From the NCBI GenBank assembly GCA_021813555.1, contig JAKAKG010000203.1, positions 3,507-67,506 of the forward strand: 64,000 bases of DNA, read 5' to 3'. Positions 1 through 64,000 of this stretch are shown here, piece by piece. Below the pieces are notes generated by a model. That model ran no database searches and was not told the DNA's origin. It worked only from the letters and a program-made list of their open reading frames with translations. Source of the DNA: Acidobacteriota bacterium (GTDB lineage Bacteria > Acidobacteriota > UBA4820 > DSQY01). Position 1 is the stretch's first letter, and every line of letters starts with the position of its first letter. The translations under genes were made by a program, and so were the position numbers.

Positions 1-1554
1 GCCTTCCCCCGCGAAGAGGCGGGCCCTGTGGAAGAGCTCGATGCCGTCCACGCCATAGGGATACCACCACAGCTCCCCGTGTCCCGTGCCCTTCTCCAGC
101 CCCACGAGCTGGGGCGTCGTGAGTTCATGCAGGGACCCCAGCCAGTGGGTCCGGCCCATCCCCGAGGCCTTGACGCCGCCCCACGGGCACTGGGCCTGGC
201 CATGCGTGGAGGAGGAGTCGTTCACCCAGACGGAGCCCACGTGCAGGCGGCGGGCCAGGGCCTCTCCCGCGCTCAGGCCGGCGGTCCACACGGAGGCCGA
301 GAGGCCGAAGGCCGTGTCGTTGCACCAGCGGACGGCCTCGTCCAGGTCGTCGTAGGCCACCATGGGGATCACGGGACCGAAGGTTTCCTCGCGCATGAGG
401 GTGCAGTCCAGGGGCACATCCGTGAGGACGGCGGGCTCGAAGAAAAAGCCGGGGCCGGGCCGCCGCCTGCCTCCGCACAGCAGGCGCGCTCCCTTGGACA
501 CGGCGTCCTGAACCTGCTCTTCCACCCTCGCGAGCTGGTCTTCCGAGATGAGAGGTCCCACCTGGACCGTCTCATCCATGCCCGGGCCCACCTTGAGGCC
601 TTCGACCCTGGCGGCCACGTCCTCGGCGAAGCGGGGCATCCATGACCTGGGTACGAAGTAGCGCTCGGAGGAGGAGCAGGCCTGCCCCGAGCCGAAGAGC
701 CCGCTCCACACGGCGCCCTTCACGGTTCTCTCGTAGGGCGCGTCGGGCAGGACGAGAAAGGCGTCCTTCCCCCCCAGCTCCATCTCCGCGGGGATGAGCC
801 TGGGGCCCAGGCGGGCCTGGATGGACCGGCCGGCCCCCGTGGACCCTGTGAAAAGGAGGCCGTCGAGGGGACACTCCACCAGGAAGGCCCCCGTCTCTTT
901 CCCGCCGGTGACCATGTTGAACACGCCGGGAGGCAACCCTGCCCTGTGAAACAGGGTGGCGATTTTCACGCCCACCAGGGGCGTCAGCTCGGAGGGTTTG
1001 AACACCACCGTATTGCCCGCCGCCAGGGCGGCCACGATCTGCCCCATGGGGATGGCGAGGGGAAAATTCCAGGGCGAGATGACTCCCACGACGCCCAAGG
1101 GCACCCGCCTGACCGTGAGACGCCTGGCCCACAGGGCCGGGTTGGTGGCCTTCACGCGCCGGTCCGCCAGGTAGGCCTCGCCGCCCTTCAGGAGGCCCGT
1201 GAGGAAGTCCACCGAGTCTCCCACGTCCGCGAAATGGGATTCCAGGAGGGGCTTTCCGTTCTCCTGGGTGATGAGCGAGGCGAGCACGTCGCCTTCCTGA
1301 ATGAGGAGGCTCCGGACCACGTCCAGATACCCGAAGCGCTTGCGCGCGGAGAGGGCCGCCCAGGGCCCCGAGGCTTGGCGGGCGGCGAAGACCGCCGATT
1401 CCACGTCCTGCTGGTTGCACAGGGGCACGGACCCGATCACCTCGCCCGTGGCGGGATTGAGGCTTTCGATCCGCTCGTCCTTCTCGTACCACGCTCCGCC
1501 CATGAGGACGCGGCCCTGGACCTGGCTTTCGGGGCAGGCAGGGGAGTTATTCAT
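1..1554 (-). CDS. NAD(P)-dependent aldehyde dehydrogenase, partial (C-terminus lies beyond the window start)
   Basis: Manual reverse-strand translation from ATG at 1554 gives MNNSPACPESQVQGRVLMGGAWYEKDERIESLNPATGEVIGSVP. It contains ENGKPL, ELGGKDAFLV, FGSGQACSSSER (catalytic Cys) and EETFGPV motifs with no stop down to position 1. Missing from the ORF track because it runs off the edge. Confidence 0.9.
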   Translation of the reverse strand, partial: MNNSPACPESQVQGRVLMGGAWYEKDERIESLNPATGEVIGSVPLCNQQDVESAVFAARQASGPWAALSARKRFGYLDVVRSLLIQEGDVLASLITQENGKPLLESHFADVGDSVDFLTGLLKGGEAYLADRRVKATNPALWARRLTVRRVPLGVVGVISPWNFPLAIPMGQIVAALAAGNTVVFKPSELTPLVGVKIATLFHRAGLPPGVFNMVTGGKETGAFLVECPLDGLLFTGSTGAGRSIQARLGPRLIPAEMELGGKDAFLVLPDAPYERTVKGAVWSGLFGSGQACSSSERYFVPRSWMPRFAEDVAARVEGLKVGPGMDETVQVGPLISEDQLARVEEQVQDAVSKGARLLCGGRRRPGPGFFFEPAVLTDVPLDCTLMREETFGPVIPMVAYDDLDEAVRWCNDTAFGLSASVWTAGLSAGEALARRLHVGSVWVNDSSSTHGQAQCPWGGVKASGMGRTHWLGSLHELTTPQLVGLEKGTGHGELWWYPYGVDGIELFHRARLFAGEG

Positions 1555-2242
1555 GAGTCAGGGACTGGACGAGGGCAGGGACGCCCTTAGGTGACCAGTC
1601 GGCCGCCCCTTGGGCGGTCCAGGCGATGCGGCCCTCCTTGTCCAAGACGACGGTCGTGGGTATGGCACTCACTCCCAGCGCGTTGGCCAGGCTCGCCGAG
1701 TCCCAGTACACGGTGAATGTGCCTGGAATCTTGGCCAGGAACGGTCCCACGGGGGCCGCGCTGTCGTCCACGGAGACGGGGAGGACGGCCCAAGAGGACT
1801 CGCCGCTGGAAGCCGCGGCGAATTTGGCGAATTCGGGAAACTCGGCCCGGCACGGCGGACACCAAGTGGCCCAGAAATGGAGGACGACCACCTTGCCCTT
1901 GAGCGACTTGAGCGAGACGGAGCGGGAGCCGTCGCCCACCACCTGGACGCTCAGATCGGGGACGCTGGCCCTGCTCGACACCGCCAGGACGCCGCGGACC
2001 GGCGGGCTGGTCCGCATAAGCCCCGATTTGACCAGGTATCCGATCAGCAGGACGGCTGCCGCCGCCATGAGAATCCAGAAAAGCTTGCTTGACGATGGGG
2101 GGGAAGCGGGACGGGATGTCGTAACAGCCATGTATGCCTCCAGACCTGGAATTATCATCCCCCGGTGCTCTTCAGGCAAGGCCCGAAGGGCTTCGTTCGC
2201 GTCCGTTCGGGCGCTTCCGTTCCTTGAGCCCGAGGCGCTCAT
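1547..2242 (-). CDS. Membrane-anchored thioredoxin-fold thiol:disulfide oxidoreductase (TlpA/ResA-like)
   Basis: 231-aa ORF with an N-terminal TM helix and a WATWCPPC thioredoxin active-site motif. Confidence 0.85.
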   Translation of the reverse strand: MSASGSRNGSARTDANEALRALPEEHRGMIIPGLEAYMAVTTSRPASPPSSSKLFWILMAAAAVLLIGYLVKSGLMRTSPPVRGVLAVSSRASVPDLSVQVVGDGSRSVSLKSLKGKVVVLHFWATWCPPCRAEFPEFAKFAAASSGESSWAVLPVSVDDSAAPVGPFLAKIPGTFTVYWDSASLANALGVSAIPTTVVLDKEGRIAWTAQGAADWSPKGVPALVQSLTHE

Positions 2243-2278
2243 GCGCTATGATACGTCAGATTGGGGAAAGGGCGTCCC

Positions 2279-3700
2279 ATGGCCAAACGCGAGCTGGACT
2301 GGTTTACCATCAAATACAAGGACATTTTTTTTATCGTCCTGGGTGTCGCGGCCATCGCCCTGGTGCTCGGCGGCGCCTTCGCCTACTGGAGGTATCAGGG
2401 AAATCCCCAAGTGCGGGCCGAACGCGCCATCGCGAAAGCACAAAGGGCCGTGGAGATGCTCGAAGGGCCCGACGTGGCCGCTGAGATACGGTCGAGCCTC
2501 GACCAGGCCAAGACCATGCTCGGAACGGCGCGGGCCGAGCTGGCGCAGCAACACTACACCAAGGCCATCGCCCTCGCGGGGGACGTGGTGGAAACCCTCA
2601 AGAACGCCCGCAACGCTTCGCCCGAGAGCCAGAAATTCGCGGTCCTGGTGAGCAGCGAAGGGTCGGTGGAGGTGAAGCGCATCGGCGAGCACCTCTTCTC
2701 CACGGCCAAGGAGAACATGATCCTGGAGGACGGCGACATCGTGAAGACGGGCCAGAACGGCCACGCGAGCATCAAGTACCACAACAACCAGGTGGACATC
2801 ATCTCGCCCGACTCCCTCATGGTCATCCAGGCCCTCACGGGCAACCCCAACGGCGGAAGCCGCATCGAGGTGGCGCTGAAACAAGGCCGGGTGGAGACCC
2901 GAACCCCCGAAACCATGACCGCAAAGGATGAAAGCATCATCCTCACGGAAACGACCAAGATCCGTCCGGCGCCCGCCTCCCGCGTGGGCGTGGCCCAAGA
3001 GGCCTCGGGACAGGTCATCACGTCGGTGCTGGCCGGAACGTCCGAGGTGGAGGCGGCGGGGCGCACGCAGAGCGTGGGGGCCGGCGCCACGGGCGTGTCC
3101 ATCATCACATCGGCGTCCCAGTTTTCGGCGCCTGAGCCTCTCATCGTCCCCCCGGCGGCGGACTATCCCAAGGATTTGCAGATCATCCGCGTGGACGACC
3201 CCGCCAGGCACCCCGTCGCATTCGCCTGGAAAGGCGGCGCCACGAAGACCACTGTCTTTGAGATCTCGGCCAAACCGCTCTTCTCCAGCCTTCTGACGCC
3301 CGAGCGGGAAGTCTCCGGGTCCAGCCTCACGGTGGACGGCCTCCCCGCGGGAACCTATTACTGGCGCATCCGGTCCTCCGGAACCGATGAAAAGGCCTAC
3401 TGGTCCCCCATCTACCGGTTCCGCATTCTCCAAGTCTATCAGCGGCCCAAGATCACCCGCGACCTCAAGCTCACCGTGGACGCCACACCCATCGGCGACG
3501 GCGTGATCATCCAAGGGTCCACCGATCCGGGCGTGTCCGTCTCCGTCAACGACCTGGAGATCCCGGTGAACGCCGACGGCTCTTTCAGCAAAATCGTGTT
3601 GTTCTCCGACGTCGGCACCCAGTCCGTGCAGGTGAGGGCCTTCGACGATGAAGGCAACGAAAAAATCTGGCGCAAGGCCTTCCAGTCCGTCGCCTACTAA
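2279..3700 (+). CDS. Membrane-anchored FecR-domain protein (hypothetical)
   Basis: ORF 2261..3700 in the track begins with TTG. The ATG at 2279 has a gggaaaggg SD. The protein has an N-terminal TM segment and a FecR-like beta region (GSVEVKRIGEHLF...EDGDIVKTGQNGHASIKY). Confidence 0.6.
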   Translation: MAKRELDWFTIKYKDIFFIVLGVAAIALVLGGAFAYWRYQGNPQVRAERAIAKAQRAVEMLEGPDVAAEIRSSLDQAKTMLGTARAELAQQHYTKAIALAGDVVETLKNARNASPESQKFAVLVSSEGSVEVKRIGEHLFSTAKENMILEDGDIVKTGQNGHASIKYHNNQVDIISPDSLMVIQALTGNPNGGSRIEVALKQGRVETRTPETMTAKDESIILTETTKIRPAPASRVGVAQEASGQVITSVLAGTSEVEAAGRTQSVGAGATGVSIITSASQFSAPEPLIVPPAADYPKDLQIIRVDDPARHPVAFAWKGGATKTTVFEISAKPLFSSLLTPEREVSGSSLTVDGLPAGTYYWRIRSSGTDEKAYWSPIYRFRILQVYQRPKITRDLKLTVDATPIGDGVIIQGSTDPGVSVSVNDLEIPVNADGSFSKIVLFSDVGTQSVQVRAFDDEGNEKIWRKAFQSVAY

Positions 3701-4778
3701 GGCGCCCGCCCGCCGCGAACCGGCCCAAGGAACGGACGAGCTCGAAGGCCTCAAGGAGGCCTTCCGGATCAAATCCGAGCAGCTCCGCCTCCTGGCCGAA
3801 GTGGTCCGGACCGCCAATTCCATGCTCGAACCCGAGGCCCTCACGGCGTTCATCATGGAGCGGGTTCAGCTGCTCGTTCAGTCGGAGGCCTGGAGCCTGC
3901 TTCTCCTGGACGAATCGGGCCAGAAGCTCACCTTCGCGGAGGCCATGGGGAGCCGCGCCAAACCCCTCAAGGAGGTCAGCCTGAAGCTGGGAGAGGGGAT
4001 CGCCGGAACCGTGGCCCAGACGGGCCGCCCCATGCTGGTCAACGACGCCCCCCGCAACGCCCTGTTCAGCCCCAAGATGGACCGGATGACGGGCTTTACC
4101 ACGCGCTCCGTCCTGTGCGTGCCCCTCAGGAGCCGGGGCAAGACCCTGGGCGTCCTCGAGATGATGAACAAGAGCGGATCAAGGGGATTTACGGAGGCGG
4201 ACCTGGAAACGACCCACATGTTCGCCGAAATGGTGGGGATCGCCCTGGAAAACGCCTTCGCCTTCCAGCGGATCAAGCTCCTCAGCCTCGTGGACGACTT
4301 GACGCAGCTCTACAACTCCCGCTACCTCCACCAGGCCCTGGCCGTGGAAATCACCCGCGCCAAACGTTACAGCTACGCCGTCTCGCTGATCTTCCTGGAC
4401 CTGGACGGATTCAAATCCGTCAACGACCGCTACGGCCACCTCGTGGGCAGCCAGACCCTCAAGGTCGTGGGACAGATCCTCAAGGAGCGGGTCCGCAACG
4501 TGGACATCGTAGCCCGGTACGGAGGGGACGAGTTCACCGTCATTCTGCCCAATACCGACTTGGAGGCGAGCACCATGGTCGCGGAGCGCCTCCGCAGGGC
4601 CGTCGAAAAGCACGATTACCGAAAGGAGCCCGGCCGCGACTTTACCCTCTCAGCCAGTTTTGGCATCGCGGGGTTCCCCAAACACGGGGACGACCCCGAA
4701 CTGCTCATTCAAAAAGCCGATCAAGCCATGTACCGCGTGAAAGAGAGCACGAAGAACGGCTACGCCGTCTTTGACTAG
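3648..4778 (+). CDS. GAF domain-containing diguanylate cyclase (GGDEF)
   Basis: 376-aa ORF with a GAF-like region followed by a GGDEF domain with an intact RYGGDEF motif. The start is uncertain because it overlaps the upstream ORF by 53 nt. Confidence 0.85.
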   Translation: MKATKKSGARPSSPSPTKAPARREPAQGTDELEGLKEAFRIKSEQLRLLAEVVRTANSMLEPEALTAFIMERVQLLVQSEAWSLLLLDESGQKLTFAEAMGSRAKPLKEVSLKLGEGIAGTVAQTGRPMLVNDAPRNALFSPKMDRMTGFTTRSVLCVPLRSRGKTLGVLEMMNKSGSRGFTEADLETTHMFAEMVGIALENAFAFQRIKLLSLVDDLTQLYNSRYLHQALAVEITRAKRYSYAVSLIFLDLDGFKSVNDRYGHLVGSQTLKVVGQILKERVRNVDIVARYGGDEFTVILPNTDLEASTMVAERLRRAVEKHDYRKEPGRDFTLSASFGIAGFPKHGDDPELLIQKADQAMYRVKESTKNGYAVFD

Positions 4779-4786
4779 GAGCCCCT

Positions 4787-5818
4787 ATGCCCTTCAGTTT
4801 CCGATCGCCCTTCTCCTTCCTCTCCAACGACCTCGCTATCGACCTCGGGACGGCCATCACGCTCGTCTACGTCAAGGGAAAAGGCATCGTGGTGCGAGAG
4901 CCCTCCATCATCGCCATCAACCAGAAGAACGGCAAGGTGGAGGCCGTGGGCACCGAGGCCAAGGAGATGCTCGGCAAGACGCCCGGCAATATCGTGGCCA
5001 TCCGCCCCATGCGCGACGGCGTCATCGCCGACTTCGAGCACACGGAGCGCATGCTGGATTACTTCATCAAGAAGGCCCACAACCGGCGGGTCGTGGTGCG
5101 CCCCCGCATCGTCATCTGCATCCCCAGCCAGATCACCCAGGTGGAGAAGCGCGCCGTGCGCGATTCGGCCTACAGGGCCAAAGCGTCCGAGGTGGTCCTC
5201 GTGGAGGAACCCATGGCCGCCGCCATCGGCGCGGGCATGCCCATCACGGAGCCCACGGGCAACATGATCGTTGACATAGGCGGCGGAACGACGGACGTGG
5301 CTGTCATCTCCATGGCGGGCATCGTCTACTCCCGGACCGTCCGCGTGGCGGGGAACGAGATGGACGAAGCCCTCGTCCAGTTCATGAAAAAGCGTTACAA
5401 CCTCGCCATAGGAGACCGCACCGCCGAGGAACTGAAGATTCGGCTGGGTTCGGCCTACCCCCTGGACAAGGAAGAGTCCATGGAGGTGAAAGGCCGCGAC
5501 CTCATCGACGGCATCCCCAAAACCCTGGTGGTGAGCTCCGAGGAAGTGCGCGAGGCCCTCTCCGAAACCGTGGGCGTCATCATCGACGCGGTCCGCCAGG
5601 CCCTCGAACAGACACCCCCCGAACTGGCCGCGGATATCGTGGACCGGGGCATCGTCCTCACGGGTGGCGGGGCTCTCCTCCGAAACCTGGACAAGCGCCT
5701 TCGGGAAGAGACGGGCCTTCCCGTCCTGATCGCCGACGATCCCCTCTCCTCGGTCTGCCTGGGAGCGGGCAAGATGCTCGACGACTTCGAGCTGCTCAAG
5801 CGCGTCGCCGTAGAGTAA
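4787..5818 (+). CDS. mreB: Rod shape-determining actin homolog MreB
   Basis: 343 aa, typical MreB sequence (DLGTANTLVYVKGKGIV..., IADFE, GGGTTD). Confidence 0.95.
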   Translation: MPFSFRSPFSFLSNDLAIDLGTAITLVYVKGKGIVVREPSIIAINQKNGKVEAVGTEAKEMLGKTPGNIVAIRPMRDGVIADFEHTERMLDYFIKKAHNRRVVVRPRIVICIPSQITQVEKRAVRDSAYRAKASEVVLVEEPMAAAIGAGMPITEPTGNMIVDIGGGTTDVAVISMAGIVYSRTVRVAGNEMDEALVQFMKKRYNLAIGDRTAEELKIRLGSAYPLDKEESMEVKGRDLIDGIPKTLVVSSEEVREALSETVGVIIDAVRQALEQTPPELAADIVDRGIVLTGGGALLRNLDKRLREETGLPVLIADDPLSSVCLGAGKMLDDFELLKRVAVE

Positions 5819-6630
5819 TGGACCTCCGACCCACGGCCCGGCGCCCGGAGATCGCTCTCTGCCTCCTCGTGCTGGGTTTCTTTGTCTTGCTTACCTTCCA
5901 GGCGCGGCAGGGCAGCCGGTCTGTCCTGGGCAACATGGCGCTGGCCGCCTTCGGGCCCCTCCTCTCGGCCTACGATTCGGCGTCCCGCCTCACGCGCGAA
6001 GGGTTGCAGGCGTACCTCTGGCAGAAGAACGCGGCCCTGGAATCGGAGAACCTGGCCGCGGAGAACCGGAGCCTCCAAGGGCAACTGGAACTGGCCCGGC
6101 CGCTGGAAAAGGAAGTGCTGACCTTGCGGGAGCTGCTCCAAGCCCCCAAGCCGCAGGGCTATCAGGTGATCGGCGCCCGCGCACTGACCGCGTACGGCGC
6201 CCCTTTCAGCCGCTACCTCCTGGTCTCCTGCGACGCCCGCTTTCTCATCCCGGAGGGGACGCCCGTGATGGGCCCAGGCGGGGCCGTGGGCCACGTGCAG
6301 GGCGCGAGCGGCACCCTCCACAAGGTCATCCTGCTCACGGACCCCAGCAGCGCCGTGGGAGTCGCGTCGGAGCGGGCCGGGGTCAAGGGGGTCGCCGTAG
6401 GGAAAGGGACCGACATGGAAATCCGCTGGATCTCCAACGAATCGGACGTGCGCGTGGGCGACATGTTTGTGACCTCCGGCGAGGACGGGGTTTTCCCCCC
6501 CGGATTGCGCGTGGGCACGGCCGTCTCCGTGGAGGACGGCGGCGACTACCTGAAGAAGATCACCCTGAGCCCCAGCTCCAAGATGGATCAGCTCACGTGG
6601 GTACTCCTGTTGAGGAAAACCGTTGGCTAA
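5818..6630 (+). CDS. mreC: Rod shape-determining protein MreC
   Basis: 270 aa with an N-terminal TM helix, coiled coil and MreC beta-domain. Start overlaps the mreB stop (TAATG). Confidence 0.85.
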   Translation: MDLRPTARRPEIALCLLVLGFFVLLTFQARQGSRSVLGNMALAAFGPLLSAYDSASRLTREGLQAYLWQKNAALESENLAAENRSLQGQLELARPLEKEVLTLRELLQAPKPQGYQVIGARALTAYGAPFSRYLLVSCDARFLIPEGTPVMGPGGAVGHVQGASGTLHKVILLTDPSSAVGVASERAGVKGVAVGKGTDMEIRWISNESDVRVGDMFVTSGEDGVFPPGLRVGTAVSVEDGGDYLKKITLSPSSKMDQLTWVLLLRKTVG

Positions 6631-7105
6631 GCGCCTGATCCCGGTCCTCGTGCTCCTCCTCCTGGCGGCGGGCGTTCAGACCCTCATCCCGCTCATTTCA
6701 GGAGACCTGACCATCGCCAATCCCTACCTGGCCGTCCTGGTGCCCCTCGCCATGCGCAGCGGCAAGATGGGGGGGGTGTTGTGGGGAGCCGTTCTGGGAA
6801 CCGTAAGCGACGCCTACTTCTCGCCCTTCGTGGGCTTCCACGGCCTTTCCTTCTGCGTTCTCGGGTACGTTTTGGGATGGATGGGCGGCAAGCTCCTCAT
6901 CGGCGGCATCCTGCCCATGGCCATATTTGCCTGGGCGGCCTACGTTCTGGATGCGGCGGCCGTGGCGGGCCTGTACCTGTTGCTGGGCCTGCCCCTTGCC
7001 TCGCCGTTTTGGGTTTTCGTCCTGCTGGGGAGCCTGATCACGGCGGCGCTTACCGCTCTTTTCGAACCCGTGGCCCGGCGCCTCTACCGGAAGGACCAAG
7101 CATGA
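6623..7105 (+). CDS. mreD: Rod shape-determining protein MreD
   Basis: 160-aa polytopic membrane protein immediately after mreC, overlapping it by 8 nt. Confidence 0.75.
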   Translation: MAKRLIPVLVLLLLAAGVQTLIPLISGDLTIANPYLAVLVPLAMRSGKMGGVLWGAVLGTVSDAYFSPFVGFHGLSFCVLGYVLGWMGGKLLIGGILPMAIFAWAAYVLDAAAVAGLYLLLGLPLASPFWVFVLLGSLITAALTALFEPVARRLYRKDQA

Positions 7106-9063
7106 ACCTCCCGCTGGACTCGGGTCTGCCCGCCAAGACGGCCTTCCTCAGAGTCGGGCTCTGGACCGTGTTCCTCCTGTTCGCCCTGCGCCTTTTTTAC
7201 CTCCAGGTGCTGCACGGGGACTACTACCGAACCCTGAGCGAGAACAACTACACCCGTACCATCGTGCTCCGAAGCCCGAGAGGCATGCTCCTGGACCGCA
7301 ACGGCAAGGTCCTGTGCCGCAACCGGGTCAGCTTCTCTCTGGTCCTGGACGCGGCGCGGGGAGGCTCCATCGACGAGACCATCTCGGCCATGAGGCGCAT
7401 CCTGGACTTCACCATGGACCGGGCCCAGGTGGACGCCGCCCTTCGCCGGAGCCCCGTGGCATCCCTCGCCGTGCTGGCCAGGGACGTACCTCCCTCCTGG
7501 CTCCAGAAGATCGAAGCCCACCAGCAGGAGCTCAACATGCTCCGCATCGAGATGGAGCTCAGGCGGGACTATCCCTACGGCCTCTATGCCGGCCACGCTT
7601 TGGGTTACGTAGGCCTCCTCTCGCCCGAGGACGCCGAGCGCATGAAGATCAAGGAAACGGACCCCTTCATCGAAGTGGGCAAGTCGGGAGTGGAGAAGAC
7701 CGCCAACGTTCGTCTCATGGGGGTGAACGGCCGGAGGACCGCCCAAGTCAACAGCCTGGGCCGCGAGGTCGAGGACCCCAAACTGCGCCTTCCGGGCGTG
7801 GGCATCCAGGAGGATCCCGTACCGGGCAAGCCGCTCAACCTGAATCTCGACATGGACCTCCAGACCATCCTGGAGAATGCCTTCGCGGGGGAGACGGGCT
7901 CGGCGGTCTTCATGAATCCCAACACCGGCGAGATCCTGGCCTGGGTGAGCGAGCCCGAGTTCAACCCCAATCTCTTCTCCGGAACCGTGAGCGCCTCCGC
8001 GTGGAAGGACTTGGTGAACGACCCCGCGCGCCCTCTTCTGAACCGCCCCATCCAGGGTGCCTATCCTCCTGGCTCCACCTTCAAACCCTTCGTGGCCCTC
8101 GTGGGCCTGCAGGAGGGCCTCCTCTCCGCGAGCACGGTGTTTACCTGCGGAGGCGTGTGGGACTACGGCGGCCACCCCTTCCACTGCTGGAGCAAAGGCC
8201 ACGGCACCATCGACCTCATCACCGCCATCCAGAACTCCTGCAACATATACTTCTACCACGCGGGAGACCGCATCGGCATCGAGCGGCTGGACAAATGGGG
8301 ACGCCTTTTTGGCCTGGGACGTAAGACCGGCGTGGACTTGCCCGGCGAGACGAGCGGCGTCCTCGGCTCGCCTGAGTGGAAGGCGAAGCGGGGCCTGGGC
8401 CCGTGGTATCCGGGGGAAACGCTGCCCGTCAGCATCGGCCAGGGGTATCTTACGGTCACCCCTCTCCAGCTCCTGAGCTTTTACTCCACCCTCGCCACGG
8501 GAGGAACGCGCTACCGGCCCAGGCTCATATCGGGCCCCCCCGAGGTCCTCAGCACGGTGGAAGTCTCACCCGAAGCGCTCGGCGTCGTGAAGGAGGGACT
8601 CGCCAGGGTCGTGAGCAGCGGCACGGGGAAGGGATGCCAGATTCCCGGCGTGGAGGTGTGCGCCAAAACGGGAACGGCTCAGGTGGTGCAGGCCAGCTCT
8701 GGAAAGAACACCTACTCTCTCGACAAGGCCGAGCGGGACCACGCGTGGATCGCCGGGTTCGCCCCGCGCAGCAACCCCACGGTGGCCTTCGTGGTCATGG
8801 TGGAGCACGGCGGCCACGGCGGCGACGTGGGAGCCAAGATCGCCAAGGCCGGCCTGGAGTATCTCTTCCTCGGCAAGAAGCCCGGAGAGGTGATCGGACC
8901 GCCCAAGCCGCCTTCCGCGTCTCCCCCGCCCCTGGCGGAGCCGGAAATCCCCACGGACCTGCCTCCCGAGGTTCCGCCTCCCCCGCCAGAACAGCCCACG
9001 CCCGAAGGCATCCCCCAGGGGACCCTTCAGGACCAGAACGGGCCCGCGGGGGTGCGCCCATGA
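7102..9063 (+). CDS. mrdA: Penicillin-binding protein 2 (peptidoglycan D,D-transpeptidase) with Pro-rich C-terminal tail
   Basis: ATG at 7102 overlaps the mreD stop (ATGA). It has an N-terminal TM helix and a transpeptidase domain (STFKP, SCN, KTGT). The track ORF 6781..9063 carries a spurious N-terminal extension. The C-terminus is a 50-aa proline-rich tail. Confidence 0.9.
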   Translation: MNLPLDSGLPAKTAFLRVGLWTVFLLFALRLFYLQVLHGDYYRTLSENNYTRTIVLRSPRGMLLDRNGKVLCRNRVSFSLVLDAARGGSIDETISAMRRILDFTMDRAQVDAALRRSPVASLAVLARDVPPSWLQKIEAHQQELNMLRIEMELRRDYPYGLYAGHALGYVGLLSPEDAERMKIKETDPFIEVGKSGVEKTANVRLMGVNGRRTAQVNSLGREVEDPKLRLPGVGIQEDPVPGKPLNLNLDMDLQTILENAFAGETGSAVFMNPNTGEILAWVSEPEFNPNLFSGTVSASAWKDLVNDPARPLLNRPIQGAYPPGSTFKPFVALVGLQEGLLSASTVFTCGGVWDYGGHPFHCWSKGHGTIDLITAIQNSCNIYFYHAGDRIGIERLDKWGRLFGLGRKTGVDLPGETSGVLGSPEWKAKRGLGPWYPGETLPVSIGQGYLTVTPLQLLSFYSTLATGGTRYRPRLISGPPEVLSTVEVSPEALGVVKEGLARVVSSGTGKGCQIPGVEVCAKTGTAQVVQASSGKNTYSLDKAERDHAWIAGFAPRSNPTVAFVVMVEHGGHGGDVGAKIAKAGLEYLFLGKKPGEVIGPPKPPSASPPPLAEPEIPTDLPPEVPPPPPEQPTPEGIPQGTLQDQNGPAGVRP

Positions 9064-10169
9064 AGAACACGCTCAAGGCGTATATCGCCTACGGCGACCA
9101 TCTCACCACGCTCTTGTTCCTCGTCCTTCTGGCTGGCGGAGCGGTGATGGTGCGCTCGGCCACCTTCGGCACCAAGTTCGCGCCCCTCGCCGAGCGCCAG
9201 ACCACGTGGTGCGTCGTGGCCATCGCCGCCTATGTCCTGGCCACCCTCGTCCCCTACGAAGTCTGGATCGAATACAGCTACATCCTCTACGGGCTGTGCA
9301 TCGTGGTGCTCCTGGGCGTCATGATCTTCGGGCACTCCGTGGCGGGCTCCCGGTCGTGGTTCGTCCTGGGCCCGGTGGGATTCCAGCCCTCGGAGCTCGC
9401 CAAGGTGGCCGCGGCCCTCGCCGGCGCGGGCTATATTAAAGATCTCTCGCACAAGGTGATCGGGATCAAGGAATTCTCCATCCTCACGGGCATCATCGCC
9501 CTTCCCATGCTGCTCACGCTCCTCCAGCCGGACTTTGGCACCGCCACCACTTTCCTGCCCATGATCCTCGCGGCCTTCTACCTGAGCCGAATGGGCCTGA
9601 GCCAGATCCTCAAGTGGGCGGCGCTGGCGGCCGCCCTGGGAGGTGTGGTCTTCGTGCTGGGCTGGTTCACGTTCTTCAAGCCCTACCAGAAGGAGCGCGT
9701 CCTTACCTTCCTCAATCCCGCATCGGACACCCGCGGCGCGGGCTATCAGGTGCACCAGGCGAGAATCGCCGTGGGGTCGGGAGAGCTGACGGGCAAGGGA
9801 CTCTATTCGGGCACCCAGAACCGCCTCAATTTTCTTCCGGCACCCCACACCGACTTCATCTTCGGCGTCATCTGCGAGGAGACGGGTTTTCTGGGCGCCG
9901 TGGCCCTCCTGGCGATCTTTTTCGCCCTATTGGGGCGGTTTCTCAGCACCCTCCTGGTGGCGCGGGACATGGAGGGCCGCTTTCTGGTGCTCTGCGCCTT
10001 CTCGGTGATCCTCTATCATCTCTTCATCAACGTGGGCATGGTCATCGGCCTCGTGCCGACCACGGGCATTCCCCTGCCCTTTCTCTCCTACGGCGGGTCC
10101 TCCCTGGTGGGCCTCAGCCTCTTCGTGGGCTTGGCGGCCAATGTCCGCGCTCACCGGTTTGTACGATGA
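9060..10169 (+). CDS. rodA: Peptidoglycan glycosyltransferase RodA (SEDS family)
   Basis: ATG at 9060 overlaps the mrdA stop (ATGA). It is a 369-aa polytopic protein with SEDS motifs (PSELAK, DFIF, LPFLSYGGSS). Confidence 0.9.
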   Translation: MKNTLKAYIAYGDHLTTLLFLVLLAGGAVMVRSATFGTKFAPLAERQTTWCVVAIAAYVLATLVPYEVWIEYSYILYGLCIVVLLGVMIFGHSVAGSRSWFVLGPVGFQPSELAKVAAALAGAGYIKDLSHKVIGIKEFSILTGIIALPMLLTLLQPDFGTATTFLPMILAAFYLSRMGLSQILKWAALAAALGGVVFVLGWFTFFKPYQKERVLTFLNPASDTRGAGYQVHQARIAVGSGELTGKGLYSGTQNRLNFLPAPHTDFIFGVICEETGFLGAVALLAIFFALLGRFLSTLLVARDMEGRFLVLCAFSVILYHLFINVGMVIGLVPTTGIPLPFLSYGGSSLVGLSLFVGLAANVRAHRFVR

Positions 10170-11182
10170 ACCGGCGCTACGCCCGGCAGGCGATCCTCCC
10201 GTGGCTCGGCGAGGCGGGTCAGGCTCGCTTGGGGGCCGCCACGGCGGCGGTCGTGGGCCTCGGAGCCCTGGGGTGCACGTCGTCCTCCCTCCTGGCTAGA
10301 GCCGGCGTGGGGCGCCTCCTGCTCGTGGACCGGGATTTCGTGGAGACCTCCAACTTGGCGCGGCAAGTGCTCTTTACGGAGGCCGATGCCGCGCAGCGGC
10401 TGCCCAAGGCTGTGGCCGCGGAGGCCCACCTGCGGGAGGCCCGGTCGGACCTCGCCACGGAGATTTTCGTGGCCGATCTGGACGCCGAGCTGGCCAGACA
10501 CTTGTTTGCCCGGTGCGATCTCGTCCTTGATGGCACGGACAATTTCGAGACCCGCTACCTCATCAACGACGCTTCGGTCTCCACCGGGAAGCCCTGGGGC
10601 TACGCGGGAGCCGTGAGCACCTACGGTTCGGTCATGCTCTTCCGCCCTGGAGAGACGGCCTGCCTGCGCTGCCTTTTTCCCCAGGCACCCGCCCCCGGCT
10701 CGGCTCCCACGTGCGACACGGCTGGCGTCCTTGGACCCGCCGCGGCGGCCGTGGCGGCCATCCAGGCGGGGGAGGCCATCAAGCTCCTGGCGGGACGGGC
10801 CGACCTGTGCGCCTCGGGCCTGCTCACCCTCGATTTGATGACGTGGACCTTCGGCCGTGCGCCCGCCTTGCGGGATCCCGACTGCCCATGCTGCGCGGAG
10901 CGGCGTTTCGACTTTCTGGATGAGCATTCGGGGAGCCGAACCTACCGCCTGTGCGGCCGCGATGGCATCATGGTCCTCGCGCCCAAGGGAACGCGCCTGG
11001 ACCTGAAAACCATCGAGAAGCGGCTCTCCTCCATGGGGCCCGTGTTCTCAAATCCCTACCTTCTTCAGACCGAGTGGGAGGGGCACCCCGTCACCCTCTA
11101 CGAGGACGGAAGAGCCCTCATCCAGAACACGGGAGATCCGGCGCGCGCCAGGATCCTCTATTCGAAATACTTGGGAATGTGA
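10166..11182 (+). CDS. ThiF/MoeB/HesA-family E1-like adenylyltransferase with Zn-binding CxxC pairs and a ~90-aa C-terminal extension
   Basis: ATG at 10166 overlaps the rodA stop (ATGA). It has a Rossmann GxGxxG (VVGLGALG), paired CLRC...CPCC motifs, and a C-terminal extension (RTYRLCGRDGIMVLAPKG...VTLYEDGRALI) without a rhodanese CRSG motif. Confidence 0.75.
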   Translation: MNRRYARQAILPWLGEAGQARLGAATAAVVGLGALGCTSSSLLARAGVGRLLLVDRDFVETSNLARQVLFTEADAAQRLPKAVAAEAHLREARSDLATEIFVADLDAELARHLFARCDLVLDGTDNFETRYLINDASVSTGKPWGYAGAVSTYGSVMLFRPGETACLRCLFPQAPAPGSAPTCDTAGVLGPAAAAVAAIQAGEAIKLLAGRADLCASGLLTLDLMTWTFGRAPALRDPDCPCCAERRFDFLDEHSGSRTYRLCGRDGIMVLAPKGTRLDLKTIEKRLSSMGPVFSNPYLLQTEWEGHPVTLYEDGRALIQNTGDPARARILYSKYLGM

Positions 11183-11308
11183 GATTAACAGGCGGAATTC
11201 TGAAAGCGGAAAAAGGAAGGCGATTTACCACCAAGACACCAAGGCACCAAAAGGGGCCGGGATCGCGACGCGCGGACTGAAGAGGAACACCGAGGCGGAG
11301 GGCGGACG

Positions 11309-12352
11309 TTGAAAAGAGAGCAGAACGGCCCTAGGCTTTGGACCTGCCCTCTGTGGCCGCTGGGCATGGGGTCCCTGGGCCTAGCAAGGCTCAAGGCCTG
11401 GCGCTACGGCCGCCGGTCTGCCCCCGTGCGTCTGGGCCGCCCCACCGTCTCCATCGGCAACCTGACCTTCGGCGGAACGGGGAAAACCCCCTTCGCCCTG
11501 GCCATGGCCCGCGTGCTCCTGGAGATGGGCGAACGTCCCGGGATCCTCCTTCGCGGCTACGGACGGCGAACCCGCGGCGCACGCCGCGTGGACCAGGCCT
11601 CCGCGCCCGAAGAGGTGGGCGAGGAAGCCCTGCTCCTGGCTCGCGCCCTTCCGGGGACTCCGGTGGCCGTGGGCGAGCGCCGCGAGGAAGCGGCCGCTCT
11701 CGTGCGGGAGCTCTGCTCCGTGTTCATCCTGGACGACGCCTTCCAGCATCTGCGCGTCCACCGCGACGTAGATCTTCTGCTCGTCGACGCTTCCCGTCCC
11801 GGCGATCTCCACGCCCCCCCCGTGGGCCGTCTGCGCGAACCCCTTTCGGCGGCGAAGCGGGCCTCCGTCCTGGTGGCCACGCGCGGCGAGGTGCACCATC
11901 TGGCCCCCTCGCTCCTAGGATGGACTGAAGGCGTGCCCCGCGTGAGCGCCCGCTTCGAGTGGGAGCCCGCGCCCCTGGGCTCTGCCCTTTTCCCCTCCTG
12001 GAAGGCCCTGGGCGGAGTGCCGGTCGTGGCCTTCGCGGGCGTAGGCCATCCAGAATCTTTCTTTGGGCAGGCCCGGGCCGCCGGCCTATCCCTGTCCGCG
12101 CGCGTTGCTTTCAGAGATCACGCCCGGCCCACGGCCGGCCGCCTGCAACACATCCTCTCCAAGGCTCGGGAGACGGGTGCGGGGGCGGTCCTCACGACGG
12201 AGAAGGACGCCGTAAAGTGGGCTCCGCTGTGGCCCGAAGGCCTCCCTCTCGTCTATCCGCGGCTCACCACCCTCCTTGAGGGGGACGTGGAGGAGCTCCG
12301 CGCCCGTCTGGCCGAGGCATGCGGCCACGGGGCAAGCTCCGCGCTGCCATGA
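11309..12352 (+). CDS. lpxK: Tetraacyldisaccharide 4'-kinase (lipid A biosynthesis)
   Basis: P-loop GNLTFGGTGKTP, plus DDAFQH and TEKDAVK motifs. The start is a TTG at 11309; the alternative ATG is at 11366. Confidence 0.85.
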   Translation: MKREQNGPRLWTCPLWPLGMGSLGLARLKAWRYGRRSAPVRLGRPTVSIGNLTFGGTGKTPFALAMARVLLEMGERPGILLRGYGRRTRGARRVDQASAPEEVGEEALLLARALPGTPVAVGERREEAAALVRELCSVFILDDAFQHLRVHRDVDLLLVDASRPGDLHAPPVGRLREPLSAAKRASVLVATRGEVHHLAPSLLGWTEGVPRVSARFEWEPAPLGSALFPSWKALGGVPVVAFAGVGHPESFFGQARAAGLSLSARVAFRDHARPTAGRLQHILSKARETGAGAVLTTEKDAVKWAPLWPEGLPLVYPRLTTLLEGDVEELRARLAEACGHGASSALP

Positions 12353-14781
12353 GCCCCTCGCCCCCGCGCTCCAAGGACCCGCGACGTGTCGTCCAGGTGG
12401 CCCTTCCCCTTCCGCCCCGCGGTACCTTTTCCTACCTCGTCCCCGATGGCGTTGAGACGCCTCTGCCCGGCTGCCGCGTCCGGGTTTCCTTCGCAAGGGC
12501 GGAACATATCGGCTATGTGGTCGAGGACCTAGCCGCCGTTCCTCCCGAATCCCTCAAACCCGTGAAAGACATCCTCGATCAGGCCCCCCTCTTCCCGGCC
12601 GATCTTCTCGAATTCACCCGTTGGATTGCGGACTATTACCTCGTGTCGTGGGGTTCGGTCCTCAAGTGCGCCTACCCCTCGGGGCTGGATCCGGCCCCCC
12701 GGTCCAAGTACAGGCTGGCCGAGCCTCCGCCGGATGCCGATCCGGGCGACATCGCTCCCCTCCTCCACTGCCTCGCTCAAGGGCCGCGGGCTCTGGCCGC
12801 CCTGCGAGCCTCCCTGGGGCCGGGCGCCGATGCCCTCACGGGCAGGGCCGTGCTGGAAGGCTGGGTGGATGAGGAGACTTCCTGGAAGACTCGCAGGCGC
12901 TACGCGGGGGGCGACCGGATCGCGCTCCTCCTCACCCGGGAGGAGGCGCGCACGAGGATCGAGGACGGAGACACTCCGTCCCAGTTCGCCAAGACCCTCG
13001 GAGCCCTCTTGGCCTTCGAGGAACGGGGATTCCCTACGGTGGCGGATACAGCAGCCGCCGCCAAGGTGCCCCAATACGTTCTTCAGGAGATGGCCGAACT
13101 GGGATGGATCGAACTGTTCGGCCTCCTCCCCGCCAAGCTCCCGGGGCGTCCTTCCCCGCACGTCCTGACTCCCGCGCAGCAGCAGGCCATCGGCGCCGTC
13201 GGTAAGGCGCTGGAGGAGGGACGGCACGAGACGTTCCTCTTGTTCGGCATCACGGGCTCGGGGAAGACCGAGGTCTACATGAGGCTCATGGAGCAGGCGG
13301 CCCACGACGGCGGGTCTGCCCTCTATCTCGTCCCCGAGATCTCCCTCGCCTCCTTCCTCGCGCGCCGCCTCCTGGAGCGATTCGGAAGCGACGTGGCCAT
13401 CCTCCATTCCTCCATGACCGAGCACGAACGCGTGCGCCAGTGGCGGCGCGTGGCCGAGGGCGGGGCGCGCATGGTCATCGGGCCCCGCTCGGCCCTCTTC
13501 GCACCCCTCCCGAGCCTCCGCCTGATCATCGTGGACGAGGAGCACGACGGAAGCTACAAGCAGCAGGAGTTTCCCCGCTACCACGCCCGGGACGCGGCCG
13601 TGCTGCGGGGGGCCAAGGCCGGGATCCCCGTGGTTCTGGGGTCGGCCACGCCCTCCGTGGAATCGTTCTACAACGCCGTGGAGACCCGAAAGTACACGCT
13701 GCTCAGCCTGCCGGAACGGACGGGGAAGGCCGTCCTGCCACCCGTGAAGGTGGTAGACATGCGGGAGGAGTTCCGCGCCTCGGGCCAGCGTCTCACCCTC
13801 TCCAGGAGCTTGGAGACGGCGCTGGAAAGCGCGCTCACCGCCGGACGCCAAGCCATCATTCTGAGGAACCGGCTGGGGTTCTCTACCTTCGTCCTGTGCC
13901 GTGAGTGCGGGAAGACCATCCAGTGCGGCCAGTGCTCCGTGGCGCTCACGTTTCACCGACGGGCCTCCCAGCTACGGTGCCACTACTGCGGGCGCATGGA
14001 GCCGGTGCCGGAAACCTGTCCCGGATGCGGCGGCGAGGTGCTGCAATTTCTGGGCGAGGGCACGGAAAAAGTTGAAGATATCCTGGCCAGCCGGTTTCCC
14101 CAGGCGCGGGTGAGGCGCATGGACCGGGACGCCGTGAGGACAGCCCCGGCCTATGACGCCCTCTGGAGGGACTTCGAGGGGGGGGGGGTGCAGATTCTGG
14201 TGGGGACCCAGATGGTCGCCAAGGGACACGACGTGCACAACGTGACCCTCGTGGGCATCCTGGGAGCCGATTTTCTCTTGGGCATGCCCGACTTCAGGGC
14301 CGCCGAGCGCACCTTCCAGCTCATTACCCAGGCCGCGGGCCGCGCAGGCAGGGGCGAAGCCGCGGGGACCGTTGTCCTCCAGTCGTACCATGTGGACCAC
14401 TACGCGGTTCAGGCCGCCAGCGGCCACGATTACGTCACCTTTTACGAGAAGGACATCCGGTACCGGAAACTCGTGGGGTATCCACCCGCCGGGGCTCTGG
14501 CGCGCGTCGAGATCCGCCACGCGGACCCCGCCAAAGCCGAGTCGCTGGCGAACCAAGCAGCCCGGGCCTTGCGCGCCCCCGGCGCGCGGGGGGTTCGCAT
14601 CCTTGGCCCCTCGGAGCCCCCCCTCGCCCGGCTGGAGGGCCTTTACCGGCGCCACATCCTCCTGAAGGCGCCTGCCCGGCATCAGCTCCGGGCTCTCCTC
14701 GCCTCCCTTCTGGACGGTCCTCTGGGCCGCCACACGGGAAAAGCTCTGCTCGTGGAGGTGGACCCTTACGTCCTCATGTGA
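12349..14781 (+). CDS. priA: Primosomal protein N' (replication restart helicase PriA)
   Basis: ATG at 12349 overlaps the lpxK stop (ATGA). It has a Walker A (GITGSGKTEVY), DEEHD, CxxC zinc-finger pairs and a helicase C domain. Confidence 0.9.
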   Translation: MSPSPPRSKDPRRVVQVALPLPPRGTFSYLVPDGVETPLPGCRVRVSFARAEHIGYVVEDLAAVPPESLKPVKDILDQAPLFPADLLEFTRWIADYYLVSWGSVLKCAYPSGLDPAPRSKYRLAEPPPDADPGDIAPLLHCLAQGPRALAALRASLGPGADALTGRAVLEGWVDEETSWKTRRRYAGGDRIALLLTREEARTRIEDGDTPSQFAKTLGALLAFEERGFPTVADTAAAAKVPQYVLQEMAELGWIELFGLLPAKLPGRPSPHVLTPAQQQAIGAVGKALEEGRHETFLLFGITGSGKTEVYMRLMEQAAHDGGSALYLVPEISLASFLARRLLERFGSDVAILHSSMTEHERVRQWRRVAEGGARMVIGPRSALFAPLPSLRLIIVDEEHDGSYKQQEFPRYHARDAAVLRGAKAGIPVVLGSATPSVESFYNAVETRKYTLLSLPERTGKAVLPPVKVVDMREEFRASGQRLTLSRSLETALESALTAGRQAIILRNRLGFSTFVLCRECGKTIQCGQCSVALTFHRRASQLRCHYCGRMEPVPETCPGCGGEVLQFLGEGTEKVEDILASRFPQARVRRMDRDAVRTAPAYDALWRDFEGGGVQILVGTQMVAKGHDVHNVTLVGILGADFLLGMPDFRAAERTFQLITQAAGRAGRGEAAGTVVLQSYHVDHYAVQAASGHDYVTFYEKDIRYRKLVGYPPAGALARVEIRHADPAKAESLANQAARALRAPGARGVRILGPSEPPLARLEGLYRRHILLKAPARHQLRALLASLLDGPLGRHTGKALLVEVDPYVLM

Positions 14782-14853
14782 GGAGCCGGCGTCCTCTCGG
14801 GTTGCTTCGATCCATCAGTTCCGATATGGTAAAGCGAAGGAGGATCAACCCCT

Positions 14854-16005
14854 TTGGCCGATCCCGTCTCCCTCCGGCCCGCACGGCGTGGCGGGGCTCT
14901 TTTTGGGACGCGGCTCCTTGCGCCGCGAACAGCGGGAGCCCTCCTGCTCGCGTGCGTCCTTCCTTGGCTTTCCACCCGCCTCCCGGCCCAAAACGTCGCT
15001 CCGGCGAGATCCGCGGAGCTTTATGACACCGCCGCTCTCGATCGGGCCCAGCGCGCCCTGAAGGCGGGAGACCTGGCGGGGGCCGTGCAGGACTATTGCC
15101 GCATGTTCGCAGGGAGGGGCGAGGGCCTGTGGACCATGAGTGTCATCCTCCTGTGCGATCAGGGAAAGGTCGCGGAGTATGCCGCCATGATCCGAAATCC
15201 CTCACCCGTTTTCGTTCAAGCTAAGCAGTTCCAGGGCCAGTGGTGCTACCGCGTCTGCGCGGGGGTCACACGGAACCGCGGCGAGGCCATCCGGTGGAGA
15301 GCGCTGCTCCCCGACAAGCTTCAGGCCGAGGGGCCCTTCCCGGTCCAGATCACCAGGCCCTGTGAAGAAAGCCCGGGGAGCGCCTCATCCGTGGCAGCAA
15401 GTCCTGCGTCCCCCGGAAGCTCGCCGCAGTTGAGCTCGGATGCACCCGCGCAGAAAGCCTCCCTGGTTCTTCCTGAACTGCCGGCGCCCACGGCGCCCCC
15501 CGGAGCACCCCAGTCCCCCGCCAAACGGGCGGAGGGTGAAACGTGGTTTCAAAAGGGGTTGACGGCTCAAGCCAAGGGGCGGCGGAGCGAGGCCGAAGGG
15601 GACTACCGGAGGGCGCTCGAGGCGGACCCGGGGCGTCCGGAGGTGCTCAATAATTTGGGAGTCCTGTACCTCCAGCAGAACCGCTACGCGGAGGCCCAGG
15701 CGCTCTTTCAGGAGGCCTTGGACCGCGCGCCCGCCTACTCAAGGGCCCATCTGAACCTGGCGGGGGCCCTCTGGGGGCTTGATGACCGGGACCACGCCAT
15801 CCTCGAAGCGAGAAACGCGGTGACCCTGGACCCAACCGACGTGAGTGCCCATCTAACCCTGGCCTCCTTTTTGTTGGCCACGGGCGAGAAGGCCGCCGCC
15901 GCCGAGGAAGCCCGGCGGGTCCTGCTGCTGGATCCAGGAAACTCACAGGCCAAGGTGTTCCTCGCCTCGGCCGTCCCGGCGGCCAAACCGGGGGCCTCCC
16001 CTTAA
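14854..16005 (+). CDS. Secreted/membrane protein with SPOR-like N-terminal region and C-terminal TPR repeats
   Basis: 383 aa with a hydrophobic N-terminus, a low-complexity Pro/Ser/Ala linker, and TPR-like repeats (NNLGVLYLQQNRYAEAQALFQEAL...). Confidence 0.55.
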   Translation: MADPVSLRPARRGGALFGTRLLAPRTAGALLLACVLPWLSTRLPAQNVAPARSAELYDTAALDRAQRALKAGDLAGAVQDYCRMFAGRGEGLWTMSVILLCDQGKVAEYAAMIRNPSPVFVQAKQFQGQWCYRVCAGVTRNRGEAIRWRALLPDKLQAEGPFPVQITRPCEESPGSASSVAASPASPGSSPQLSSDAPAQKASLVLPELPAPTAPPGAPQSPAKRAEGETWFQKGLTAQAKGRRSEAEGDYRRALEADPGRPEVLNNLGVLYLQQNRYAEAQALFQEALDRAPAYSRAHLNLAGALWGLDDRDHAILEARNAVTLDPTDVSAHLTLASFLLATGEKAAAAEEARRVLLLDPGNSQAKVFLASAVPAAKPGASP

Positions 16006-16367
16006 CAGGCTGTTAGGGAACACCTGACCGTCCCAAACCTGGCCTTCGCCTGCCCCGCCTCCCCCCCCGGCATGGGTCGTCTCATGAGGCGCCGGCGACA
16101 ACGGGTGGAGGCCTTTTAGGGAGCGCCACCGCGAGGCGTCATGGAGCGGGCCGAACCGGCGGAAAGCGGAAGAGGCGCCCGGCTCTGACCAGGCGCCTCG
16201 TGGGTTCGGAACTGCGGGGCGAGGCTAGTGTCCTGTAACAGCGGTTCGCTGAGTAAATCCGGACGGTCTGGCAGGACACGAAGGGGTGCGGGGAAGGCAC
16301 TTCCCCGCTTTTTCGGGGTAACAGCCTGCCGCAGGCAGGCGCCCTAGGGGCGGAGCCCCTTGGGAAG

Positions 16368-16421
16368 TGTGGCGTCTCCAGCCTGCCCAACTTATTCAAG
16401 TTTGTTCTGAGACGCCACACT
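16368..16421. other. Perfect 12-bp inverted repeat (GTGTGGCGTCTC / GAGACGCCACAC) with ~28-nt loop immediately 3' of the minus-strand lipoprotein gene
   Basis: Read directly from the sequence. There is no U-run on either strand, so it is not a canonical intrinsic terminator. Confidence 0.5.
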
Positions 16422-16938
16422 AGTTGAGGGGGACCTGTTCCAGGTGAACGTCGTCCACCCAGCAGGTACCAGTGCCGCTCACGAGGAGATTGAGGCTGAC
16501 CTTGTCAGGTTTCTGGCCCTTCTGGACGATGGCGAAGACCTCCATGGGAGTCCACGCTCCCGGCCCCTTGGTGGTCTGGTAGGTGTTCACCTCACCGCCG
16601 TTCTTGAAGTGGATGATCATCTGGAGGGAAGCATCTCCCAGAAGGTCTTTCACGTTGACTTTGGCCTTGTACACGTATTTGGCGTTCTCCGCGCCCGGTG
16701 CGGACACCTCGAAAAGCCTGACCGTGCTTGGCTGATCCACGGTCACCTTGAGGGAGCCGGCCCCATCCGCGGAGAAGCCCTTGTCCAAGCTGACCACGTC
16801 CGTTGAGATAACTTTGTCCATGCTGTCGCAGGGGAAATACTCAATGTCGCTGGGCTTTCCCGGGCCCTTCTTGTTGCAGCCCGCGGCGGCCACCAGCAGT
16901 GCCAGCACCGCTGCGGCCATGAAACGGTTGGTCTTCAT
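16420..16938 (-). CDS. Lipoprotein (hypothetical)
   Basis: 172 aa with a signal peptide and lipobox (LLVAAAGC). GC content is somewhat lower than in the neighbours. Confidence 0.6.
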   Translation of the reverse strand: MKTNRFMAAAVLALLVAAAGCNKKGPGKPSDIEYFPCDSMDKVISTDVVSLDKGFSADGAGSLKVTVDQPSTVRLFEVSAPGAENAKYVYKAKVNVKDLLGDASLQMIIHFKNGGEVNTYQTTKGPGAWTPMEVFAIVQKGQKPDKVSLNLLVSGTGTCWVDDVHLEQVPLN

Positions 16939-16986
16939 TCCAGCCTCCTCGCGTTCGGTTTGGACCCGGTCCCCCCCGGGCCTGGG

Positions 16987-17289
16987 CTAATCCAGGTCGA
17001 TGTCCCGCTTGACGGGGCCCACGGGCCCTTCCTTGGCCTTTTGGAACAGGTCCTGGAACTTCTTTTCGAGGACATCCTTCTTGCTCTTTTCGGCGCGGAC
17101 CGACTCTTGAAACTTCTCCTCGGCCACGCGCTTCTCCTCATCGAGGGTCTTGAGGCGGGCGTCGAAGGTGGCCTTCTCGCCCGTCGAAGGCGGGGCCTCG
17201 TGGCTCACCACCACGCGGGCTTCCGCGTCGAGGGTCAGACGGGCCCCGCAACAGGGGCAAGTCACGGTGTACGTTGTCTCGTCGCTCAT
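16987..17289 (-). CDS. Small Cys-containing (CPCCG) coiled-coil protein, hypothetical
   Basis: The track ORF 16987..17718 is trimmed to the ATG at 17289, which is preceded by GGAG. The product is [21 protein letters not shown]... plus a Lys/Glu-rich tail. Confidence 0.5.
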
Positions 17290-17380
17290 GTCACACTCCG
17301 GTGTCAGCATACCAAAGAAGGCGCCGGGGCGCCAAGGGGTCCCTCGCCTTGTGGTAAGGTTTAGGGTTGGGAGGTGCCCG

Positions 17381-17848
17381 GTGATCGTGGTCGTGCAGCG
17401 GGTGAGCCGGGCGTGCGTCCGCGTGGACGGGCGGCCGGTGGGATCCATCGGCAAGGGCCTGCTCGCCCTGGCGGCGGTGGAGGAAGGGGACACGGAAGCC
17501 CAGGCGGACTGGTGCGCCAGGAAAGTCGCCGAGGCAAGAATCTTCGCCGATGCCGCGGACAAGATGAATCTTTCCGTACGTGACATTGAAGGGTCGGTCC
17601 TCGCCGTGAGCCAGTTCACCCTGGCGGGGGACCTCCGAAAGGGAACCAGGCCGTCCTTCTCCCATGCGGCCCGGCCCGAGATTGCCCAGCCCCTCTTCGA
17701 ACATTTCGCCGAGGCCATCGGCCGGTTGGGCGTCCATGTGGAGAAGGGGATCTTTCAGGCCATGATGGAGGTGGAGTTGGTAAATGACGGCCCGGTAACG
17801 ATCATTTTGCGGCGAAGCCCCGGCCAAACCGGGGAGGAAGTTGCCTGA
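17381..17848 (+). CDS. dtd: D-aminoacyl-tRNA deacylase
   Basis: GTG start preceded by GGGAGG. The product is [17 protein letters not shown]...KMNLSV...SQFTL...VNDGPVT, the typical Dtd pattern. Confidence 0.85.
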
Positions 17849-17938
17849 TGGCGACCGGACCTTTTAGGAGCTGGTTCATGGAACCGAGCGCTTTCAGCCG
17901 GGGATGGAGGAGCGATACCGGTCCCCACGGAGGTTTGA

Positions 17939-18754
17939 ATGGCCTTGCCCGAGCTTAACGCCGTCGTCGCCCAGCGCATCGAAGTGGCTCCCGGCCTCAT
18001 CATTCTCCGCGCGGCCCCAGAGGGATGGGCCCTGCCGGACTTCCACCCCGGCCAGTTCACGGTCATAGGCCTGCCCCCCAGCGCGCCCAGGTACGCCTTC
18101 TCGGACCCCGAGGACCCCCCGCTGGAGCCCGACAAGCTGATCAGGAGGGCCTACTCCATCGCCTCATCTTCGGTGGACAGGGAGTACATCGAGTTTTACG
18201 TGACGCTCGTCAACTCGGGGGCCCTTTCTCCGCGGATCTTCGCCCTCAAGGCGGGTGACCGCCTGTGGCTTTCGCCCAAGATGACCGGCATGTTCACCCT
18301 CAAGGAGGTCCCCGAGGACAAGAACGTCGCGCTGGTGGCCACCGGCACGGGCCTGGCTCCCTACATGAGCATGCTGCGCACCCTTTTGGAGCCGGGAGGG
18401 CCGAGACACTTTGCCGTGGTCCACGGCGCCAGGAGATCCTCGGACCTCGGGTACCGGTCGGAGCTGGTGACCCTACAGCGCATCTGCAAGAATTTCGCGT
18501 ACATCCCCGTCATCAGCAACCCCGAGGAAGATCCCGTTCCTTGGCTTCAGGCCACGGGTTGGGTTCAGGACATGTGGAACTCCGGGGCGGTGAACCGGGC
18601 CTGGGGGATGGAGGTGACTCCGGAGAACACGCACGTCTTCCTCTGCGGCAACCCCGCCATGGTGGAGACCATGGTCTCCATCTTAGAAGGCCAGGGGTTT
18701 TGCGAGCATACGCGCCATAAGCCCGGGCAGATCCATGTGGAGCGGTACTGGTAG
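17939..18754 (+). CDS. fpr: Ferredoxin--NADP+ reductase-type flavoprotein (FNR family)
   Basis: 271 aa with an FAD-binding RAYSIAS motif and an NAD(P)-binding GTGLAP motif. Confidence 0.8.
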   Translation: MALPELNAVVAQRIEVAPGLIILRAAPEGWALPDFHPGQFTVIGLPPSAPRYAFSDPEDPPLEPDKLIRRAYSIASSSVDREYIEFYVTLVNSGALSPRIFALKAGDRLWLSPKMTGMFTLKEVPEDKNVALVATGTGLAPYMSMLRTLLEPGGPRHFAVVHGARRSSDLGYRSELVTLQRICKNFAYIPVISNPEEDPVPWLQATGWVQDMWNSGAVNRAWGMEVTPENTHVFLCGNPAMVETMVSILEGQGFCEHTRHKPGQIHVERYW

Positions 18755-18761
18755 GCAAGAA

Positions 18762-18790
18762 GTGAGGAGTGAGGAGTGAGGAGTGAGGAG
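18762..18790. repeat. Tandem heptamer array (GTGAGGA)x4 between fpr stop and the GTG start of the recombinase gene
   Basis: Read directly from the sequence: gtgaggagtgaggagtgaggagtgaggag. The third unit supplies the GTG start of the downstream ORF. Confidence 0.9.
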
Positions 18791-19699
18791 AAGCGCCCGA
18801 ACGCCGAGGAAGGGAACGTCCCCTTTCCCAACGAATTGGCCCTGTTCCTGGATCACATGACCGTGGAACGGGGCCTCTCGCCCAGGTCGGTGGAAGCTTA
18901 CAGGAGCGACCTTCTCCGGTTTTTCGCCCACTGCAAGAAAGCACCGGCCGATGTGCGCCGGGAGGACGTGAGAGCGTTCATGGCGGGAGAACATTCCGCC
19001 AGGAGAGCTGCCTCCACGGCGGCCAGGCGCCTCGTGGCCATCCGTTCCTTTTATCGGTTTCTCATTCTGGAACGCAAGGTGCCGGCGGACCCCACGGAAA
19101 ACGTGGATCCCCCCAGGGCTCTCAAGCGGCTTCCCGGCTACCTCACGACGGAGGAGGTGGAGCGGCTCCTTGCCGTGCCCGATCCCTCCAGGCCTCTCGG
19201 GTTGCGCAACCGGGCCCTCCTGGAAGTCATGTACGCCACGGGAATCCGGGTCTCCGAGCTCACGGGCCTCACCCTCGATCGGACCAACGCCGAGGCGGGC
19301 TTCGTCCTGGTCATGGGCAAGGGAAGCAAGGAGCGCGTGGTGCCCTTGGGCGAGGTGGCCCAGGACTGGGTGGCGCGCTACCGGGCCGAAGCCAGGCCGC
19401 TGCTTCTCAAGGGCCGCTCCGCTCCGGCGCTCTTCGTGACGGCTCGCGGAGGGGGCATGACCCGGCAGATGGTGTGGATCATGATCACCTCAAGCGCCCG
19501 CGCCGCCGGCATCACCAAGCACCTGAGCCCGCACACCCTGAGGCACTCCTTCGCCACCCACCTGCTGGAGCACGGGGCAGACTTGCGCGCGGTCCAGATC
19601 CTCCTGGGCCACGCTGACATTTCAACGACCCAGATCTACACCCACCTGGAGCAGGAACGCCTCAAACGGATCTACAGGCAGTTCCATCCGCGGGCCTAG
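18776..19699 (+). CDS. Tyrosine site-specific recombinase, XerC/XerD family
   Basis: C-terminal catalytic motifs ([36 protein letters not shown]) are present. The GTG start lies inside the heptamer repeat. Confidence 0.85.
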
Positions 19700-19720
19700 C
19701 ACCGGGCCTCAGGCAGGTTG

Positions 19721-20065
19721 CTAGTGCATCCCCTGAGCCATGTTCTGCAGGAAGCTCATGCCGCCCCAGAACATGATCCAGATAATCTGGAGGCATCCCA
19801 CGATGAGGGAGAGAATACCCAAGATGATGCCCGCGACAGCGAAGCCTTTGCCTTTGGGAGAACTCTCCAGGCGCTTGATCTTGCCGTTCTCAATGAAACC
19901 CAGAACCAGCGCCGGGATGCCCGCGAAGATCCCGCAACAGCAGAACCCCAGAATCCCCAGCACCAAGGCGGCGATGGCCATGCCGCTGGCCTTGTCCGGG
20001 TAAGCAGGAACTGAAACCGCGTCATAGGTCATATTCTCGTCGCTCATCGCTCTCCCCTTCCCCAT
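19721..20065 (-). CDS. Small membrane protein, DUF4190-like
   Basis: 114 aa with two hydrophobic helices and a GIILGILSLIVG pattern. Confidence 0.5.
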   Translation of the reverse strand: MGKGRAMSDENMTYDAVSVPAYPDKASGMAIAALVLGILGFCCCGIFAGIPALVLGFIENGKIKRLESSPKGKGFAVAGIILGILSLIVGCLQIIWIMFWGGMSFLQNMAQGMH

Positions 20066-20100
20066 CCCTTATGAAATCCCTCTGGCACCATAAAAGGTGT

Positions 20101-20586
20101 TCAGCTTAACACCCGGACGCCCCAGACCGCCAGAATCAGCACGATGAGACTTAAGGTGACCACGAGGAAGGCGGGCTTGTCGAAGATCTCCATGGGCGGC
20201 CTGCGGCGCACCCACATCCACGGCAGGTAGGCCAACAGGAAGGCCCCAGCGAAAAAGACGGCGGCCCCCGCGGGCTGGACCTTCACGGCCTCCACGGGAT
20301 GGCCGTGCATCATCCAGGCGAAGGCCGTGGTCATGCCGCATGAGGGGCAGGGTTTGTGGAACATCTCATAGAACCCGCACGGAGGAAGGTGAAGCTGGGT
20401 GTGGGTGCCCAGGCCCGCCGGATCGGGATGAACCCACCCCGCCAGGGCAAACACCGTGATCAGCGCCGCAAGGACGACGCCGTAGGCCGCGTGCTGAGGG
20501 AGCGATAACCGTCCCGGCGCCTCACCTTTGGCTTCCGAAGCGAGCTGGCTCAGCGGGGCAGACTTCATGGAGACGGACCGTTTCAA
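20101..20586 (-). CDS. Membrane protein with CPxCG motif (DUF2752-like)
   Basis: 161 aa, polytopic, with a CPSCGMT motif. It overlaps the cheC stop by 4 nt, so it is probably co-transcribed. Confidence 0.5.
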   Translation of the reverse strand: MKRSVSMKSAPLSQLASEAKGEAPGRLSLPQHAAYGVVLAALITVFALAGWVHPDPAGLGTHTQLHLPPCGFYEMFHKPCPSCGMTTAFAWMMHGHPVEAVKVQPAGAAVFFAGAFLLAYLPWMWVRRRPPMEIFDKPAFLVVTLSLIVLILAVWGVRVLS

Positions 20587-21206
20587 CCCTTCTTCTGCAG
20601 CCTGTCGATGGCCGTGAGGATGGTCTCGATGGAGCCTGGATCGGGCAAGAGGCAGAAGTGGCCCGTGAAGGTTTTGTCCCTGGTGGCGAAGTCGGTCTGT
20701 ATGACGAGGGCCTGGTGGGTCACCTCCGCGAGTTCGATCAAGAGCAGGTCCACGACGGCTTGCGCCATGTCCATGGAGAACGCGGGTATGGAGGGGATGA
20801 GCGGAATTTTGAGCAGGGAGCCGATAGCCGTCAAGTAGGAGGACGTGAGGATGTTGCCCACTTCCTTCAGCGCTGAGATCTCCATATCCCCCAAAGGTCG
20901 CTTGGGGCCGTCCCCGTCAAAGAGGACGGTGAGGAGGTGCTCCGCCGACGTGCGGGACATGACCACGAGCATGTTGCCTCGGGACCCGCCGTAGACCCTG
21001 AAGAAGAGCCCCACCACCTCCTCTTCGAGTCCGCCCAGCCTGTGGGCCACTTCCGAAAAGGGCACCAGGTTCACCGCGGGAACCTCGAGGGTGATGACCC
21101 GCCGGGTCATCTGGTGGAGGGCCGTGACCGCGTGCCCGGCGCCGATGTTGCTGATCTCGCGGAGGGCATCCAGCTCCCGCTCTTCAATGGGGTGAAACGT
21201 GGCCAT
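20583..21206 (-). CDS. cheC: Chemotaxis phosphatase CheC family
   Basis: Two CheC-type motifs (EISNIGAGHA and LKEVGNILTSSY). Confidence 0.8.
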   Translation of the reverse strand: MATFHPIEERELDALREISNIGAGHAVTALHQMTRRVITLEVPAVNLVPFSEVAHRLGGLEEEVVGLFFRVYGGSRGNMLVVMSRTSAEHLLTVLFDGDGPKRPLGDMEISALKEVGNILTSSYLTAIGSLLKIPLIPSIPAFSMDMAQAVVDLLLIELAEVTHQALVIQTDFATRDKTFTGHFCLLPDPGSIETILTAIDRLQKKG

Positions 21207-21208
21207 GC

Positions 21209-23125
21209 CTAGTCTCCTTCTCTCCTGATGAGGACCCGGCCGTCAAGCACGTAGGCGATCTCTCCCGTGGCCAGAAGCGCCCCGCCCATCCACTCCGACA
21301 CCATCTCCAGGGGCGCGCCCCAGGGCATGATCACCACCCGCTCTCCCTGGTAGACCCGGCTCACGAGGAGCACCCGGTCGCCCTGGGGATGGACCAGGCG
21401 CAGTCCCGCGCCGTCCCGCCCCACCGGGCCCGCCCTCCATTCCAAGACGGGCAGGAGTTCCTCGCCCGCTTGAAGGAAGCGGCGGGTTCCGGACCAGACT
21501 AGGGGCGCGCTGGAGAGGGGATAAATGTGCTGGATCTGGGAGGCGGGGATGCCGTAGCGAACCTCGTCGTCCCATCCGAAAACAAGGACCCTGGTGAGGG
21601 TGGTGGCCGAAGGAATGACGAGGGTGAACCGGCTTCCCCGGCCCTTCTCACTGGCCATTTCCAGGTGGCCCCCCAAGGACTCCACCGCGGACCTCACCAC
21701 GTCGAGACCCACGCCGCGGCCGCTCACATCGGTCACTTCCTTCCGGGTGGAGAAGGCGGGCGCCGTGAGCAGGTCGAGGAGTTTGGTGTGGTCGAGCAGA
21801 GCCGCCTCATGGGGGGCGAAGAGACCCCGGTCCACGGCGGCCTGGCGGATCGCCTCCACATCGATGCCCCGTCCGTCGTCCGCGAAGGAGATGAGGAGGG
21901 CTTCCGACTCCCGGCGGATATCAAGGGTGAGCCGGCCGCCCTCCGCCTTCCCCTCGCGCCGCCGCTCTTCGGGCGCCTCCAGGCCGTGGTCCATGGCGTT
22001 GCGAACGAGGTGGTTGAGGGGATCCAGGAGCCGTTCCAGAAGGCCCCGGTCAACCCGTTCTTCGGCCCCCGAGACGGTGAGGCTCGCCGCCTTCCCGAGC
22101 CGGGAAGAGAGTTCCCTTGCGGTGCGCCCCAGGCGTTCGGCCAGGACTTCAAAGGAGACGAGCCTCATGGACAGGACGCGGTCGAAGAGGCGGTTGAGGT
22201 GGACCCGCTCCGACTCCAGCCAGAAGTGGTGACGGCGCTTTTCTTCGGGCCCCAGCGCGGCTTCGAACTGGTTCAGATGGTAGAGGAGGTCCGAGGCCTG
22301 CTCCCGCAAGGCGTCCAGGTCTTCTGGAGAGACCCGCATGCTCTGCACGAGGGTCCCCTCGGTCCCGGACCGCAGCGGCGGGGCGGAGGCCTGCTCCAAA
22401 TCCACGTCGGCCACGTCGGGGAGGCTTCGGAGGGAGAGGGCCAGATCTTTGAGGAGGGGTCCTGGCGGAACCAGGAACACGGCGGACCGGAGGCCCGCCT
22501 TCACGATGTGCTGGAGGTCGGGTTCCAGGACCGCCGACGGCTCCTCCGCCTTGACGCGCTCGGCCATGACCATGAAGCGCGCCGCCGGCAGGGGACACGA
22601 CGGGTCGATGGAGACCTTGATCCGGGCTCGGGGCCCGGGGGCGGGTGGGGGGCTGCCCGTAACCGGCCTTCCCGGACCCTCGACCGTGGCGGCCGCCTTG
22701 CTCGCCTCCGTGCCAGTCGGGCCGGCGGGGGGGAGTCCGGCCTCGGGCGAGGCAGAGGCCGCCCCCAAACCGGCCACGGACGCCTCAACCCTCGGGGCCA
22801 TGGCCCCGTCGGAGGACTGGCGCTCCACCGCGTCCATGCAGGCGTCCAATACGTCCACCGCATCCAAGGCCGCCGCCCGCTGCTGGGGCGTGGCCTCGGC
22901 GCCTTTCCTCCAATGGTCGAGAAGGGCTTCTAAATCGTGGGAGAGGCGGCTGGTGAGCTCGAACCCCATGGAGGCGGCCATTCCCTTGAGGGAGTGGGCA
23001 TGCCGGAAGAGGTCCGTGACGGCGTCCACGGAAACGGGCCCCTCCAGCGGGAGGCCACGCCGCAGGAGGCTCACGTGCTCTCGGCCCTCACTCAGGTAGA
23101 GTTCGAGGTACTTGGATAGGTCCAT
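21209..23125 (-). CDS. cheA: Chemotaxis histidine kinase CheA
   Basis: HPt domain (HSLKGMAASMGF), HATPase_c (GRGIDVE...GRGVGLDVV) and a C-terminal CheW-like domain. Confidence 0.9.
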   Translation of the reverse strand: MDLSKYLELYLSEGREHVSLLRRGLPLEGPVSVDAVTDLFRHAHSLKGMAASMGFELTSRLSHDLEALLDHWRKGAEATPQQRAAALDAVDVLDACMDAVERQSSDGAMAPRVEASVAGLGAASASPEAGLPPAGPTGTEASKAAATVEGPGRPVTGSPPPAPGPRARIKVSIDPSCPLPAARFMVMAERVKAEEPSAVLEPDLQHIVKAGLRSAVFLVPPGPLLKDLALSLRSLPDVADVDLEQASAPPLRSGTEGTLVQSMRVSPEDLDALREQASDLLYHLNQFEAALGPEEKRRHHFWLESERVHLNRLFDRVLSMRLVSFEVLAERLGRTARELSSRLGKAASLTVSGAEERVDRGLLERLLDPLNHLVRNAMDHGLEAPEERRREGKAEGGRLTLDIRRESEALLISFADDGRGIDVEAIRQAAVDRGLFAPHEAALLDHTKLLDLLTAPAFSTRKEVTDVSGRGVGLDVVRSAVESLGGHLEMASEKGRGSRFTLVIPSATTLTRVLVFGWDDEVRYGIPASQIQHIYPLSSAPLVWSGTRRFLQAGEELLPVLEWRAGPVGRDGAGLRLVHPQGDRVLLVSRVYQGERVVIMPWGAPLEMVSEWMGGALLATGEIAYVLDGRVLIRREGD

Positions 23126-23158
23126 CCCCGCCTCACCGGTGGCCGGGACCCGGCCCGA

Positions 23159-23527
23159 TCATCCCGCCACGACGGAGTCGAGGACCTTGAGCACCTTCTC
23201 CGCCGAGAAGGGCTTCACGATAAAGTCCTTGGCGCCTGCGGCGATGGACTCGATGACCAGGGCCTCCTGCCCGAGAGCCGAGCACATGACCACCCTCGCC
23301 TTCGGGCTCTGTTTGAGGATCTCCCTCGTGGCCTCGATTCCGTCCATCTGGGGCATGACGATGTCCATGGTCACCAGATCGGGGCTGAGGCTCCTGTACT
23401 GCTCCACCGCCTCCTGGCCGTTGGCCGCCTCACCCACCACTTCGTAGGCACCTGAGTTCACGAGGATGTCCCGGATCATGGCCCGCATGAACATGGCGTC
23501 GTCCACCACGAGTACCTTATGAGGCAT
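23159..23527 (-). CDS. cheY: Chemotaxis response regulator CheY
   Basis: 122-aa receiver domain (VLVVDD...D...K), standalone. Confidence 0.9.
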   Translation of the reverse strand: MPHKVLVVDDAMFMRAMIRDILVNSGAYEVVGEAANGQEAVEQYRSLSPDLVTMDIVMPQMDGIEATREILKQSPKARVVMCSALGQEALVIESIAAGAKDFIVKPFSAEKVLKVLDSVVAG

Positions 23528-23972
23528 GCTCCCTCCCTGTTGATTGGCTGCGAATGGCCAGGGCCATGGCCCTGGCCAGTTCGGCGGCCGCGGCCGCCGG
23601 ATTGATGACGCTGACCCACACCTCCTGCCAGGGGTACACCCCGGCCCAGATTCCTTCCGCCCCTTCCTCGCGCAGCGCGAGCTCGTGGAAGGGGATGACG
23701 CTCTCGATAGCCGGAACCGCGAAGCCCAAGTTCGGCGCGGGCGCCGCCAGCCGCAGCAAAAGCCCTTCCTGGAGGGATTCCTCCGCCTCCCCGATGAGCG
23801 TCGACGTGTTCACCACGGTGATGAGCCGCCCCCTCATGAACGCCGTGGCCATGAGGTGGGGGAAGGGTTGAGCCAGCGGGAAGAGGCGCGGCATGGCGGC
23901 GATCTCCTCGAGGTGGCCCGTGGCCCAGCCCACCCTGCGCGTACCGATCCTCGTGACGAGCAACTGCTGCAC
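23517..23972 (-). CDS. cheW: CheW-like coupling protein
   Basis: 151 aa sitting between cheY and the mcp gene with a CheW-like pattern. The assignment is weaker than for the other che genes. Confidence 0.6.
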   Translation of the reverse strand: MQQLLVTRIGTRRVGWATGHLEEIAAMPRLFPLAQPFPHLMATAFMRGRLITVVNTSTLIGEAEESLQEGLLLRLAAPAPNLGFAVPAIESVIPFHELALREEGAEGIWAGVYPWQEVWVSVINPAAAAAELARAMALAIRSQSTGREHAS

Positions 23973-24003
23973 CCTGGAGATCTCCTGGCGGGTTCCGGCC
24001 CCG

Positions 24004-25245
24004 CTATAGCTTGAATCTGTCCACGAGGGACCGGAGGCGGTTGGCCTCCGAAAGCAGAGCCTGGGCCTGCTGGTTGATGGACTCCATGCTGGCCGTGGTC
24101 TCTTCCGTGGCGGCGGAGGCCTCCTGGGTGCCCGCGGCGTTGTCCGTGGCCACGCCCTGAATCTCCTCCATGACGCCGCTGAGCTGTTCCATTCCCTCGG
24201 CTTGGCTCACGGCTCCCTGGGCGATGGTGCGCACGGAATCCTGCGTTCCCGTGGCTCCGGCGGTGATGCGCGTGAGAGCCTCGGTTACGGCCGCGGTCTT
24301 GCGGTGCCCCAGTTGGGCCGCCGTGCGCGTTTCTTCCATTCGTGTGGAGACTTCCTGCGTCCGCCCCGTGATGTTCTGGGCGAGGCGCGCGATCTGAGCG
24401 GCCATTTCCCTGGTGTTCTCCGCCAGACGGCGCACCTCCTCGGCCACGACGGCGAAGCCCCGGCCCGCTTCCCCGGCCCGGGCCGCCTCGATGGTGGCAT
24501 TGAGGGCGAGGATGTGGGTCTGATGGCTGAGGGTGGTGATGCCCTCCACGAGGGCGTGGATCTCCGTGGCTTGGTCCTTGAACGTGTGGACCTGGCCCGT
24601 GGACTGCTCCACCTGGGCCAGGATGTCGCTCATGGCCCGGCTCGCCTCCTCGGCCGCGGCAGCGCCCTCGGCGGCGCGGCGGGCGGAGACCGAGGCCTCC
24701 TCCTCCGCGGAGCGGCTCCGGTCGGCGATGACGAGGGCCGTGGTGGCGATCTTTTGGGTCACCTCCGCGGCGCGCTCTACGCTGGATGCCTGGGTTTCGG
24801 CCCCTTTGGCGATGTTCTGGATGTTGGCCGCCACTTCGGATGTACTGGCGGTAACCTCGGTGGTGGAGACGGACAGGTTCTGGACGGCCTCGTACATGAG
24901 GCCCGTGCTGGTCTGCACCTGCCGGACGATATCGCGGAGGCTCGCCATCATGGTCCTGAGTGACCCCGCGAGCATCCCCACCTCGTCGTCCGTCTCGACC
25001 CGAACGTCCTGCGACAAGTCACCCTCGGCCACCTTTTGGCTGGCCTCCGCCAGGCTCACGAGGCGCCTTGTCAGGAAGCGGGCCCCCGCCCATGCGGACA
25101 GGAGGGCCATGGCCAGGCCGGTGAAGAAGACGATGAGGCGGTTCTGGGACAAGTCGTGGGGGTTGATCCAGTAGTCGAGGGCAAGGCCCACGAGGATGGG
25201 CAGCATGACGGCGCCGACGAAGGCCCACGCGATTTTCTTTCTCAT
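24004..25245 (-). CDS. Methyl-accepting chemotaxis protein (two TM helices, minimal periplasmic loop, HAMP + MA domain)
   Basis: The ATG at 25245 ([10 protein letters not shown]) overlaps the cheR stop. It carries a HAMP domain and an Ala/Glu-rich methyl-accepting signalling domain. Confidence 0.85.
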
Positions 25246-26042
25246 CCCGCTCCCCCAGTCCGTTCGTAGATGCGTGCGTCCCTCTCCACGAGGGCCCACG
25301 GCCCCAGGGCGGCGCGGGGCAGGATTTCCACGCGCCCCAAGACCAGGAGTCCGCCGGGAACCAGGGCCCTCGCCGCCTCATGAAGGAGGCGGCCCTGGGC
25401 CGATTCAGTCAAGTAAATGAAAAAGTTTCTCATCATGACCAGGTGAACGCCGTCCGCCGGTATTCCGCCGCCCAGATCACAGCAGACGGGCTGGATGCGG
25501 GCGGCGATGTCCTCCGTTATCCTGGACGTCTCTCCCTCGTCTCTAAAATACCTCGCCCTCCGCCGCAAGTCCACCTTTTCCGTGGAGCGCCGGGGCCAGA
25601 GGCCGGTTCGAAGCGCGCCCAGAGACCGGCGGGATCGGTCCAAGGCCACGATATGGCCCCGCAGGCCGAGTTCGCTCAGGAGGATGGCCAGGCTCACCGC
25701 CTCTTCCCCGGTTGAGCAGGGTGCGCACACGGCGCGGAGGGCGGTCCACCCCGGGCGGGACGTCCTGGCGACGAGCTCCCGGCCCAAGGCATGAAACACT
25801 TCGGGATTCCGGAAGAACTCGGTGGTAGGAACCAGGAATTTGGAGGCCAGGGTCAGGGCCTCCGCGGGGTCGCCGCGTACAAGGGCGAGATAGGATGCCA
25901 CGTCCGGTGTTCCCGTGGCCCTCATGCGGGACCAGAGGCGCCGGGCAAGGAAGGCGGGACGGTAGATCTCTCCCTCCATGCCTAGAGCTTGGGCCATCCA
26001 GGCCCTCAGGGCAAGCAAATCTTCGTCCTTGAGCTTCAGCAT
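25242..26042 (-). CDS. cheR: Chemotaxis protein methyltransferase CheR
   Basis: The track ORF 25242..26321 is trimmed to the ATG at 26042 ([10 protein letters not shown]). Motifs are [29 protein letters not shown] and MRNFFIYL. Confidence 0.85.
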
Positions 26043-27457
26043 GGCCGGTCCCCGGTGGGAGGCGGAGCAAATACGAGCCGCTGGGACTCGGAGGTCCGTC
26101 CCAGAGCCTCGGGTGCCTCGCAGCCAAGGAGCGTGCAGGCAAAGGCCGGATCCATTTGATGTGGCGGAGCATACGCGCGAAGGACGTCCTCGACGGAAAG
26201 GCGCTCGGAGGGATCCTCCCGGCCCGCGGCCGCGAGGAAGTTGCGCGCGGGATCCGGGGGCTCGATGGGAAAGTCTGTGCCCATGCGGAGGGGCACTCCG
26301 GCCCGAAGGAGGGAGCCCCACCGGTAGGCCCGGGACATCCGCCCGCCGAGGCGTTTACCCGCCCAACTTCTGTCCGAGAGATAGTGGCAGGGTTGGATGC
26401 CCGCCGCGAGGCCCAGGGCCGCCATGCGCCTCACATCGCCGTCTGAGACGAGCTGAGCGTGCTCTATGCGAACGCCCGCCGTGCCCCACATGGCAGCGGC
26501 GTCCAGGACTTGCCCCACGGCCCGGTCTCCGATGGCGTGGACCGCCGGCACCAGCCCCGCCGCTCTGGCTTCCTTCAAGACACGAGCCATTTCCTCCGTC
26601 TCCCACAGGAGAAATCCCTCCGTGCCGGTAGCATCGCTGTAGGGCTCGCGCAGCGCGGCGCCGCGGCTTCCCAATGCGCCGTCGGCGAAGAGCTTGATCC
26701 CCCTCAGGTGAAAGCGGGAGCCCGTCGCCGGGGCGGGCAGATCGCGCTGGCCGGGGCGCACCCACGCGAAGCCCTCTACGGGAAGGGGCAGGGCTCCCTC
26801 GCGGTCCAGCGACGCCAGGACGTCCACGTGGGCGGGCTCCAGTCCCATGTCCGTGACCCCGGCGAGGCCCGCCCCCAGGAGGTGATTCAGGGCATTGAGA
26901 ACACGGCGGCGCAGATCTTCGAACGAAGGATCGGGCACGTGGGCGGCGACGCGCTCCATGGCCGTGTCCAGAAGGATGCCCGAAAGGCGGCCCCCGTCGC
27001 GTAAGAAGGCGCCGCCAGGAGGATCGGGAGCGTCTTCTCCGATGCCCGCGGCGGCCAAGGCCGCGGAGTTCACCCAGGCGGCGTGGCCATCCACCCGCCG
27101 CAGATAAACGGGCCGGCTGGGAAAGAGGCGATCCAACGATGCACGGCCCGGGTAGACCCCTCCCCAAAGGTTCTGGTCCCAGCCGAATCCTTCGACCCAC
27201 GCGCCCGGTGACGGGCCAGCCGCTTCCCGGACCAGGCGATTCAAAGCCTCATCTACGCTGGAGCATCCGCGCAGGTCGGCCTGCTCCAACAGGGCGCCGA
27301 GCCACGCCACGTGGCCGTGGTGGTCCCACAGGGGCGGAAGGACAAGGAGGCAGGGGGCTTCGCGCAGCGGGCCGTCAGAGGGCAGGAGGGAGGCTACCCC
27401 CAGTTTGGGCGCGACCTGGACGGGACCTTTGCCTGGTACCCATCGAAAGAGGTCCAA
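26036..27457 (-). CDS. Amidohydrolase-family metal-dependent hydrolase
   Basis: 473 aa with an HxH-like metal motif (WDHHGH), an HAIGD motif and a TIM-barrel hydrolase pattern. It overlaps the cheR start by 7 nt. Confidence 0.75.
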   Translation of the reverse strand: MDLFRWVPGKGPVQVAPKLGVASLLPSDGPLREAPCLLVLPPLWDHHGHVAWLGALLEQADLRGCSSVDEALNRLVREAAGPSPGAWVEGFGWDQNLWGGVYPGRASLDRLFPSRPVYLRRVDGHAAWVNSAALAAAGIGEDAPDPPGGAFLRDGGRLSGILLDTAMERVAAHVPDPSFEDLRRRVLNALNHLLGAGLAGVTDMGLEPAHVDVLASLDREGALPLPVEGFAWVRPGQRDLPAPATGSRFHLRGIKLFADGALGSRGAALREPYSDATGTEGFLLWETEEMARVLKEARAAGLVPAVHAIGDRAVGQVLDAAAMWGTAGVRIEHAQLVSDGDVRRMAALGLAAGIQPCHYLSDRSWAGKRLGGRMSRAYRWGSLLRAGVPLRMGTDFPIEPPDPARNFLAAAGREDPSERLSVEDVLRAYAPPHQMDPAFACTLLGCEAPEALGRTSESQRLVFAPPPTGDRPC

Positions 27458-27583
27458 TTAACCCCCTTTTGGCCGTGGCTCAAGTCGGGTGCCTCTCGTC
27501 CGCCACCCACACGCTTACGAGCGAGAGCGAAAAGTCCAGCCGCCGACGCCCGAACCGGGCTTCCCTTTGAGTCCACTGTCCCC

Positions 27584-28888
27584 CTACAAGGTCCCCAGCG
27601 CGTCCTGGAGATCCCGCTGAATGTCTTCGACCCGTTCGAGCCCCACGCTGATCCGGATACCTCCCGGATCGATGCCGGCGGCCATTTGCGCCTCTACGGG
27701 GAGGGGCGCGTGGGTCATGGAGGAGGGATGCTCGATGAGGGTTCGGATCTGCCCGAGGGAAACGGCCAGGGTCACGCTCAAGGCGTGGTCCGCCAAATGG
27801 TTCATGACCTTGCGTCCGGATTCCCTCGCCTCTTCGGGGCTGCCCTTCAGAACGAAGTAGATCAGGATGCCCGGGGCGAACTTCCCGTCCGAGTCCACCA
27901 TCTGCTTCTGAGCGAGGGCGTGCTGCGGGTGGCTGGGCAGGCCGGGATAGACCACGCGCGCCACGGCGGGATGTCCGTCGAGGAAGCGTGCGAGGGCCAG
28001 AGCCGTCTCCATCTGCCGGCCGGTCCTCAGACCGAGGGTCGGCAGGCCATAGACCAGGGGCGGCCACGCGGCTTTCGGGGCCAGAGGCGCCCCAAAATCT
28101 TTGCGGAAAAGGAGGATGTCCGGCTCCAGAAGGCGGGGTCCCACCCACATGCCCCCCATGTCGGTGCCGAAGCCGCCCACGTTCTTGGTGATGGACTCCA
28201 CCACCACGTCGGCACCGAGGGTGATGGGGCGCTGGCAGAAGGGCGTGGCGAACGTGTTGTCCACGACGATGAAAATCCGCCGCTTCTTGGGATTCCGAGC
28301 GGCGTTGGCCCTGTCCACCGCTGCCCGGACCGCGCCCACGTCCACCAGCTCCAGAATGGGGTTGCTGGGCGTCTCGAAATAGACGGCCGCCACCTCCTGA
28401 GTGAGGGCCTTGTCCAGGGCATCAAGGTCGAGGCAGTTCATCATCTTGACCGTGACCCCGAAACGGGGCAGCCAATTCGTAAGGAGCGAGTAGGTGCACC
28501 CGTAGAGCGTGTGGTGCGCGAGCAGAGTGTCCCCCGATTTGGCCAGGACGCAGAGACTGGCGGCGATGGCCGCCATGCCCGTGGAAAAGGCAACTCCGCA
28601 CTCGCCCTCTTCCGCCGCCGCCATGTTGTCCTCAAGCATGGAACGGGAGGGTTCGTCCAGCCGGTCGTAGATATAAATGGGCGGGTGCGTGTGGCGGTTG
28701 AACTCGGGGTTCGCGAACTCCTGGAACCCTTCGGCACCCCGCTCCGCGCTGCGCAAGCGGTAGGCGGCTGACGCGGAGATGGGCGGCACGATGTGGTCGC
28801 TGTAATCCCAGTGAGGCGAGTGGAAGTCGCCATGGATGAGACGGGTTTCCTTATGGTATCCCTTGTCGTGCTCGTGTTTTCGGGTCAT
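27584..28888 (-). CDS. PLP-dependent trans-sulfuration enzyme (cystathionine gamma-synthase / O-acetylhomoserine sulfhydrylase / methionine gamma-lyase family)
   Basis: The ATG at 28888 (MTRKHEHDKGY) has a strong SD (AAAGGGGGGAG). It belongs to the Cys/Met metabolism PLP family, with the likely PLP-lysine in ESITKNVGG. Confidence 0.85.
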   Translation of the reverse strand: MTRKHEHDKGYHKETRLIHGDFHSPHWDYSDHIVPPISASAAYRLRSAERGAEGFQEFANPEFNRHTHPPIYIYDRLDEPSRSMLEDNMAAAEEGECGVAFSTGMAAIAASLCVLAKSGDTLLAHHTLYGCTYSLLTNWLPRFGVTVKMMNCLDLDALDKALTQEVAAVYFETPSNPILELVDVGAVRAAVDRANAARNPKKRRIFIVVDNTFATPFCQRPITLGADVVVESITKNVGGFGTDMGGMWVGPRLLEPDILLFRKDFGAPLAPKAAWPPLVYGLPTLGLRTGRQMETALALARFLDGHPAVARVVYPGLPSHPQHALAQKQMVDSDGKFAPGILIYFVLKGSPEEARESGRKVMNHLADHALSVTLAVSLGQIRTLIEHPSSMTHAPLPVEAQMAAGIDPGGIRISVGLERVEDIQRDLQDALGTL

Positions 28889-29092
28889 GGTTCTCCCCCC
28901 TTTAAGCAGTTTATATTCTACACCATGCCCGGCCGTTACGAGCCTCACCGCGGGACGTTGGTCGCGGTGGCCTCCTCTGGACGATGAGGGGCAGCGAAGC
29001 GGGGCTGGCGCCTCCTTTCGCGCGGTGGCCGGCAAACGTGAACGAGGGCGGGTCCGTGAACCCGCCCTCGCCGGTGTACCGCAGCGCAGTGG

Positions 29093-29677
29093 CTAGGAGT
29101 TGTGCTTCTGGAAGTAGGCCTTCGCCCCCTGAGGATCGGCCTTCATGGTGTCGTCTCCGGGCTTCCAGTTGGCGGGGCAGACCTCGCCGGTCCGCTTCAC
29201 AGTCTGGATGGCCTGAAGGGTTCGGAGGGTCTCGTCCACGCTTCGGCCGATGCCGAGGTTGTTGATGGTGGCGTGCTGGATGACGCCCTCGTCGTCGATG
29301 ATGAACAGGCCGCGCAGGGCCATGCCACCGTCGAGGAGCACGTCGTAGTCGCGGCTGAGGGTCTTGTTCAAGTCCGCCAGGTGGGGGAAGGGCAGCACGC
29401 CCAAGCCGCCCTCTTTGCGGGGCGTCTGCTGCCAGGCCAGGTGGACGAACTGGCTGTCCACGGAGGCCGCCATCACCTCGGCCCCAAGCTTCTTGAAGTG
29501 ATCGTAGGCGTCGGCGAAGGCCGTGATCTCCGTGGGGCAGACGAAGGTGTAGTCCAGGGGATAAAAGAACAGCACGACGTACTTGCCTTTGTAATCGGAG
29601 AGCTTGACCTTCTTGAAACCACCCTCTGCGACCGCGTCGATTTCAAATTGCGGAGCTTTCTGTCCTACCAGACTCAT
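29093..29677 (-). CDS. ahpC: 2-Cys peroxiredoxin (AhpC/Prx1 type)
   Basis: The ATG at 29677 ([11 protein letters not shown]) is preceded by GGAGG. The peroxidatic motif is [13 protein letters not shown] and the resolving motif is GEVCPANW. Confidence 0.9.
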
Positions 29678-29988
29678 GATGGGCCTCCTTCCGCGCACCT
29701 GGCGCTCGGTTCGGGTTAGACAAACCTCTTCGGGGAATCCCCCCACTCACCACTTAGCAAAGGGCGTACCATACCAAACCGATGATTTTAATGGCTTTGT
29801 TTCTCGCGTGAAACCCAGCAGGGCCTTGGGGCGTTACACCAAGGGAACGAGAATGCTTCGCTGCCGCTTGGCGTTCAAGGGTTATGAAGAGTGAGAATGC
29901 CCGCAACTAATAAGGAGGCCCAGGGACCGTGCTCGTGCGGGCCAAGTCTGGTACGCCACTTGCTGAGGTTAACCTTTGTGGAGGCCCG

Positions 29989-30396
29989 ATGCAGACTCTC
30001 TTGACGGTCAAGACCCATTTTTCCGCCGCGCACCGGCTTTACCAGCCCGCCTGGGACGATGTCAAGAACGACCAAGTCTTCGGGCTGTGCGCCAACCCCA
30101 ACGGCCATGGCCACAACTACGAGCTGGAGGTCACCGTGGAGGGTCCCGTGAACCAGGAAACGGGCATGATCATGGACATGAAAGCCCTCAAGACTCTTAT
30201 CCAAGAGGTGGTTCTTGACCGCGTTGATCACAAGCACCTGAACCTCGACGTGCCCTTTCTGAGAGGGATCATCCCCACGGCCGAGAACCTCGCCGTGGCC
30301 TTTTGGGAGGTCCTGGATCCCAGGATCCCCGCCGGGAGACTGTATGAACTTCGACTCCAAGAAACCGAGCGCAATATCGCCGTCGTCCGCCGCTGA
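29989..30396 (+). CDS. queD: 6-carboxytetrahydropterin synthase / 6-pyruvoyl-tetrahydropterin synthase family
   Basis: ATG at 29989, with the motifs [17 protein letters not shown]...[15 protein letters not shown]. Confidence 0.9.
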
Positions 30397-30451
30397 GGCC
30401 GCCGACCTGCACCGTTCCGTAGGCGCCGCAGCGGCGCTCCACTTCGTGCCC

Positions 30452-31027
30452 ATGGAGGAGGATCGGCTGGAGCCGGGCGACGCCATGGAGCCCATGGTGG
30501 CGGGCATGCTCGATGCCCTCGGCGAAGATCCGGCCCGCGAGGGGCTGGAGCGGACCCCCCACCGCGTATCCAAAGCCATGCGGTTTCTGACGTCCGGGTA
30601 CACCACGGACCTGGCTGAAGTCGTGAATGGGGCGGTCTTCGACGCCGAAGGTTACCAGGAAATGGTTTTGGTCAAGGAGATTGAGTTCTACTCCCTCTGC
30701 GAGCATCACATGCTCCCCTTCTTCGGCAAGGTCTCCGTGGCCTACCTGCCTCACAAGAAGATCATTGGCCTCTCCAAGATCCCCCGGCTGGTGGATGTCT
30801 TCGCCCGGCGGCTTCAGGTCCAGGAGCGCATGACCCAGCAGGTGGCCGAAGCCATCGATGCGATCCTCGCCCCGAGAGGCGTGGCGGTGTCGGCCACGGG
30901 GTTTCACCTCTGCATGGCCATGCGCGGGGTGGAAAAGCAGGCCAGCCAGACCACCACGACGGCGTTTACGGGGCTGTTTCTAGGGGACAAGGACCTGCGC
31001 CGGGAGTTTCTCGTCCAGATTCGATAG
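30452..31027 (+). CDS. folE: GTP cyclohydrolase I
   Basis: Motifs [29 protein letters not shown] and [15 protein letters not shown]. The track ORF 30344..31027 overlaps queD; the ATG at 30452 was chosen instead. Confidence 0.85.
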
Positions 31028-31096
31028 GGCGAAGGGTTGCACCGAGCGGGGAGCCTCCCTCCGTCGAGCAGAACCGGCGAGAGGCGGCTGGAGGCG

Positions 31097-32425
31097 TCAG
31101 GGCTTCAAGTCCGAAACGCTTACGCCACCCGGAGCCCCGGCCTGAATGGCTGCCCTGGGGACTTTGGGGAGGCCGGGAGCATTCCGGCGCCTGGCCTCCA
31201 TGAACGCGTTCACCCCGTCCAGCACTTGCCGGGCCAGGCCCCCTTGGAGATCAGCCAATTGGGAGGGAGATGGCGCCTGCCTGCGCCAGGATGTCGTGGC
31301 GGCTTCCACCTGCCTGAAAACCGTCGCCTCCTGAGCCAGGAGCGGGGCCAGAATACCCGTCTTGGGATCGCTGAGGGCCTCCTGGTCCATGTATTTCTTG
31401 AGATCGCCCCTCGTCTCCGGGTAGAGGGCGTCACGGACCGCGTCGAAAGCGACGTTCAGCGGAGCGGATTCAGCGGAAGTCCCCATGTCGATGGGAACGG
31501 AACCGGCGGCCGCCCATACGGGGACGGCCACGCCCGCCGCGGGGAGTCCCAGGATCACCCACGCCGTGGCCAGGGATGCCGGCTCCGAGGGCCCCGGGCC
31601 TTCGAAAAGGACGCAGGAGGAGGTGTCAAAGCGGCAGATGCTGTCCGCGGTGTAGGCGTAAGGCGGGAAGCCCTTCTTGCGCCACGCGCCTGGGTAGGAT
31701 CCGATGCGGGCGTTGGCGGTGTCGCGGCTCACGTCCTTCAGCACGCTCTGGGCGTTCAGGGCGTGGGCCTTGACCAGGCCTTCGATGAGGGCCTGGGCTC
31801 TGTCGTGGCGGAGGAACCCCGTTCCTTTGTCCAGGTTCGCCGACTCGCTGTAGTTGCTTCGGACGAGGAACCCGCGGGGAGCCAGAAGAGGATCGCAGGC
31901 ATTGAATCGCTTGTAGGCGTGCATGCCCGTTTCAAAATAGCAGGCGCCGCCCTTGGCATCGATCACGCCGAAGTTGGCCGAGACGTCGCGGCCTCCCGCG
32001 TTGGTCTTCTCCAGGAGGGATTGGAAATCCCCGACGCTGGCGCAGGTCTGCAGGGCGAGCTTCATGAAGGCCCCCTCGCCCCGCGTGTCCTTGTCCACTT
32101 CCATGTTGTAGGAGGCGGCGTTCATGATGGCGAACCCTTCCGCGTTCATGCCCGCCCAGATTTCCATGCCCGCCGCATCGCCTTTGTTGACCAGGCCCAC
32201 GTAGGGATACGTGCCGTCGGCGCAGTACACGACCTGGTTGTGATGGTCGTCGGCGTCCCGGTTCTTCCAGAGAAGGGGCCGCCCGTTGGTGGTGGCCGAG
32301 GCCGCCACGACGGCGGTGGTGCACGCCGCGGTGGGCGGACCCCACGAGGCCGTCAGCGCCATGGCCAACATCATCGTCAGCGCCCAGGATCCGGGGGATC
32401 GTGTCATGAAGGAGCCTCCAAACAA
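31097..32425 (-). CDS. Secreted Ntn-hydrolase-like protein (Cys N-terminal nucleophile; peptidase C69 / choloylglycine-hydrolase-like)
   Basis: 442 aa with a signal peptide followed by an ...AACTTAVV... putative N-terminal Cys nucleophile. The family assignment is tentative. Confidence 0.5.
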   Translation of the reverse strand: MFGGSFMTRSPGSWALTMMLAMALTASWGPPTAACTTAVVAASATTNGRPLLWKNRDADDHHNQVVYCADGTYPYVGLVNKGDAAGMEIWAGMNAEGFAIMNAASYNMEVDKDTRGEGAFMKLALQTCASVGDFQSLLEKTNAGGRDVSANFGVIDAKGGACYFETGMHAYKRFNACDPLLAPRGFLVRSNYSESANLDKGTGFLRHDRAQALIEGLVKAHALNAQSVLKDVSRDTANARIGSYPGAWRKKGFPPYAYTADSICRFDTSSCVLFEGPGPSEPASLATAWVILGLPAAGVAVPVWAAAGSVPIDMGTSAESAPLNVAFDAVRDALYPETRGDLKKYMDQEALSDPKTGILAPLLAQEATVFRQVEAATTSWRRQAPSPSQLADLQGGLARQVLDGVNAFMEARRRNAPGLPKVPRAAIQAGAPGGVSVSDLKP

Positions 32426-32532
32426 GGCGCCTAGTGTACGGCCGCGGCGCCCTCCAGGGAAGAGCCCGCAAGCCCCTCCCGTTTGCCAACGGCATCCCGT
32501 TCAGCTAGATTGAGAAGGGAGGCATCGGATTA

Positions 32533-33612
32533 ATGGCACCAACCGGCTCGGCGGCCCTCATGTCCCCTAAAGTGCTCCTTCTTGGTTTGGACCGGCCCGG
32601 CATCGCCGCCGCCTGTGAGGGCCTCGGGCTGCAGCCGTTCCATCACCGGGAGATTTACAAGTGGATGTACGCCCGGAGAACCTTGGACCCCATGGCGTGG
32701 ACCAACGTGCCTAAAGCCTCGCGGGCGCTCATGGCCTCGCGCGTCCTCTCTGGCCTCCCCGAGGTTGTGGGGGACCAGGCCTCCTCCGACGGCACCCGCA
32801 AATTCCTCCTGCGCCTCGGCGACGGCCAGACCGTGGAGTGCGTCTACATCCCGGACCGTGAGCGCAGAACCGTGTGCGTCTCCTCGCAAGTGGGGTGCGC
32901 CATGGGATGCACCTTCTGTCTCACGGGCAAGATGGGGCTGAGGAGAAACCTGACGCCCGGGGAGATCCTCAGCCAGTTCTTCGTTCTCGAGTCCCGGACG
33001 GACATCGCCGAGACCTCCTACAACGTCGTATTCATGGGTATGGGCGAGCCCATGGCCAACCGCGCCAACCTGGAGGCGGCCCTTGCGCTGCTGGAGGACC
33101 CCGAGGGGATGGCCATCTCCCCCCGCCGCATCACGGTCTCCACTTCCGGCCTCGCGGAGGCCCTGGAGGCCTTCGCCCAAAGCCCCGTGTGCCCCCGCCT
33201 GTCCCTCTCCCTCAACGGGGCCAGGGACGAGTTGCGCACGCGCCTCATGCCCATCAACGCGAGGTATTCCCTCGCCGACCTTCGCCGGGTTCTCCAAAAC
33301 CTCACGCGCAAAAACCGGGAGCGGATCTCGCTGGAGTACGTCCTCATGGGCGGTGTGAACGACTCGGAGCAGGACGCCCGGGACGTGGCACGCTTCGCCC
33401 GCGGGCTCAAAGTCAAGGTGAACCTCATCTCCTTCAACGCCGCTGAAGGGTTGCCCTACCAGCCCAGCACCGCCCAGGCCACGTCGGCCTTCCAGGAGGT
33501 GCTCAACAGGCAGGGGATTACGGCGACGGTGCGGCGCAGCCGGGGATTGGACATCCTGGCGGCCTGCGGCCAGCTTGCCCGGAAACACTGGGACGAAGGG
33601 GTTTCCCCTTGA
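32533..33612 (+). CDS. rlmN: 23S rRNA/tRNA adenine-C2 methyltransferase, radical SAM (RlmN)
   Basis: Radical-SAM cluster motif (CAMGCTFCLTG), a GMGEP motif and a conserved C-terminal Cys (AACGQL). Confidence 0.9.
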   Translation: MAPTGSAALMSPKVLLLGLDRPGIAAACEGLGLQPFHHREIYKWMYARRTLDPMAWTNVPKASRALMASRVLSGLPEVVGDQASSDGTRKFLLRLGDGQTVECVYIPDRERRTVCVSSQVGCAMGCTFCLTGKMGLRRNLTPGEILSQFFVLESRTDIAETSYNVVFMGMGEPMANRANLEAALALLEDPEGMAISPRRITVSTSGLAEALEAFAQSPVCPRLSLSLNGARDELRTRLMPINARYSLADLRRVLQNLTRKNRERISLEYVLMGGVNDSEQDARDVARFARGLKVKVNLISFNAAEGLPYQPSTAQATSAFQEVLNRQGITATVRRSRGLDILAACGQLARKHWDEGVSP

Positions 33613-34361
33613 GCCGCCCGGCCACGGCCCTTATTCTTCTCGCGCTCGCCGCCTTGCCGGCGGCGGCCCAACTGCGCGTGGAGCGGGACCGCAACGGCCG
33701 CATCGTCATCACCAACAAAGGGTCCGCCGCCGCCTCCAAGCTCGCGGCCCCCGAATCGGCCCAGTCCGTCCCCAAGGTCACGGCGGCCCAGCGCCAGGCC
33801 ATCCAGGGCAAACTCAAGGCGGCATGCTCCCGAACGGGGTTGGACTACAACCTCGTGACGGCCCTCGTACACGCCGAGTCGGGGTTCCAATCCAATATCA
33901 TCTCCCGCAAGGGCGCCATCGGCCTCATGCAACTTCTCCCCGAAACGGGAAGGCGCTTCGGCTGCAGCGATCCTTGGGACTTGGACGAGAACATCACGGG
34001 GGGGACCAATTTTCTGGCCTACTTGAGGGACCTCTTCGGGGGCGATGTTCCCCTCATGCTGGCCGCCTACAACGCGGGCGAGAACGCCGTGCAGAAATAC
34101 AGCAACAAGATTCCGCCCTACGCTGAAACGGTCCGTTACGTCTTCGCCATCCTGGCCGACTACGGCCGGCCGGCGCTGGTGGAGGCCGCCAAGGCCAAGC
34201 TCGCCTCTCCCTCTGACTACAACCGGTTCTACGTTGCCCGGCGCAATGAGAAGCCCGTCTTCAGGACCTACTACATGTACTTCGAAAAGGGCGTCCGCAC
34301 CATCGTGGACTATCCCCCCAGCGGAGTCACTTTTGTCCCCATCGTCTATAAGGACGAGTGA
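33609..34361 (+). CDS. Soluble lytic transglycosylase domain protein
   Basis: Signal peptide plus SLT motifs (ESGFQSNIISRKGAIGLMQL, AAYNAGENAV). Confidence 0.85.
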   Translation: MSRPATALILLALAALPAAAQLRVERDRNGRIVITNKGSAAASKLAAPESAQSVPKVTAAQRQAIQGKLKAACSRTGLDYNLVTALVHAESGFQSNIISRKGAIGLMQLLPETGRRFGCSDPWDLDENITGGTNFLAYLRDLFGGDVPLMLAAYNAGENAVQKYSNKIPPYAETVRYVFAILADYGRPALVEAAKAKLASPSDYNRFYVARRNEKPVFRTYYMYFEKGVRTIVDYPPSGVTFVPIVYKDE

Positions 34362-34370
34362 GGGTCCGGG

Positions 34371-34394
34371 ATGAGGAGATGAGGAGATGAGGGG
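34371..34394. repeat. Tandem octamer array (ATGAGGAG)x3
   Basis: Read directly from the sequence: atgaggagatgaggagatgagggg, 10 nt after the SLT stop. Confidence 0.9.
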
Positions 34395-34465
34395 AAAGGG
34401 ACACCATGGCGGGCGACGAGAGAGCGGTCCCTCATGTCCGCGTCCCCCCATCCCCTCGTCTCGTC

Positions 34466-35578
34466 CTACTCTTCCAAGTCCTCGCGTTCCTGAGAGTTGA
34501 GCCGCGCCAAGGCGGAGCGGTAGGGCCAATCCTCGATGAAGCCCTCCTCCCGAAGCACTTGAAGCTTGGCACGGTGGTACTCCCAGTAGTCGTCCAGATG
34601 AATTTCATCCAGGCGATCGGCGAGGTGAACCAGGCGGGCGAACCAGCCGAGGGCCTCGCGGCGCGGCGCCCTGCGCCACCAGGGGAGGTAAGGAGTTCGG
34701 GCCGGCTGGGGACCCGCCGCCACTTCGACCGCCGCCCCCGTCAAGGCCGCGGCGCCAAGGGCAAAGACAAGGAACGCGCCGGCCGATCCCCAGATCCACG
34801 GTGTCAACGCCTCGCCGCCCCCCCGCGCCGCTTCGGCGGCAAGGGCGAGGCTGATGGCCCCCGCGCCCAAGGCCGGCCCGATGAAGACCCACGGGGCGCG
34901 CCAGGCCAGCCGGATGGGAGGTTCCAGGGAGGCCAGGGAAAAGAACATCCGGCTGGATCGGCCCAGCGGGCCTCTGCTTTCCAGGACCACCCGGTCGTAG
35001 AGAAATACACAGGTCCACAGGCTCATCGTTCCCCTGATGGCCAGGCGGCCCTGATCGAGGCCCTCGAATACGTTCTGTAGGGCGAACCGGTGTGCCGTCA
35101 CCCGGAGGTTCAGCTCTCCGAGGAAGTCCTCGAAGGAGCGCCCATCCAGTCCGTGAAACGCGGCGATCTCGTATCCGTCGTAGTCGAATACTTTGACCGT
35201 CCTGAGGCGTGCCTTCCAAACGAGGAGGGCCCAGGCGGCGCCCAAAACCGCCGCGTTAAGCCCCGTGAGGGCCTCGGATGGGCCAAGAAGGAAGGCTCCC
35301 GCGGCCCACGCCAGCGTGAGGATCGTGAGGATGGCCAGCTGCCACACCGGCAGGCTCTGGCTGCTGTAAGTGTCCCATATCTCCCCGTAGGGAATGATCT
35401 GCCTGTGGGTGGGCACGGAGGAGGTAAACTCCTCCCTCAACAAGCCCCTCCCGTCGAGGGTGAAGCGCACCAGGGTTCCAGCCCAGGGCCGCTCTTCGTG
35501 AACCAGAGACGCATCACGGGACACCGGGGTTGGCCTCCATGATGGTGGCCACGAGGGCCCGTGCAAAATCCCTGGCAA
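34466..35578 (-). CDS. Hypothetical polytopic membrane protein
   Basis: 370-aa ORF with several hydrophobic segments and no recognisable motif. It overlaps lptE by 65 nt, so the start is uncertain. Confidence 0.45.
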   Translation of the reverse strand: MPGILHGPSWPPSWRPTPVSRDASLVHEERPWAGTLVRFTLDGRGLLREEFTSSVPTHRQIIPYGEIWDTYSSQSLPVWQLAILTILTLAWAAGAFLLGPSEALTGLNAAVLGAAWALLVWKARLRTVKVFDYDGYEIAAFHGLDGRSFEDFLGELNLRVTAHRFALQNVFEGLDQGRLAIRGTMSLWTCVFLYDRVVLESRGPLGRSSRMFFSLASLEPPIRLAWRAPWVFIGPALGAGAISLALAAEAARGGGEALTPWIWGSAGAFLVFALGAAALTGAAVEVAAGPQPARTPYLPWWRRAPRREALGWFARLVHLADRLDEIHLDDYWEYHRAKLQVLREEGFIEDWPYRSALARLNSQEREDLEE

Positions 35579-36041
35579 CCACGTCGTAGGCCACCACCTC
35601 TTCGCTGATGTAGTTGCCGGGCGTCGAGGAGCGCTCGTAGACTTCGCTGAACCGGTATCCCTGGGACTCGAAGAGGACCTTCCCGTCGCGGCTGGCCAGA
35701 CGGACTTTCGCCGTCATGGTCACCTGGTACCGGTTGGCGCGGCCCGCCGAGTCGTAGGAAAGAGGCGCCACGCCGTAGCCCGTGATAGCTCCCGTAAGGA
35801 CCGCGTCAGCACCCTCCTTGGAAGACTGAACCTTCACGCGGGCGCGCTGGGCCAGCTCGCGGGTCACGGCCTCGGTAACCCGCTGGTCGAGCTGCAGGAC
35901 CGGCACTTGCCGCTCGAAGGGCAGGACGGCCACCACCTTCACCGACGGCGGCAGGGCGCCTCCCGTACCGAGCAAGTGATAGCCGCAAGCGGTGAAGAGA
36001 AGCATCACGGCCAGAGATGCGACGGCGAATCGAGCCCTCAT
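35514..36041 (-). CDS. lptE: LPS-assembly lipoprotein LptE (RlpB) family
   Basis: Lipobox (LLFTACG), 175 aa, and a position immediately downstream of leuS, the conserved leuS-lptE arrangement. Confidence 0.7.
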   Translation of the reverse strand: MRARFAVASLAVMLLFTACGYHLLGTGGALPPSVKVVAVLPFERQVPVLQLDQRVTEAVTRELAQRARVKVQSSKEGADAVLTGAITGYGVAPLSYDSAGRANRYQVTMTAKVRLASRDGKVLFESQGYRFSEVYERSSTPGNYISEEVVAYDVVARDFARALVATIMEANPGVP

Positions 36042-36067
36042 CTCCTCATCTCCTCATCTCGTCATCC
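36039..36067. repeat. Tandem octamer array (GATGAGGA)x4 on minus strand filling the leuS-lptE intergenic gap and supplying the lptE ATG
   Basis: The reverse complement reads gatgacgagatgaggagatgaggagatgagggc. The last unit contains the lptE start codon. Confidence 0.9.
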
Positions 36068-36072
36068 CTGTC

Positions 36073-38532
36073 CTACCGAACCACCAGGGTCACGATTTTC
36101 CCGGGAACCACCATCTCCTTGACGATCTGCTTCCCTTCAAGGTGGCCCGCCACCTTCTCGTTCGCTTTGGCCGCGGCCAGCACTTCTTCGGCACCTGCGT
36201 CCGCGGGCACGGTGATTTGCCCCCGCACCTTGCCGTTCACTTGCACCGCGAGGGTGATCTCGTCCTCCTTCGCAATGGCCGCTTGGGAGGATGGCCACGG
36301 GCCGTCCACGAGGAATCCGTCGTGACCCAACATCTGCCACAGGGCGTCCGCGATGTGCGGGGAAAAGGGCGAGAGCATGGCCACGAGGGATTCCACGGCT
36401 TCCCGAAGCACGTAGCGCTCCTGGGGCGTCTTCCTGTAGCTCGCCAGGTAACCCTGCGCGGCGTTGACCAGTTCCATCAGTCCCGCGATGGCCGTGTTGA
36501 TCTTGAGGCGGTGGTCCAGCTCGGCCGTCACCTTGGCAATGGTCTGGTGGGTCTTGCGCCGCAAGAGAGGCACCTCCCCTCGCGGCTCCTGGACGGGTCC
36601 CTTCAGATCCTCGGCCAGGTCCTCCACCAGGGCATAGACCCGGTTGAGAAAGCGATAGGCGCCCTCGGCGCCGCTGTCTTTCCAGTCGAGCTGGTCCCAG
36701 GGCGGCGAGAGGAAGAGCATGTTCAGCCGGACCGCGTCAGCCCCGTAGCGGACGATCATGTCGTCGGGCTCCACGAGGTTGCCCAGGCTCTTGCTCATCT
36801 TGGCCCCGTCCTTGATGACCATCCCCTGGCACATGAGGCGCTTGACGGGTTCGCCGAAGGGCACGAGGCCCAAATCGCGCAGGACCATCGTGAAGAAGCG
36901 GCAGTAGATGAGGTGCATGGTGGCGTGTTCGATGCCGCCGATGTAGAAGTCCACCGGAGTCCAGTAGCGCACCGCCTCGCCCTCGAACGGCGCACTCTCT
37001 TCGCGCGGGCTGCAGTAGCGAAAGAAGTACCAGGAAGAATCCACGAACGTGTCCATGGTGTCCGTCTCGCGGCGGGCCTCCCTTCCGCAGGCGGGACACG
37101 CCGCCTTCACGAAACCCTCGTGGGTGGCCAGGGGGCTCTCGCCCTTGCCGGTGAACGCCACGTCTTGCGGGAGGAGGACGGGAAGCTGGTCCTCAGGCAC
37201 GGGAACGGTACCGCAGACCGGGCAGTGGACGATGGGGATGGGGGTGCCCCAATACCGCTGCCGAGAGATACCCCAGTCTTTGATGCGGTAAGTGACGGTG
37301 GGTTCTCCGAAGCCCCTCTCCTTGGCGAAGGCACCCATGACCGCCATGGCCTCCCGGTTGGGCAGGCCCGTGTAGGGCCCGCTGGATTCGAGCACGCCGT
37401 CCGCCGGGGCCGCCTCCGCAAGCCGGTCCGACTCCAGGCCCCCGCTCTGAACCACCACCCGGATGGGCAACCCATAGGCTTTCGCGAATTCGAAGTCCCG
37501 CTGGTCGTGGGCCGGGACGCTCATGATGGCGCCCGTGCCGTAGTCCATGAGGACGAAGTTGGCCAGGTAGATGGGGATGCGCTCGCCGGAAAAGGGATTG
37601 ATGGCGAAGGCTCCCGTGAAGACGCCCTCCTTCTCCTTGCTGGTGGACCGGTCGTGGGTGCTCTGGGCGCGGACCCTGGCCTGGAACGTCTCCACGGCGG
37701 GGCGCCTGTCCTGAAGGGTGACACGGCGGGCCGCCGGGTGCTCGGGCGCCAGCACCAGGAAAGTCGCGCCGTAGATGGTGTCGATGCGCGTGGTGAACAC
37801 GCGGATGGGCTCCGCCTGTCCTTCCACGGCGAAGTCCACGAAGGCACCCTCGGAGCGGCCGATCCAGTTACGCTGCATGGCCGCCACTTCGGGAGGCCAC
37901 TGGCCCAGCGCGTCCAGGTCGTCGAGCAGCTCCTGGGCGTAGTCCGTGATGCGCAGGAACCACTGCTCCATTTCCTTGACCGTGACGGCGTTGTGGCAGC
38001 GCCAGCACGTCCCGTCTTCCACCTGCTCGTTGGCCAGAACCGTGGCGCAATCGGGACACCAGTTCACGGAGCGCTTGGCCCGGTAACACAGGCCCCTCTC
38101 GAACATCTTGAGAAAGAACCACTGGTTCCAGCGGTAGTACCGGGGCTCGCACGTGCGCACTTCGCGGGTCCAGTCGTAAAGGAATCCCATGCGCCGCAAC
38201 TGGCCCTTCATCGTGGCGATGTTGGCGTCGGTCCACGCCTTGGGGTGCGCTCCGCCCTTGATGGCCGCGTTTTCCGCCGGGAGCCCGAAGGCGTCAAATC
38301 CCATAGGGTGGAGGACGTTTTTGCCCCGCATGCGCTGGTAGCGCGCCACCACGTCGCCGATGGTGTAGTTGCGAACGTGGCCCATATGGATCTTGCCGGA
38401 CGGGTACATGAACATTTCAAGGCAGTAGAACGGTGTCCGGGACGGATCCTCCGCCACGGTGGCTACGCCCGCTTCTTCCCACCCCTGCTGGAAGCGGAGC
38501 TCGACGGCGTGTGGATCGTAGGGCATGCGCAC
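36073..38532 (-). CDS. leuS: Leucyl-tRNA synthetase
   Basis: 819 aa with a HIGH motif (HMGHVRNY) and a KMSKS motif. Confidence 0.95.
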   Translation of the reverse strand: MRMPYDPHAVELRFQQGWEEAGVATVAEDPSRTPFYCLEMFMYPSGKIHMGHVRNYTIGDVVARYQRMRGKNVLHPMGFDAFGLPAENAAIKGGAHPKAWTDANIATMKGQLRRMGFLYDWTREVRTCEPRYYRWNQWFFLKMFERGLCYRAKRSVNWCPDCATVLANEQVEDGTCWRCHNAVTVKEMEQWFLRITDYAQELLDDLDALGQWPPEVAAMQRNWIGRSEGAFVDFAVEGQAEPIRVFTTRIDTIYGATFLVLAPEHPAARRVTLQDRRPAVETFQARVRAQSTHDRSTSKEKEGVFTGAFAINPFSGERIPIYLANFVLMDYGTGAIMSVPAHDQRDFEFAKAYGLPIRVVVQSGGLESDRLAEAAPADGVLESSGPYTGLPNREAMAVMGAFAKERGFGEPTVTYRIKDWGISRQRYWGTPIPIVHCPVCGTVPVPEDQLPVLLPQDVAFTGKGESPLATHEGFVKAACPACGREARRETDTMDTFVDSSWYFFRYCSPREESAPFEGEAVRYWTPVDFYIGGIEHATMHLIYCRFFTMVLRDLGLVPFGEPVKRLMCQGMVIKDGAKMSKSLGNLVEPDDMIVRYGADAVRLNMLFLSPPWDQLDWKDSGAEGAYRFLNRVYALVEDLAEDLKGPVQEPRGEVPLLRRKTHQTIAKVTAELDHRLKINTAIAGLMELVNAAQGYLASYRKTPQERYVLREAVESLVAMLSPFSPHIADALWQMLGHDGFLVDGPWPSSQAAIAKEDEITLAVQVNGKVRGQITVPADAGAEEVLAAAKANEKVAGHLEGKQIVKEMVVPGKIVTLVVR

Positions 38533-38665
38533 CCTCCTCCAGAATCAGTTAAGTATAGCCGTGTGGGCTGGAAAACGCAAGACTGAGAAGGGTTTACGGG
38601 GTCGGGTACACGAGAAAGGGGAGCCCGATGGCTCCCCTCTCCCGTCCAGGCTTGCGTACGGATCG

Positions 38666-39715
38666 TTACTTTTTCTTCATTGCTTCGATTTTCTTGATGG
38701 TGTCCGCCACGCTTTTCTTCTCTTGCTCGTTCTTGGACACCTGCATGTACTGTTTGAGCAGGGGCAGGGCATCCTGGGCTTTGTCCATCATGATCAGGGC
38801 CCTGGCCTTGCCTTCCAGCGCCATCTCACTGTTCGGCCGAATGGCCAGGAGCTTGTCGTAGTAAACGATGGCGTTGGCGTAGGCGTCTTTGGCGACCTTG
38901 TCGGCCGCCGCGACCTCGGCTTTGTCTTTCGGGTTCTTCACAGCCGCCGCCGCGTCCTCCGCCTCTTTCATATAGAGGCCGGCGACGGTCTGGGTGATGG
39001 CCGGCTTGTAGTTCTCGTTCTTGGTCACATCCAGGAAGGCCTTCAGGGGCGGAATGGCCTTGCCGAATTCTTTCAGCTTGAGGAAGTTCTGGCCCTGCGC
39101 GAGGAGCGCTTCCTCGCCGCTGGGATTGAGGGAGACGGCCTTTTCAAAATAGGGCACCGCCTTGTCGTACTGGCCCTTGTCGTAGTAGATCACGCCCGCG
39201 GAGTAGGCCACGTTCTTGTACGCCGGGTCGAGCTTGTAAATCTCCTCGTACTGGTTCAGGGCATCGTCCACCTTGTTCTGCTTGTCGTAGATGACCGCCA
39301 GGGAGTAGCGGAGATCGAGCTTCGTGGGGTCGATGTCCAGCACCCGCTTCAGGGTTTCGGCGAGCTTGACCATGTCGTTCTGTTCCTGGTAGCACGAGGC
39401 CTCGTTCAGGAGGGCCGCGGTGCCGAGGGGATCCAGCTTGACCGCCTCCTCGTAGGAGGCGATGGCGTTGGGGTAATCCTTGAGTTTCTGGTACGCGATG
39501 CCGAGATCGATGTAGAGCCCTTCCGTAACCTGCTTGGCTTCGATGAACTTCTTGGCCAGGTCCACGGCTTTCTGATATTCGCCCTTGGTGATCAATTCCT
39601 CTATCTTCGGACTTTCCTGACCTTTGGCTTTGTCCTTGGGCTTATCTGCCGCCCAGACACCCGCCGACACGGCCACGGCGGCACCCAGGACAAACCCCAG
39701 CGCTAAACGACGCAT
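38666..39715 (-). CDS. Secreted TPR-repeat protein, Lys-rich, AT-rich relative to surroundings
   Basis: The track ORF 38666..40714 is trimmed to the ATG at 39715 (MRRLALGFVLGAAVAVSAGVWA signal peptide). It has multiple TPR repeats, a KKK C-terminus, and visibly lower GC than the flanking genes. Confidence 0.75.
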   Translation of the reverse strand: MRRLALGFVLGAAVAVSAGVWAADKPKDKAKGQESPKIEELITKGEYQKAVDLAKKFIEAKQVTEGLYIDLGIAYQKLKDYPNAIASYEEAVKLDPLGTAALLNEASCYQEQNDMVKLAETLKRVLDIDPTKLDLRYSLAVIYDKQNKVDDALNQYEEIYKLDPAYKNVAYSAGVIYYDKGQYDKAVPYFEKAVSLNPSGEEALLAQGQNFLKLKEFGKAIPPLKAFLDVTKNENYKPAITQTVAGLYMKEAEDAAAAVKNPKDKAEVAAADKVAKDAYANAIVYYDKLLAIRPNSEMALEGKARALIMMDKAQDALPLLKQYMQVSKNEQEKKSVADTIKKIEAMKKK

Positions 39716-39775
39716 CCTTGACCTCCTCGCCCCCCAGGGGCACAAGGCCCGTAAGGTAGCACTCTCCCCCGAGCG

Positions 39776-39807
39776 TGTCAACGAACGGACCCTGTTTATA
39801 TTATAAT
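39776..39807 (+). promoter_or_regulatory. AT-rich promoter-like element (TGTCAA ... TATATTATAAT) upstream of the REC-GGDEF gene, followed by strong SD AAGGAGAAGGAGG
   Basis: Read directly from the sequence. The -35/-10 spacing is not ideal. Confidence 0.35.
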
Positions 39808-39829
39808 AACAAGGAGAAGGAGGCGCCCC

Positions 39830-41491
39830 ATGGCGCAGGTGCAAGCCAGCCGCGGAGAGCTTTGGAAGAAATACTACGACATCAGCCAGGACCAGCTCCA
39901 GGAGCTGGACCGCCAGATCGAGGCACTCGGGCAGGCGCCCTGGGAACAAGGTCCCCTGAGATCGGTCCAGCGCGTATTCCACAACTTCTCCGGTTCGGGC
40001 GCCTTGTACTCCGCTCCCCAGGTTAGCGCCCTGGGCGGGGAAGGCGAATACATGTGCTCGAGCATCCTTCTGGCGGGGCGGGCCATCGGTGAGGGTGAGC
40101 TCCAGCAGATCGAAAGCCTCGTGCGCCGAATCCGAGCCGAGTTCCAGAACCTCATGAACGCCGCGGCCAAAGCGTCCGCGCGTCCGGCCAAACCCGCGCG
40201 GGGCATTCCCCTCCTGTTCCTCCTCGCCCCCGAGACTCCCGAAACCAAGGCCCTTGCGGAGTACCTGAGCAAGCGGCGCGTCCAGGTGGAAATCCTGCCC
40301 ACCCTGGCCGTAGCCGAGCGGAGGCTGGACGCGGGCCTGCCCGATCTCGTGGCCGTCAGCCTCAAACTGGACGGCGGGTCGGCCTACGATTTCGTGCGAA
40401 GCCTGAGGATCATCGAAGGGGAGCCTTCCATCCCCGTTCTTCTCCTTGGCGAGAGCCAGCGGTTCCTGGACAAGGTCGAGGCCATCCACTGCGGCGCCGA
40501 TGGATTCGTGGCGGCCCCTCCCGACCCCGCCACCGTTCTCAAAAAGTTCAAGGCCGTTATGGCCAAGCACAAGGGGGTGGCCTCGAAGATCCTGGTGGTC
40601 GAGGACGACCCCGCCCAGGCGCGCTTCGTGGAGGAGTGCCTCGTGACGGGCGGGTATCAGGTCAGCGTCTGCCAGGACCCGTCTCTTTTTGAGGCCGACC
40701 TCTACGCGTTCCACCCCGCCCTGGTCTTGATGGACGTTCTCCTTCCGGGCGCCAGCGGGTACGACCTGGTGCGATTCATGCGGCAGGAGGAGGGCTTCGC
40801 GGCGATCCCCGTCATCTTCATCACGACCGAGGGGCAGCGCCGCAGCCAGATCCTCGCCGCCGAAGCGGGGGGCGACGACTTCCTGGCCAAGCCCGTCACG
40901 GCGGAGGATCTTCTCTCCATCGTTCGGTCAAGGCTGGCAAGGCACAGGAGCCTGCAGGACCTGATGGATCACGACGACCTGACGGGACTACTGGCTCACA
41001 CGCCCTTCCTGCGCGAGGCTCGCCTCTGCCTGACCCGTTACAGCCGTCGGAAAATCGCTTACGCCGCGGTTTTGTTCCGGGTGGATCGCCTGGATGAATA
41101 CGGGGCTCGTTACGGCGCCAAGGCCGGGGACACACTCGTGGTGGGCCTCGCCAAGTTTCTCCAGCGGAAAATTCGCCAGACCGACGTCATGGGCCGATAC
41201 GGAGACCAAGAACTCGCGGTGGTCCTGGAACATCTCTCGGAGACCGACGCCCTGAGGCTCATCCAGCGCCTGCAGCAGGAGTTCCAATCCATCGAACACC
41301 CCCTCGGGGGGGATCGCAACCTCCGGGCCACGTTCAGCGCCGGCATCGCCATGACCGGCCCCGACATGAAGACCCTCAAGGACTGGCTCGATCGCGCGGG
41401 CGCGGCCCTCCAAGACGCCATTCGGCAGGGCGGGAACCGGACGATCTTTTTCGGGCGAGCCGGCGGCGAGGCTACTTCCCCATCACCCTGA
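39830..41491 (+). CDS. Response regulator with tandem receiver domains and degenerate GGDEF domain (active-site motif replaced by GDQEL)
   Basis: 553 aa containing two REC-like domains (ILVVEDD...D...K) and a C-terminal GGDEF fold that ends in RYGDQELAV instead of GGDEF/GGEEF. Confidence 0.8.
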   Translation: MAQVQASRGELWKKYYDISQDQLQELDRQIEALGQAPWEQGPLRSVQRVFHNFSGSGALYSAPQVSALGGEGEYMCSSILLAGRAIGEGELQQIESLVRRIRAEFQNLMNAAAKASARPAKPARGIPLLFLLAPETPETKALAEYLSKRRVQVEILPTLAVAERRLDAGLPDLVAVSLKLDGGSAYDFVRSLRIIEGEPSIPVLLLGESQRFLDKVEAIHCGADGFVAAPPDPATVLKKFKAVMAKHKGVASKILVVEDDPAQARFVEECLVTGGYQVSVCQDPSLFEADLYAFHPALVLMDVLLPGASGYDLVRFMRQEEGFAAIPVIFITTEGQRRSQILAAEAGGDDFLAKPVTAEDLLSIVRSRLARHRSLQDLMDHDDLTGLLAHTPFLREARLCLTRYSRRKIAYAAVLFRVDRLDEYGARYGAKAGDTLVVGLAKFLQRKIRQTDVMGRYGDQELAVVLEHLSETDALRLIQRLQQEFQSIEHPLGGDRNLRATFSAGIAMTGPDMKTLKDWLDRAGAALQDAIRQGGNRTIFFGRAGGEATSPSP

Positions 41492-42461
41492 GCAGGTGCC
41501 TCTCGACGATGGCCCAGGGCGGCCCGGGGTCCCCCTTCAAGGCCAAATCCAGCTCGAAGAGGGCACCCAAGGTTTTCCGGACGCGCGCCTCGGGCCACTT
41601 GGACGCGACGCCGAGGAGCTTCTGGGCCGGGTACGGATGGTTGAACCCCAGGCTCCTGAAGGGAATGTCCCGCCGCTCCGCCCCTCGCGCTTCCAGACCG
41701 TGCATGAGCAACAGGGACCTGAGCTGCTTGGCGAGCATGCCCACGAAGAGGAGGGGCACCGAATCGGGATCCTGGGCGATACGCTGCAGGAGGTCGAGAA
41801 AGGGCCTCACCTCGCCCTTGAGGAAAGCATCCTGCAAATCCCATTGCTGAGGCGTCCCGCCGGCGCCTAAAAGGGCCTCCACGTCCTCCGCTTCAAGGCG
41901 CTTCTCCTCGTTCCTGTATAGGCACAAAAGGTCCAAGGCGGAGACGAGCCTCCCCACGTCTCCGCAGGACCATTCCTCCAGGGCCGTAGCGGCCGCCGGG
42001 GCGATGGAGAAGCCTTCGGCGCGCAGGCGCTTGGCCACGTACTCGCGGCCGCCGCGAGGCGTGCACGATCGGGTGGGAACCTTGTCCATGAGGGCTTTCC
42101 AACGCGCCGGGACCTTCTTATCGGAGAGGTCCCCTACCACTTCGACGAGCAGGGCGGTGGATGTCGCGGGGTTGTCCAGATATCGGCCGAGGGCCTTGAT
42201 CAGATCGTCGGAGGCCGATTCGGCCTGCCTGAGGCGAACCACCTGGCGCTCGCTCCACATGGGAAGGGTATTGAGCTCGACGCCGAGCTGCCCCGGATCG
42301 AGACCCGCCGCCGAAAGATTGGTCGCTCCGTCCTCACCGCCCCACCGCTCGGCCCATCCGCGGGAGACTTCATCCAGGAAGCGGCCGTCCTCCGCCCATA
42401 TGAGAAGGTTCTGCGGATAGCTCCCCGCCCCCGCCTTCTCCTTCTTCTCCTCACTCCGCAC
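41472..42461 (-). CDS. holA: DNA polymerase III delta subunit-like (HolA)
   Basis: 329 aa with a delta-subunit-like pattern. The GTG start lies inside the heptamer array. The assignment is moderate. Confidence 0.6.
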   Translation of the reverse strand: MRSEEKKEKAGAGSYPQNLLIWAEDGRFLDEVSRGWAERWGGEDGATNLSAAGLDPGQLGVELNTLPMWSERQVVRLRQAESASDDLIKALGRYLDNPATSTALLVEVVGDLSDKKVPARWKALMDKVPTRSCTPRGGREYVAKRLRAEGFSIAPAAATALEEWSCGDVGRLVSALDLLCLYRNEEKRLEAEDVEALLGAGGTPQQWDLQDAFLKGEVRPFLDLLQRIAQDPDSVPLLFVGMLAKQLRSLLLMHGLEARGAERRDIPFRSLGFNHPYPAQKLLGVASKWPEARVRKTLGALFELDLALKGDPGPPWAIVERHLLRVMGK

Positions 42462-42538
42462 TCCTCGCTCCTTTTTCTTTTCCCTTTTCCCTTTTCACTT
42501 CTCACTTTTCACTTTTTACTTCTTACTTTTCACTCCTC
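42462..42538. repeat. Heptamer array (~11 units GTGARAA / GGGAAAA / GAGTGAG on minus strand) between oppC stop and holA start
   Basis: The reverse complement reads ggaggagtgaaaagtaagaagtaaaaagtgaaaagtgagaagtgaaaagggaaaagggaaaagaaaaaggagcgaggag. The oppC TGA stop and the holA GTG start both lie within repeat units. Confidence 0.9.
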
Positions 42539-43615
42539 CGCCCTCGGGTCCAGTGCGTCGCGGACCCCTTCGCCCACGAGATTGTACGACAGAACCGTGA
42601 GGAAGATGGCGGCGCCCGGGAAGAGGCCCAGCCACCACTCGTCCCAGTAGCGCGTCACGAGGCTGAGGATGTTGCCCCAGGAAGGATCGGGGGGCTGGAC
42701 CCCAACGCCCAGGAAGGAGATGGCCGCTTCCATGAGGACGGCTCCCGCCACGTCGAAGGTGGCGTTCACCAGGAGGGGCGTCATGGCGTTGGGCAGGATG
42801 TGCCGCAAGGCCAGGCGAAGGGGCGAGGCGCCCAGCGCCTTGGCCGCGGCCACGAAGTCGGCTCCTTTCATGCGCATGAATTCGGCCCGGGCGTACCTCG
42901 CCATGCCCGTCCAGGAGGTGGCGGCGATGACCACGGTGATGGTCCAAATGTTGAGGTACTTGGGGTCCATGACCGCCACCGCCGCGAGAATGAGGAAGAA
43001 GGTGGGAAAGCAGGCCATGACTTCGATCAGCCTTGATACGATGAGGAGATCCAGCCAGCCGCCGGCGTAGCCGGCCGCGGCCCCCACCGCCACGCCCAGG
43101 AGGCCCGAGAGGCCCACGGCCAGGAGGCCCACGAGCAGGGACACCTTGGCCCCGTGCAGAACCCTGCTCAGCACGTCCCGGCCGCTGTCGTCACAGCCGA
43201 AATAGTGGCCGGTGCGCCAAGACGGCGGCGTGTTCACGTCGTCGAGGCGCTGCTGGAGGGGCGAGAAGGGGACCGGCGGAAGGAGAACGGAGCTGACCTT
43301 GGGATCGGGACGGGTCCTCTGGTTGAGGAGCCAGTCCGGATCCTCCACGAGGCGCAGGCTCACGGCGTCCCGCTTCAGAAGGCGATTGAGAGGGAACAGG
43401 CCGCGGAAGGCCGTAAAACGGGCTACCCCTTCGTAACGGATGAAGAGCGGTTCGTTGTTGGCCAGGAGCGGAGCGAAGTACGCCGCGAGCGCCAGAAGGA
43501 GAAGGAACGCGAGCCCCCGCGCCGCCCCTCTGCGCCGGGCGAAGGTCTGGAAGGCCGAAGGCCCCGGCGCGCCGTCTTGCGCGTTGTCTTTGTCGCGCGG
43601 TCCCGCGGTCTCCAT
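42530..43615 (-). CDS. ABC peptide transporter permease (DppC/OppC type)
   Basis: The track ORF 42530..44206 is trimmed to the ATG at 43615 (METAGPRDKD), which overlaps the stop of the upstream permease. A binding-protein-dependent transport signature is present. Confidence 0.85.
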   Translation of the reverse strand: METAGPRDKDNAQDGAPGPSAFQTFARRRGAARGLAFLLLLALAAYFAPLLANNEPLFIRYEGVARFTAFRGLFPLNRLLKRDAVSLRLVEDPDWLLNQRTRPDPKVSSVLLPPVPFSPLQQRLDDVNTPPSWRTGHYFGCDDSGRDVLSRVLHGAKVSLLVGLLAVGLSGLLGVAVGAAAGYAGGWLDLLIVSRLIEVMACFPTFFLILAAVAVMDPKYLNIWTITVVIAATSWTGMARYARAEFMRMKGADFVAAAKALGASPLRLALRHILPNAMTPLLVNATFDVAGAVLMEAAISFLGVGVQPPDPSWGNILSLVTRYWDEWWLGLFPGAAIFLTVLSYNLVGEGVRDALDPRAEE

Positions 43616-43617
43616 CC

Positions 43618-44667
43618 CTACTCCAGCCTCACCCTTGGATCGGCCACGGTGTACGCCACGTCCGTCGCGAGGTTTGAAAGGAGAACCGCCACGGCGCCCA
43701 TGAGCGACTCGGCCATGATGAGGGGATAGTCGCGGCTGTAAATGGCCTTGATGTACATCTGGCCCAGGCCCGGCCAGGAGAAGATCTGCTCGATGATGAC
43801 GCTGCCCGAGATGAGAGCGGGCAGGAGGATTCCCGAGAGGGTCAGGAGCGGGATCAGCGCGTTGCGAAGTCCGTGCCGGTAGAGGACGGCCGCTTCGCTC
43901 ACCCCCTTGGCCCGTGCCGTGCGGATGTAATCCTGGCTCAGCACGTCCAGGAGGGCACCCCGGGCGAACCGGGACAAGAATGCGAGCCCGCCGTAGCTCA
44001 GGCAGAGGGCCGGCAAAGCGGCGTGCTTGAGGAGGTCCCAGGCTTTGCCCGCCGCGGACATGGCCTCGAACCCATCGGAGCGCATGCCTATAAACGGCAG
44101 CCACTGAAGCCTGACTCCGACCAGGAGGATGAGGAGGATGGCCACCCAGAAATTGGGTAGCGAGTAAAGCACGTAAAGGGCCGCTGAGCTGGCCCTGTCG
44201 AACCATCCCCCTTGCCTGGCCGCCGCATGAAACCCCGCGGGGACGGCCACCACGACCATGAGGAAGAGCGCCAGAGCGTTGAGAAATAAGGTCGCCGCGA
44301 ACTTGCTGCTCAAGACCTGATTCAGGGCCGACCGCAAGGAGCCGCCTTCCGCTAGGACGCGCGCCGGCGCGTTGAAGAACACCTCAGAGACGGGCCGCCG
44401 CTCCGAGAAGGAGTCGCCGAGGGATCCCGTGGCCAGGGTCCCCAGCCATCTCCCGTACTGGACGTACCACGGCCGGTCCAGCCCGTATCGCGTCAAGAGG
44501 ATTTGGTAGTCTTGGGGATTCATCTGCCGAACGGCGGCTTCGCCCGAGGCCTGCGCCGCGGAGAAAGGATTGCCCGGGGCCAGTTTCATCACCGCGAAGA
44601 CCACCGCAGTGATGAGAAGCACCGTGGGCACCATGAGCACAGCGCGGCGAGTGAGGTAGCTCAGCAC
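43618..44667 (-). CDS. ABC peptide transporter permease (DppB/OppB type)
   Basis: 349 aa, 6-TM permease pattern. Confidence 0.85.
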   Translation of the reverse strand: MLSYLTRRAVLMVPTVLLITAVVFAVMKLAPGNPFSAAQASGEAAVRQMNPQDYQILLTRYGLDRPWYVQYGRWLGTLATGSLGDSFSERRPVSEVFFNAPARVLAEGGSLRSALNQVLSSKFAATLFLNALALFLMVVVAVPAGFHAAARQGGWFDRASSAALYVLYSLPNFWVAILLILLVGVRLQWLPFIGMRSDGFEAMSAAGKAWDLLKHAALPALCLSYGGLAFLSRFARGALLDVLSQDYIRTARAKGVSEAAVLYRHGLRNALIPLLTLSGILLPALISGSVIIEQIFSWPGLGQMYIKAIYSRDYPLIMAESLMGAVAVLLSNLATDVAYTVADPRVRLE

Positions 44668-44796
44668 GGGCAGACCCGGAGCGAGCGAAACGCGAAGAGA
44701 GATACTCGGCGAGCCGGAGGGCGATGGGCGGCCTTCATCTCCGCTGTCATCGCGGGTTCACTGGCTCCCTGCTTCGTTGAACCATGAGCTCCTTCA

Positions 44797-46530
44797 CTAC
44801 CGCAAGCCCTTCGGCACCCACCACTCCTTGACGGACGGATACCAGGTAAACAGCCCATACCCCGCCCGGCTCACCCGGACGTTCTGAAACTTGCTCCTCA
44901 CGGCCACTATCTGGCTCCCCATGAAGAGGTAGGTGTGAGGCTGATCTTGGGCCACCAGTTCGTGGATGCGCCAGAAGGCCCGCTGGCGAGCCGCCCGGTC
45001 GAAGGTTCGCTGCTCCGTCTCGATGAGCCGGTCTACCTCGGGACTCATGTAGGACACGTCGTTCTGTCCCGTCCCCATGCCATCGGGAAGGAGCTTGGCC
45101 TGAGAAGAGTGGAGGAGGCCATAAGGGTCTGGATCGTCTCCCAGGCTCCAACCCGAGAGGTAGGCCTGAAACTGGTGCCTTTGGGTCCTATCCAGGAAAA
45201 CGCTCCACTCCACTTTGCGGATGGCCATGGCGACGCCTATCCGCCTCAAGTCTTGCTGGAAAATCTCGAGGAAGCGGGAGAACTGGTCCACCTCCGCAGG
45301 CACCAGGCACTCGAAAGCCAGAGGCTTGCCGTCCTTTTCCCGGACCCCGTCCCCCTTCCGGTCCTTCCACCCAGCCGCATCCAGAAGCGCGGCGGCTCTG
45401 GCCGGATCGTAGGGGTAAGGCTTGATGGCGGGGTTGCTCTCCCAGCTTCCGGGATAAAACGGGCCGGAGCACGTGATGCCATGTCCGTCCAAAACCTTAT
45501 CCACGATGCCCTGGCGGTTTGTGGCATAGGTCATGGCCTGCCGGACCCGCCTGTCCCTGAAAAAGGGGTTGGAGCCATCCATGTTCCAGGCCAAGTACAT
45601 AAACTGACGCCCGTAGTACTCGAACACCGTGGCTCCCTTGAGAAGCGCTTGATCCGCCTTGAGCTGGCGCCACTGTTCGGTGGAGATGGCCGTGAGATCA
45701 AGCTGGCCCGTTTGGTAGGCCGCGAGCTGGGTCTGGCTCTGGGGAATGATTTTGAACACCATCGTATCCAGGTGTGGCCGCCCTCCGAAATAGCGGGGAT
45801 TTGCCTTCAAGACGATGCGCTCCCCGCGCTTCCACTCCGCGAAACGGAAGGGCCCCGTGCCCACTGGGGGCACGTCCGCGGACCCCTTATTGAAGTCCTG
45901 GCTCCGGCCCTTGGCGTAGGCGTATACGTGCCGTGGCATGATGTGAAGGTTCCAGGCCATGAGCCCCGGCGCGTAAGGCTCCTTCCAGGTCACCTTCACC
46001 GTGAAGTCATTCATCCTTTCGACCTTGGCCACGGCTTCGAAGCTCGGCCGCTTGTTGATGGCGTCTACGGCGGGATCCATGCACGCCTCATAGGTAAAGA
46101 GCACGTCATCGGCCGTGAAAGGCTTGCCATCATGCCATGTCACGCCCTTGCGCAGGTGGAAGGTGGTGGTTGTGTTGTCGGGGGAGTTTTCCCAGGATTC
46201 CGCCAGGACGCCCACGGGGTTCATGTCCTGGTCCACGTCCACGAGCGGGTCGTAGATCCACTTGTAGACCAAGTAGGACACCATGTCGTTGGCGATCACC
46301 GGATTGAGGGTGACGGCGTCGGCGGGGAGCGCGCGGGTGAACGTGCCGCCGTCTTCCGGGGCCTCGGCCTCCAATCCGGGGAGAAACGCCATGGTGCGCT
46401 CGGCTGGAGACGGGGTGCCTGCCCAGAACGGCGCCGCAAGCCCGCCGGCCAGCGTCAGAACCAGGGCCGCGGCCCACGGCCCTCCCGACGCCTCCCGCTC
46501 CTTCCTGCTCTCTGAAGGTCCCAAGCCCAC
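44797..46530 (-). CDS. ABC transporter substrate-binding protein, family 5 (oligopeptide/dipeptide/nickel type)
   Basis: The track ORF 44797..47421 is trimmed. The likely start is the GTG at 46530, giving a signal peptide ([26 protein letters not shown]) and an SBP_bac_5-like body. The start is uncertain. Confidence 0.8.
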
Positions 46531-46725
46531 CCCCCCACGTTTGCTTTCAAGTTTAGGCCCGTCGTGCCCCCCCCGGCAAGGGCGCGAGCGAGGCCCACAC
46601 GGCGCCGGTGTCACGCCCCTTTCATTGACAGGTGCCGTTCCCTGTGCCATACTTTTGTTCTTTTTAGAGGCACCGCGGCATCCGATCCGCCACCACGTAA
46701 GCGTCCACGTCGTCAGGGGGTCAAA

Positions 46726-47904
46726 GTGAAAGTTCACGAATACCAGGCCAAGGAAATCCTGCAACGGTACCAGGTGGCCGTCCCCAAGGGCAAGGTCGCC
46801 TTCTCCGCCGAGCAGGCGTACGCCATCGCCAAGGAACTGGGCGGCACCGTCGTGGTGAAAGCACAGATCCACGCTGGCGGGCGGGGCAAGGGCACCTTCA
46901 CGGACGGCTTCAAGGGCGGCGTGAAGCTGGCCAAGACCGCCGACGAGGCGGCCGAGTACGCGAAGAAAATGCTCGGCAACACCCTCGTCACGCATCAGAC
47001 GGGATCCGCGGGCAAGCAGGTCCAGAAAATCTACGTGACCGGCGCCAGCTCCATCGCCAAGGAGTATTACCTCGGCATCGTGCTGGACCGGTCCAAGCAG
47101 ATGAACGTGATCATGTCCTCCACCGAGGGGGGCGTCGAGATCGAGAAGGTGGCCGCCGAGGCCCCCGAGAAGATTCTCAAAACCTGGATCGATCCGCTCC
47201 TGGGCATCCAGCCCTTCCACGCCCGCGAAATCGCCTTTGGCCTCGGCTTCACGGGCGAAGCCTTCAAGGAGTGCGTGAAGCTCGTTACGGCGCTGTACAA
47301 AGCCCACGAAGAGACGGACTCGACTCTTACTGAAATCAATCCTCTCATCCTCACGGAAGACGGCCACGTGCTGGCCCTCGACGCGAAGATGAACTTCGAC
47401 GACAACGCCCTCTACCGCCACCAGGACATCATGGAGATGCGGGACTTCACGGAGGAGGACCCGCTGGAAGTGGAGGCGAGCAAGTTCGACCTGAACTACA
47501 TCAAGCTCGACGGCTCCATCGGGTGCATGGTGAACGGCGCGGGCTTGGCCATGGCCACCATGGACGTCATCAAGCTCGAGGGGGGCGAACCGGCCAACTT
47601 CTTGGACGTGGGGGGCGGCGCCACCACGGAGCGCGTGAAGAACGCCTTCCGTATCCTCCTCTCCGACAAGAACGTGAAGGCCGTCCTCATCAACATTTTC
47701 GGCGGCATCGTCCGCTGCGACGTGATCGCCGAGGGCGTCATCGCCGCGGCCAAGGAGATCGGAGTCAATCTGCCCGTGGTGGTGCGCCTCCAGGGCACGA
47801 ACGTGGACAAGGGCAAGGCCATGCTCACGGAATCGGGCCTCAAATTCGCCGTGGCCGACAACCTGAAGCAGGCGGCCCAGATGGCCGTCGCATCCGTGAA
47901 GTGA
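46726..47904 (+). CDS. sucC: Succinyl-CoA synthetase beta subunit
   Basis: GTG start giving [12 protein letters not shown]... with ATP-grasp and ligase-CoA domains. Confidence 0.9.
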
Positions 47905-47913
47905 GGGGGGGCC

Positions 47914-48789
<876 letters not shown>

Positions 48790-48905
48790 CGGACGGACGC
48801 GCGATCAACAACCTGCGGGGGCAGGCGGAAGGGTCCGCTTGCCCCCGTTGCACTTAGCACCAACCCGAGGGGCACGATGCCCCGGATGCAGAGGGAGCAA
48901 AGATC

Positions 48906-49217
48906 ATGAGCACGCCGACGGAGCCGCGCAGCGGGGTTCGGGAGACGGGCGAGGCCGTAGGGTCCCCCCGGCTCGTGCAGATCAAGAAAGAGAAGGTCGC
49001 CACCTCGGGGCACGGCCAGAAGGTGAAGAAGGACGTCCTCATCACCGTGATCTCCGGCCATTGCAAAGGAGCCCTCTGCAACATCTGCGTGGCCTATTGC
49101 CCCGAAAAGGTCCTGGCCATGGGCTTTAAGACGGTGGAAGTGGTGAACGTGGACGCCTGCACCAAGTGTATGCTCTGCGAGATCCGCTGCCCCGATTTCG
49201 CGATTTTCGTGGACTGA
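48906..49217 (+). CDS. korD: 4Fe-4S ferredoxin, 2-oxoacid:ferredoxin oxidoreductase delta subunit-like
   Basis: Two Cys clusters, including CTKCMLCEIRCP. It sits immediately upstream of korA. Confidence 0.75.
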   Translation: MSTPTEPRSGVRETGEAVGSPRLVQIKKEKVATSGHGQKVKKDVLITVISGHCKGALCNICVAYCPEKVLAMGFKTVEVVNVDACTKCMLCEIRCPDFAIFVD

Positions 49218-49325
49218 TGGAACGTGACCGGGTATCAGGCGACGGGGCCATCTTGAGGCGTTGATCACACGATCACATGATCCGTTGATTACCTGATCAC
49301 GTTGACCTTTCCGAAAGGGAACCCG

Positions 49326-50483
49326 ATGAGCGCAGAAGCTACCGAAAAGAAAGCCCCGGTGATCAAATTCCTCGCCGGCAACGAAGCCTGCATGGAGGGA
49401 GCCCTCGCGGCGGGCTGCCGGTTCTTCGCGGGCTACCCCATCTCGCCCTCCTCCGAAATCGCCGAGAAGATGTCGGGGCGCCTGCCCAAACTAGGCGGCA
49501 AGTTCATCCAGATGGAGGATGAAATCGCCTCCATGGGCGCCATCATCGGCGCCAGCCTGGCCGGGGCCAAGTCCATGACGGCCACGTCGGGTCCGGGGTT
49601 TTCCCTCATGCAGGAAAACATCGGCTACGCCATGATGGCCGAAGTGCCCTGCGTCGTGGTCAACGTCATGCGCGGCGGCCCTTCCACGGGCAACCCCACG
49701 GGGCCGAGCCAGTCGGACGTCATGCAGTGCCGCTGGGGCACGCACGGCGACCACCCCGCCATCGTGCTGTCCCCCAACTCCATCCGCGAAGCCTTTGACA
49801 CTACCGTCCAGTGCTTCAACTTCGCCGAACAGTTCAGGACGTGCGTGGTGCTGGCCATGGACGAGATCGTGGCCCACATGCGAGAGAAAATCGTCATCCC
49901 GGCGAAGGAAGACATCAAGATCGTCAACCGGAAGAAGCCCAACCTCAAGCCCGGCGATCCCTACAAGCCTTACGAGGCGGATGCCAGCCTCATTCCACCC
50001 ATGATGAACTTCGGCGAGGGCTTCAGGTACCACGTGACGGGTCTGGACCACGACGCCACGGGCTTCCCCTCGGGCGCCCCCGACAACCAGGAGATCCTCC
50101 ACCGGAGGCTCGTGGACAAAGTAGAGATGCACAAGGATGAGCTTTTCCTCTTCGAAAACCATCGCACGGAGGACGCGGAGGTCCTGGTGGTTGCCTACGG
50201 GTCCACCTCCCGCTCGGCCAAACGCGCCGTGGAGGAAGCCCGCGCGCAGGGCATCAAGGCGGGGCTCTTCAGGCCCATCACCCTCTTCCCCATCCCCGAG
50301 AAGCAGATCGCCCTGGCCGCCAGCCACGCCAAAAAGGTCGTAGTCCCCGAAATGAACCTCGGACAGTACCGCCTGGAGGTCGAACGCATCCTCGGGCCGG
50401 CCGTTCCCGTCGTCGGGGTCCACCGTGTGAACGGTGAGCCCATCGCCCCGTCCCTGATCCTGTCCGCCATCGTGGGAGGCTGA
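49326..50483 (+). CDS. korA: 2-oxoglutarate/2-oxoacid:ferredoxin oxidoreductase alpha subunit
   Basis: ATG at 49326 with an aaggga SD. The product has the KorA/PorA pattern (FFAGYPISPSSEI...TATSGPGFSLMQE). Confidence 0.9.
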   Translation: MSAEATEKKAPVIKFLAGNEACMEGALAAGCRFFAGYPISPSSEIAEKMSGRLPKLGGKFIQMEDEIASMGAIIGASLAGAKSMTATSGPGFSLMQENIGYAMMAEVPCVVVNVMRGGPSTGNPTGPSQSDVMQCRWGTHGDHPAIVLSPNSIREAFDTTVQCFNFAEQFRTCVVLAMDEIVAHMREKIVIPAKEDIKIVNRKKPNLKPGDPYKPYEADASLIPPMMNFGEGFRYHVTGLDHDATGFPSGAPDNQEILHRRLVDKVEMHKDELFLFENHRTEDAEVLVVAYGSTSRSAKRAVEEARAQGIKAGLFRPITLFPIPEKQIALAASHAKKVVVPEMNLGQYRLEVERILGPAVPVVGVHRVNGEPIAPSLILSAIVGG

Positions 50484-50486
50484 GCC

Positions 50487-51299
50487 ATGTCGATGGACTA
50501 TTTCCAATACCTGCGCAAAGAGCGCATGCCGCACATCTGGTGCCCCGGCTGCGGCCACGGCACCATCATGAAATCCATCCTGCGGGCCCTGGACAAGCTC
50601 AAGTGGGCCAAGGATGACGTGGTGGTGGTTTCTGGAATCGGCTGCAGCAGCAGAACACCGGGCTACCTGGACTTCAACACCCTTCACACGACCCACGGCC
50701 GCGCCCTCTCCTTCGCCCAGGGTGTCAAAGTGGCCAACCCCAACCTCAAGGTGATCGTCATCTCCGGAGACGGAGACGCCATGGCCATCGGAGGCAACCA
50801 CTTCATTCACGCCTGCCGGCGCAACATGGACATCACCCTCATCGTCTTCAACAACAACATCTACGGGATGACCGGCGGACAGGCTTCCCCCACCACCTTC
50901 ACGGGCTCCAAGGGCACCACCGCCCCCTACGGCGCCATCGAGCAGCCCTTCGACGTGTGCAACATGGCCCAGGCCTCGGGCGCCACCTACGTGGCCCGCG
51001 CCCTGGACATCGACGCCGTCGCCATGGACCGCGTCATCCTGTCAGCCCTGCAGAACAAGGGATTCTCCGTCGTGGACGCCTGGTCTCAGTGCACCACCTA
51101 CTTCGGCCGCCAGAACAAATGGGGCGACGCCTCCGAGATGATGGACCGGTACAAGGAAATGACCTACAACGTCCGCCTCGCCGAGAAAATGAGCCCCGAA
51201 GAGAAAGCCGGGAAATACCCCGTGGGGATGCTCTTCCAGACCTCCCGCCCGGAATGGTGCGAGGAGTACGGCAAGCTGATTGAGAGAGTGAGCAAGTGA
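50487..51299 (+). CDS. korB: 2-oxoacid:ferredoxin oxidoreductase beta subunit (TPP-binding)
   Basis: Motifs CPGCGHG, GIGCSS and GDGD in the TPP-binding region. Confidence 0.9.
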   Translation: MSMDYFQYLRKERMPHIWCPGCGHGTIMKSILRALDKLKWAKDDVVVVSGIGCSSRTPGYLDFNTLHTTHGRALSFAQGVKVANPNLKVIVISGDGDAMAIGGNHFIHACRRNMDITLIVFNNNIYGMTGGQASPTTFTGSKGTTAPYGAIEQPFDVCNMAQASGATYVARALDIDAVAMDRVILSALQNKGFSVVDAWSQCTTYFGRQNKWGDASEMMDRYKEMTYNVRLAEKMSPEEKAGKYPVGMLFQTSRPEWCEEYGKLIERVSK

Positions 51300-51415
51300 G
51301 GAAGTGAGGAGTGAGGAGTAAATAGTGAAAAGTGAAAAGTAAAAAGCGAGCCCTCAACAGCGGGCCGCGTTCCTTCCCACTCTTCACTTTTCACTTTTAA
51401 CTTTTCTTTTAAAGG
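51296..51415. repeat. Inverted heptamer arrays (GTGAGGA x3, GTGAAAA x2, GTAAAAA on plus; TCTTCAC, TTTTCAC, TTTTAAC downstream) forming a long imperfect hairpin with T-rich 3' arm, between korB and korC
   Basis: Read directly from the sequence. The korB TGA stop lies within the first heptamer, and the downstream arm is the reverse complement of the GTGAAAA units. Confidence 0.85.
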
Positions 51416-51448
51416 CAAACGCGCCATGAAATTCCCAGGGGATCTGAC

Positions 51449-52018
51449 ATGAGCAAACGCTACGAAATACGATTGGCGGGCCTCGGCGGACAGGGCCTGG
51501 TGCTGGCGGGCGTGATCCTGGCCGAGGCGGCCTCCATTTTCGAAAACAAGAACGCCGTTCAGAGCCAGTCTTACGGCCCTGAATCTCGCGGCGGTGCCAG
51601 CAAGAGCGAAGTCATCATCTCGGATGAGGAAATCGATTACCCCAAAGCGACGCACATCGACCTCCTCCTGTGCCTAACCGATGCGGCCGCCGAAAAGTAT
51701 TTGAAGGATTGCCCGGAAACGGCCCTCGTCATCGCCGATTCGGACCTGGTACCCTCGGCCATCCCGGAGAAATACCGCTCCGTCAAAGCCCCCATCACGC
51801 GTTTGGCCCGCGAGACGGTGGGCAAGGAGTTCGTCACCAACATCGTGGCCCTGGGCCTCATCCAGGAACTGACGGGCATCGTGGGTCTTCCTGCCCTGGA
51901 GAAAGCCGTCCTGGGCCGGGTGCCCAAGGGAACCGAGGATCTGAACAAGCGCGCCTTGGAAGTGGGCCGGGAAGCGGCCCATGAATACGGCGCCCACATC
52001 CTCTCAGCGAGGGGATAG
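51449..52018 (+). CDS. korC: 2-oxoacid:ferredoxin oxidoreductase gamma subunit
   Basis: 189 aa with a Pyr:Fd oxidoreductase gamma pattern (GLGGQGLVLAG). Confidence 0.85.
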   Translation: MSKRYEIRLAGLGGQGLVLAGVILAEAASIFENKNAVQSQSYGPESRGGASKSEVIISDEEIDYPKATHIDLLLCLTDAAAEKYLKDCPETALVIADSDLVPSAIPEKYRSVKAPITRLARETVGKEFVTNIVALGLIQELTGIVGLPALEKAVLGRVPKGTEDLNKRALEVGREAAHEYGAHILSARG

Positions 52019-52022
52019 CCGC

Positions 52023-52532
52023 ATGGCCGAGCGAACCTTCACCATCTTCAAACCGGACGCCCTTCGCAAGGGCGTCCAGGGGCACATGCTCCAGCGCCTT
52101 CTGGACGAGGGTTTCGGCGTACGGGGCCTCAAGATGGCCCGCCTGTCCCGGCTTCAGGCCGAGGCCTTTTACGCCGTCCACCGGGAACGCCCCTTCTTTC
52201 CCGAACTCGTGGACTTCATGACCTCCGGCCCCGTGATCGTCATCAGCCTTGAACGAGACAACGCCGTGGCTCACCTGCGGGCCGTCATGGGGCCGACCGA
52301 CTCGGCCAAGGCGCCCAAGGACACGATCCGCGGGCAGTTTGGGACGGACATCCAGTGCAACGCCATCCATGGGTCGGACAGCGTCGAAAACGGCCTCATC
52401 GAAACGGCCTTTTTCTTTTCGGGCGCCGAAACGGTGGGAGACGCCGTTGCGCCGTCCGCGGCCAAGAAAGCGGTCGCGGCTGCGCCCGCGTGGCAGGCCA
52501 ATCCTCTGGGCCGCCCTCCGAAAGGCCGCTGA
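52023..52532 (+). CDS. ndk: Nucleoside diphosphate kinase with ~30-aa Ala/Pro-rich C-terminal extension
   Basis: ATG at 52023 (MAERTFTIFKPDALRKG) with the catalytic His region NAIHGSDS. The extension is AETVGDAVAPSAAKKAVAAAPAWQANPLGRPPKGR. Confidence 0.9.
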   Translation: MAERTFTIFKPDALRKGVQGHMLQRLLDEGFGVRGLKMARLSRLQAEAFYAVHRERPFFPELVDFMTSGPVIVISLERDNAVAHLRAVMGPTDSAKAPKDTIRGQFGTDIQCNAIHGSDSVENGLIETAFFFSGAETVGDAVAPSAAKKAVAAAPAWQANPLGRPPKGR

Positions 52533-52545
52533 GGCCGCGCTCCCC

Positions 52546-53442
52546 ATGGACCGGCCCGTCGCCCCGGGGCACTTCTCCGGCCCGCTCAACCGTCACGGCG
52601 ACGGCGCGTTCACCGTCAGCGTGGGCGGTATCGCCGTTCAGTTCTCTGGGCTTTCCGAGGCGCTGCTCCCGGCGGCCCAGGAGCGGTATTCTCCCTTCCT
52701 CTCCGATGAACCGCCTCTGCACACGGTCGTCCTTTATGACGGGCCGGAGCACTACCTCGACATGGCCGAGGACGGCTTCATGCGCGTGGAGGAGCGCGAC
52801 TTCCCTGAAGGACGGATCATGGTGTCCCATGATTTCGCCGCCTTCTGGCCCGCGGGAGCCTCCGCGGGAACGCTCCGGGTGAGCGTCGCCTTCCCGCTCT
52901 CGAAGGTTCTGTCCGCCATGGAAAACTACCTGCGCTGGTGCGTGGCCGATCTGGCCATCGAGCGCGGCGGGTTCGTCCTGCACAGTGCGGGCCTGGTGCT
53001 GGAGGGGAAGGCCTACGTCTTCTTCGGGCATTCGGGCGCGGGCAAGAGCACGGCCACGACCCTCTCGCTGGAGGGGCGGGGCGCCCTTGCCCTCTCCGAC
53101 GATCTCGTCCTGCTCCTGCGCGAGGGAGACCGCTTCCTGGCGGCCGCCACCCCCTTTCAGGGAAGTATGGCCCAGCGCGTCAAGGAGAAGGGGCTCTGCC
53201 CCCTGGCAGGCCTCTTTCACCTCCGCCAATCGGCCGAAGTCGGGACTCTTCCCCTTGCCCGGGCCGCCGCCGTGGGTATGCTCCTCTCCTGCTGTCCCTT
53301 CGTCGCCGATCCCGGCCGGAGATCGGAGTATCTCCTCCCCATCGTGGAGGATCTGTGCCGGGCCGTTCCCGTGCGGGAGCTGCTTTTCAGGAAGGATCCG
53401 TCCTTCTGGGACGTTGTGCTCAAAAGGGAGGATCAGCCGTGA
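52546..53442 (+). CDS. HPr-kinase-related P-loop protein (HprK C-terminal-like fold; RiPP-associated kinase candidate)
   Basis: The ATG at 52546 lies 14 nt after the ndk stop. It has a Walker A (GHSGAGKST) followed by a SDDLV motif, as in the HprK C-domain and lasso-peptide kinases. It lacks the HprK N-domain and the genomic context is not that of hprK. Confidence 0.7.
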   Translation: MDRPVAPGHFSGPLNRHGDGAFTVSVGGIAVQFSGLSEALLPAAQERYSPFLSDEPPLHTVVLYDGPEHYLDMAEDGFMRVEERDFPEGRIMVSHDFAAFWPAGASAGTLRVSVAFPLSKVLSAMENYLRWCVADLAIERGGFVLHSAGLVLEGKAYVFFGHSGAGKSTATTLSLEGRGALALSDDLVLLLREGDRFLAAATPFQGSMAQRVKEKGLCPLAGLFHLRQSAEVGTLPLARAAAVGMLLSCCPFVADPGRRSEYLLPIVEDLCRAVPVRELLFRKDPSFWDVVLKREDQP

Positions 53443-53711
53443 GCGAAGAGACTCTGCCGAAAAGAAACCCCGACGTATCCTGGAGGACCATCGAGGGCCA
53501 AGCCGTCCTCATTCATAACCGCCTGGGCGAGATCCAGGTCTTGAATGACCTGGGAACTTACATATGGGAACACCTGGAGCTCGGGCCCGAGATCTTGGCC
53601 AGGAATATAGCGCAGGAGCACGAAGTTTCAGTGCCAGACGCCCAGCGCGACGTTGAAGAATTCATGCAGGCGCTGCGTGGCTCAGGAGCTCTGGCCGATG
53701 GAACAGACTGA
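53439..53711 (+). CDS. PqqD-family protein (RiPP precursor recognition element-like)
   Basis: The GTG start overlaps the upstream stop (GTGA) and is preceded by GGGAGG. The 90-aa product is SWRTIEGQAVLIHNRLGEIQVLNDLGTYIWEHLE...DVEEFMQAL, typical of PqqD. Confidence 0.75.
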   Translation: MSEETLPKRNPDVSWRTIEGQAVLIHNRLGEIQVLNDLGTYIWEHLELGPEILARNIAQEHEVSVPDAQRDVEEFMQALRGSGALADGTD

Positions 53712-54765
53712 GCGAGGAACACCCCTGCAGCGGTTGCACGACAGCGCCTTCCGGGCGCGGCATCCCCTGTTTGCGTCGATTGAGCTCACGTACACCTGCA
53801 ACCTGGCCTGCTACTTCTGCTACAACCCCGTCCAGCGCAAGAGCCAGAAGCGGACGCAGCCGGCCCCGGAGAGAGCCGAGTCTCCTTTGACCTTCGAGGA
53901 GATCGTGGGCGTCCTGGACCAATTGAAAGAGATGGGCGTCCTCTACCTCACCCTCACGGGCGGCGAGCCGCTCATGCATCCCCGGTTCTGGGATATCGCT
54001 CAGGCTGCCAAGGACCGGGCCTTTGCCGTTCGTATATTCACCAACGGCGCGGCCCTCACTCAAAACGTGGTGGACCGGCTCGCGACTCTCATGCCCTTTT
54101 GCCTGGAGATGTCCATCCACGGAGCCAAGGCCGAGACCGCCGAGGCCCTCACGCAGGTGAAAGGGTCCTTCCAGCGCCAGATGAACGCGCTCTCCCTTCT
54201 TCAAGGATCGGGCCTCCGGGTCTTTCTCAAGTGCACCGTGACGCGCCTGGTAGAGAACGAACTGGCCGACATCAAGGCGATGGCCGACGGTTTCGGGTTC
54301 CCCCTTTTCTTCGACCCCGTCCTCACGATCTCGGACGACCGGCAGTTTTATCCCATGGAGCTGCGGGCCTCGGACGAGGCCATCGCCTGGCTCTACAAAA
54401 CCTCGGGCTTGAATCTGGGCAACTCGCCCTTCGAGCGGGAGCCCGGCGATTTTAATTGCAGCGTGGGCACGGGAACCCTCCACATCACCCCCTTTGGAGA
54501 GATTCACCCTTGCGTCCAGTGGAAGCAGTCCGTGGGCAGCGTGCGGGAAAAGACCCTTCAGGAGATTTGGGCCACCTCGCCCCTCCTGATGGCGGCCAGG
54601 GAGGCTAACCTGAAGAGCGCGGCCATGCTCAAGGACACCGTGAAGGAGCACGCCTTTTGCGCCCATTGCCCAGGACTGTCTCAGTTGAAATGCGGCGACC
54701 CCCTCCGTCCCGACGAACAGTACGTGAGGGTGGCGAACATCCGATCCAAGCTAGCGGAGACGTAA
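53698..54765 (+). CDS. Radical SAM enzyme with C-terminal SPASM domain (peptide-modifying maturase candidate)
   Basis: The ATG at 53698 overlaps the pqqD-like gene by 14 nt. It has a CNLACYFC radical-SAM cluster motif and C-terminal Cys-rich SPASM-like segments (FNCSVGTG...HPCVQW...CAHCPGLSQLKCGDP). Confidence 0.85.
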   Translation: MEQTERGTPLQRLHDSAFRARHPLFASIELTYTCNLACYFCYNPVQRKSQKRTQPAPERAESPLTFEEIVGVLDQLKEMGVLYLTLTGGEPLMHPRFWDIAQAAKDRAFAVRIFTNGAALTQNVVDRLATLMPFCLEMSIHGAKAETAEALTQVKGSFQRQMNALSLLQGSGLRVFLKCTVTRLVENELADIKAMADGFGFPLFFDPVLTISDDRQFYPMELRASDEAIAWLYKTSGLNLGNSPFEREPGDFNCSVGTGTLHITPFGEIHPCVQWKQSVGSVREKTLQEIWATSPLLMAAREANLKSAAMLKDTVKEHAFCAHCPGLSQLKCGDPLRPDEQYVRVANIRSKLAET

Positions 54766-54889
54766 CCGGTTCAGCGGTTTCTTGTCTTGCCTCAGCGCCG
54801 CGGGCGCTTGGGACCAACGGGAACGATTGGGACTTGACAGGCGGCACGAGATGTCGCAATTTACCTTCGGGAGAAGGAGAGGTGGCAGA

Positions 54890-55018
54890 ATGAAAAAGCC
54901 CTACGAGAAACCCGCGGTGATTTACAAGGAGCGGATTGAGGCCAGAGCTTCGAGTTGCGGGGTAAGCCCGAGCAAGGCTGGAACGGGCACCGGTTGCTCT
55001 GCCCCCTTCGTGAGCTAG
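54890..55018 (+). CDS. 42-aa candidate RiPP precursor peptide MKKPYEKPAVIYKERIEARASSCGVSPSKAGTGTGCSAPFVS
   Basis: A small ORF with a strong SD (GGAGAAGGAGAGG) 7 nt upstream of the ATG. It lies between the rSAM/SPASM gene and the C25 peptidase gene. It is embedded in the track's 78-aa ORF 54782..55018. The product has a charged leader and a Ser/Gly/Thr-rich core with two Cys and a C-terminal Ser. Confidence 0.6.
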   Translation: MKKPYEKPAVIYKERIEARASSCGVSPSKAGTGTGCSAPFVS

Positions 55019-55044
55019 CCGGTTCGGGGCTATCTCTTTTGCAG

Positions 55045-58000
55045 GTGGCACGGATCCAGGGTTTCAACCGCCGCCAGGCATTTTGGCACATCCTCCTTGG
55101 GTTGGCGGCTTTTGTCATAAGTGTTCACCCTCCTGCCGCCTCCTCCGGGGGGCGTCAGGTCTTCCATTTCAGCTGGTCCCCCGCCCCGGGCCAGGCGGCC
55201 TTATGGGCCGAACCTTCCCCTGAGGGGCTCCCGCCGCGAACGCCCTCGGTTTCCATTAAAGTCGCCCTGCCGGCCAACGCCCAGAAAGCATCCCTTCGCG
55301 TGGTGACCGCCCACTGGCAGGCGGTCCCCCCTGGCCATTGGGTCCCCGCCACGGGCGAGGCCGCCGTTCTCGGCCGGCGCGGGGTGTGGCACGGTATCCC
55401 CTACCAGGAAATCATCGTGCATCCCGTCCGGCGAGGTCCCTCCGGGGAAGTGGAGATCTTGTCCACCCTCGTAGGGACCCTTGAGGTGCCCGGCTTGGCC
55501 GGCTCCCTTGATCCTCCCCTGCCGCCCGGGATCCGCGCGCGAACGGACGCCAGCCTCTTCCTCAACCCCACGGGCGCCCTTGCCTTCCGGCACGCCTCCG
55601 AGACGGGCCGAAGCATTTCCAGAACCACCGTCTCCACCTTTCCGCCCGGCGCCAGCCCCGTGCGAGTGGAGGTCGCGCAGGACGGCATTTACCGGTTGGA
55701 TTACACCTATCTCACCTCCCACGGGTTAAGCCCCGAAACCCTGGTGGAGACCATCCACCTGGAATGCGGGGGGGTGGAACTTCCCATCTGGATCGAGGGC
55801 CCATCCTCGGGGCCTCTTTCTCCGTCCAGCGCCGTGGTGTTCTACGGCCAGAAGCTCGCCATCACGAACCGGCCCATGTTCGATGGCGGCGACTTCTCGG
55901 ATACCAACGTGTACTGGCTGTACTCCAACGGCCAGCGGGGGCTTCGGATGGCCACCGCCCCCGCGGCGCCCACGGGCCGCTTCCCTTCCGTGGCACAGTT
56001 TGCGGCCACGGTCCACTTGGAGGTGAACACCTACCTGGACTCACTGGACCACTTCAGGCCTGACGGGGACAACTGGTTCTGGGCCCCCATCCTGGCCGCC
56101 CCCGCTGGGTCGAGCACCTCCAGGGATTTCAGCGTGAACCTGCCCCACCCCTCCGGAGCGGGCCTCTCGGCCACTGCTGTCCTGGCGGGCCTCAACGACG
56201 GCCAACACGGCATCACCCTGGCGCTCAACGGTGCCTCGCCCAGCGCGGGACCCGATCCCGGTCCCTGGCAGGGCAAAGCCATCTCGGCCCAGACGTGCAG
56301 CTTCAGCTCGGGCTTGGCCAACGGAGCCAACACCGTCACTCTGACGTTGCCGGGGGTCGCCGGACAGCCCGATTTCCAGCTTCTGGACTACTTCGATTTC
56401 ACCTATTCGAGGACCTTGGATTCGGACTCGGGCACTCTCCTCATCACGGATGTTGAGGCTTCCGCTCAGTACGCATGCCCGGGGCACCAGACGGCACCAT
56501 ACATTCTCGATCTCTCCGCCTCGGACCCGGCGACGGGGCTCAAGCGCCCCATCCTGCTCACGGGAGCCACGTTCTCCGCGGGCACGGCTACCTTCGAAAT
56601 GCCTGCAAATCCTGGCGTGACGCGGCGCCTCGTGGCCCTATCCAGCGCGCCGCTCCTGCCAAGCGCCGCTTATGTGGCGGCTGCACCCGCGATTCCGGAC
56701 CCCGCCAACCCCGCGGACATGGTCATCATCACCCATCCCGACTTTCATCCCGCGGGAGCCGATGCCGTGTGGCAAGCCTACCTGGCGAGGCGGTCGGAGG
56801 CCATGACGGTAGTAGCGGTGGATGTGGAAAGCATCTACAACGCCTATTCCTACGGCCTCATGGACCCAACAGCGATTCGGAGCTACCTGGCCGCCGCCGC
56901 GGCAGCATGGGGCCGGGCTCCCAAGTACGTCCTCCTCGTGGGGGACGCATCCTATGACTACAAAAACTACACGGGGACGCCTGGCAACACCAGCCGCGTC
57001 CCTACCATGATGTTTGAAGACGCGGGGGATTCCACCTACATGGGCCGGTATCCTTCCGATGCCTGGTTCGCCGACGTGAACGGAGACGGCTACCCAGATT
57101 CGGCGGTGGGCCGCCTTCCCGCACGGTCCTATGAAGAGCTGGCGGGCATGCTCACCAAGATCATGGCCTATGAGGATCAGGCCCTGGCCGGCACCTGGTA
57201 CAAGAGCGGCCTCTTCGTGGCCGACACGTGGACCCAAACCTGGGAGCAGGTCTTCGAACAAGCCAACACCCTCCTGCAAACCACCTACATGGCACCGCCC
57301 TGGAGCGGCACCCACCTGTTTTTTCACGACGCTCCTTATAACGGCACCGACGCCAACGCCTTCGCCTCCGCCTTGAGGGCGGCATGGCCGGGCGCCGCGC
57401 TCATGCACTACAGCGGACACAGCGGCATAAGCAGCCTCGGCAACCAGTATGCTTTCTTCACCTCGTACCCCTCCCGGAATTGCACCAGCGGTACGTGCAG
57501 CGATTCGGACGTAGATCTGCTCCCCCCAGTGGACCTGACTCCCTCGGCCCCCTCAGCCCCTCTGCCCTTCATCGTGAGCAGCAGTTGCTACAACTCAGCT
57601 TTCGACGAGGTGAGCACCGACGCCCTCATGGAAGTTCTGTTAGCCAGGGCGGACCGGGGTACCATCGGGTCCTGCGGATTCTCCACTATCGCCTACCCCG
57701 ACGAGGAGCACACCTTCGCCAACGCATTCTTCGAGCAGGCCTTCGGCCCGTCCAAAACTAGACCGGTGGGGCCGCTGGTGGATGCGGGGCGCTTCTCTCT
57801 GCCCTCCTCCGATGCCCGGTCGGTCATGGGGAACATCCTCATGGGCGATCCTTCCGTCTCCCTGCGCCTGCCCGCCCCCGATCCTCCGCCGGCCTTCGCC
57901 GCTTCGCCCGCGGACGGAGCCGTGGTTCTGTCCTGGGGCTCTCCGGCGGCTCCCGTCTCGAGATTTGAACTCTACAGGTCCGGCGACGGAGGCAAAACTT

Positions 58001-58689
58001 GGGCGGCGGTGGCGAGTCCAGGGCCCTCGGACCGTGGATATAACGATGGCGGCCTGGTGAACGGCGCGGAGTACACATACTACGCCACGAGTCTGGACAC
58101 GGGCGGCTTCGAAGGCCCGCCGAGCCTTGCGGCCACCGCCGTGCCCGAACCCGGCATCTGCACCGTGCTGTGCCAGGCGCAGGCGCCCACCTCGGGCTCT
58201 CCAGGGACATCCGTGCCCTTCCAGGCTTCGGCCACCAGCACGAGCTGTGCTCAAAGTTTGGCCTATGACTGGGATTTCGGAGACGGCAGCCTTCGCGCGA
58301 GCATCCCGGCCCCCACCCATGTCTATGCCTCGGCTGGCGCCTATACCTGGACGTTCACCGCTTCGGCGGATTCGGCCTCCTGCATGAAAAGCGGGACTAT
58401 CGTGGTGGCCGTCCCCCCCCACGTCACGCGCGTGCAGAAGGCCGCGAGCCCCTTCCGCATCATCATCACGGGGACGAACCTGCATGCCGACGCGAGCGTC
58501 TATGTTGGCGGCCAGCGGTGGGCCACGGTCAAAATCGTCCCGGAAACCAAGGTCGTCCTCAAGGGCACCGGCCTCAAGGCGCTCTTCCCCGCGGGGGTCT
58601 TCGTGCCCGTGCGCCTGGTGAACGGCGACGGCGGCGAGACGACGGTGAGCTACAACCGCACAGGCAACCAGTGGCGCCAGGGCCCGTAA
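55045..58689 (+). CDS. Secreted peptidase C25 (gingipain-like cysteine protease) domain protein with C-terminal Ig/PKD-like beta domains
   Basis: A GTG start at 55045 gives the signal peptide RRQAFWHILLGLAAFVISVHPPAASS. C25-like features are YVLLVGDASYD, HYSGHSG (putative catalytic His) and SSSCYNSAFD (putative catalytic Cys). It is ~1214 aa. Confidence 0.7.
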   Translation: MARIQGFNRRQAFWHILLGLAAFVISVHPPAASSGGRQVFHFSWSPAPGQAALWAEPSPEGLPPRTPSVSIKVALPANAQKASLRVVTAHWQAVPPGHWVPATGEAAVLGRRGVWHGIPYQEIIVHPVRRGPSGEVEILSTLVGTLEVPGLAGSLDPPLPPGIRARTDASLFLNPTGALAFRHASETGRSISRTTVSTFPPGASPVRVEVAQDGIYRLDYTYLTSHGLSPETLVETIHLECGGVELPIWIEGPSSGPLSPSSAVVFYGQKLAITNRPMFDGGDFSDTNVYWLYSNGQRGLRMATAPAAPTGRFPSVAQFAATVHLEVNTYLDSLDHFRPDGDNWFWAPILAAPAGSSTSRDFSVNLPHPSGAGLSATAVLAGLNDGQHGITLALNGASPSAGPDPGPWQGKAISAQTCSFSSGLANGANTVTLTLPGVAGQPDFQLLDYFDFTYSRTLDSDSGTLLITDVEASAQYACPGHQTAPYILDLSASDPATGLKRPILLTGATFSAGTATFEMPANPGVTRRLVALSSAPLLPSAAYVAAAPAIPDPANPADMVIITHPDFHPAGADAVWQAYLARRSEAMTVVAVDVESIYNAYSYGLMDPTAIRSYLAAAAAAWGRAPKYVLLVGDASYDYKNYTGTPGNTSRVPTMMFEDAGDSTYMGRYPSDAWFADVNGDGYPDSAVGRLPARSYEELAGMLTKIMAYEDQALAGTWYKSGLFVADTWTQTWEQVFEQANTLLQTTYMAPPWSGTHLFFHDAPYNGTDANAFASALRAAWPGAALMHYSGHSGISSLGNQYAFFTSYPSRNCTSGTCSDSDVDLLPPVDLTPSAPSAPLPFIVSSSCYNSAFDEVSTDALMEVLLARADRGTIGSCGFSTIAYPDEEHTFANAFFEQAFGPSKTRPVGPLVDAGRFSLPSSDARSVMGNILMGDPSVSLRLPAPDPPPAFAASPADGAVVLSWGSPAAPVSRFELYRSGDGGKTWAAVASPGPSDRGYNDGGLVNGAEYTYYATSLDTGGFEGPPSLAATAVPEPGICTVLCQAQAPTSGSPGTSVPFQASATSTSCAQSLAYDWDFGDGSLRASIPAPTHVYASAGAYTWTFTASADSASCMKSGTIVVAVPPHVTRVQKAASPFRIIITGTNLHADASVYVGGQRWATVKIVPETKVVLKGTGLKALFPAGVFVPVRLVNGDGGETTVSYNRTGNQWRQGP

Positions 58690-58769
58690 CCCTCTTCCCT
58701 CCACCGGCCACACGTTCTTTCCTTCGCGCATGGGGATCCGTATAGTGGAACCGGGCATGAAGGGGAGAG

Positions 58770-59312
58770 GTGCGGGTGCAGGACCTTGTCGCGGTTGAAC
58801 AGTGGCTTCGGGAGGCGAAGGACGGCGACGAGGAGGCCTTTGCCCGCCTGGTGAAGGCTTACTATGGGCCCCTCTTCCGCCTCGTGTACCAGATGGTGCC
58901 TCGCGCCCACGATGCGGAGGACATCCTCCAAGAGACGTTCTTCAGATTCTTTCAGGCTCTCCGGCGGCTTGTCCCCGGCCAGGACCCCTTCCCTTTCTTG
59001 AAAAGCATCGCGGTGCGGCGCACCTACAGCTTCTTGAAGCGCAATGACCGCATCCATGTTTCGCTGGACCACCTTCCCGAAGACACTCCCCAACTTTCCG
59101 TCCAAGGACACCCGTACGAGATCCGGACCCTCTACCTCTGGGCGGCGAAACTGCCCCCGGCCCAGCGTCTCGTGTTCCTCCTGCGCGACGTTCTCGGAGT
59201 AGAGGACGGTGAAATCGCCCGCCTCACGGGCCTCCGGGAGGTGACCGTGCGGCGCCATGCCTCCCTGGCCCGGCAGACGCTGGAACGCGAATTCGGCTCC
59301 GAGTCCCTCTGA
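58770..59312 (+). CDS. ECF-type RNA polymerase sigma factor
   Basis: GTG start after GAAGGGGAGAG. It has sigma-70 region 2 (DAEDILQETFFRFF) and region 4. Confidence 0.75.
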   Translation: MRVQDLVAVEQWLREAKDGDEEAFARLVKAYYGPLFRLVYQMVPRAHDAEDILQETFFRFFQALRRLVPGQDPFPFLKSIAVRRTYSFLKRNDRIHVSLDHLPEDTPQLSVQGHPYEIRTLYLWAAKLPPAQRLVFLLRDVLGVEDGEIARLTGLREVTVRRHASLARQTLEREFGSESL

Positions 59313-59409
59313 GGGGCGTCCGCCTCCCCGGAGCCGGCTGCGCCTCCCACGGCCGACCTTCGAGCTCGGCTGGTTCTCCGCGTTGCGGAGGCCCCCCGGG
59401 TCCCTTATA

Positions 59410-60078
59410 ATGGGCTTTAGATGGGAGCAGAACGTGGACTTGGCGAAGATCCGAAAAAAAGCTCGGGGCGGCGCGCCGGGAGGAACGAGGGCCGCGGGAC
59501 CGCCGCCGGAGGCGGAACCATCGGCACCGGCGGCCCAGGCGGCGGACCCGGATGTTCTGCCAGGGCCTGCGGCCGACTCCGAATCGCCGGCCTTCGCCCT
59601 CCCGACGGCCCAGCCCGCAAAGGAGGACACGGCAGCTCCCGCCGAGCCCGCGGCCGCAGGAGAGCGCCTCCTCATCTTTGATCTGGACGGCGAGAAATAC
59701 GCCATCCCCATCCACGACATCGCCCAGATCATCGACATGCCCCCCGCCACGTTCGTCCCCAACGCACCGCCCTTTCTGTCCGGCATCTTCTCCCTCCGGG
59801 GGCGGATCGTCTCCATCATCAACGTGGCGTCCAGACTGGGCCTGATCTCCTCCAAACCGGAGGCACCCAAGGTGATCGTGCTGGATTTGGGCGCAGACCA
59901 CATCGGACTTCTCGTGGACCAGATCGACCAGGTGGTGGAGGTGAACGTGGCCGCGCTGGAACCGGTGCCCGAGGGATTCAAGCCCGTGGTCCAGGACTTC
60001 GTGGAGGGTGTCTTTCACCACAAGGGGCGAGCCGTTGGCTTCCTCAATCTGCCCATGTTCCTTGCATTCGACGTCTGA
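59410..60078 (+). CDS. cheW: CheW-domain protein with low-complexity N-terminal region
   Basis: The ATG at 59410 starts a C-terminal CheW-like domain (LLIFDLDGEKYAIPIHDIAQII...IFSLRGRIVSIINV). Confidence 0.8.
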   Translation: MGFRWEQNVDLAKIRKKARGGAPGGTRAAGPPPEAEPSAPAAQAADPDVLPGPAADSESPAFALPTAQPAKEDTAAPAEPAAAGERLLIFDLDGEKYAIPIHDIAQIIDMPPATFVPNAPPFLSGIFSLRGRIVSIINVASRLGLISSKPEAPKVIVLDLGADHIGLLVDQIDQVVEVNVAALEPVPEGFKPVVQDFVEGVFHHKGRAVGFLNLPMFLAFDV

Positions 60079-60095
60079 CCCGGGGAGCCGCCGCC

Positions 60096-60866
60096 ATGTT
60101 CGTCCAGTGTCCGAATTGCCTCAAGCGATACCGCCTCAACGAGAGTCAGGCCAGGCTCCTCAGAATCCGGTGCCGAAGCTGCAGCACCGAGTTCCTCGTG
60201 TCGCCCTCCGTGGAGCCGAGCCATGAGCTGGCGGGAGCCCACGGGCGTGCCACGGCCGTCGTGGCCGACATCCAGCGGGACTTCCGCAACAGCTTGGTGG
60301 AGCTGCTCCACCGCCTGGGCCTCAACCTGGTGGTCACGGAAGACGGCCTCACGGCGCTCGCGGAGGTCCGGTCCAGGAGGCCCCGTCTCCTGCTGGTGAA
60401 TCCGTACCTTCCCGGGCTCATGGGGACGGATCTCATCGCCCGGCTCAGGGCCGAAGAGGCGGCGCCTCCAACCATCATCCTTTTGGGAGCCATCCACAAT
60501 CGGAAGCGATACAGACGGCGGCCCCAGTCCCTTTACGGAGCCGACGACTACCTGGACGAGGGGGGTTCGGACGAAGCGGTCCTGCGCAAAATCGAGTTCC
60601 ATCTGCAGCTCGCGCCATCCGCATCGGCCCCAGAGGGCTCCGACGAGGAAGCCACGAGACTGGCGAGAAGCGTCTTCGCCGATCTGCTGGTGTACGATCC
60701 GCGGCGTATGGCCCAGGTAAAAACACCTGAAGACTTCTTTCGGCTCTTCCGGGACGAGGTGGCTGAGGGACGGCGTTACATCGAGACCCGAAAACAGGGC
60801 GCCGGTGACCACCTGCGGGACGTGGTCGCGCGCTACCTTCAGATCGCTGAAGAGGGGGAAGCATGA
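60096..60866 (+). CDS. Zinc-ribbon (MJ0042-type) plus receiver-like domain protein
   Basis: An N-terminal CPNC...CRSC zinc ribbon is followed by a CheY-like fold with a degenerate acidic pocket. Confidence 0.6.
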   Translation: MFVQCPNCLKRYRLNESQARLLRIRCRSCSTEFLVSPSVEPSHELAGAHGRATAVVADIQRDFRNSLVELLHRLGLNLVVTEDGLTALAEVRSRRPRLLLVNPYLPGLMGTDLIARLRAEEAAPPTIILLGAIHNRKRYRRRPQSLYGADDYLDEGGSDEAVLRKIEFHLQLAPSASAPEGSDEEATRLARSVFADLLVYDPRRMAQVKTPEDFFRLFRDEVAEGRRYIETRKQGAGDHLRDVVARYLQIAEEGEA

Positions 60867-63073
60867 ACACGGAGTTCGCCCGAGAGATCGCCTCTCCGGA
60901 CGTGGAGACGCGCCGAAGGGCCGCCATCGCCCTGGCGGACGAGACGGCGGCGACGGCCCTCCCGTGGCTGGACACCCTCCTGGGTGACCCCAACTGGCGG
61001 GTCCGGAAGGCAGCCGTGGAGACGGTCTTGGCCCTTCCCACCGAAGCCGTCATGCCGACGCTGATCCAGGCGCTCTATGACCCCGAAAACGCAGGCAAGC
61101 GCAATTCGGCCTATGAATCTCTCGTCAAGGCGGGCCCTTCGGTTCTTCCCCACGTCTACGACCACCTGGTGGAGGAAGACACGGACGTAAAACTCGCCCT
61201 CATCTCCTTGCTGGGCGAGGTGCCGAGCCGAAATTCCGCCCCTCACCTCATCTACTATCTGAGCCACGACAACATCAACGTCGTCTCCGCGGCCATCACC
61301 AGCCTCGGGCGCCTGAAAGACGCGGGCAACCTGCCCGTTCTCGTCGACCTTTTCCAGCGCCAGGACGATTGGGTCTGGTTCCATCTCATCGAAGCCCTCA
61401 GCGGCATCGGAGGTCCCGCCGCCACGTCCAAGCTCATCGAACTGTACGAGCATCCCAAGTACCGCAGGGCCGTCCTCAAGTCCTTCGGGAGGATGGGCGA
61501 TCTTCATACCGTATCCTTCCTCCTCCAGCGGGCCGCCGACCCCGGTTCGCCCCTCCTCGCCGTGATGGAGGCCCTGGGACAGATCTACAACGCCAACATC
61601 CCCGAAGCCCTGTTGCCGCGCCATCACCGGGAAGTGGCGCGTCAGATCCAGCTTCACTTCCCCATGGAGGTCCTGTCCCGCCTCGAAACGGCTTGGGGAG
61701 AAGCTAAAGTGACCGAGCGCCGCGGCATGATTCTGGTGGCCGGGGCCCTGGCGGACCTGTCGCTGCTCGACAAGGTCCTCGCCGAGCTGGCGAGCCCCTA
61801 CCTCCAGCGAGACGCCTTCAACGCGGCTCTGGCCTTCGGCCGGGCGGCAGCACGCACCCTCATCGCGCGCCTCAACGCTTCGCCGGCCCAGGACCAGCGC
61901 CTCCTCCTCATCCGCCTCCTCGCCGCCGCCGGCGGCCCCGATGCCGTGGTCCCCCTTCTGAACCAGTCGTACGAAGACGACGTCCAGATCCGGATGGAAG
62001 CCATCGCCGCGCTGGGGGAGGTGGACGATCCCCGCTGCCTCCAGAAACTCGTGGGCGTCCTGCGAGAGCCCGACATGACGTTCCACGACGTGGCCCTGCG
62101 GGCCGCGCGCAACCTCGCCCGGAAGCATCCCGAGCACCGGGCCCGGCTTGCCATCTCGGGGGAGACCATGGTCTCCGACGATGAAGAATCGGTGCGCTGC
62201 GCGGCCTACGCCCTTCTGGCGGAGGGCCGAAACGGCGACGCGGCCCTGCTCGTCCCCGGACTCCAGGACCCGTCACCCGTGGTCCGGCAGGCCGTGGTGC
62301 GGATCATCGCCCAGGGAGGGGGCGCCCACACCTTCCAGGACCTTTTGCCCATGCTGGGAGACACGGCTGCCCGGGTTCGCCGGGCCGTCATTTCGGCCCT
62401 GGGGCGCGAGCTGCTGGCGCGCCAACCGGAAATCCTCATCACGTCGCTCTCGGACCCCGACGTCTGGGTCCGGGCGGAAACGGCCTTCTTCCTTTCCCAG
62501 AGCACCGATCCGTCCATCAGCCGGTCCCTGCTCAAAGCCCTCGAGGAGGACGAGCTGCCCGTCCGGCTCGGCGCCCTCCGGGGCCTCGCCGAAGTGGGCT
62601 GCGGAAGCCTCTTCAAGGCGGTCCTCGCCCTTGCCACCCAAGCCTCCAGCCCGCTTGAGGTCCGCCAGGCGGCCCTGGGGGCTCTGGCCAAATCGGGGCG
62701 CCCCGATGCCGTGAAGGCCCTCACGGACGCCGTGCAGGAACACCGGTGGGAGATCCGTTCCACCGCCATCGAGCTCATGGGAGCCTCCCAGGACCGGCGG
62801 TTTATCCCGATCCTCCTGAAAGAGCTCGAACGGGACCAGGACACCCTCGTGCGCCAGACCGTCATCCACGCGCTCATCGCCCTCAAGGCCATCGAGGCCG
62901 TACCGCGCATGCTCAACTACCTGACGGACCCGGCCCTGAAGGACGCCACCTTTGCCTTTTTCACATCTCTGGGCAGGGAACACGCCCGCCTCATCGAGAA
63001 CGAGGCTCAGTCGGTGGATTTCCAGACCAAGCTCATCCTCATCGAGATCCTCAAGCACCTGGAGAATCTCTAA
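60863..63073 (+). CDS. HEAT/PBS-lyase repeat protein (chemosensory cluster-associated)
   Basis: 736 aa of repeated ~30-aa HEAT-like units (...VRxAAxxALG...). Its start overlaps the upstream stop (ATGA). Confidence 0.75.
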   Translation: MNTEFAREIASPDVETRRRAAIALADETAATALPWLDTLLGDPNWRVRKAAVETVLALPTEAVMPTLIQALYDPENAGKRNSAYESLVKAGPSVLPHVYDHLVEEDTDVKLALISLLGEVPSRNSAPHLIYYLSHDNINVVSAAITSLGRLKDAGNLPVLVDLFQRQDDWVWFHLIEALSGIGGPAATSKLIELYEHPKYRRAVLKSFGRMGDLHTVSFLLQRAADPGSPLLAVMEALGQIYNANIPEALLPRHHREVARQIQLHFPMEVLSRLETAWGEAKVTERRGMILVAGALADLSLLDKVLAELASPYLQRDAFNAALAFGRAAARTLIARLNASPAQDQRLLLIRLLAAAGGPDAVVPLLNQSYEDDVQIRMEAIAALGEVDDPRCLQKLVGVLREPDMTFHDVALRAARNLARKHPEHRARLAISGETMVSDDEESVRCAAYALLAEGRNGDAALLVPGLQDPSPVVRQAVVRIIAQGGGAHTFQDLLPMLGDTAARVRRAVISALGRELLARQPEILITSLSDPDVWVRAETAFFLSQSTDPSISRSLLKALEEDELPVRLGALRGLAEVGCGSLFKAVLALATQASSPLEVRQAALGALAKSGRPDAVKALTDAVQEHRWEIRSTAIELMGASQDRRFIPILLKELERDQDTLVRQTVIHALIALKAIEAVPRMLNYLTDPALKDATFAFFTSLGREHARLIENEAQSVDFQTKLILIEILKHLENL

Positions 63074-63082
63074 AGTCCGGCC

Positions 63083-63940
63083 ATGTTGAACCCCAACGAT
63101 GGGCCTCAGATGCCCCTGCTGGATGACGATCTCTACCGGCGTTTCTGCGTCCTTATTCATGACGAGACGGGCCTCTCCTTCGGGCCCGGCTCCCAGTTTT
63201 TCCTGGAGCGTAGGCTCGAGTCGCGCATGTCGGCCCTCGGAGGCGTGAGCCCCAGGGACTATTTGAACTACATCCGCTACGACCCGGACAGGACCCAGGA
63301 ATGGGACCACCTCGTGACGGTCATCACCACCAACGAGACGTACTTCATGAGGGAGATCAAGCAGCTTCGGTGCTTCCAGAATGATATCCTCCCCGCCCTA
63401 TGGGAACGGAGCGGGCGAAGCAGGATACGGGTCTGGAGCGCGGGCTGTTCCAGCGGAGAGGAACCTTACAGCATCGCCATCCTGGCCAAGGAAACGGGCC
63501 GTTATCCCGAGGGAGCCCTGGAGATCTACGCCACGGACATCAACTCGCGAGTCCTGGCGAAGGCCAAGGCGGGCCTCTACACGGAGAGCTCCTTCCGGGC
63601 CGTGGACGAAGCGTTCAAAGCACGCTGGTTCACGGAGGAAGAACCTGGGCGCTTCCGCGTCGCCCCCTCCATCCAAAAATGCGTGAACTTTTCGAGATTC
63701 AACCTCTTCGACCCAGGCAGGTACGGCCTGCTGCCGGCGTTCGATGTCATTTTCTGCCGCAATGTGATCATATACTTTGACATGGAAGCCAAAGTCAAAG
63801 TTATGGAAAGGTTCCACGAGAAGCTCAAGGCCCAGGGTTACCTGTTGCTGGGCCACTCCGAAAGCCTCATCTCCGTCACGGACACCTTCAAACTCATCCA
63901 CCTTCCGGGCGACCTCGTTTACGTCAAGGAGGGGCCATGA
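63083..63940 (+). CDS. cheR: Chemotaxis protein methyltransferase CheR (second paralog)
   Basis: Motifs ETYFMRE and IRVWSAGCSSGEEPYSIAIL, with a SAM-binding fold. Confidence 0.9.
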   Translation: MLNPNDGPQMPLLDDDLYRRFCVLIHDETGLSFGPGSQFFLERRLESRMSALGGVSPRDYLNYIRYDPDRTQEWDHLVTVITTNETYFMREIKQLRCFQNDILPALWERSGRSRIRVWSAGCSSGEEPYSIAILAKETGRYPEGALEIYATDINSRVLAKAKAGLYTESSFRAVDEAFKARWFTEEEPGRFRVAPSIQKCVNFSRFNLFDPGRYGLLPAFDVIFCRNVIIYFDMEAKVKVMERFHEKLKAQGYLLLGHSESLISVTDTFKLIHLPGDLVYVKEGP

Positions 63941-64000
63941 GCAAGATACGCGTTCTCGTGGTGGACGACTCATCTTTCAACCGCAAGGTCATCTCGGAGA
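63937..64000 (+). CDS. cheB: Chemotaxis response regulator protein-glutamate methylesterase CheB, partial (N-terminus only)
   Basis: The ATG overlaps the cheR stop (ATGA). The product MSKIRVLVVDDSSFNRKVISE is the canonical CheB receiver N-terminus. It runs off the window end and is not in the track. Confidence 0.7.
   Translation, partial: MSKIRVLVVDDSSFNRKVISE

Follow-up and report, generated by a model that had tools for sequence, protein, structure and literature searches.

A conserved five-gene operon of a probable, uncharacterised RiPP family, combining a lasso/LPP-type kinase module with a radical SAM enzyme and a C25 peptidase

Organization of the Operon

The window analysed here is a stretch of 64,000 nucleotides from an Acidobacteriota bacterium, and the operon occupies positions 52546-58689 of it, with all five genes on the + strand. 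The first gene (52546..53442) encodes a 298 aa HprK-like/ScmC-family P-loop kinase, in which a beta-rich N-terminal domain is followed by the kinase domain at the C-terminus. It is followed by the genes for a discrete PqqD-type RiPP recognition element (RRE) of 90 aa (53439..53711; PF05402) and for a 355 aa radical SAM enzyme with a reduced SPASM/Twitch-like domain (53698..54765; PF04055, PF13186). The fourth gene (54890..55018), with the Shine–Dalgarno sequence AAGGAGAGGTGG upstream, encodes a precursor peptide of 42 aa, and the fifth (55045..58689) encodes a C25 (gingipain/PorU-like) cysteine peptidase with a C-terminal PKD domain (PF01364). A preliminary description of this DNA had proposed these five genes, and this content was borne out, the domains by profile searches and each gene where it had been placed. 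The translational coupling claimed for the first three genes also holds, as the kinase stop codon and the GTG start of the PqqD gene overlap in the sequence GTGA, and the PqqD and radical SAM genes overlap by 14 nt. The small ORF likewise stands as a 42 aa frame at 54890-55018, but the start implied for it was off by one base.

The precursor gene may possess its own promoter, with TTGACA and CAATTT separated by 17 nt at 54834..54862 (+ strand). In an intergenic alignment of the window with loci L073, L064 and L075, TTGACA is found at an equal distance from the ATG in these relatives. A consensus scan did not call this promoter, and its assignment is an inference only. Directly after the precursor stop codon lies a terminator-like hairpin with a T-run (55016..55041, + strand), for which the evidence is weak, as its z-score is -1.4 and the region contains five terminator-like sites where chance alone predicts 3.1. 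No exporter or immunity gene adjoins the operon in the window.

In the lineage of the window, the cassette holds a fixed position among housekeeping genes (sucCD-korDABC-ndk), directly after ndk, and in some loci it is translationally coupled to ndk. Such a fixed housekeeping setting is unusual for an antibiotic cluster. Cassettes of the Terriglobia and Bdellovibrio types do not adjoin kor/ndk.

The HprK-like Kinase

The kinase carries the Walker A motif GHSGAGKST, and its residues H146, K167, D185 and D186, invariant in the homologue alignment, match the catalytic His-Lys-Asp-Asp motif known from lasso-peptide kinases. Foldseek comparison of an AF2 model (pLDDT 94.6) retrieved PEPCK at E 4e-7 and HprK/P structures (1knx, 1ko7, 1kkl, 3tqf) at E 1e-5 to 1e-4. 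According to this model, the protein has the PEPCK/HprK fold; its kinase activity is inferred. Matches to NCBIfam models are weak (HprK_rel_A 31.5 bits, ScmC 28.4, HprK_rel_B 23.9), and the local Pfam copy gave no match; the precomputed Pfam family is PF27840 'ScmC'. The same family contains the kinase of L072, an LPP-type cluster, with which the window kinase shares 31% identity over 156 aa (E 9e-22). Kinases of the LppK type resemble the window kinase more closely than does the single lasso kinase used for comparison. In loci L014 and L070, an NTP_transf_5 gene adjoins the kinase.

A bona fide HprK/P was also considered and rejected, since the protein has a different N-terminal domain and gave no match to TIGR00679 (the hpr-ser equivalog, cut-off 240) at E <= 0.01. 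Only in the fold of its P-loop domain does the protein resemble HprK/P. In other words, the possibility that the preliminary description had named as refuting its reading, a genuine HprK, does not apply; the protein is a member of the ScmC family, in which kinases of RiPP clusters are found as well.

The PqqD Protein and the Radical SAM Enzyme

The PqqD protein matches PF05402 with 44 bits, and its best NCBIfam match is the lasso PqqD chaperone, at 34.4 bits against a cut-off of 70. The radical SAM enzyme matches PF04055 (77.9 bits) and the SPASM family PF13186 (35.1 bits), and its CX3CX2C motif is formed by C34, C38 and C41. The SPASM domain is degenerate in the subclade of the window, where C254, C272, C321 and C324 are the only conserved Cys and the CX2CX5CX3C motif lacks its first two.

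The top NCBIfam match of this enzyme is MftC (104.8 bits, cut-off 265), followed by NirJ (104.2 vs 515), AhbD (98.1 vs 500) and PqqE (87.7 vs 381), with the thioether enzymes StsB and AlbA at 89 (cut-off 625) and 59 (cut-off 850). The protein matches C-C-forming or decarboxylating enzymes (MftC, PqqE, AhbD, NirJ) and thioether synthases equally well. No sulfatase-maturase model occurs among the best 25 of the 74 NCBIfam families matched. As scores of about 100 bits against MftC, NirJ, AhbD and PqqE lie far below the cut-offs of 265-515, the enzyme belongs to no known non-peptide family, which removes a further outcome that could have contradicted the earlier reading. More generally, no component of the operon reaches the curated NCBIfam cut-offs for SynChlorMet, HPr-rel-A, mycofactocin, lasso, PQQ or heme d1 systems. 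The closest solved structure by sequence is that of SkfB, an enzyme forming thioethers (6efn, E 2e-15); PqqE (6c8v) was found at E 4.5e-9. Some JGI records automatically annotate homologues of the enzyme as MftC.

The Precursor Peptide Family

The precursor, MKKPYEKPAVIYKERIEARASSCGVSPSKAGTGTGCSAPFVS, consists of the leader MKKPYEKPAVIYKERIEARA and the core SSC-GVSPSKAGTGTG-C-SAPFVS. Its leader motif KKPYEKPAV fits YxxPx[V/I/L]. The two Cys are C23, preceded by Ser21 and Ser22, and C36, and the peptide ends in Ser42. When the ORF was compared with that of the 88%-identical relative L073, 15 synonymous and 3 non-synonymous differences were counted (pN/pS 0.06). The small ORF is a genuine gene under purifying selection.

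Beside homologous kinase and radical SAM genes, a total of 44 distinct homologous peptides were recovered, which come from Acidobacteriota, Myxococcota, Bdellovibrionota and other lineages. Each of the 44 has a YxxP leader, followed after 13-17 residues by a first Cys, then by a second Cys and finally by Ser at the C-terminus. The loop between the two Cys always contains at least one Lys or Arg, mostly exactly one. A Cys lies 4-9 residues upstream of the invariant C-terminal Ser. A C-terminal Arg instead of Ser is found in P0121, a database variant of the window peptide, and in the peptide of L015.

The C25 Peptidase

The product of the fifth gene matches PF01364 with 213.7 bits against a cut-off of 23, the C25 domain spanning approximately 56719-57864, and contains a PKD domain. 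The longest ORF reaches back to 54955, a position within the precursor gene; a GTG at 55045 precedes the signal-peptide-like segment RRQAFWHILLGLAAFVISVHPPAASS, and the N-terminal segment is conserved in L073. Judging from these sequence features, the protein looks extracytoplasmic, either secreted or membrane-anchored. Its motifs YSGHSG and SSSCYNS align with the conserved GH[GSA] and Cys of other cassette-linked C25 proteins. PorU-like models cover its N-terminal and catalytic regions, with two PorU-type NCBIfam scores of 174.3 bits (cut-off 420) and 132, both below cut-off. A PorU equivalog was rejected on the score of 174.3 against 420 bits.

Conservation of the Cassette

In a kinase-seeded search, a radical SAM gene was found within 6 kb of the kinase in 50 of 77 loci, and 38 of these 50 also contain a recognisable peptide. 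Starting from the radical SAM enzyme, each of the three homologues that were checked (40-42% identity) was located in an ScmC+PqqD cassette whose peptide ends in Ser. The small ORF is kept beside homologous radical SAM, PqqD and kinase genes in all close relatives that are complete enough, and also in distant phyla, so the loss of this neighbourhood, named earlier as another possible refutation, is not observed. The cassette ranges over classes of Acidobacteriota, relatives in Chloroflexota, Bdellovibrionota, Myxococcota and Nitrospirota. This recurrence in dozens of loci, together with purifying selection on the peptide ORF, is more than chance. Gene content, conservation and co-occurrence demonstrate that the operon is real and conserved.

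The C25 gene was present in 20 of the 50 kinase and radical SAM loci and absent within 9 kb in the other 30. Several phyla have it next to the cassette, in at least four different gene arrangements. This recurrence in different orders indicates a partner rather than a mere neighbour, in agreement with the earlier inclusion of the peptidase in the cassette.

Two Chloroflexota loci, L006 and L008, contain the same leader, kinase, PqqD protein and C25 peptidase without a radical SAM gene. The cores of their peptides contain no Cys and no Lys or Arg, and although the kinase is present, their C-terminus is not Ser. The Cys-free cores of these loci represent a natural control that supports assigning the Cys residues to the radical SAM enzyme.

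Comparison with Characterised Systems

The closest characterised relatives are the kinase-tailored lasso peptides and the linear polyphosphorylated peptides (LPP), neither of which has a radical SAM enzyme or a C25 peptidase; for the kinase itself, the LPP family is the nearest. Neither this family nor SynChlorMet had figured in the preliminary description. LPP clusters (lppA-K-B-S-D-N) were described by Popov et al. (Nat Commun 2026, PMC13381572), who reported that LppK, in a pathway that depends on an RRE, polyphosphorylates Ser of a peptide with a YxxP leader, the site being core Ser3. The window operon shares with them the YxxPx[V/L] leader, a discrete PqqD-type RRE and a kinase of the ScmC family (PF27840). 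In contrast, LPP clusters lack a radical SAM enzyme and a C25 peptidase, and their cores, which are long and vary in sequence, do not show the C...K/R...C...S-COOH pattern; radical SAM, C25 and Acidobacteria are not mentioned in that paper. The precursor of L072 fits the LPP consensus YxxPxVLxHQxIxFETxxS, whereas the window leader shares only YxxPxV and continues with IYKERIEARASSC. The window operon contains no archaeal-type signal peptidase I (LppS); apart from L072, only the Chloroflexota relatives L006 and L014 carry an S24/S26-like gene.

Lasso-peptide kinases (poly)phosphorylate the strictly conserved C-terminal Ser of the linear precursor (PMC9266682). Lasso systems of the paeninodin/pseudomycoidin type resemble the window operon in their YxxP leader with a discrete B1 RRE, His-Lys-Asp-Asp kinase and C-terminal Ser. 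The window KKPYEKPAV with its PqqD protein fits the combination of [Y/W]xxPx[L/V/I] and RRE, with lasso RRE models below cut-off. However, no lasso cyclase (the Asn-synthase-like protein C) was found in or next to the window operon or, by Pfam annotation, in the syntenic loci L064-L066 and L073, and no B2 transglutaminase-like leader peptidase in the operon or these loci; in place of cyclase and B2, the window has a radical SAM enzyme and an invariant pair of Cys. A canonical kinase-type lasso cluster, with Asn_synthase and Transglut_core3, is present in L049 (Acanthopleuribacter pedis, Acidobacteriota), where the precursor starts with KKPYEKP like the window peptide and ends in Ser.

SynChlorMet (TIGR04248-TIGR04251), a system with a bioinformatic definition only, similarly combines an HprK-like ScmC, the PqqD homologue ScmD and radical SAM/SPASM enzymes. 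Its cut-offs are not met (ScmC 28.4 vs 125, ScmD 18.1 vs 100, ScmE 63.5 vs 400, ScmF 74.9 vs 400), and it has two radical SAM enzymes, whereas the window has one, with an identified precursor family and a C25 partner. To our knowledge, going by the TIGRFAM description, no precursor has been identified for SynChlorMet. For the HPr-rel-A system, the window kinase reaches 31.5 bits against the 200 of TIGR04352, and TIGR04353 does not match the window PqqD protein.

Sactipeptide and ranthipeptide maturases (SkfB, AlbA, StsB, PapB) are likewise auxiliary-cluster radical SAM enzymes acting with an RRE on Cys-containing precursors, and SkfB has a reduced (Twitch-type) auxiliary domain like that of the window enzyme. 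In those systems, however, the RRE is usually fused to the maturase and there is no kinase; the linkage in the window product is unknown, and the scores are far below cut-offs. Mycofactocin also unites a short peptide, a PqqD-like chaperone and a radical SAM/SPASM enzyme, but it has no kinase or C25 peptidase, and the window lacks MftD/E/F and the C-terminal Gly-Val-Tyr, its peptide ending in Phe-Val-Ser.

Proposed Pathway and Alternative Explanations

Taken together, the locus is probably an uncharacterised RiPP-family operon in which a leader–RRE–kinase module of the lasso/LPP type is joined to a radical SAM cross-linker and a C25 peptidase. The precursor would present its YxxPx[V/I/L] leader to the PqqD-type element, whose binding is inferred and which would hand the peptide to the two enzymes. 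The kinase would phosphorylate Ser, possibly several times, and Ser42 is inferred as the most likely site; as the kinase is nearer to the LppK type, which acts on core Ser3, the site could instead be Ser21/22. The radical SAM enzyme would act on C23 and C36, and the inferred chemistry is most likely an intramolecular thioether of the sactipeptide/ranthipeptide type, a cross-link that would close the Lys-containing loop. The putatively extracytoplasmic C25 peptidase most likely processes the exported peptide, by cleaving off the leader or by a cut at the conserved Lys/Arg; export and this role are also inferred. By analogy, the most likely product is a small modified peptide, Cys cross-linked and probably phosphorylated at its last Ser. 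Each of these chemical steps rests on analogy, since a product has yet to be observed.

The checks that could have refuted it support the earlier interpretation as a peptide-maturation cassette unlike characterised systems. A bolder version, which we regard as possible but tentative, holds that recombination of the lasso/LPP-type module with a radical SAM cross-linker created a new RiPP class, whose product is a small macrocycle, cross-linked through Cys, with a (poly)phosphorylated C-terminal Ser, functionally coupled to a giant secreted C25 peptidase as a substrate cut at the loop Lys/Arg or as an inhibitor or regulator. Such a class remains a prediction because no product chemistry has been shown.

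The role of the peptidase could also be reversed, with the modified peptide made for C25 as a dedicated inhibitor, latency factor, activator or ligated cargo, and the Lys/Arg of the cross-linked loop serving as a P1 'bait' for a gingipain-like enzyme specific for Arg/Lys. Gingipains cut behind Arg or Lys, genes for proteases and their inhibitors often lie side by side (e.g., staphopain/staphostatin), and protease inhibitors are known among RiPPs, microviridins for example; all this suits such a ligand, as do the adjacency of C25 in several gene orders and phyla, the Lys/Arg present in the loop of every one of the 44 precursors (mostly a single one), the conserved catalytic His and Cys of C25 and the match of PorU-like models to its N-terminal and catalytic regions. 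We nevertheless consider this unlikely, given the 30 of 50 loci without C25 within 9 kb and the C25-containing L006 and L008, whose cores lack both Lys/Arg and Cys. Moreover, the cleavage specificity of cassette C25 enzymes is unknown, and the PorU models reach only 174 of 420 bits. Alternatively, the peptide could be the precursor of an intracellular cofactor or of a metal/redox molecule serving core metabolism in the manner of mycofactocin or PQQ rather than of a secreted natural product, in which case the radical SAM enzyme would act on the C-terminus or form C-C bonds. The order of its NCBIfam matches (MftC, then NirJ, AhbD and PqqE), the MftB/MftC/MftA-like set of PqqD, radical SAM enzyme and short peptide, the fixed place after sucCD-korDABC-ndk with occasional coupling to ndk, the absence of an adjoining transporter or immunity gene and the invariance of both Cys are compatible with this. 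What makes it decidedly improbable is that the scores are far below cut-offs (104.8 vs 265 for MftC), that the peptide has no MftA-type Gly-Val-Tyr end, that the Terriglobia-type and Bdellovibrio-type cassettes lie away from kor/ndk, that a recurrent secreted protease does not suit a cofactor pathway, and that leader, RRE and kinase are of the lasso/LPP type.

A further scheme, to which we give very little credence, has the phospho-Ser eliminated to dehydroalanine and attacked by Cys to give a lanthionine-like ring, leaving epimerisation or a C-C link to the radical SAM enzyme. Lanthipeptides of classes III-V are dehydrated by phosphorylation of Ser/Thr followed by elimination, a route that would fit the kinase, the invariant C-terminal Ser and the Cys 4-9 residues before it. 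NCBIfam and Pfam searches, however, revealed no lyase or cyclase homologue in the operon, and an NTP_transf_5 gene, whose product decorates phospho-Ser in pseudomycoidin, stands beside the kinase in L014 and L070. In addition, the homologous kinases PadeK, ThcoK, PsmK and LppK leave a stable phosphate or polyphosphate (PMC9266682, PMC13381572).

Significance

An RRE, an HprK-like kinase and a radical SAM/SPASM enzyme are each already known from RiPP biosynthesis. Their combination with this precursor family and a C25 peptidase was not found in the searchable literature and is covered by no curated model. The core pattern of Cys, Lys/Arg, Cys and C-terminal Ser offers testable predictions of new peptide chemistry. 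The locus also shows a leader–RRE–kinase module to be common to lasso peptides, LPPs and a radical SAM pathway, and this sharing bears directly on the recent question of how RREs tell similar YxxP leaders apart. We know of no earlier description of such a pairing between a RiPP peptide and a protease; if the link to C25 is functional, this pathway would be the first among RiPPs to involve a clan-CD cysteine protease. The cassette is widespread in poorly studied phyla, and related cassettes occur in dozens of copies in soil and sediment bacteria.

Organization of the operon

The plus-strand genes at 52546-58689 probably represent a RiPP pathway that combines known modules in a way not described before and possesses its own precursor family. 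In the absence of product data, it is highly probable that they form a maturation operon acting on a 42-aa peptide. The preliminary description had proposed a possible new RiPP class or modification system here; this interpretation is supported and the finding is real, with the gene set present exactly as it had been listed. Members of the precursor/cassette family occur widely in under-studied phyla, and the chemistry they imply is specific and testable.

The first gene (52546-53442, +) encodes an HprK-like/ScmC-family protein of 298 aa containing GHSGAGKST. Its stop codon shares a GTGA overlap with the GTG start of the second gene (53439-53711, +), which encodes a 90-aa PqqD protein (PF05402, 44 bits) and whose end overlaps by 14 nt with the ATG of the radical SAM (rSAM) gene (53698-54765, +; 355 aa, Radical_SAM 77.9 bits and SPASM 35.1 bits). 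Both overlaps had been claimed as coupling of the first three genes, and both are present. After a 124-nt spacer, the 42-aa precursor ORF, MKKPYEKPAVIYKERIEARASSCGVSPSKAGTGTGCSAPFVS, lies at 54890-55018 (+), preceded by a strong Shine–Dalgarno sequence, AAGGAGAGGTGG. The last gene is a long plus-strand ORF with its stop at 58689, carrying Peptidase_C25 (213.7 bits) and PKD domains. The Pfam/NCBIfam search matched PqqD, Radical_SAM with SPASM, and Peptidase_C25, while the first gene gave only matches below cut-off.

The precursor peptide family

In four close relatives (L064, L065, L066 and L073), the neighborhood sucCD-korDABC-ndk-kinase-PqqD-rSAM-small ORF-C25-ECF sigma-CheW is conserved, and each has a called gene of 40-41 aa at the precursor position. 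Relative to L073, whose kinase is 88% identical, 15 synonymous differences in the precursor ORF stand against 3 non-synonymous ones, for a pN/pS of 0.06, which rises to 0.3-0.4 when the comparison is with more distant relatives. Further homologues were sought by HMM and pattern searches in six-frame translations of all fetched loci. Such peptides adjoin kinase/rSAM genes in many lineages, and an independent search seeded with the rSAM enzyme led to three loci that carry them too.

The 44 distinct peptides follow a common plan. A [Y/W]xxP motif is followed by the first Cys 13-17 residues on (with one outlier), the Cys1-Cys2 loop of 6-18 residues always includes at least one Lys/Arg, mostly exactly one, and the C-terminus, 3-8 residues beyond the last Cys, is always Ser. 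The window-type class has the leader KKPYEKPxVIYKEKIEARA and two Cys. In the Terriglobia/Acidoferrales class, the precursor gene sits between the rSAM and kinase genes, the leader is KPYExPxVxRVSLRPEEAVLG, and the core, HCK...GP...C...CRTxGS, has three Cys. These peptides fall outside every NCBIfam model.

Several loci depart from this picture. These searches found no precursor in L069, L005 or L017; genes in the L069 and L065 assemblies are fragmented, apparently because of frameshifts. The Actinomycetota locus L015 encodes a different peptide with a C-terminal Arg. A 12.7-kb ENA contig (P0121) carries a copy of the window peptide whose sole difference is Arg instead of Ser as the last residue; it is the only close relative breaking the C-terminal Ser rule, which may be a sequencing/assembly difference or a real variant. 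L066 has two tandem precursor genes (10279-10425 and 10457-10576) with differing cores (…GACAKAGAGPCGSGPYVS and …GSCTKAGVGPPDCTAGTLVS).

The kinase-like protein

The first gene product scores 31.5 bits with HprK_rel_A, 28.4 with ScmC and 23.9 with HprK_rel_B, all well under the NCBIfam cut-offs, and precomputed protein-database annotation assigns it, like each of its homologues, to Pfam PF27840, ‘ScmC’. Across 27 aligned homologues, H146, the G-x-S-G-A-G-K-[ST] loop (K167) and D185-D186 are invariant. These residues correspond to the His-Lys-Asp-Asp motif of lasso-peptide kinases, whose necessity was demonstrated by mutagenesis (PMC9266682, a review that cites Zhu et al. 2016).

Since a sequence search of the PDB with this alignment returned only generic P-loop matches, a fold search was needed. 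The AlphaFold model built from the alignment is confident (pLDDT 94.6, pTM 0.91), and Foldseek matched it in the PDB to ATP-dependent PEP carboxykinases (E about 4e-7) and to the HPr kinase/phosphorylases 1knx, 1ko7, 1kkl and 3tqf (E 1e-5 to 1e-4). The model shows the fold already known from HprK/PEPCK P-loop kinases. The superfamily is large, as a profile search of 1.84 billion representatives recovered 1,277 proteins at E <= 1e-30 and 10,551 at E <= 1e-10; it takes in the lasso kinases and those of the linear polyphosphorylated peptides (LPP) too. Kinase-seeded pattern scans of metagenomes and genomes gave few close relatives among the matches listed, and exact-protein look-ups were more productive.

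The radical SAM enzyme

The rSAM enzyme carries the CX3CX2C motif as C34/C38/C41. Conservation of C-terminal Cys in the window subclade is confined to four residues (C254, C272, C321 and C324), while the Terriglobia-type and Bdellovibrio-type enzymes retain the full SPASM CX2CX5CX2-3C motif, the former with additional CxxC pairs. Among solved structures, the Twitch-type thioether synthase SkfB (6efn, E 2e-15) matches best, followed by PqqE. Because its NCBIfam scores are about 60-105 bits against cut-offs of 265-850, the enzyme lies outside all the families matched (MftC, NirJ, AhbD, TIGR04053, StsB, PqqE, ScmE/F, SkfB, AlbA and others). Homology does not reveal its chemistry. In public records its homologues go by ‘radical SAM/SPASM domain-containing protein’ or, through automatic annotation, by ‘MftC’.

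Two Chloroflexota loci, L006 and L008, serve as controls lacking the rSAM gene. They encode a kinase, PqqD, C25 and an S24/S26-type peptidase together with a peptide having a window-like leader (RKPYxKPxI...LEARAGS), whose core is Cys-free and whose C-terminal residue is not Ser. The joint loss of Cys and rSAM supports Cys as the rSAM target. That these peptides lack a C-terminal Ser although the kinase is present shows that the C-terminus is not an obligatory site of action for this kinase family. These cores are Pro/Asp-rich and end in Asp. With L014, in which kinase, PqqD, signal-peptidase-like S24/S26 and C25 genes likewise occur without rSAM, these clusters (L006:6995-12923, L008:6836-12930, L014:73-8022) look like an LPP-like family also using C25.

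Recurrence of the gene set

A homologous rSAM gene lies within 6 kb in 50 of the 77 loci with an ScmC-like gene. PqqD is detectable in at least 34 of these 50 loci, a lower bound given the insensitivity of phmmer for so small a protein. A pattern-positive peptide is found in 38, several of the remaining 12 being truncated contigs, and a C25 gene lies within 9 kb in 20.

The position of C25 varies. The window order is kinase-PqqD-rSAM-peptide-C25; Terriglobia have PqqD-rSAM-peptide-kinase-C25, with C25 proteins of about 2,000-2,350 aa; Halobacteriovorax (L013) has C25-peptide-kinase...PqqD-rSAM; and L005 has C25-PqqD-rSAM-kinase. In L010, the peptide and C25 genes are on the strand opposite to kinase-PqqD-rSAM. 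Given these several arrangements, the conserved G-H-[GSA] and Cys catalytic motifs of cassette-linked C25 proteins and the conserved signal-peptide-like segment at the N-terminus of the window protein, C25 is inferred to be a recurrent partner, probably extracytoplasmic and active, and not an obligatory one.

An expanded cassette occupies the equivalent chromosomal site, after kor-ndk, in L075 (2543-14164) and L076 (1249-11826). It comprises three ScmC-like paralogues, the first starting in a 4-nt overlap with the ndk stop, as well as PqqD, two rSAM/SPASM genes, a B12-binding radical SAM gene, a 38-aa precursor, MKKQYSKPQIVQRERIEVLAGSCSKMVAGCNGGPGAAS, and a 1,350-aa C25 peptidase.

Relation to known systems

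The kinase P0116 from Heyndrickxia, a weaker match of the kinase search, lies in a cluster ordered precursor-kinase-PqqD-signal peptidase I-like-ABC exporter-NTP_transf_5. The precursor of this cluster (…RPIVLSHQPIQFETSQS…) fits the consensus of the ‘linear polyphosphorylated peptide’ family (PMC13381572, 2026), in which the HprK-like kinase LppK polyphosphorylates core Ser3 and a signal-peptidase-like enzyme cuts off the leader. That paper makes no mention of radical SAM, C25 or Acidobacteria. The window kinase is 31% identical over 156 aa to the kinase of the P0116 cluster, including the C-terminal FRKDPxFW motif.

A second parallel is offered by kinase-type lasso clusters, whose kinase adds one or more phosphates to the conserved Ser at the C-terminus of the linear precursor (PMC9266682). 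A canonical cluster of this type occurs in the cultured Acidobacteriota strain Acanthopleuribacter pedis KCTC 12899 (NZ_JAFREP010000005.1; L049:3968-8082), comprising PqqD, an Asn-synthase-like cyclase, the precursor, an ScmC-family kinase and a transglutaminase-like B2 protein. Its precursor opens with KKPYEKP, as the window peptide does, and ends in Ser; a near-identical precursor stands beside an ScmC-family gene in the Holophagae MAG locus L041. The leader, RiPP recognition element and kinase module are therefore common to the LPP and lasso systems and the window operon, whereas the latter has an rSAM enzyme, and homologous loci often C25, in place of their leader peptidase and cyclase. 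NTP_transf_5 genes are found near the kinase in some cassettes (L070:4621-5799, which contains rSAM, and L014:5793-6941). This family is the partner that decorates phospho-Ser in pseudomycoidin and LPP clusters.

Alternative explanations

The operon might be a member of an already curated system. SynChlorMet has the same three enzyme types, yet its models are not matched, and membership of SynChlorMet, HPr-rel-A, GeoRSP, mycofactocin, PQQ or heme d1 pathways is ruled out by scores several-fold under the curated cut-offs; a literature search on this gene combination (kinase/ScmC, PqqD, rSAM, C25; SynChlorMet) found nothing relevant. Nor does the rSAM enzyme fall in a known non-peptide family, its PqqE, NirJ and AhbD scores being below cut-off. 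A bona fide HprK/P tied to the PTS, which would likewise have refuted the proposal, is excluded by the lack of any hpr-ser equivalog match and by the different gene context. A chance ORF is incompatible with the low pN/pS and the 44 homologues, so that the small ORF is a genuine gene conserved beside homologous rSAM/kinase genes. The gene set as a whole recurs among homologous loci. The C25 peptidase is not universal; its recurrence across gene orders and phyla rules out a mere syntenic neighbor and upholds its inclusion in the cassette.

A regulatory RNA in the spacer (54766-54889) was also considered, as conservation there relative to L073 is about equal to that of the flanking coding sequence. 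Rfam gave no match across 52000-59500 at E <= 1, and the conservation fits a promoter better: a perfect TTGACA at 54834-54839, some 50 nt ahead of the precursor's ATG, keeps its distance in L073, L064 and L075. This conserved element suggests, on sequence grounds, that the precursor gene has its own promoter. A terminator downstream of the precursor is not supported, only a weak hairpin, no more than chance expectation, being present.

Proposed maturation pathway

The PqqD protein is inferred to bind the YEKP leader, and the kinase would phosphorylate a Ser of the precursor. Ser42, at the C-terminus, is the only hydroxyl residue conserved family-wide and the equivalent of the lasso-system site; its phosphorylation could equally well prove right or wrong. 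LPP suggests Ser21/22, at the leader-core junction, as an alternative. The rSAM enzyme would modify both invariant Cys, with at least one thioether cross-link closing the Lys-containing loop as its most probable outcome, an assignment that remains tentative and somewhat more open to being wrong than right. C25 is envisaged to act extracytoplasmically on the exported product; a function as leader or processing protease is possible, leaning towards doubtful, and the peptide may instead regulate or inhibit the protease.

Flanking genes

Directly upstream, ndk (51981-52532) is separated from the kinase gene by 13 nt. Its product extends at the C-terminus by about 30 Ala/Pro/Lys-rich residues past the usual NDK length of about 140 aa, and L066 carries a tandem pair of NDK-domain genes here. 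Downstream of C25, the region 58770-63940 encodes an ECF sigma factor, a CheW-like protein, a zinc-ribbon response regulator, a 736-aa HEAT-repeat protein and a CheR methyltransferase, in an order that is syntenic in relatives. A regulatory link of these genes to the cassette is possible, without functional data. In L069, an ECF sigma gene lies directly 3' of the rSAM gene though C25 is absent. L067 and L068 each have a lone ScmC-like gene, with one for a HEAT-repeat/PPIase protein after it.

Follow-up and report, generated by a model that had tools for sequence, protein, structure and literature searches.

Dedicated leader peptidases of RiPPs include LanP (S8), the C39 domains of PCAT, the B2 cysteine proteases of lasso systems, and QhpE. 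SynChlorMet-type systems (TIGR04249-04251, TIGR04352-04355, TIGR04302-04304) bring together an HprK-like P-loop protein, a PqqD protein, and radical SAM (rSAM)/SPASM enzymes. In neither SynChlorMet nor the related HprK/PqqD/rSAM systems, to our knowledge, has a C25 peptidase or an ECF sigma factor been described. The lasso set also holds a PqqD-like protein and an HprK-like kinase (PMC8498205). Within family C25, PorU is a C-terminal signal peptidase and a sortase-type transpeptidase, which keeps a 108-residue CTD (PMC11285876).

The locus described here is in a window of 64,000 nt, the whole stretch of DNA that was analysed, from an Acidobacteriota bacterium. It contains a module of six genes, encoding a ScmC-like protein, a PqqD protein, an rSAM/SPASM enzyme, a two-Cys precursor peptide, a C25 peptidase, and an ECF sigma factor (Table 1).

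Table 1. Features of the six-gene module and of its C25 peptidase, with positions in the window
Feature	Position	Strand	Evidence
ScmC-family HprK-like P-loop protein, first module gene	52546..53442	+	weak NCBIfam matches, HprK_rel_A 1.4e-7, ScmC 1.8e-6
PqqD-family small protein, about 90 aa, presumed leader-recognition element	53439..53711	+	translation; NCBIfam, Pfam of orthologues
Radical SAM/SPASM enzyme	53653..54765	+	Radical_SAM 1.5e-21, SPASM 1.4e-8
Sigma-70-like promoter (TTGACA, 17 nt, CAATTT)	54834..54862	+	-35 conserved in position in homologous loci
Precursor peptide, 42 aa, MKKPYEKPAVIYKERIEARASSCGVSPSKAGTGTGCSAPFVS	54890..55018	+	conserved leader, two-Cys core, C-terminal Ser
Weak hairpin and U-rich tract over precursor stop, possible attenuator	55016..55032	+	hairpin scan
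PorU-like C25 cysteine peptidase, 1214 aa	55045..58689	+	Pfam, NCBIfam, profile search, structural model, Foldseek
Signal-peptide-like N-terminus, residues 1-33	55045..55143	+	read from sequence
N-terminal beta-rich domains, residues 34-558, common to PorU	55144..56718	+	NCBIfam, model, Foldseek
Peptidase_C25 catalytic domain, residues 559-940	56719..57864	+	Pfam E 6e-63
Codon of catalytic His792	57418..57420	+	invariant G-H; aligns with PorU YAGHGG motif
Codon of catalytic Cys848	57586..57588	+	invariant; aligns with ...TATC... cysteine of PorU
FN3-like domain, residues about 951-1033	57895..58143	+	profile matches FN3 structures; strands in model
PKD domain, residues 1045-1122	58177..58410	+	PKD_4 1.8e-14; also matches ColH PKD domains
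C-terminal Ig-like beta-sandwich	58420..58686	+	strands in structural model
ECF-type sigma factor, 180 aa, last module gene	58770..59312	+	Sigma70_r2, Sigma70_r4_2

The C25 peptidase

The ORF coordinates agree with the earlier note that the C25 gene begins 26 nt after the precursor, this being the distance from the TAG stop at 55016-55018 to the in-frame GTG at 55045. It is not certain that this GTG is the start codon. Near-identical proteins (>=90%) from the same cluster have been called in public records at lengths of 1129, 1163, 1194, and 1216 aa, one of them on the contig that carries a 100%-identical ScmC. The long form is supported by a conserved N-terminal motif, W.P...Q..W...P..PP.P.VSLK.ALP, and by the signal peptide, since both are also found in homologues at 40-61% identity. 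With three Arg, a hydrophobic core of 14 residues, and a following A-A-S, residues 1-33 read as the signal peptide that had been proposed; every C25 homologue appears to start in the same signal-peptide-like way. The product is predicted to be a Sec-exported, catalytically competent clan-CD cysteine peptidase.

Peptidase_C25 (PF01364) is matched with a score of 213.8 bits against a cut-off of 23 and with profile positions 1-374 of 374 covered. The 20 close family members all match as well, as members of family C25 (MEROPS clan CD). The catalytic His (HYSGHSG) and Cys (SSSCYNSAF) suggested from the first reading of the DNA are His792 and Cys848. Alignments of all full-length family members and of distant C25 proteins have G791-H792 and C848 as invariant positions, aligned with the PorU motifs; the dyad, the loss of which from an alignment had been named beforehand as evidence against such an enzyme, is therefore intact. 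A Cys pair between these two motifs, RNCxxGTC, is also conserved in the catalytic domain. Residues 34-558 are mostly beta strands in the structural model, and the NCBIfam PorU model aligns to residues 206-799. The PKD/Ig-like beta-sandwich domains expected at the C-terminus are present as an FN3-like, a PKD, and an Ig-like domain, with Pfam fn3 matched by 8 of 20 family members. No match to the T9SS CTD or Por_Secre_tail family was found in the C25 protein (NCBIfam E<=0.01, Pfam E<=0.1).

The protein had been described as gingipain-like. By NCBIfam, by profile, and by whole-length fold it is instead PorU-like, with PorU the nearest relative in profile searches (1.9e-18) and against the NCBIfam model (2.5e-51). 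The score for the PorU equivalog, NF033707, is 174.4 bits, under its cut-off of 420, and for PorU2 it is 132 bits, where 450 would be needed. For the AlphaFold model (pLDDT 83, pTM 0.74), the best Foldseek match is latent PorU (PDB 6ZA2) with an E of 2e-32 over the whole length, about 1200 aligned columns. The TM is just 0.36-0.38 and the rmsd is high, as is expected when flexible domains are arranged differently; the model shows the multi-domain fold of PorU over its whole length. The match to Kgp (4RBM) is limited to the catalytic and Ig-like part of the model (E 1e-16), and the family profile matches Kgp at 3e-3. Neither the window protein nor any of its 20 close relatives matches Propeptide_C25, and the window protein does not have the gingipain architecture; the prodomain is present in a distant module member, L043. 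The statement that C25 is rare outside Bacteroidota does not hold, as C25 proteins occur in records from Anaerolineaceae, Polyangiales, Calditrichaeota, and Phycisphaerales.

The other genes of the module

The start of the ScmC-like gene is placed, presumptively, at MDRPV; its ORF is open from 52249, overlapping ndk. The matches of its product to ScmC, HprK_rel_A, and HprK_rel_B are weak, with the HprK-like NCBIfam scores far under their cut-offs (27-31 bits against 125-200). Homologues carry a precomputed annotation of PF27840 (ScmC), and GxSGAGKS/T and SDD are invariant in the alignment. The PqqD protein has the lasso PqqD chaperone as its best NCBIfam match (1.8e-8, under the cut-off), and PF05402 is carried by its orthologues. 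The rSAM enzyme, the true start of which is probably near 53695, matches no NCBIfam family at its cut-off.

The sigma factor scores 63.3 bits with the ECF sigma superfamily model, TIGR02937, which is over the cut-off. Its gene is directly after that of the C25 peptidase in most loci extending past C25, including the distant loci L043, L056, L062, and L091, and in the last of these the two genes overlap by 4 nt. There is no sigma gene after C25 in L063, L080, or L097, and no anti-sigma gene was recognisable beside the C25 and sigma genes.

Related precursor peptides adjoining cassettes number 31, with further members in loci fetched later. No Pfam or NCBIfam family is matched by the precursor. 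The family has a conserved leader of the pattern K-x-Y-E-K-P-x-V/I...E-x-I-E-A-R-A (or E-x-I-E-A-x-A at its end), a two-Cys core, a conserved small-residue junction, and a near-invariant C-terminal Ser. Together with the PqqD and Radical_SAM/SPASM genes, this 31-member family gives the locus the composition of a general rSAM-dependent RiPP cluster. No signal sequence was seen in the precursor sequence. One subgroup (L043, L044, L050, L061, L035), in which the rSAM gene abuts C25, has no detectable precursor.

A conserved upstream promoter and a hairpin after the stop codon are common for RiPP precursor genes. The promoter in the window was not flagged by a consensus scan and has a weak -10 (CAATTT); several homologous loci have a good one, TATATT or TATAAT. 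Hairpins with U-tracts are no commoner in this region than expected by chance, but a much stronger one is found at the same place in L003, L022, L027, L056, L062, and L091. These terminator-like hairpins suggest that C25 is transcribed together with the sigma factor and apart from the precursor.

Linkage of the peptidase to the cassette

Linkage was counted in the fetched loci with a ScmC/PqqD/rSAM cassette and at least 1.4 kb beyond the rSAM gene, of which there are 30. A C25-family ORF adjoins the cassette in 29 of these ScmC-seeded loci, at a distance of 0.3-3.8 kb, so the co-occurrence check proposed in the earlier note is strongly positive. Seeding with C25 gives the same picture: close homologues (40-90% identity) with usable upstream DNA are all directly after the ScmC-PqqD-rSAM-precursor genes (L001, L003, L007-L010, L098-L101). 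That note had also reasoned that C25 homologues at unrelated loci would argue against a link. This is largely not what is seen, with the exception of L097, where a close, catalytically intact homologue (47% identity) has gltX on one side, M20/M16 peptidase genes on the other, and neither a cassette nor a sigma factor. The cassette without the peptidase is L075, where there is no C25 in 20.8 kb and an exosortase gene adjoins the rSAM gene. Another cassette, L093, sits in an EPS locus.

The module is found in at least three unrelated kinds of neighbourhood. It is flanked by sucCD/OFOR/ndk in the close group, by uvrB, a GT4 glycosyltransferase, uvrC, and a sulfatase in L043, and by a GT2 glycosyltransferase, a ClpB-like ATPase, and an FG-GAP protein in L091. 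The genes stay adjacent although their order varies: ScmC runs divergently in L056 and L062, L063 has the arrangement PqqD-rSAM-ScmC, and in L076, L080, and L084 C25 and the precursor have been inverted as a pair. The module therefore moves as a unit. Given the 29 linked loci, the unrelated neighbourhoods, and the rearranged orders, the C25 protease is a fixed part of it, and with the dyad intact a functional partnership with the ScmC/PqqD/rSAM trio is well supported.

The hosts so far are Acidobacteriota MAGs, along with unassigned metagenome contigs, and we know of no type IX secretion system (T9SS) in this phylum. No T9SS genes were found near C25 in any locus or among the large window ORFs scanned. 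Nor did the conserved genes of the module or those large ORFs include an exporter.

Function of the peptidase

Because it is almost always inherited with the peptide, the rSAM enzymes, and the sigma factor, the C25 protein is probably the processing enzyme of the peptide, and most likely acts outside the cytoplasm to remove the leader of the modified peptide. Within the cytoplasm, PqqD would bind the conserved precursor leader, the rSAM/SPASM enzyme would cross-link the two-Cys core, probably through thioethers, and ScmC may phosphorylate the C-terminal Ser. The modified peptide would be exported by a route outside the module and then cut by C25, most likely between E-A-x-A and x-x-C at the conserved leader/core junction, which would free the mature product. 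Expression of the pair formed by C25 and the sigma factor's own gene downstream would be controlled by the ECF sigma factor. The residue before the putative cleavage site is R/K in most precursors and I, G, V or M in others. As it varies, the Arg/Lys specificity of the gingipains cannot be general in this family, nor can it be inferred for the window protein. The main gap is one of topology, with an exported enzyme, a peptide that lacks a signal sequence, and a module that lacks an exporter. Further points against this role are the subgroup without a detectable precursor, the unlinked homologue at L097, the C25-free cassette at L075, and the strong hairpins behind the precursor gene in several loci. 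Taken as a whole, this reading of the module is put forward tentatively, as having somewhat less than an even chance of being correct. The literature searched holds no description of a C25 peptidase as a RiPP protease; the role, if true, is one not reported there for the C25 protease family.

It is possible, though unlikely, that the protease and sigma factor are a signalling or output unit and that the peptide is not matured by C25 at all. The modified peptide would then be a signal, an inhibitor or chaperone of the protease in the style of staphostatin and staphopain, or a modulator of the sigma factor. The position of the sigma gene directly 3' of C25, overlapping it in one locus, with no recognisable anti-sigma gene, is consistent with this, as are the terminator-like hairpins between precursor and C25 in several loci. 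The peptide is cytoplasmic by its sequence and the enzyme exported, C25 is kept where no precursor is found, and the close homologue at L097 stands alone. However, where precursor and C25 are in reverse orientation to the rSAM gene they are still neighbours, which fits a direct interaction, although this adjacency does not tell a substrate from an inhibitor. No case in which an rSAM-modified peptide regulates an ECF sigma factor or a C25 protease is known to us.

A more doubtful proposal is a sortase-like reaction, in which the acyl-enzyme formed with the peptide is resolved by an amine and not by water. The modified peptide would become attached to a cell-surface acceptor or closed into a ring. 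Clan CD has other transpeptidases, namely the legumain-type cyclases and the GPI transamidase. The closest relative by profile, NCBIfam model, and whole-length fold, PorU, is itself a signal peptidase and sortase-type transpeptidase (PMC11285876), and both the exosortase, another sorting transpeptidase, in the C25-less L075 and the EPS locus around the L093 cassette point the same way. Against this, an acceptor molecule is without support, the precursor has no C-terminal extension past the conserved Ser to act as a leaving group, and the exosortase was seen at a single locus. The sequence does not separate transpeptidation from hydrolysis.

The linkage could instead be an inherited gene order in one lineage, without functional meaning. 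The close Acidobacteriota group is indeed syntenic from sucCD/OFOR/ndk through to chemotaxis genes. This is already disfavoured and very unlikely, as the six-gene core recurs in unrelated neighbourhoods, with order and orientation shuffled, in loci of 49-75% GC.

The earlier note had offered as a second option that the C25 protein is itself the rSAM/SPASM substrate. It would be modified before export, as sulfatases are by anSME, and the abutting of rSAM and C25 in loci with no detectable peptide gene (L043, L044, L050, L061), as well as the RNCxxGTC Cys pair, would suit such a role. Most loci, however, encode a small peptide whose leader is conserved and all have PqqD, which is the standard RiPP logic, and the precursor HMM found no matching segment in any C25 protein, making this highly improbable.

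That the protein is a PorU orthologue in type IX secretion, incidentally adjacent to the cassette, has PorU as the best match by sequence and fold in its favour but is extremely unlikely, given a score of 174 bits against 420, the lack of the T9SS CTD that PorU keeps (PMC11285876), the absence of adjoining T9SS genes from every locus, the Acidobacteriota hosts identified, and a cassette linkage (29/30) too consistent to be incidental.

Comparison with known systems

PorU, the C-terminal signal peptidase/sortase of the Porphyromonas gingivalis T9SS, and the window protein both have the C25 His and Cys motifs. Both have beta-rich domains before the catalytic domain and Ig-like domains after it, and both are exported, the window protein by prediction. 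They are about 14% identical in the structural alignment. Unlike PorU, the window protein has neither a T9SS CTD nor T9SS neighbours, and its host belongs to the Acidobacteriota. Linked to it are an rSAM peptide cassette and an ECF sigma factor, in place of the PorV, PorQ, and PorZ that go with PorU. The gingipains Kgp and RgpB, the C25 type peptidases, share with the window protein a caspase-like catalytic domain followed by an Ig-like domain, but it has no haemagglutinin/adhesin domains and no CTD.

The trio of HprK-like P-loop protein, PqqD, and rSAM/SPASM enzyme is common to the module and the SynChlorMet-type systems. The module falls outside SynChlorMet by score (27.5 against 125 for ScmC; 63 for ScmE and 75 for ScmF against 400) and has one rSAM gene, where SynChlorMet has two, ScmE and ScmF. 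Its precursor family matches no existing model. Like the dedicated RiPP leader peptidases, the protease gene of the module is kept beside the precursor and its modifying enzymes. It differs from the known leader peptidases in belonging to clan CD, family C25, and in being very large, multi-domain, and, as predicted, exported without a linked transporter.

The C25 gene and its product

The precursor gene, an ORF of 42 codons (MKKPYEKPAVIYKERIEARASSCGVSPSKAGTGTGCSAPFVS) with a TAG stop, is followed by an in-frame ORF for a peptidase of family C25, to which its product belongs by HMM match and by its catalytic dyad. The start of this ORF is uncertain, with public gene calls of same-cluster proteins at least 90% identical to it spanning 1129 to 1216 aa; one of these proteins shares a contig with a 100% identical ScmC. 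The long form, from the GTG at 55045, is the sensible one because it yields a typical signal peptide and a downstream motif conserved in homologues of 40 to 61% identity. These homologues also have a predicted signal peptide at their start, with the same motif after it. As read from the sequence, the predicted signal peptide of the window protein has three Arg, a 14-residue hydrophobic core and then A-A-S.

Features of the window, by module gene, protein domain and surrounding DNA
Feature	Position	Strand	Remarks
HprK-like P-loop protein, ScmC family	about 52546-53442	+	keeps P-loop and SDD motifs
PqqD protein	about 53439-53711	+	90 aa
rSAM/SPASM enzyme	ends 54765	+	
-35 box, sigma-70-like	54834-54862		upstream of precursor
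Precursor	54890-55018	+	
Hairpin and U-tract	55016-55032		weak
C25 protein	55045-58689	+	1214 aa
Peptidase_C25 domain, full-length	residues 559-940		Pfam, E 6e-63
PKD domain	residues 1045-1122		Pfam
FN3-like domain and C-terminal Ig-like domain	rest of C-terminal part of C25 protein		profile, model, Pfam scans of relatives
ECF sigma factor	58770-59312	+	downstream of C25
Chemosensory set	59257-63940	+	CheW, zinc-ribbon/receiver protein, 736-aa HEAT-repeat protein, CheR
Chemosensory set	21212-25377	-	CheA-like kinase and MCP
Opp/Dpp-type peptide ABC importer	42533-47922	-	SBP_bac_5 binding protein and permease
ORF without Pfam match (E<=1e-5)	35983-38583	+	
ORF without Pfam match (E<=1e-5)	2249-3865	-	
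ORF without Pfam match (E<=1e-5)	27212-28768	+	
ORF without Pfam match (E<=1e-5)	31028-32431	+	
ORF without Pfam match (E<=1e-5)	34469-35713	-	

In alignments, G791-H792 and C848 do not vary in the close family (relatives of 40-90% identity) or in distant C25 proteins, and the His and Cys motifs of PorU align with them. The alignment of the Cys to PorU came from the family profile; for this region, searching the PDB by phmmer with just residues 741-960 gave nothing useful. The 26-nt gap between the precursor and C25 genes, the catalytic His and Cys, and the C-terminal PKD and Ig-like domains are therefore as described in the earlier note, and the signal peptide that it had proposed is supported by sequence features and by the predicted starts of the homologues.

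Its description of the protein as gingipain-like is not supported. The best NCBIfam models are the T9SS sortases PorU and PorU2, aligned over residues 206 to 799, which takes in the beta-rich part ahead of the catalytic domain. Against the PDB, the family profile matches PorU (6ZA2) at 1.9e-18 and Kgp at only 3e-3. An AlphaFold model of residues 34-1214 (pLDDT 83.3, pTM 0.74) matches latent PorU across about 1200 aligned columns (E 2e-32), whereas the match to Kgp is limited to the catalytic and Ig-like part (E 1e-16). The C25 protein is thus PorU-like. The Propeptide_C25 prodomain (Pfam) was not found in the window protein or in the scanned members of the close family; the distant protein of metagenomic locus L043 is the only one seen with it. 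Nor are C25 proteins rare outside the Bacteroidota, as had been claimed, since they occur in records of Anaerolineaceae, Polyangiales, Calditrichaeota and Phycisphaerales.

Despite its likeness in fold, the window protein differs from PorU. Its score against the PorU model is 174 bits where the cut-off is 420, and no T9SS C-terminal domain was found in it with Pfam or NCBIfam models, a domain that PorU itself keeps (PMC11285876). There are no T9SS genes near C25 in any locus, and where a host can be named it is an Acidobacteriota MAG. On these four grounds it is not a PorU orthologue.

Genes around the module in the window

The cassette genes (ScmC, PqqD and rSAM/SPASM) and the precursor gene follow sucCD-type genes, genes for three 2-oxoacid:ferredoxin oxidoreductase subunits and ndk. 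The sigma factor gene is followed by the CheW-CheR set, which has this position in the close Acidobacteriota group only. The remaining large ORFs scanned are housekeeping or chemotaxis genes or are without a family match, and no exporter or T9SS genes were found among the large ORFs scanned in the 64-kb window. Some of the five large ORFs without a Pfam match may be shadow ORFs in GC-rich DNA. The peptide importer is about 5 kb upstream of the cassette and is not kept with the module at other loci.

Linkage of C25 to the cassette

In 5.8 billion protein clusters, only 19 close relatives of the C25 protein were found (40-90% identity, at least 783 bits), the matches below them being generic C25 proteins of at most 188 bits. 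All of the close relatives with usable upstream DNA are directly behind ScmC-PqqD-rSAM-precursor and ahead of an ECF sigma factor gene. The linked loci found from C25 are L001, L003, L007, L008, L009/L010, L098, L099 and L100/L101, of which L100 and L101 have a methyltransferase gene inserted ahead of ScmC.

Reverse seeding from the ScmC-like protein gave 80 metagenome loci, which were scored with HMMs. From both seedings, 53 fetched loci carry the rSAM gene of the cassette. A C25-family ORF is present 0.3-3.8 kb past this gene in 29 of them, roughly 20 of which are independent, the rest being near-duplicates. Of the other 24, 21 are uninformative, with less than 0.8 kb of sequence past the rSAM gene. 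Locus L075 lacks C25 despite 12.7 kb of such sequence, and no C25 was found within the about 1.0-1.3 kb available in L093 and L094. The earlier note would have been refuted by C25 homologues at unrelated loci without linkage to the cassette; co-occurrence is instead seen in nearly all of the informative loci but is not without exception, L075 being a cassette without C25 and L097 a C25 without a cassette. The C25 of L097 (563-4600) is a full-length member of the close family with intact catalytic residues and 47% identity; its neighbours on either side are gltX and M20/M16 peptidase genes, with neither cassette nor sigma factor, and it may be a paralogue that left the module. No linkage to the cassette is seen for a generic Polyangiales C25 protein either, and many ScmC paralogues are orphans.

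The association of C25 with the cassette survives new neighbourhoods and gene rearrangement. It is kept in L043, flanked by uvrB, glycosyltransferase, uvrC and sulfatase genes, and in L091, flanked by glycosyltransferase, ClpB-like ATPase and FG-GAP protein genes. In L056 and L062 ScmC is divergent; L063 has the order PqqD-rSAM-ScmC and two C25 copies; and C25 and precursor are inverted as a pair in L076, L080 and L084. The GC content of the module loci ranges from 49 to 75%. A neighbour-joining tree of catalytic domains, with unreliable deep nodes, was used to ask whether the cassette-linked C25s are a single clade; it mixes them with C25s whose context is unknown. The linkage itself is a solid result and would surprise a specialist.

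An ECF sigma gene is 3' of C25 in most loci that extend beyond it. In L091 the sigma gene begins within the last 4 nt of C25 (11539-11542), and in L092, which is near-identical, gene calling merges them into a single fused gene of 1564 aa (7400-12094). No anti-sigma gene was recognisable in any locus. The conserved unit is therefore of six genes: ScmC, PqqD, rSAM, precursor, C25 and sigma. When distant loci were compared by all-against-all BLAST and scanned with Pfam, no further module gene, such as an exporter or anti-sigma gene, came to light, and the flanking genes are housekeeping genes that differ from locus to locus.

Some loci depart from this arrangement. In the subgroup of L043, L044, L050, L061 and L035 the rSAM gene abuts C25 directly, and no precursor was found in the fetched DNA with an HMM, a leader regular expression or a filter for Cys...Cys...Ser ends. 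L043, L046 and L085 have an extra ScmC copy at a distance of about 8 kb, beyond uvrB/uvrC-type genes. It is accompanied by PqqD and rSAM genes in the latter two, which therefore seem to have two divergently placed cassettes. L075 is the one clear case of a cassette lacking C25, and here an exosortase gene (6004-7026, minus strand; EpsH family, 154.6 bits, above cut-off) is divergent from the rSAM gene. The cassette of L093 is inside an exopolysaccharide locus (1-9618) with Wzz, Poly_export and Wzy_C. These two cassettes may be linked to sorting or cell-surface enzymes.

The precursor family and its expression signals

The precursor family, first collected as 31 peptides with more members in loci fetched later, matches no existing Pfam or NCBIfam model. 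The 31 share the leader K-x-Y-E-K-P-x-V/I-x3-E-x-I/L/M-E-A/S/V-x-A and the core pattern C-x(8-18)-C-x(4-7), in which a Lys usually stands between the two Cys, and 29 end in Ser. The residue ahead of the last leader Ala is mostly R or K but is elsewhere I, G, V or M, therefore a gingipain-like basic specificity cannot be general; what stays constant at the junction is that positions -3 and -1 carry small residues. Two precursor genes lie in tandem, with cores that differ, in L009 (7298-7544), L070 (15649-16013) and L100 (6269-6531).

The -35 box, which precedes the precursor ATG by about 50 nt, is conserved in many loci. A GC-rich hairpin with a U-tract, common after RiPP precursor genes, follows the precursor stop and is strong in L003, L022, L027, L056, L062 and L091. 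It suggests that, in part at least, C25 and sigma may have their own transcript. No convincing ECF-type promoter was found ahead of C25 in the intergenic sequences, and a scan of the window for consensus promoters and terminators gave counts no higher than chance.

Possible roles of the C25 enzyme

It is clear that C25 is an exported, multi-domain PorU-like enzyme with an intact catalytic dyad, co-inherited with the rSAM cassette and the sigma factor. The function that we infer for the module is directly testable. In a model of leader cleavage, which has somewhat less than an even chance of being correct, PqqD would present the leader to the rSAM/SPASM enzyme, which would cross-link the two core Cys, and ScmC may phosphorylate the C-terminal Ser. 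The last step is proposed because HPr-kinase homologues in lasso-peptide clusters phosphorylate exactly the C-terminal Ser (PMC8498205). The modified peptide would be exported by an unspecified route and C25 would then cut at the junction E-A-x-A / x-x-C. The main weakness of all models with the peptide as substrate is topology, since there is no exporter gene in the module and the peptide lacks a signal sequence.

A regulatory or inhibitory link between peptide and C25, in which no maturation takes place, is unlikely. Transpeptidation in the style of PorU, for which the fold and the exosortase beside the one clear cassette without C25 give a hint, shares the topological weakness and is rather improbable. 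Hardly any credence is given to C25 as the rSAM substrate, which the earlier note had offered as an alternative, to a true T9SS role, or to meaningless synteny behind the linkage.

Leader cleavage by C25 can be extended to a broader reading, in which a PorU-type clan-CD enzyme was recruited outside the T9SS as the dedicated extracytoplasmic processor of a class of peptides not described before, two-Cys, rSAM-cross-linked and possibly C-terminally phosphorylated; this is conceivable but doubtful. In the boldest version, C25 would work as a transpeptidase of the sortase type, fixing the peptide to the cell surface or making it into a ring, with the ECF sigma completing a peptide-signalling loop.

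Significance and comparison with known systems

The known proteases of RiPP maturation come from few families, for example S8, C39, S9, M16 and the transglutaminase-like lasso B2. We know of no earlier C25 enzyme in this role, and this would be the first, adding a PorU-like family to the RiPP proteases and linking PorU-type sortases to small-peptide biology. The clan of the enzyme is known for transpeptidation, so that it would be useful for peptide ligation and cyclisation. PorU-like proteins outside the Bacteroidota gain a concrete, testable partner, and a compact six-gene module is defined in MAGs of the Acidobacteriota, a phylum with few cultured members. With its precursor family and clear-cut sequence signatures, the module lends itself to genome mining and heterologous expression. 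From the near-invariant C-terminal Ser and the HprK-like protein, a phosphorylated thioether peptide is predicted, which, if true, would be a new combination of modifications.

In the literature searched there was no description of a C25 peptidase linked to an rSAM or RiPP system, and no prior description of ScmC/SynChlorMet. In its make-up the cassette is like the SynChlorMet and HprK-related/PqqD/rSAM systems, but its scores are far below their cut-offs. The module is best rated as an rSAM cluster of the RiPP type in which the sigma factor is fixed and the protease partner is without precedent.
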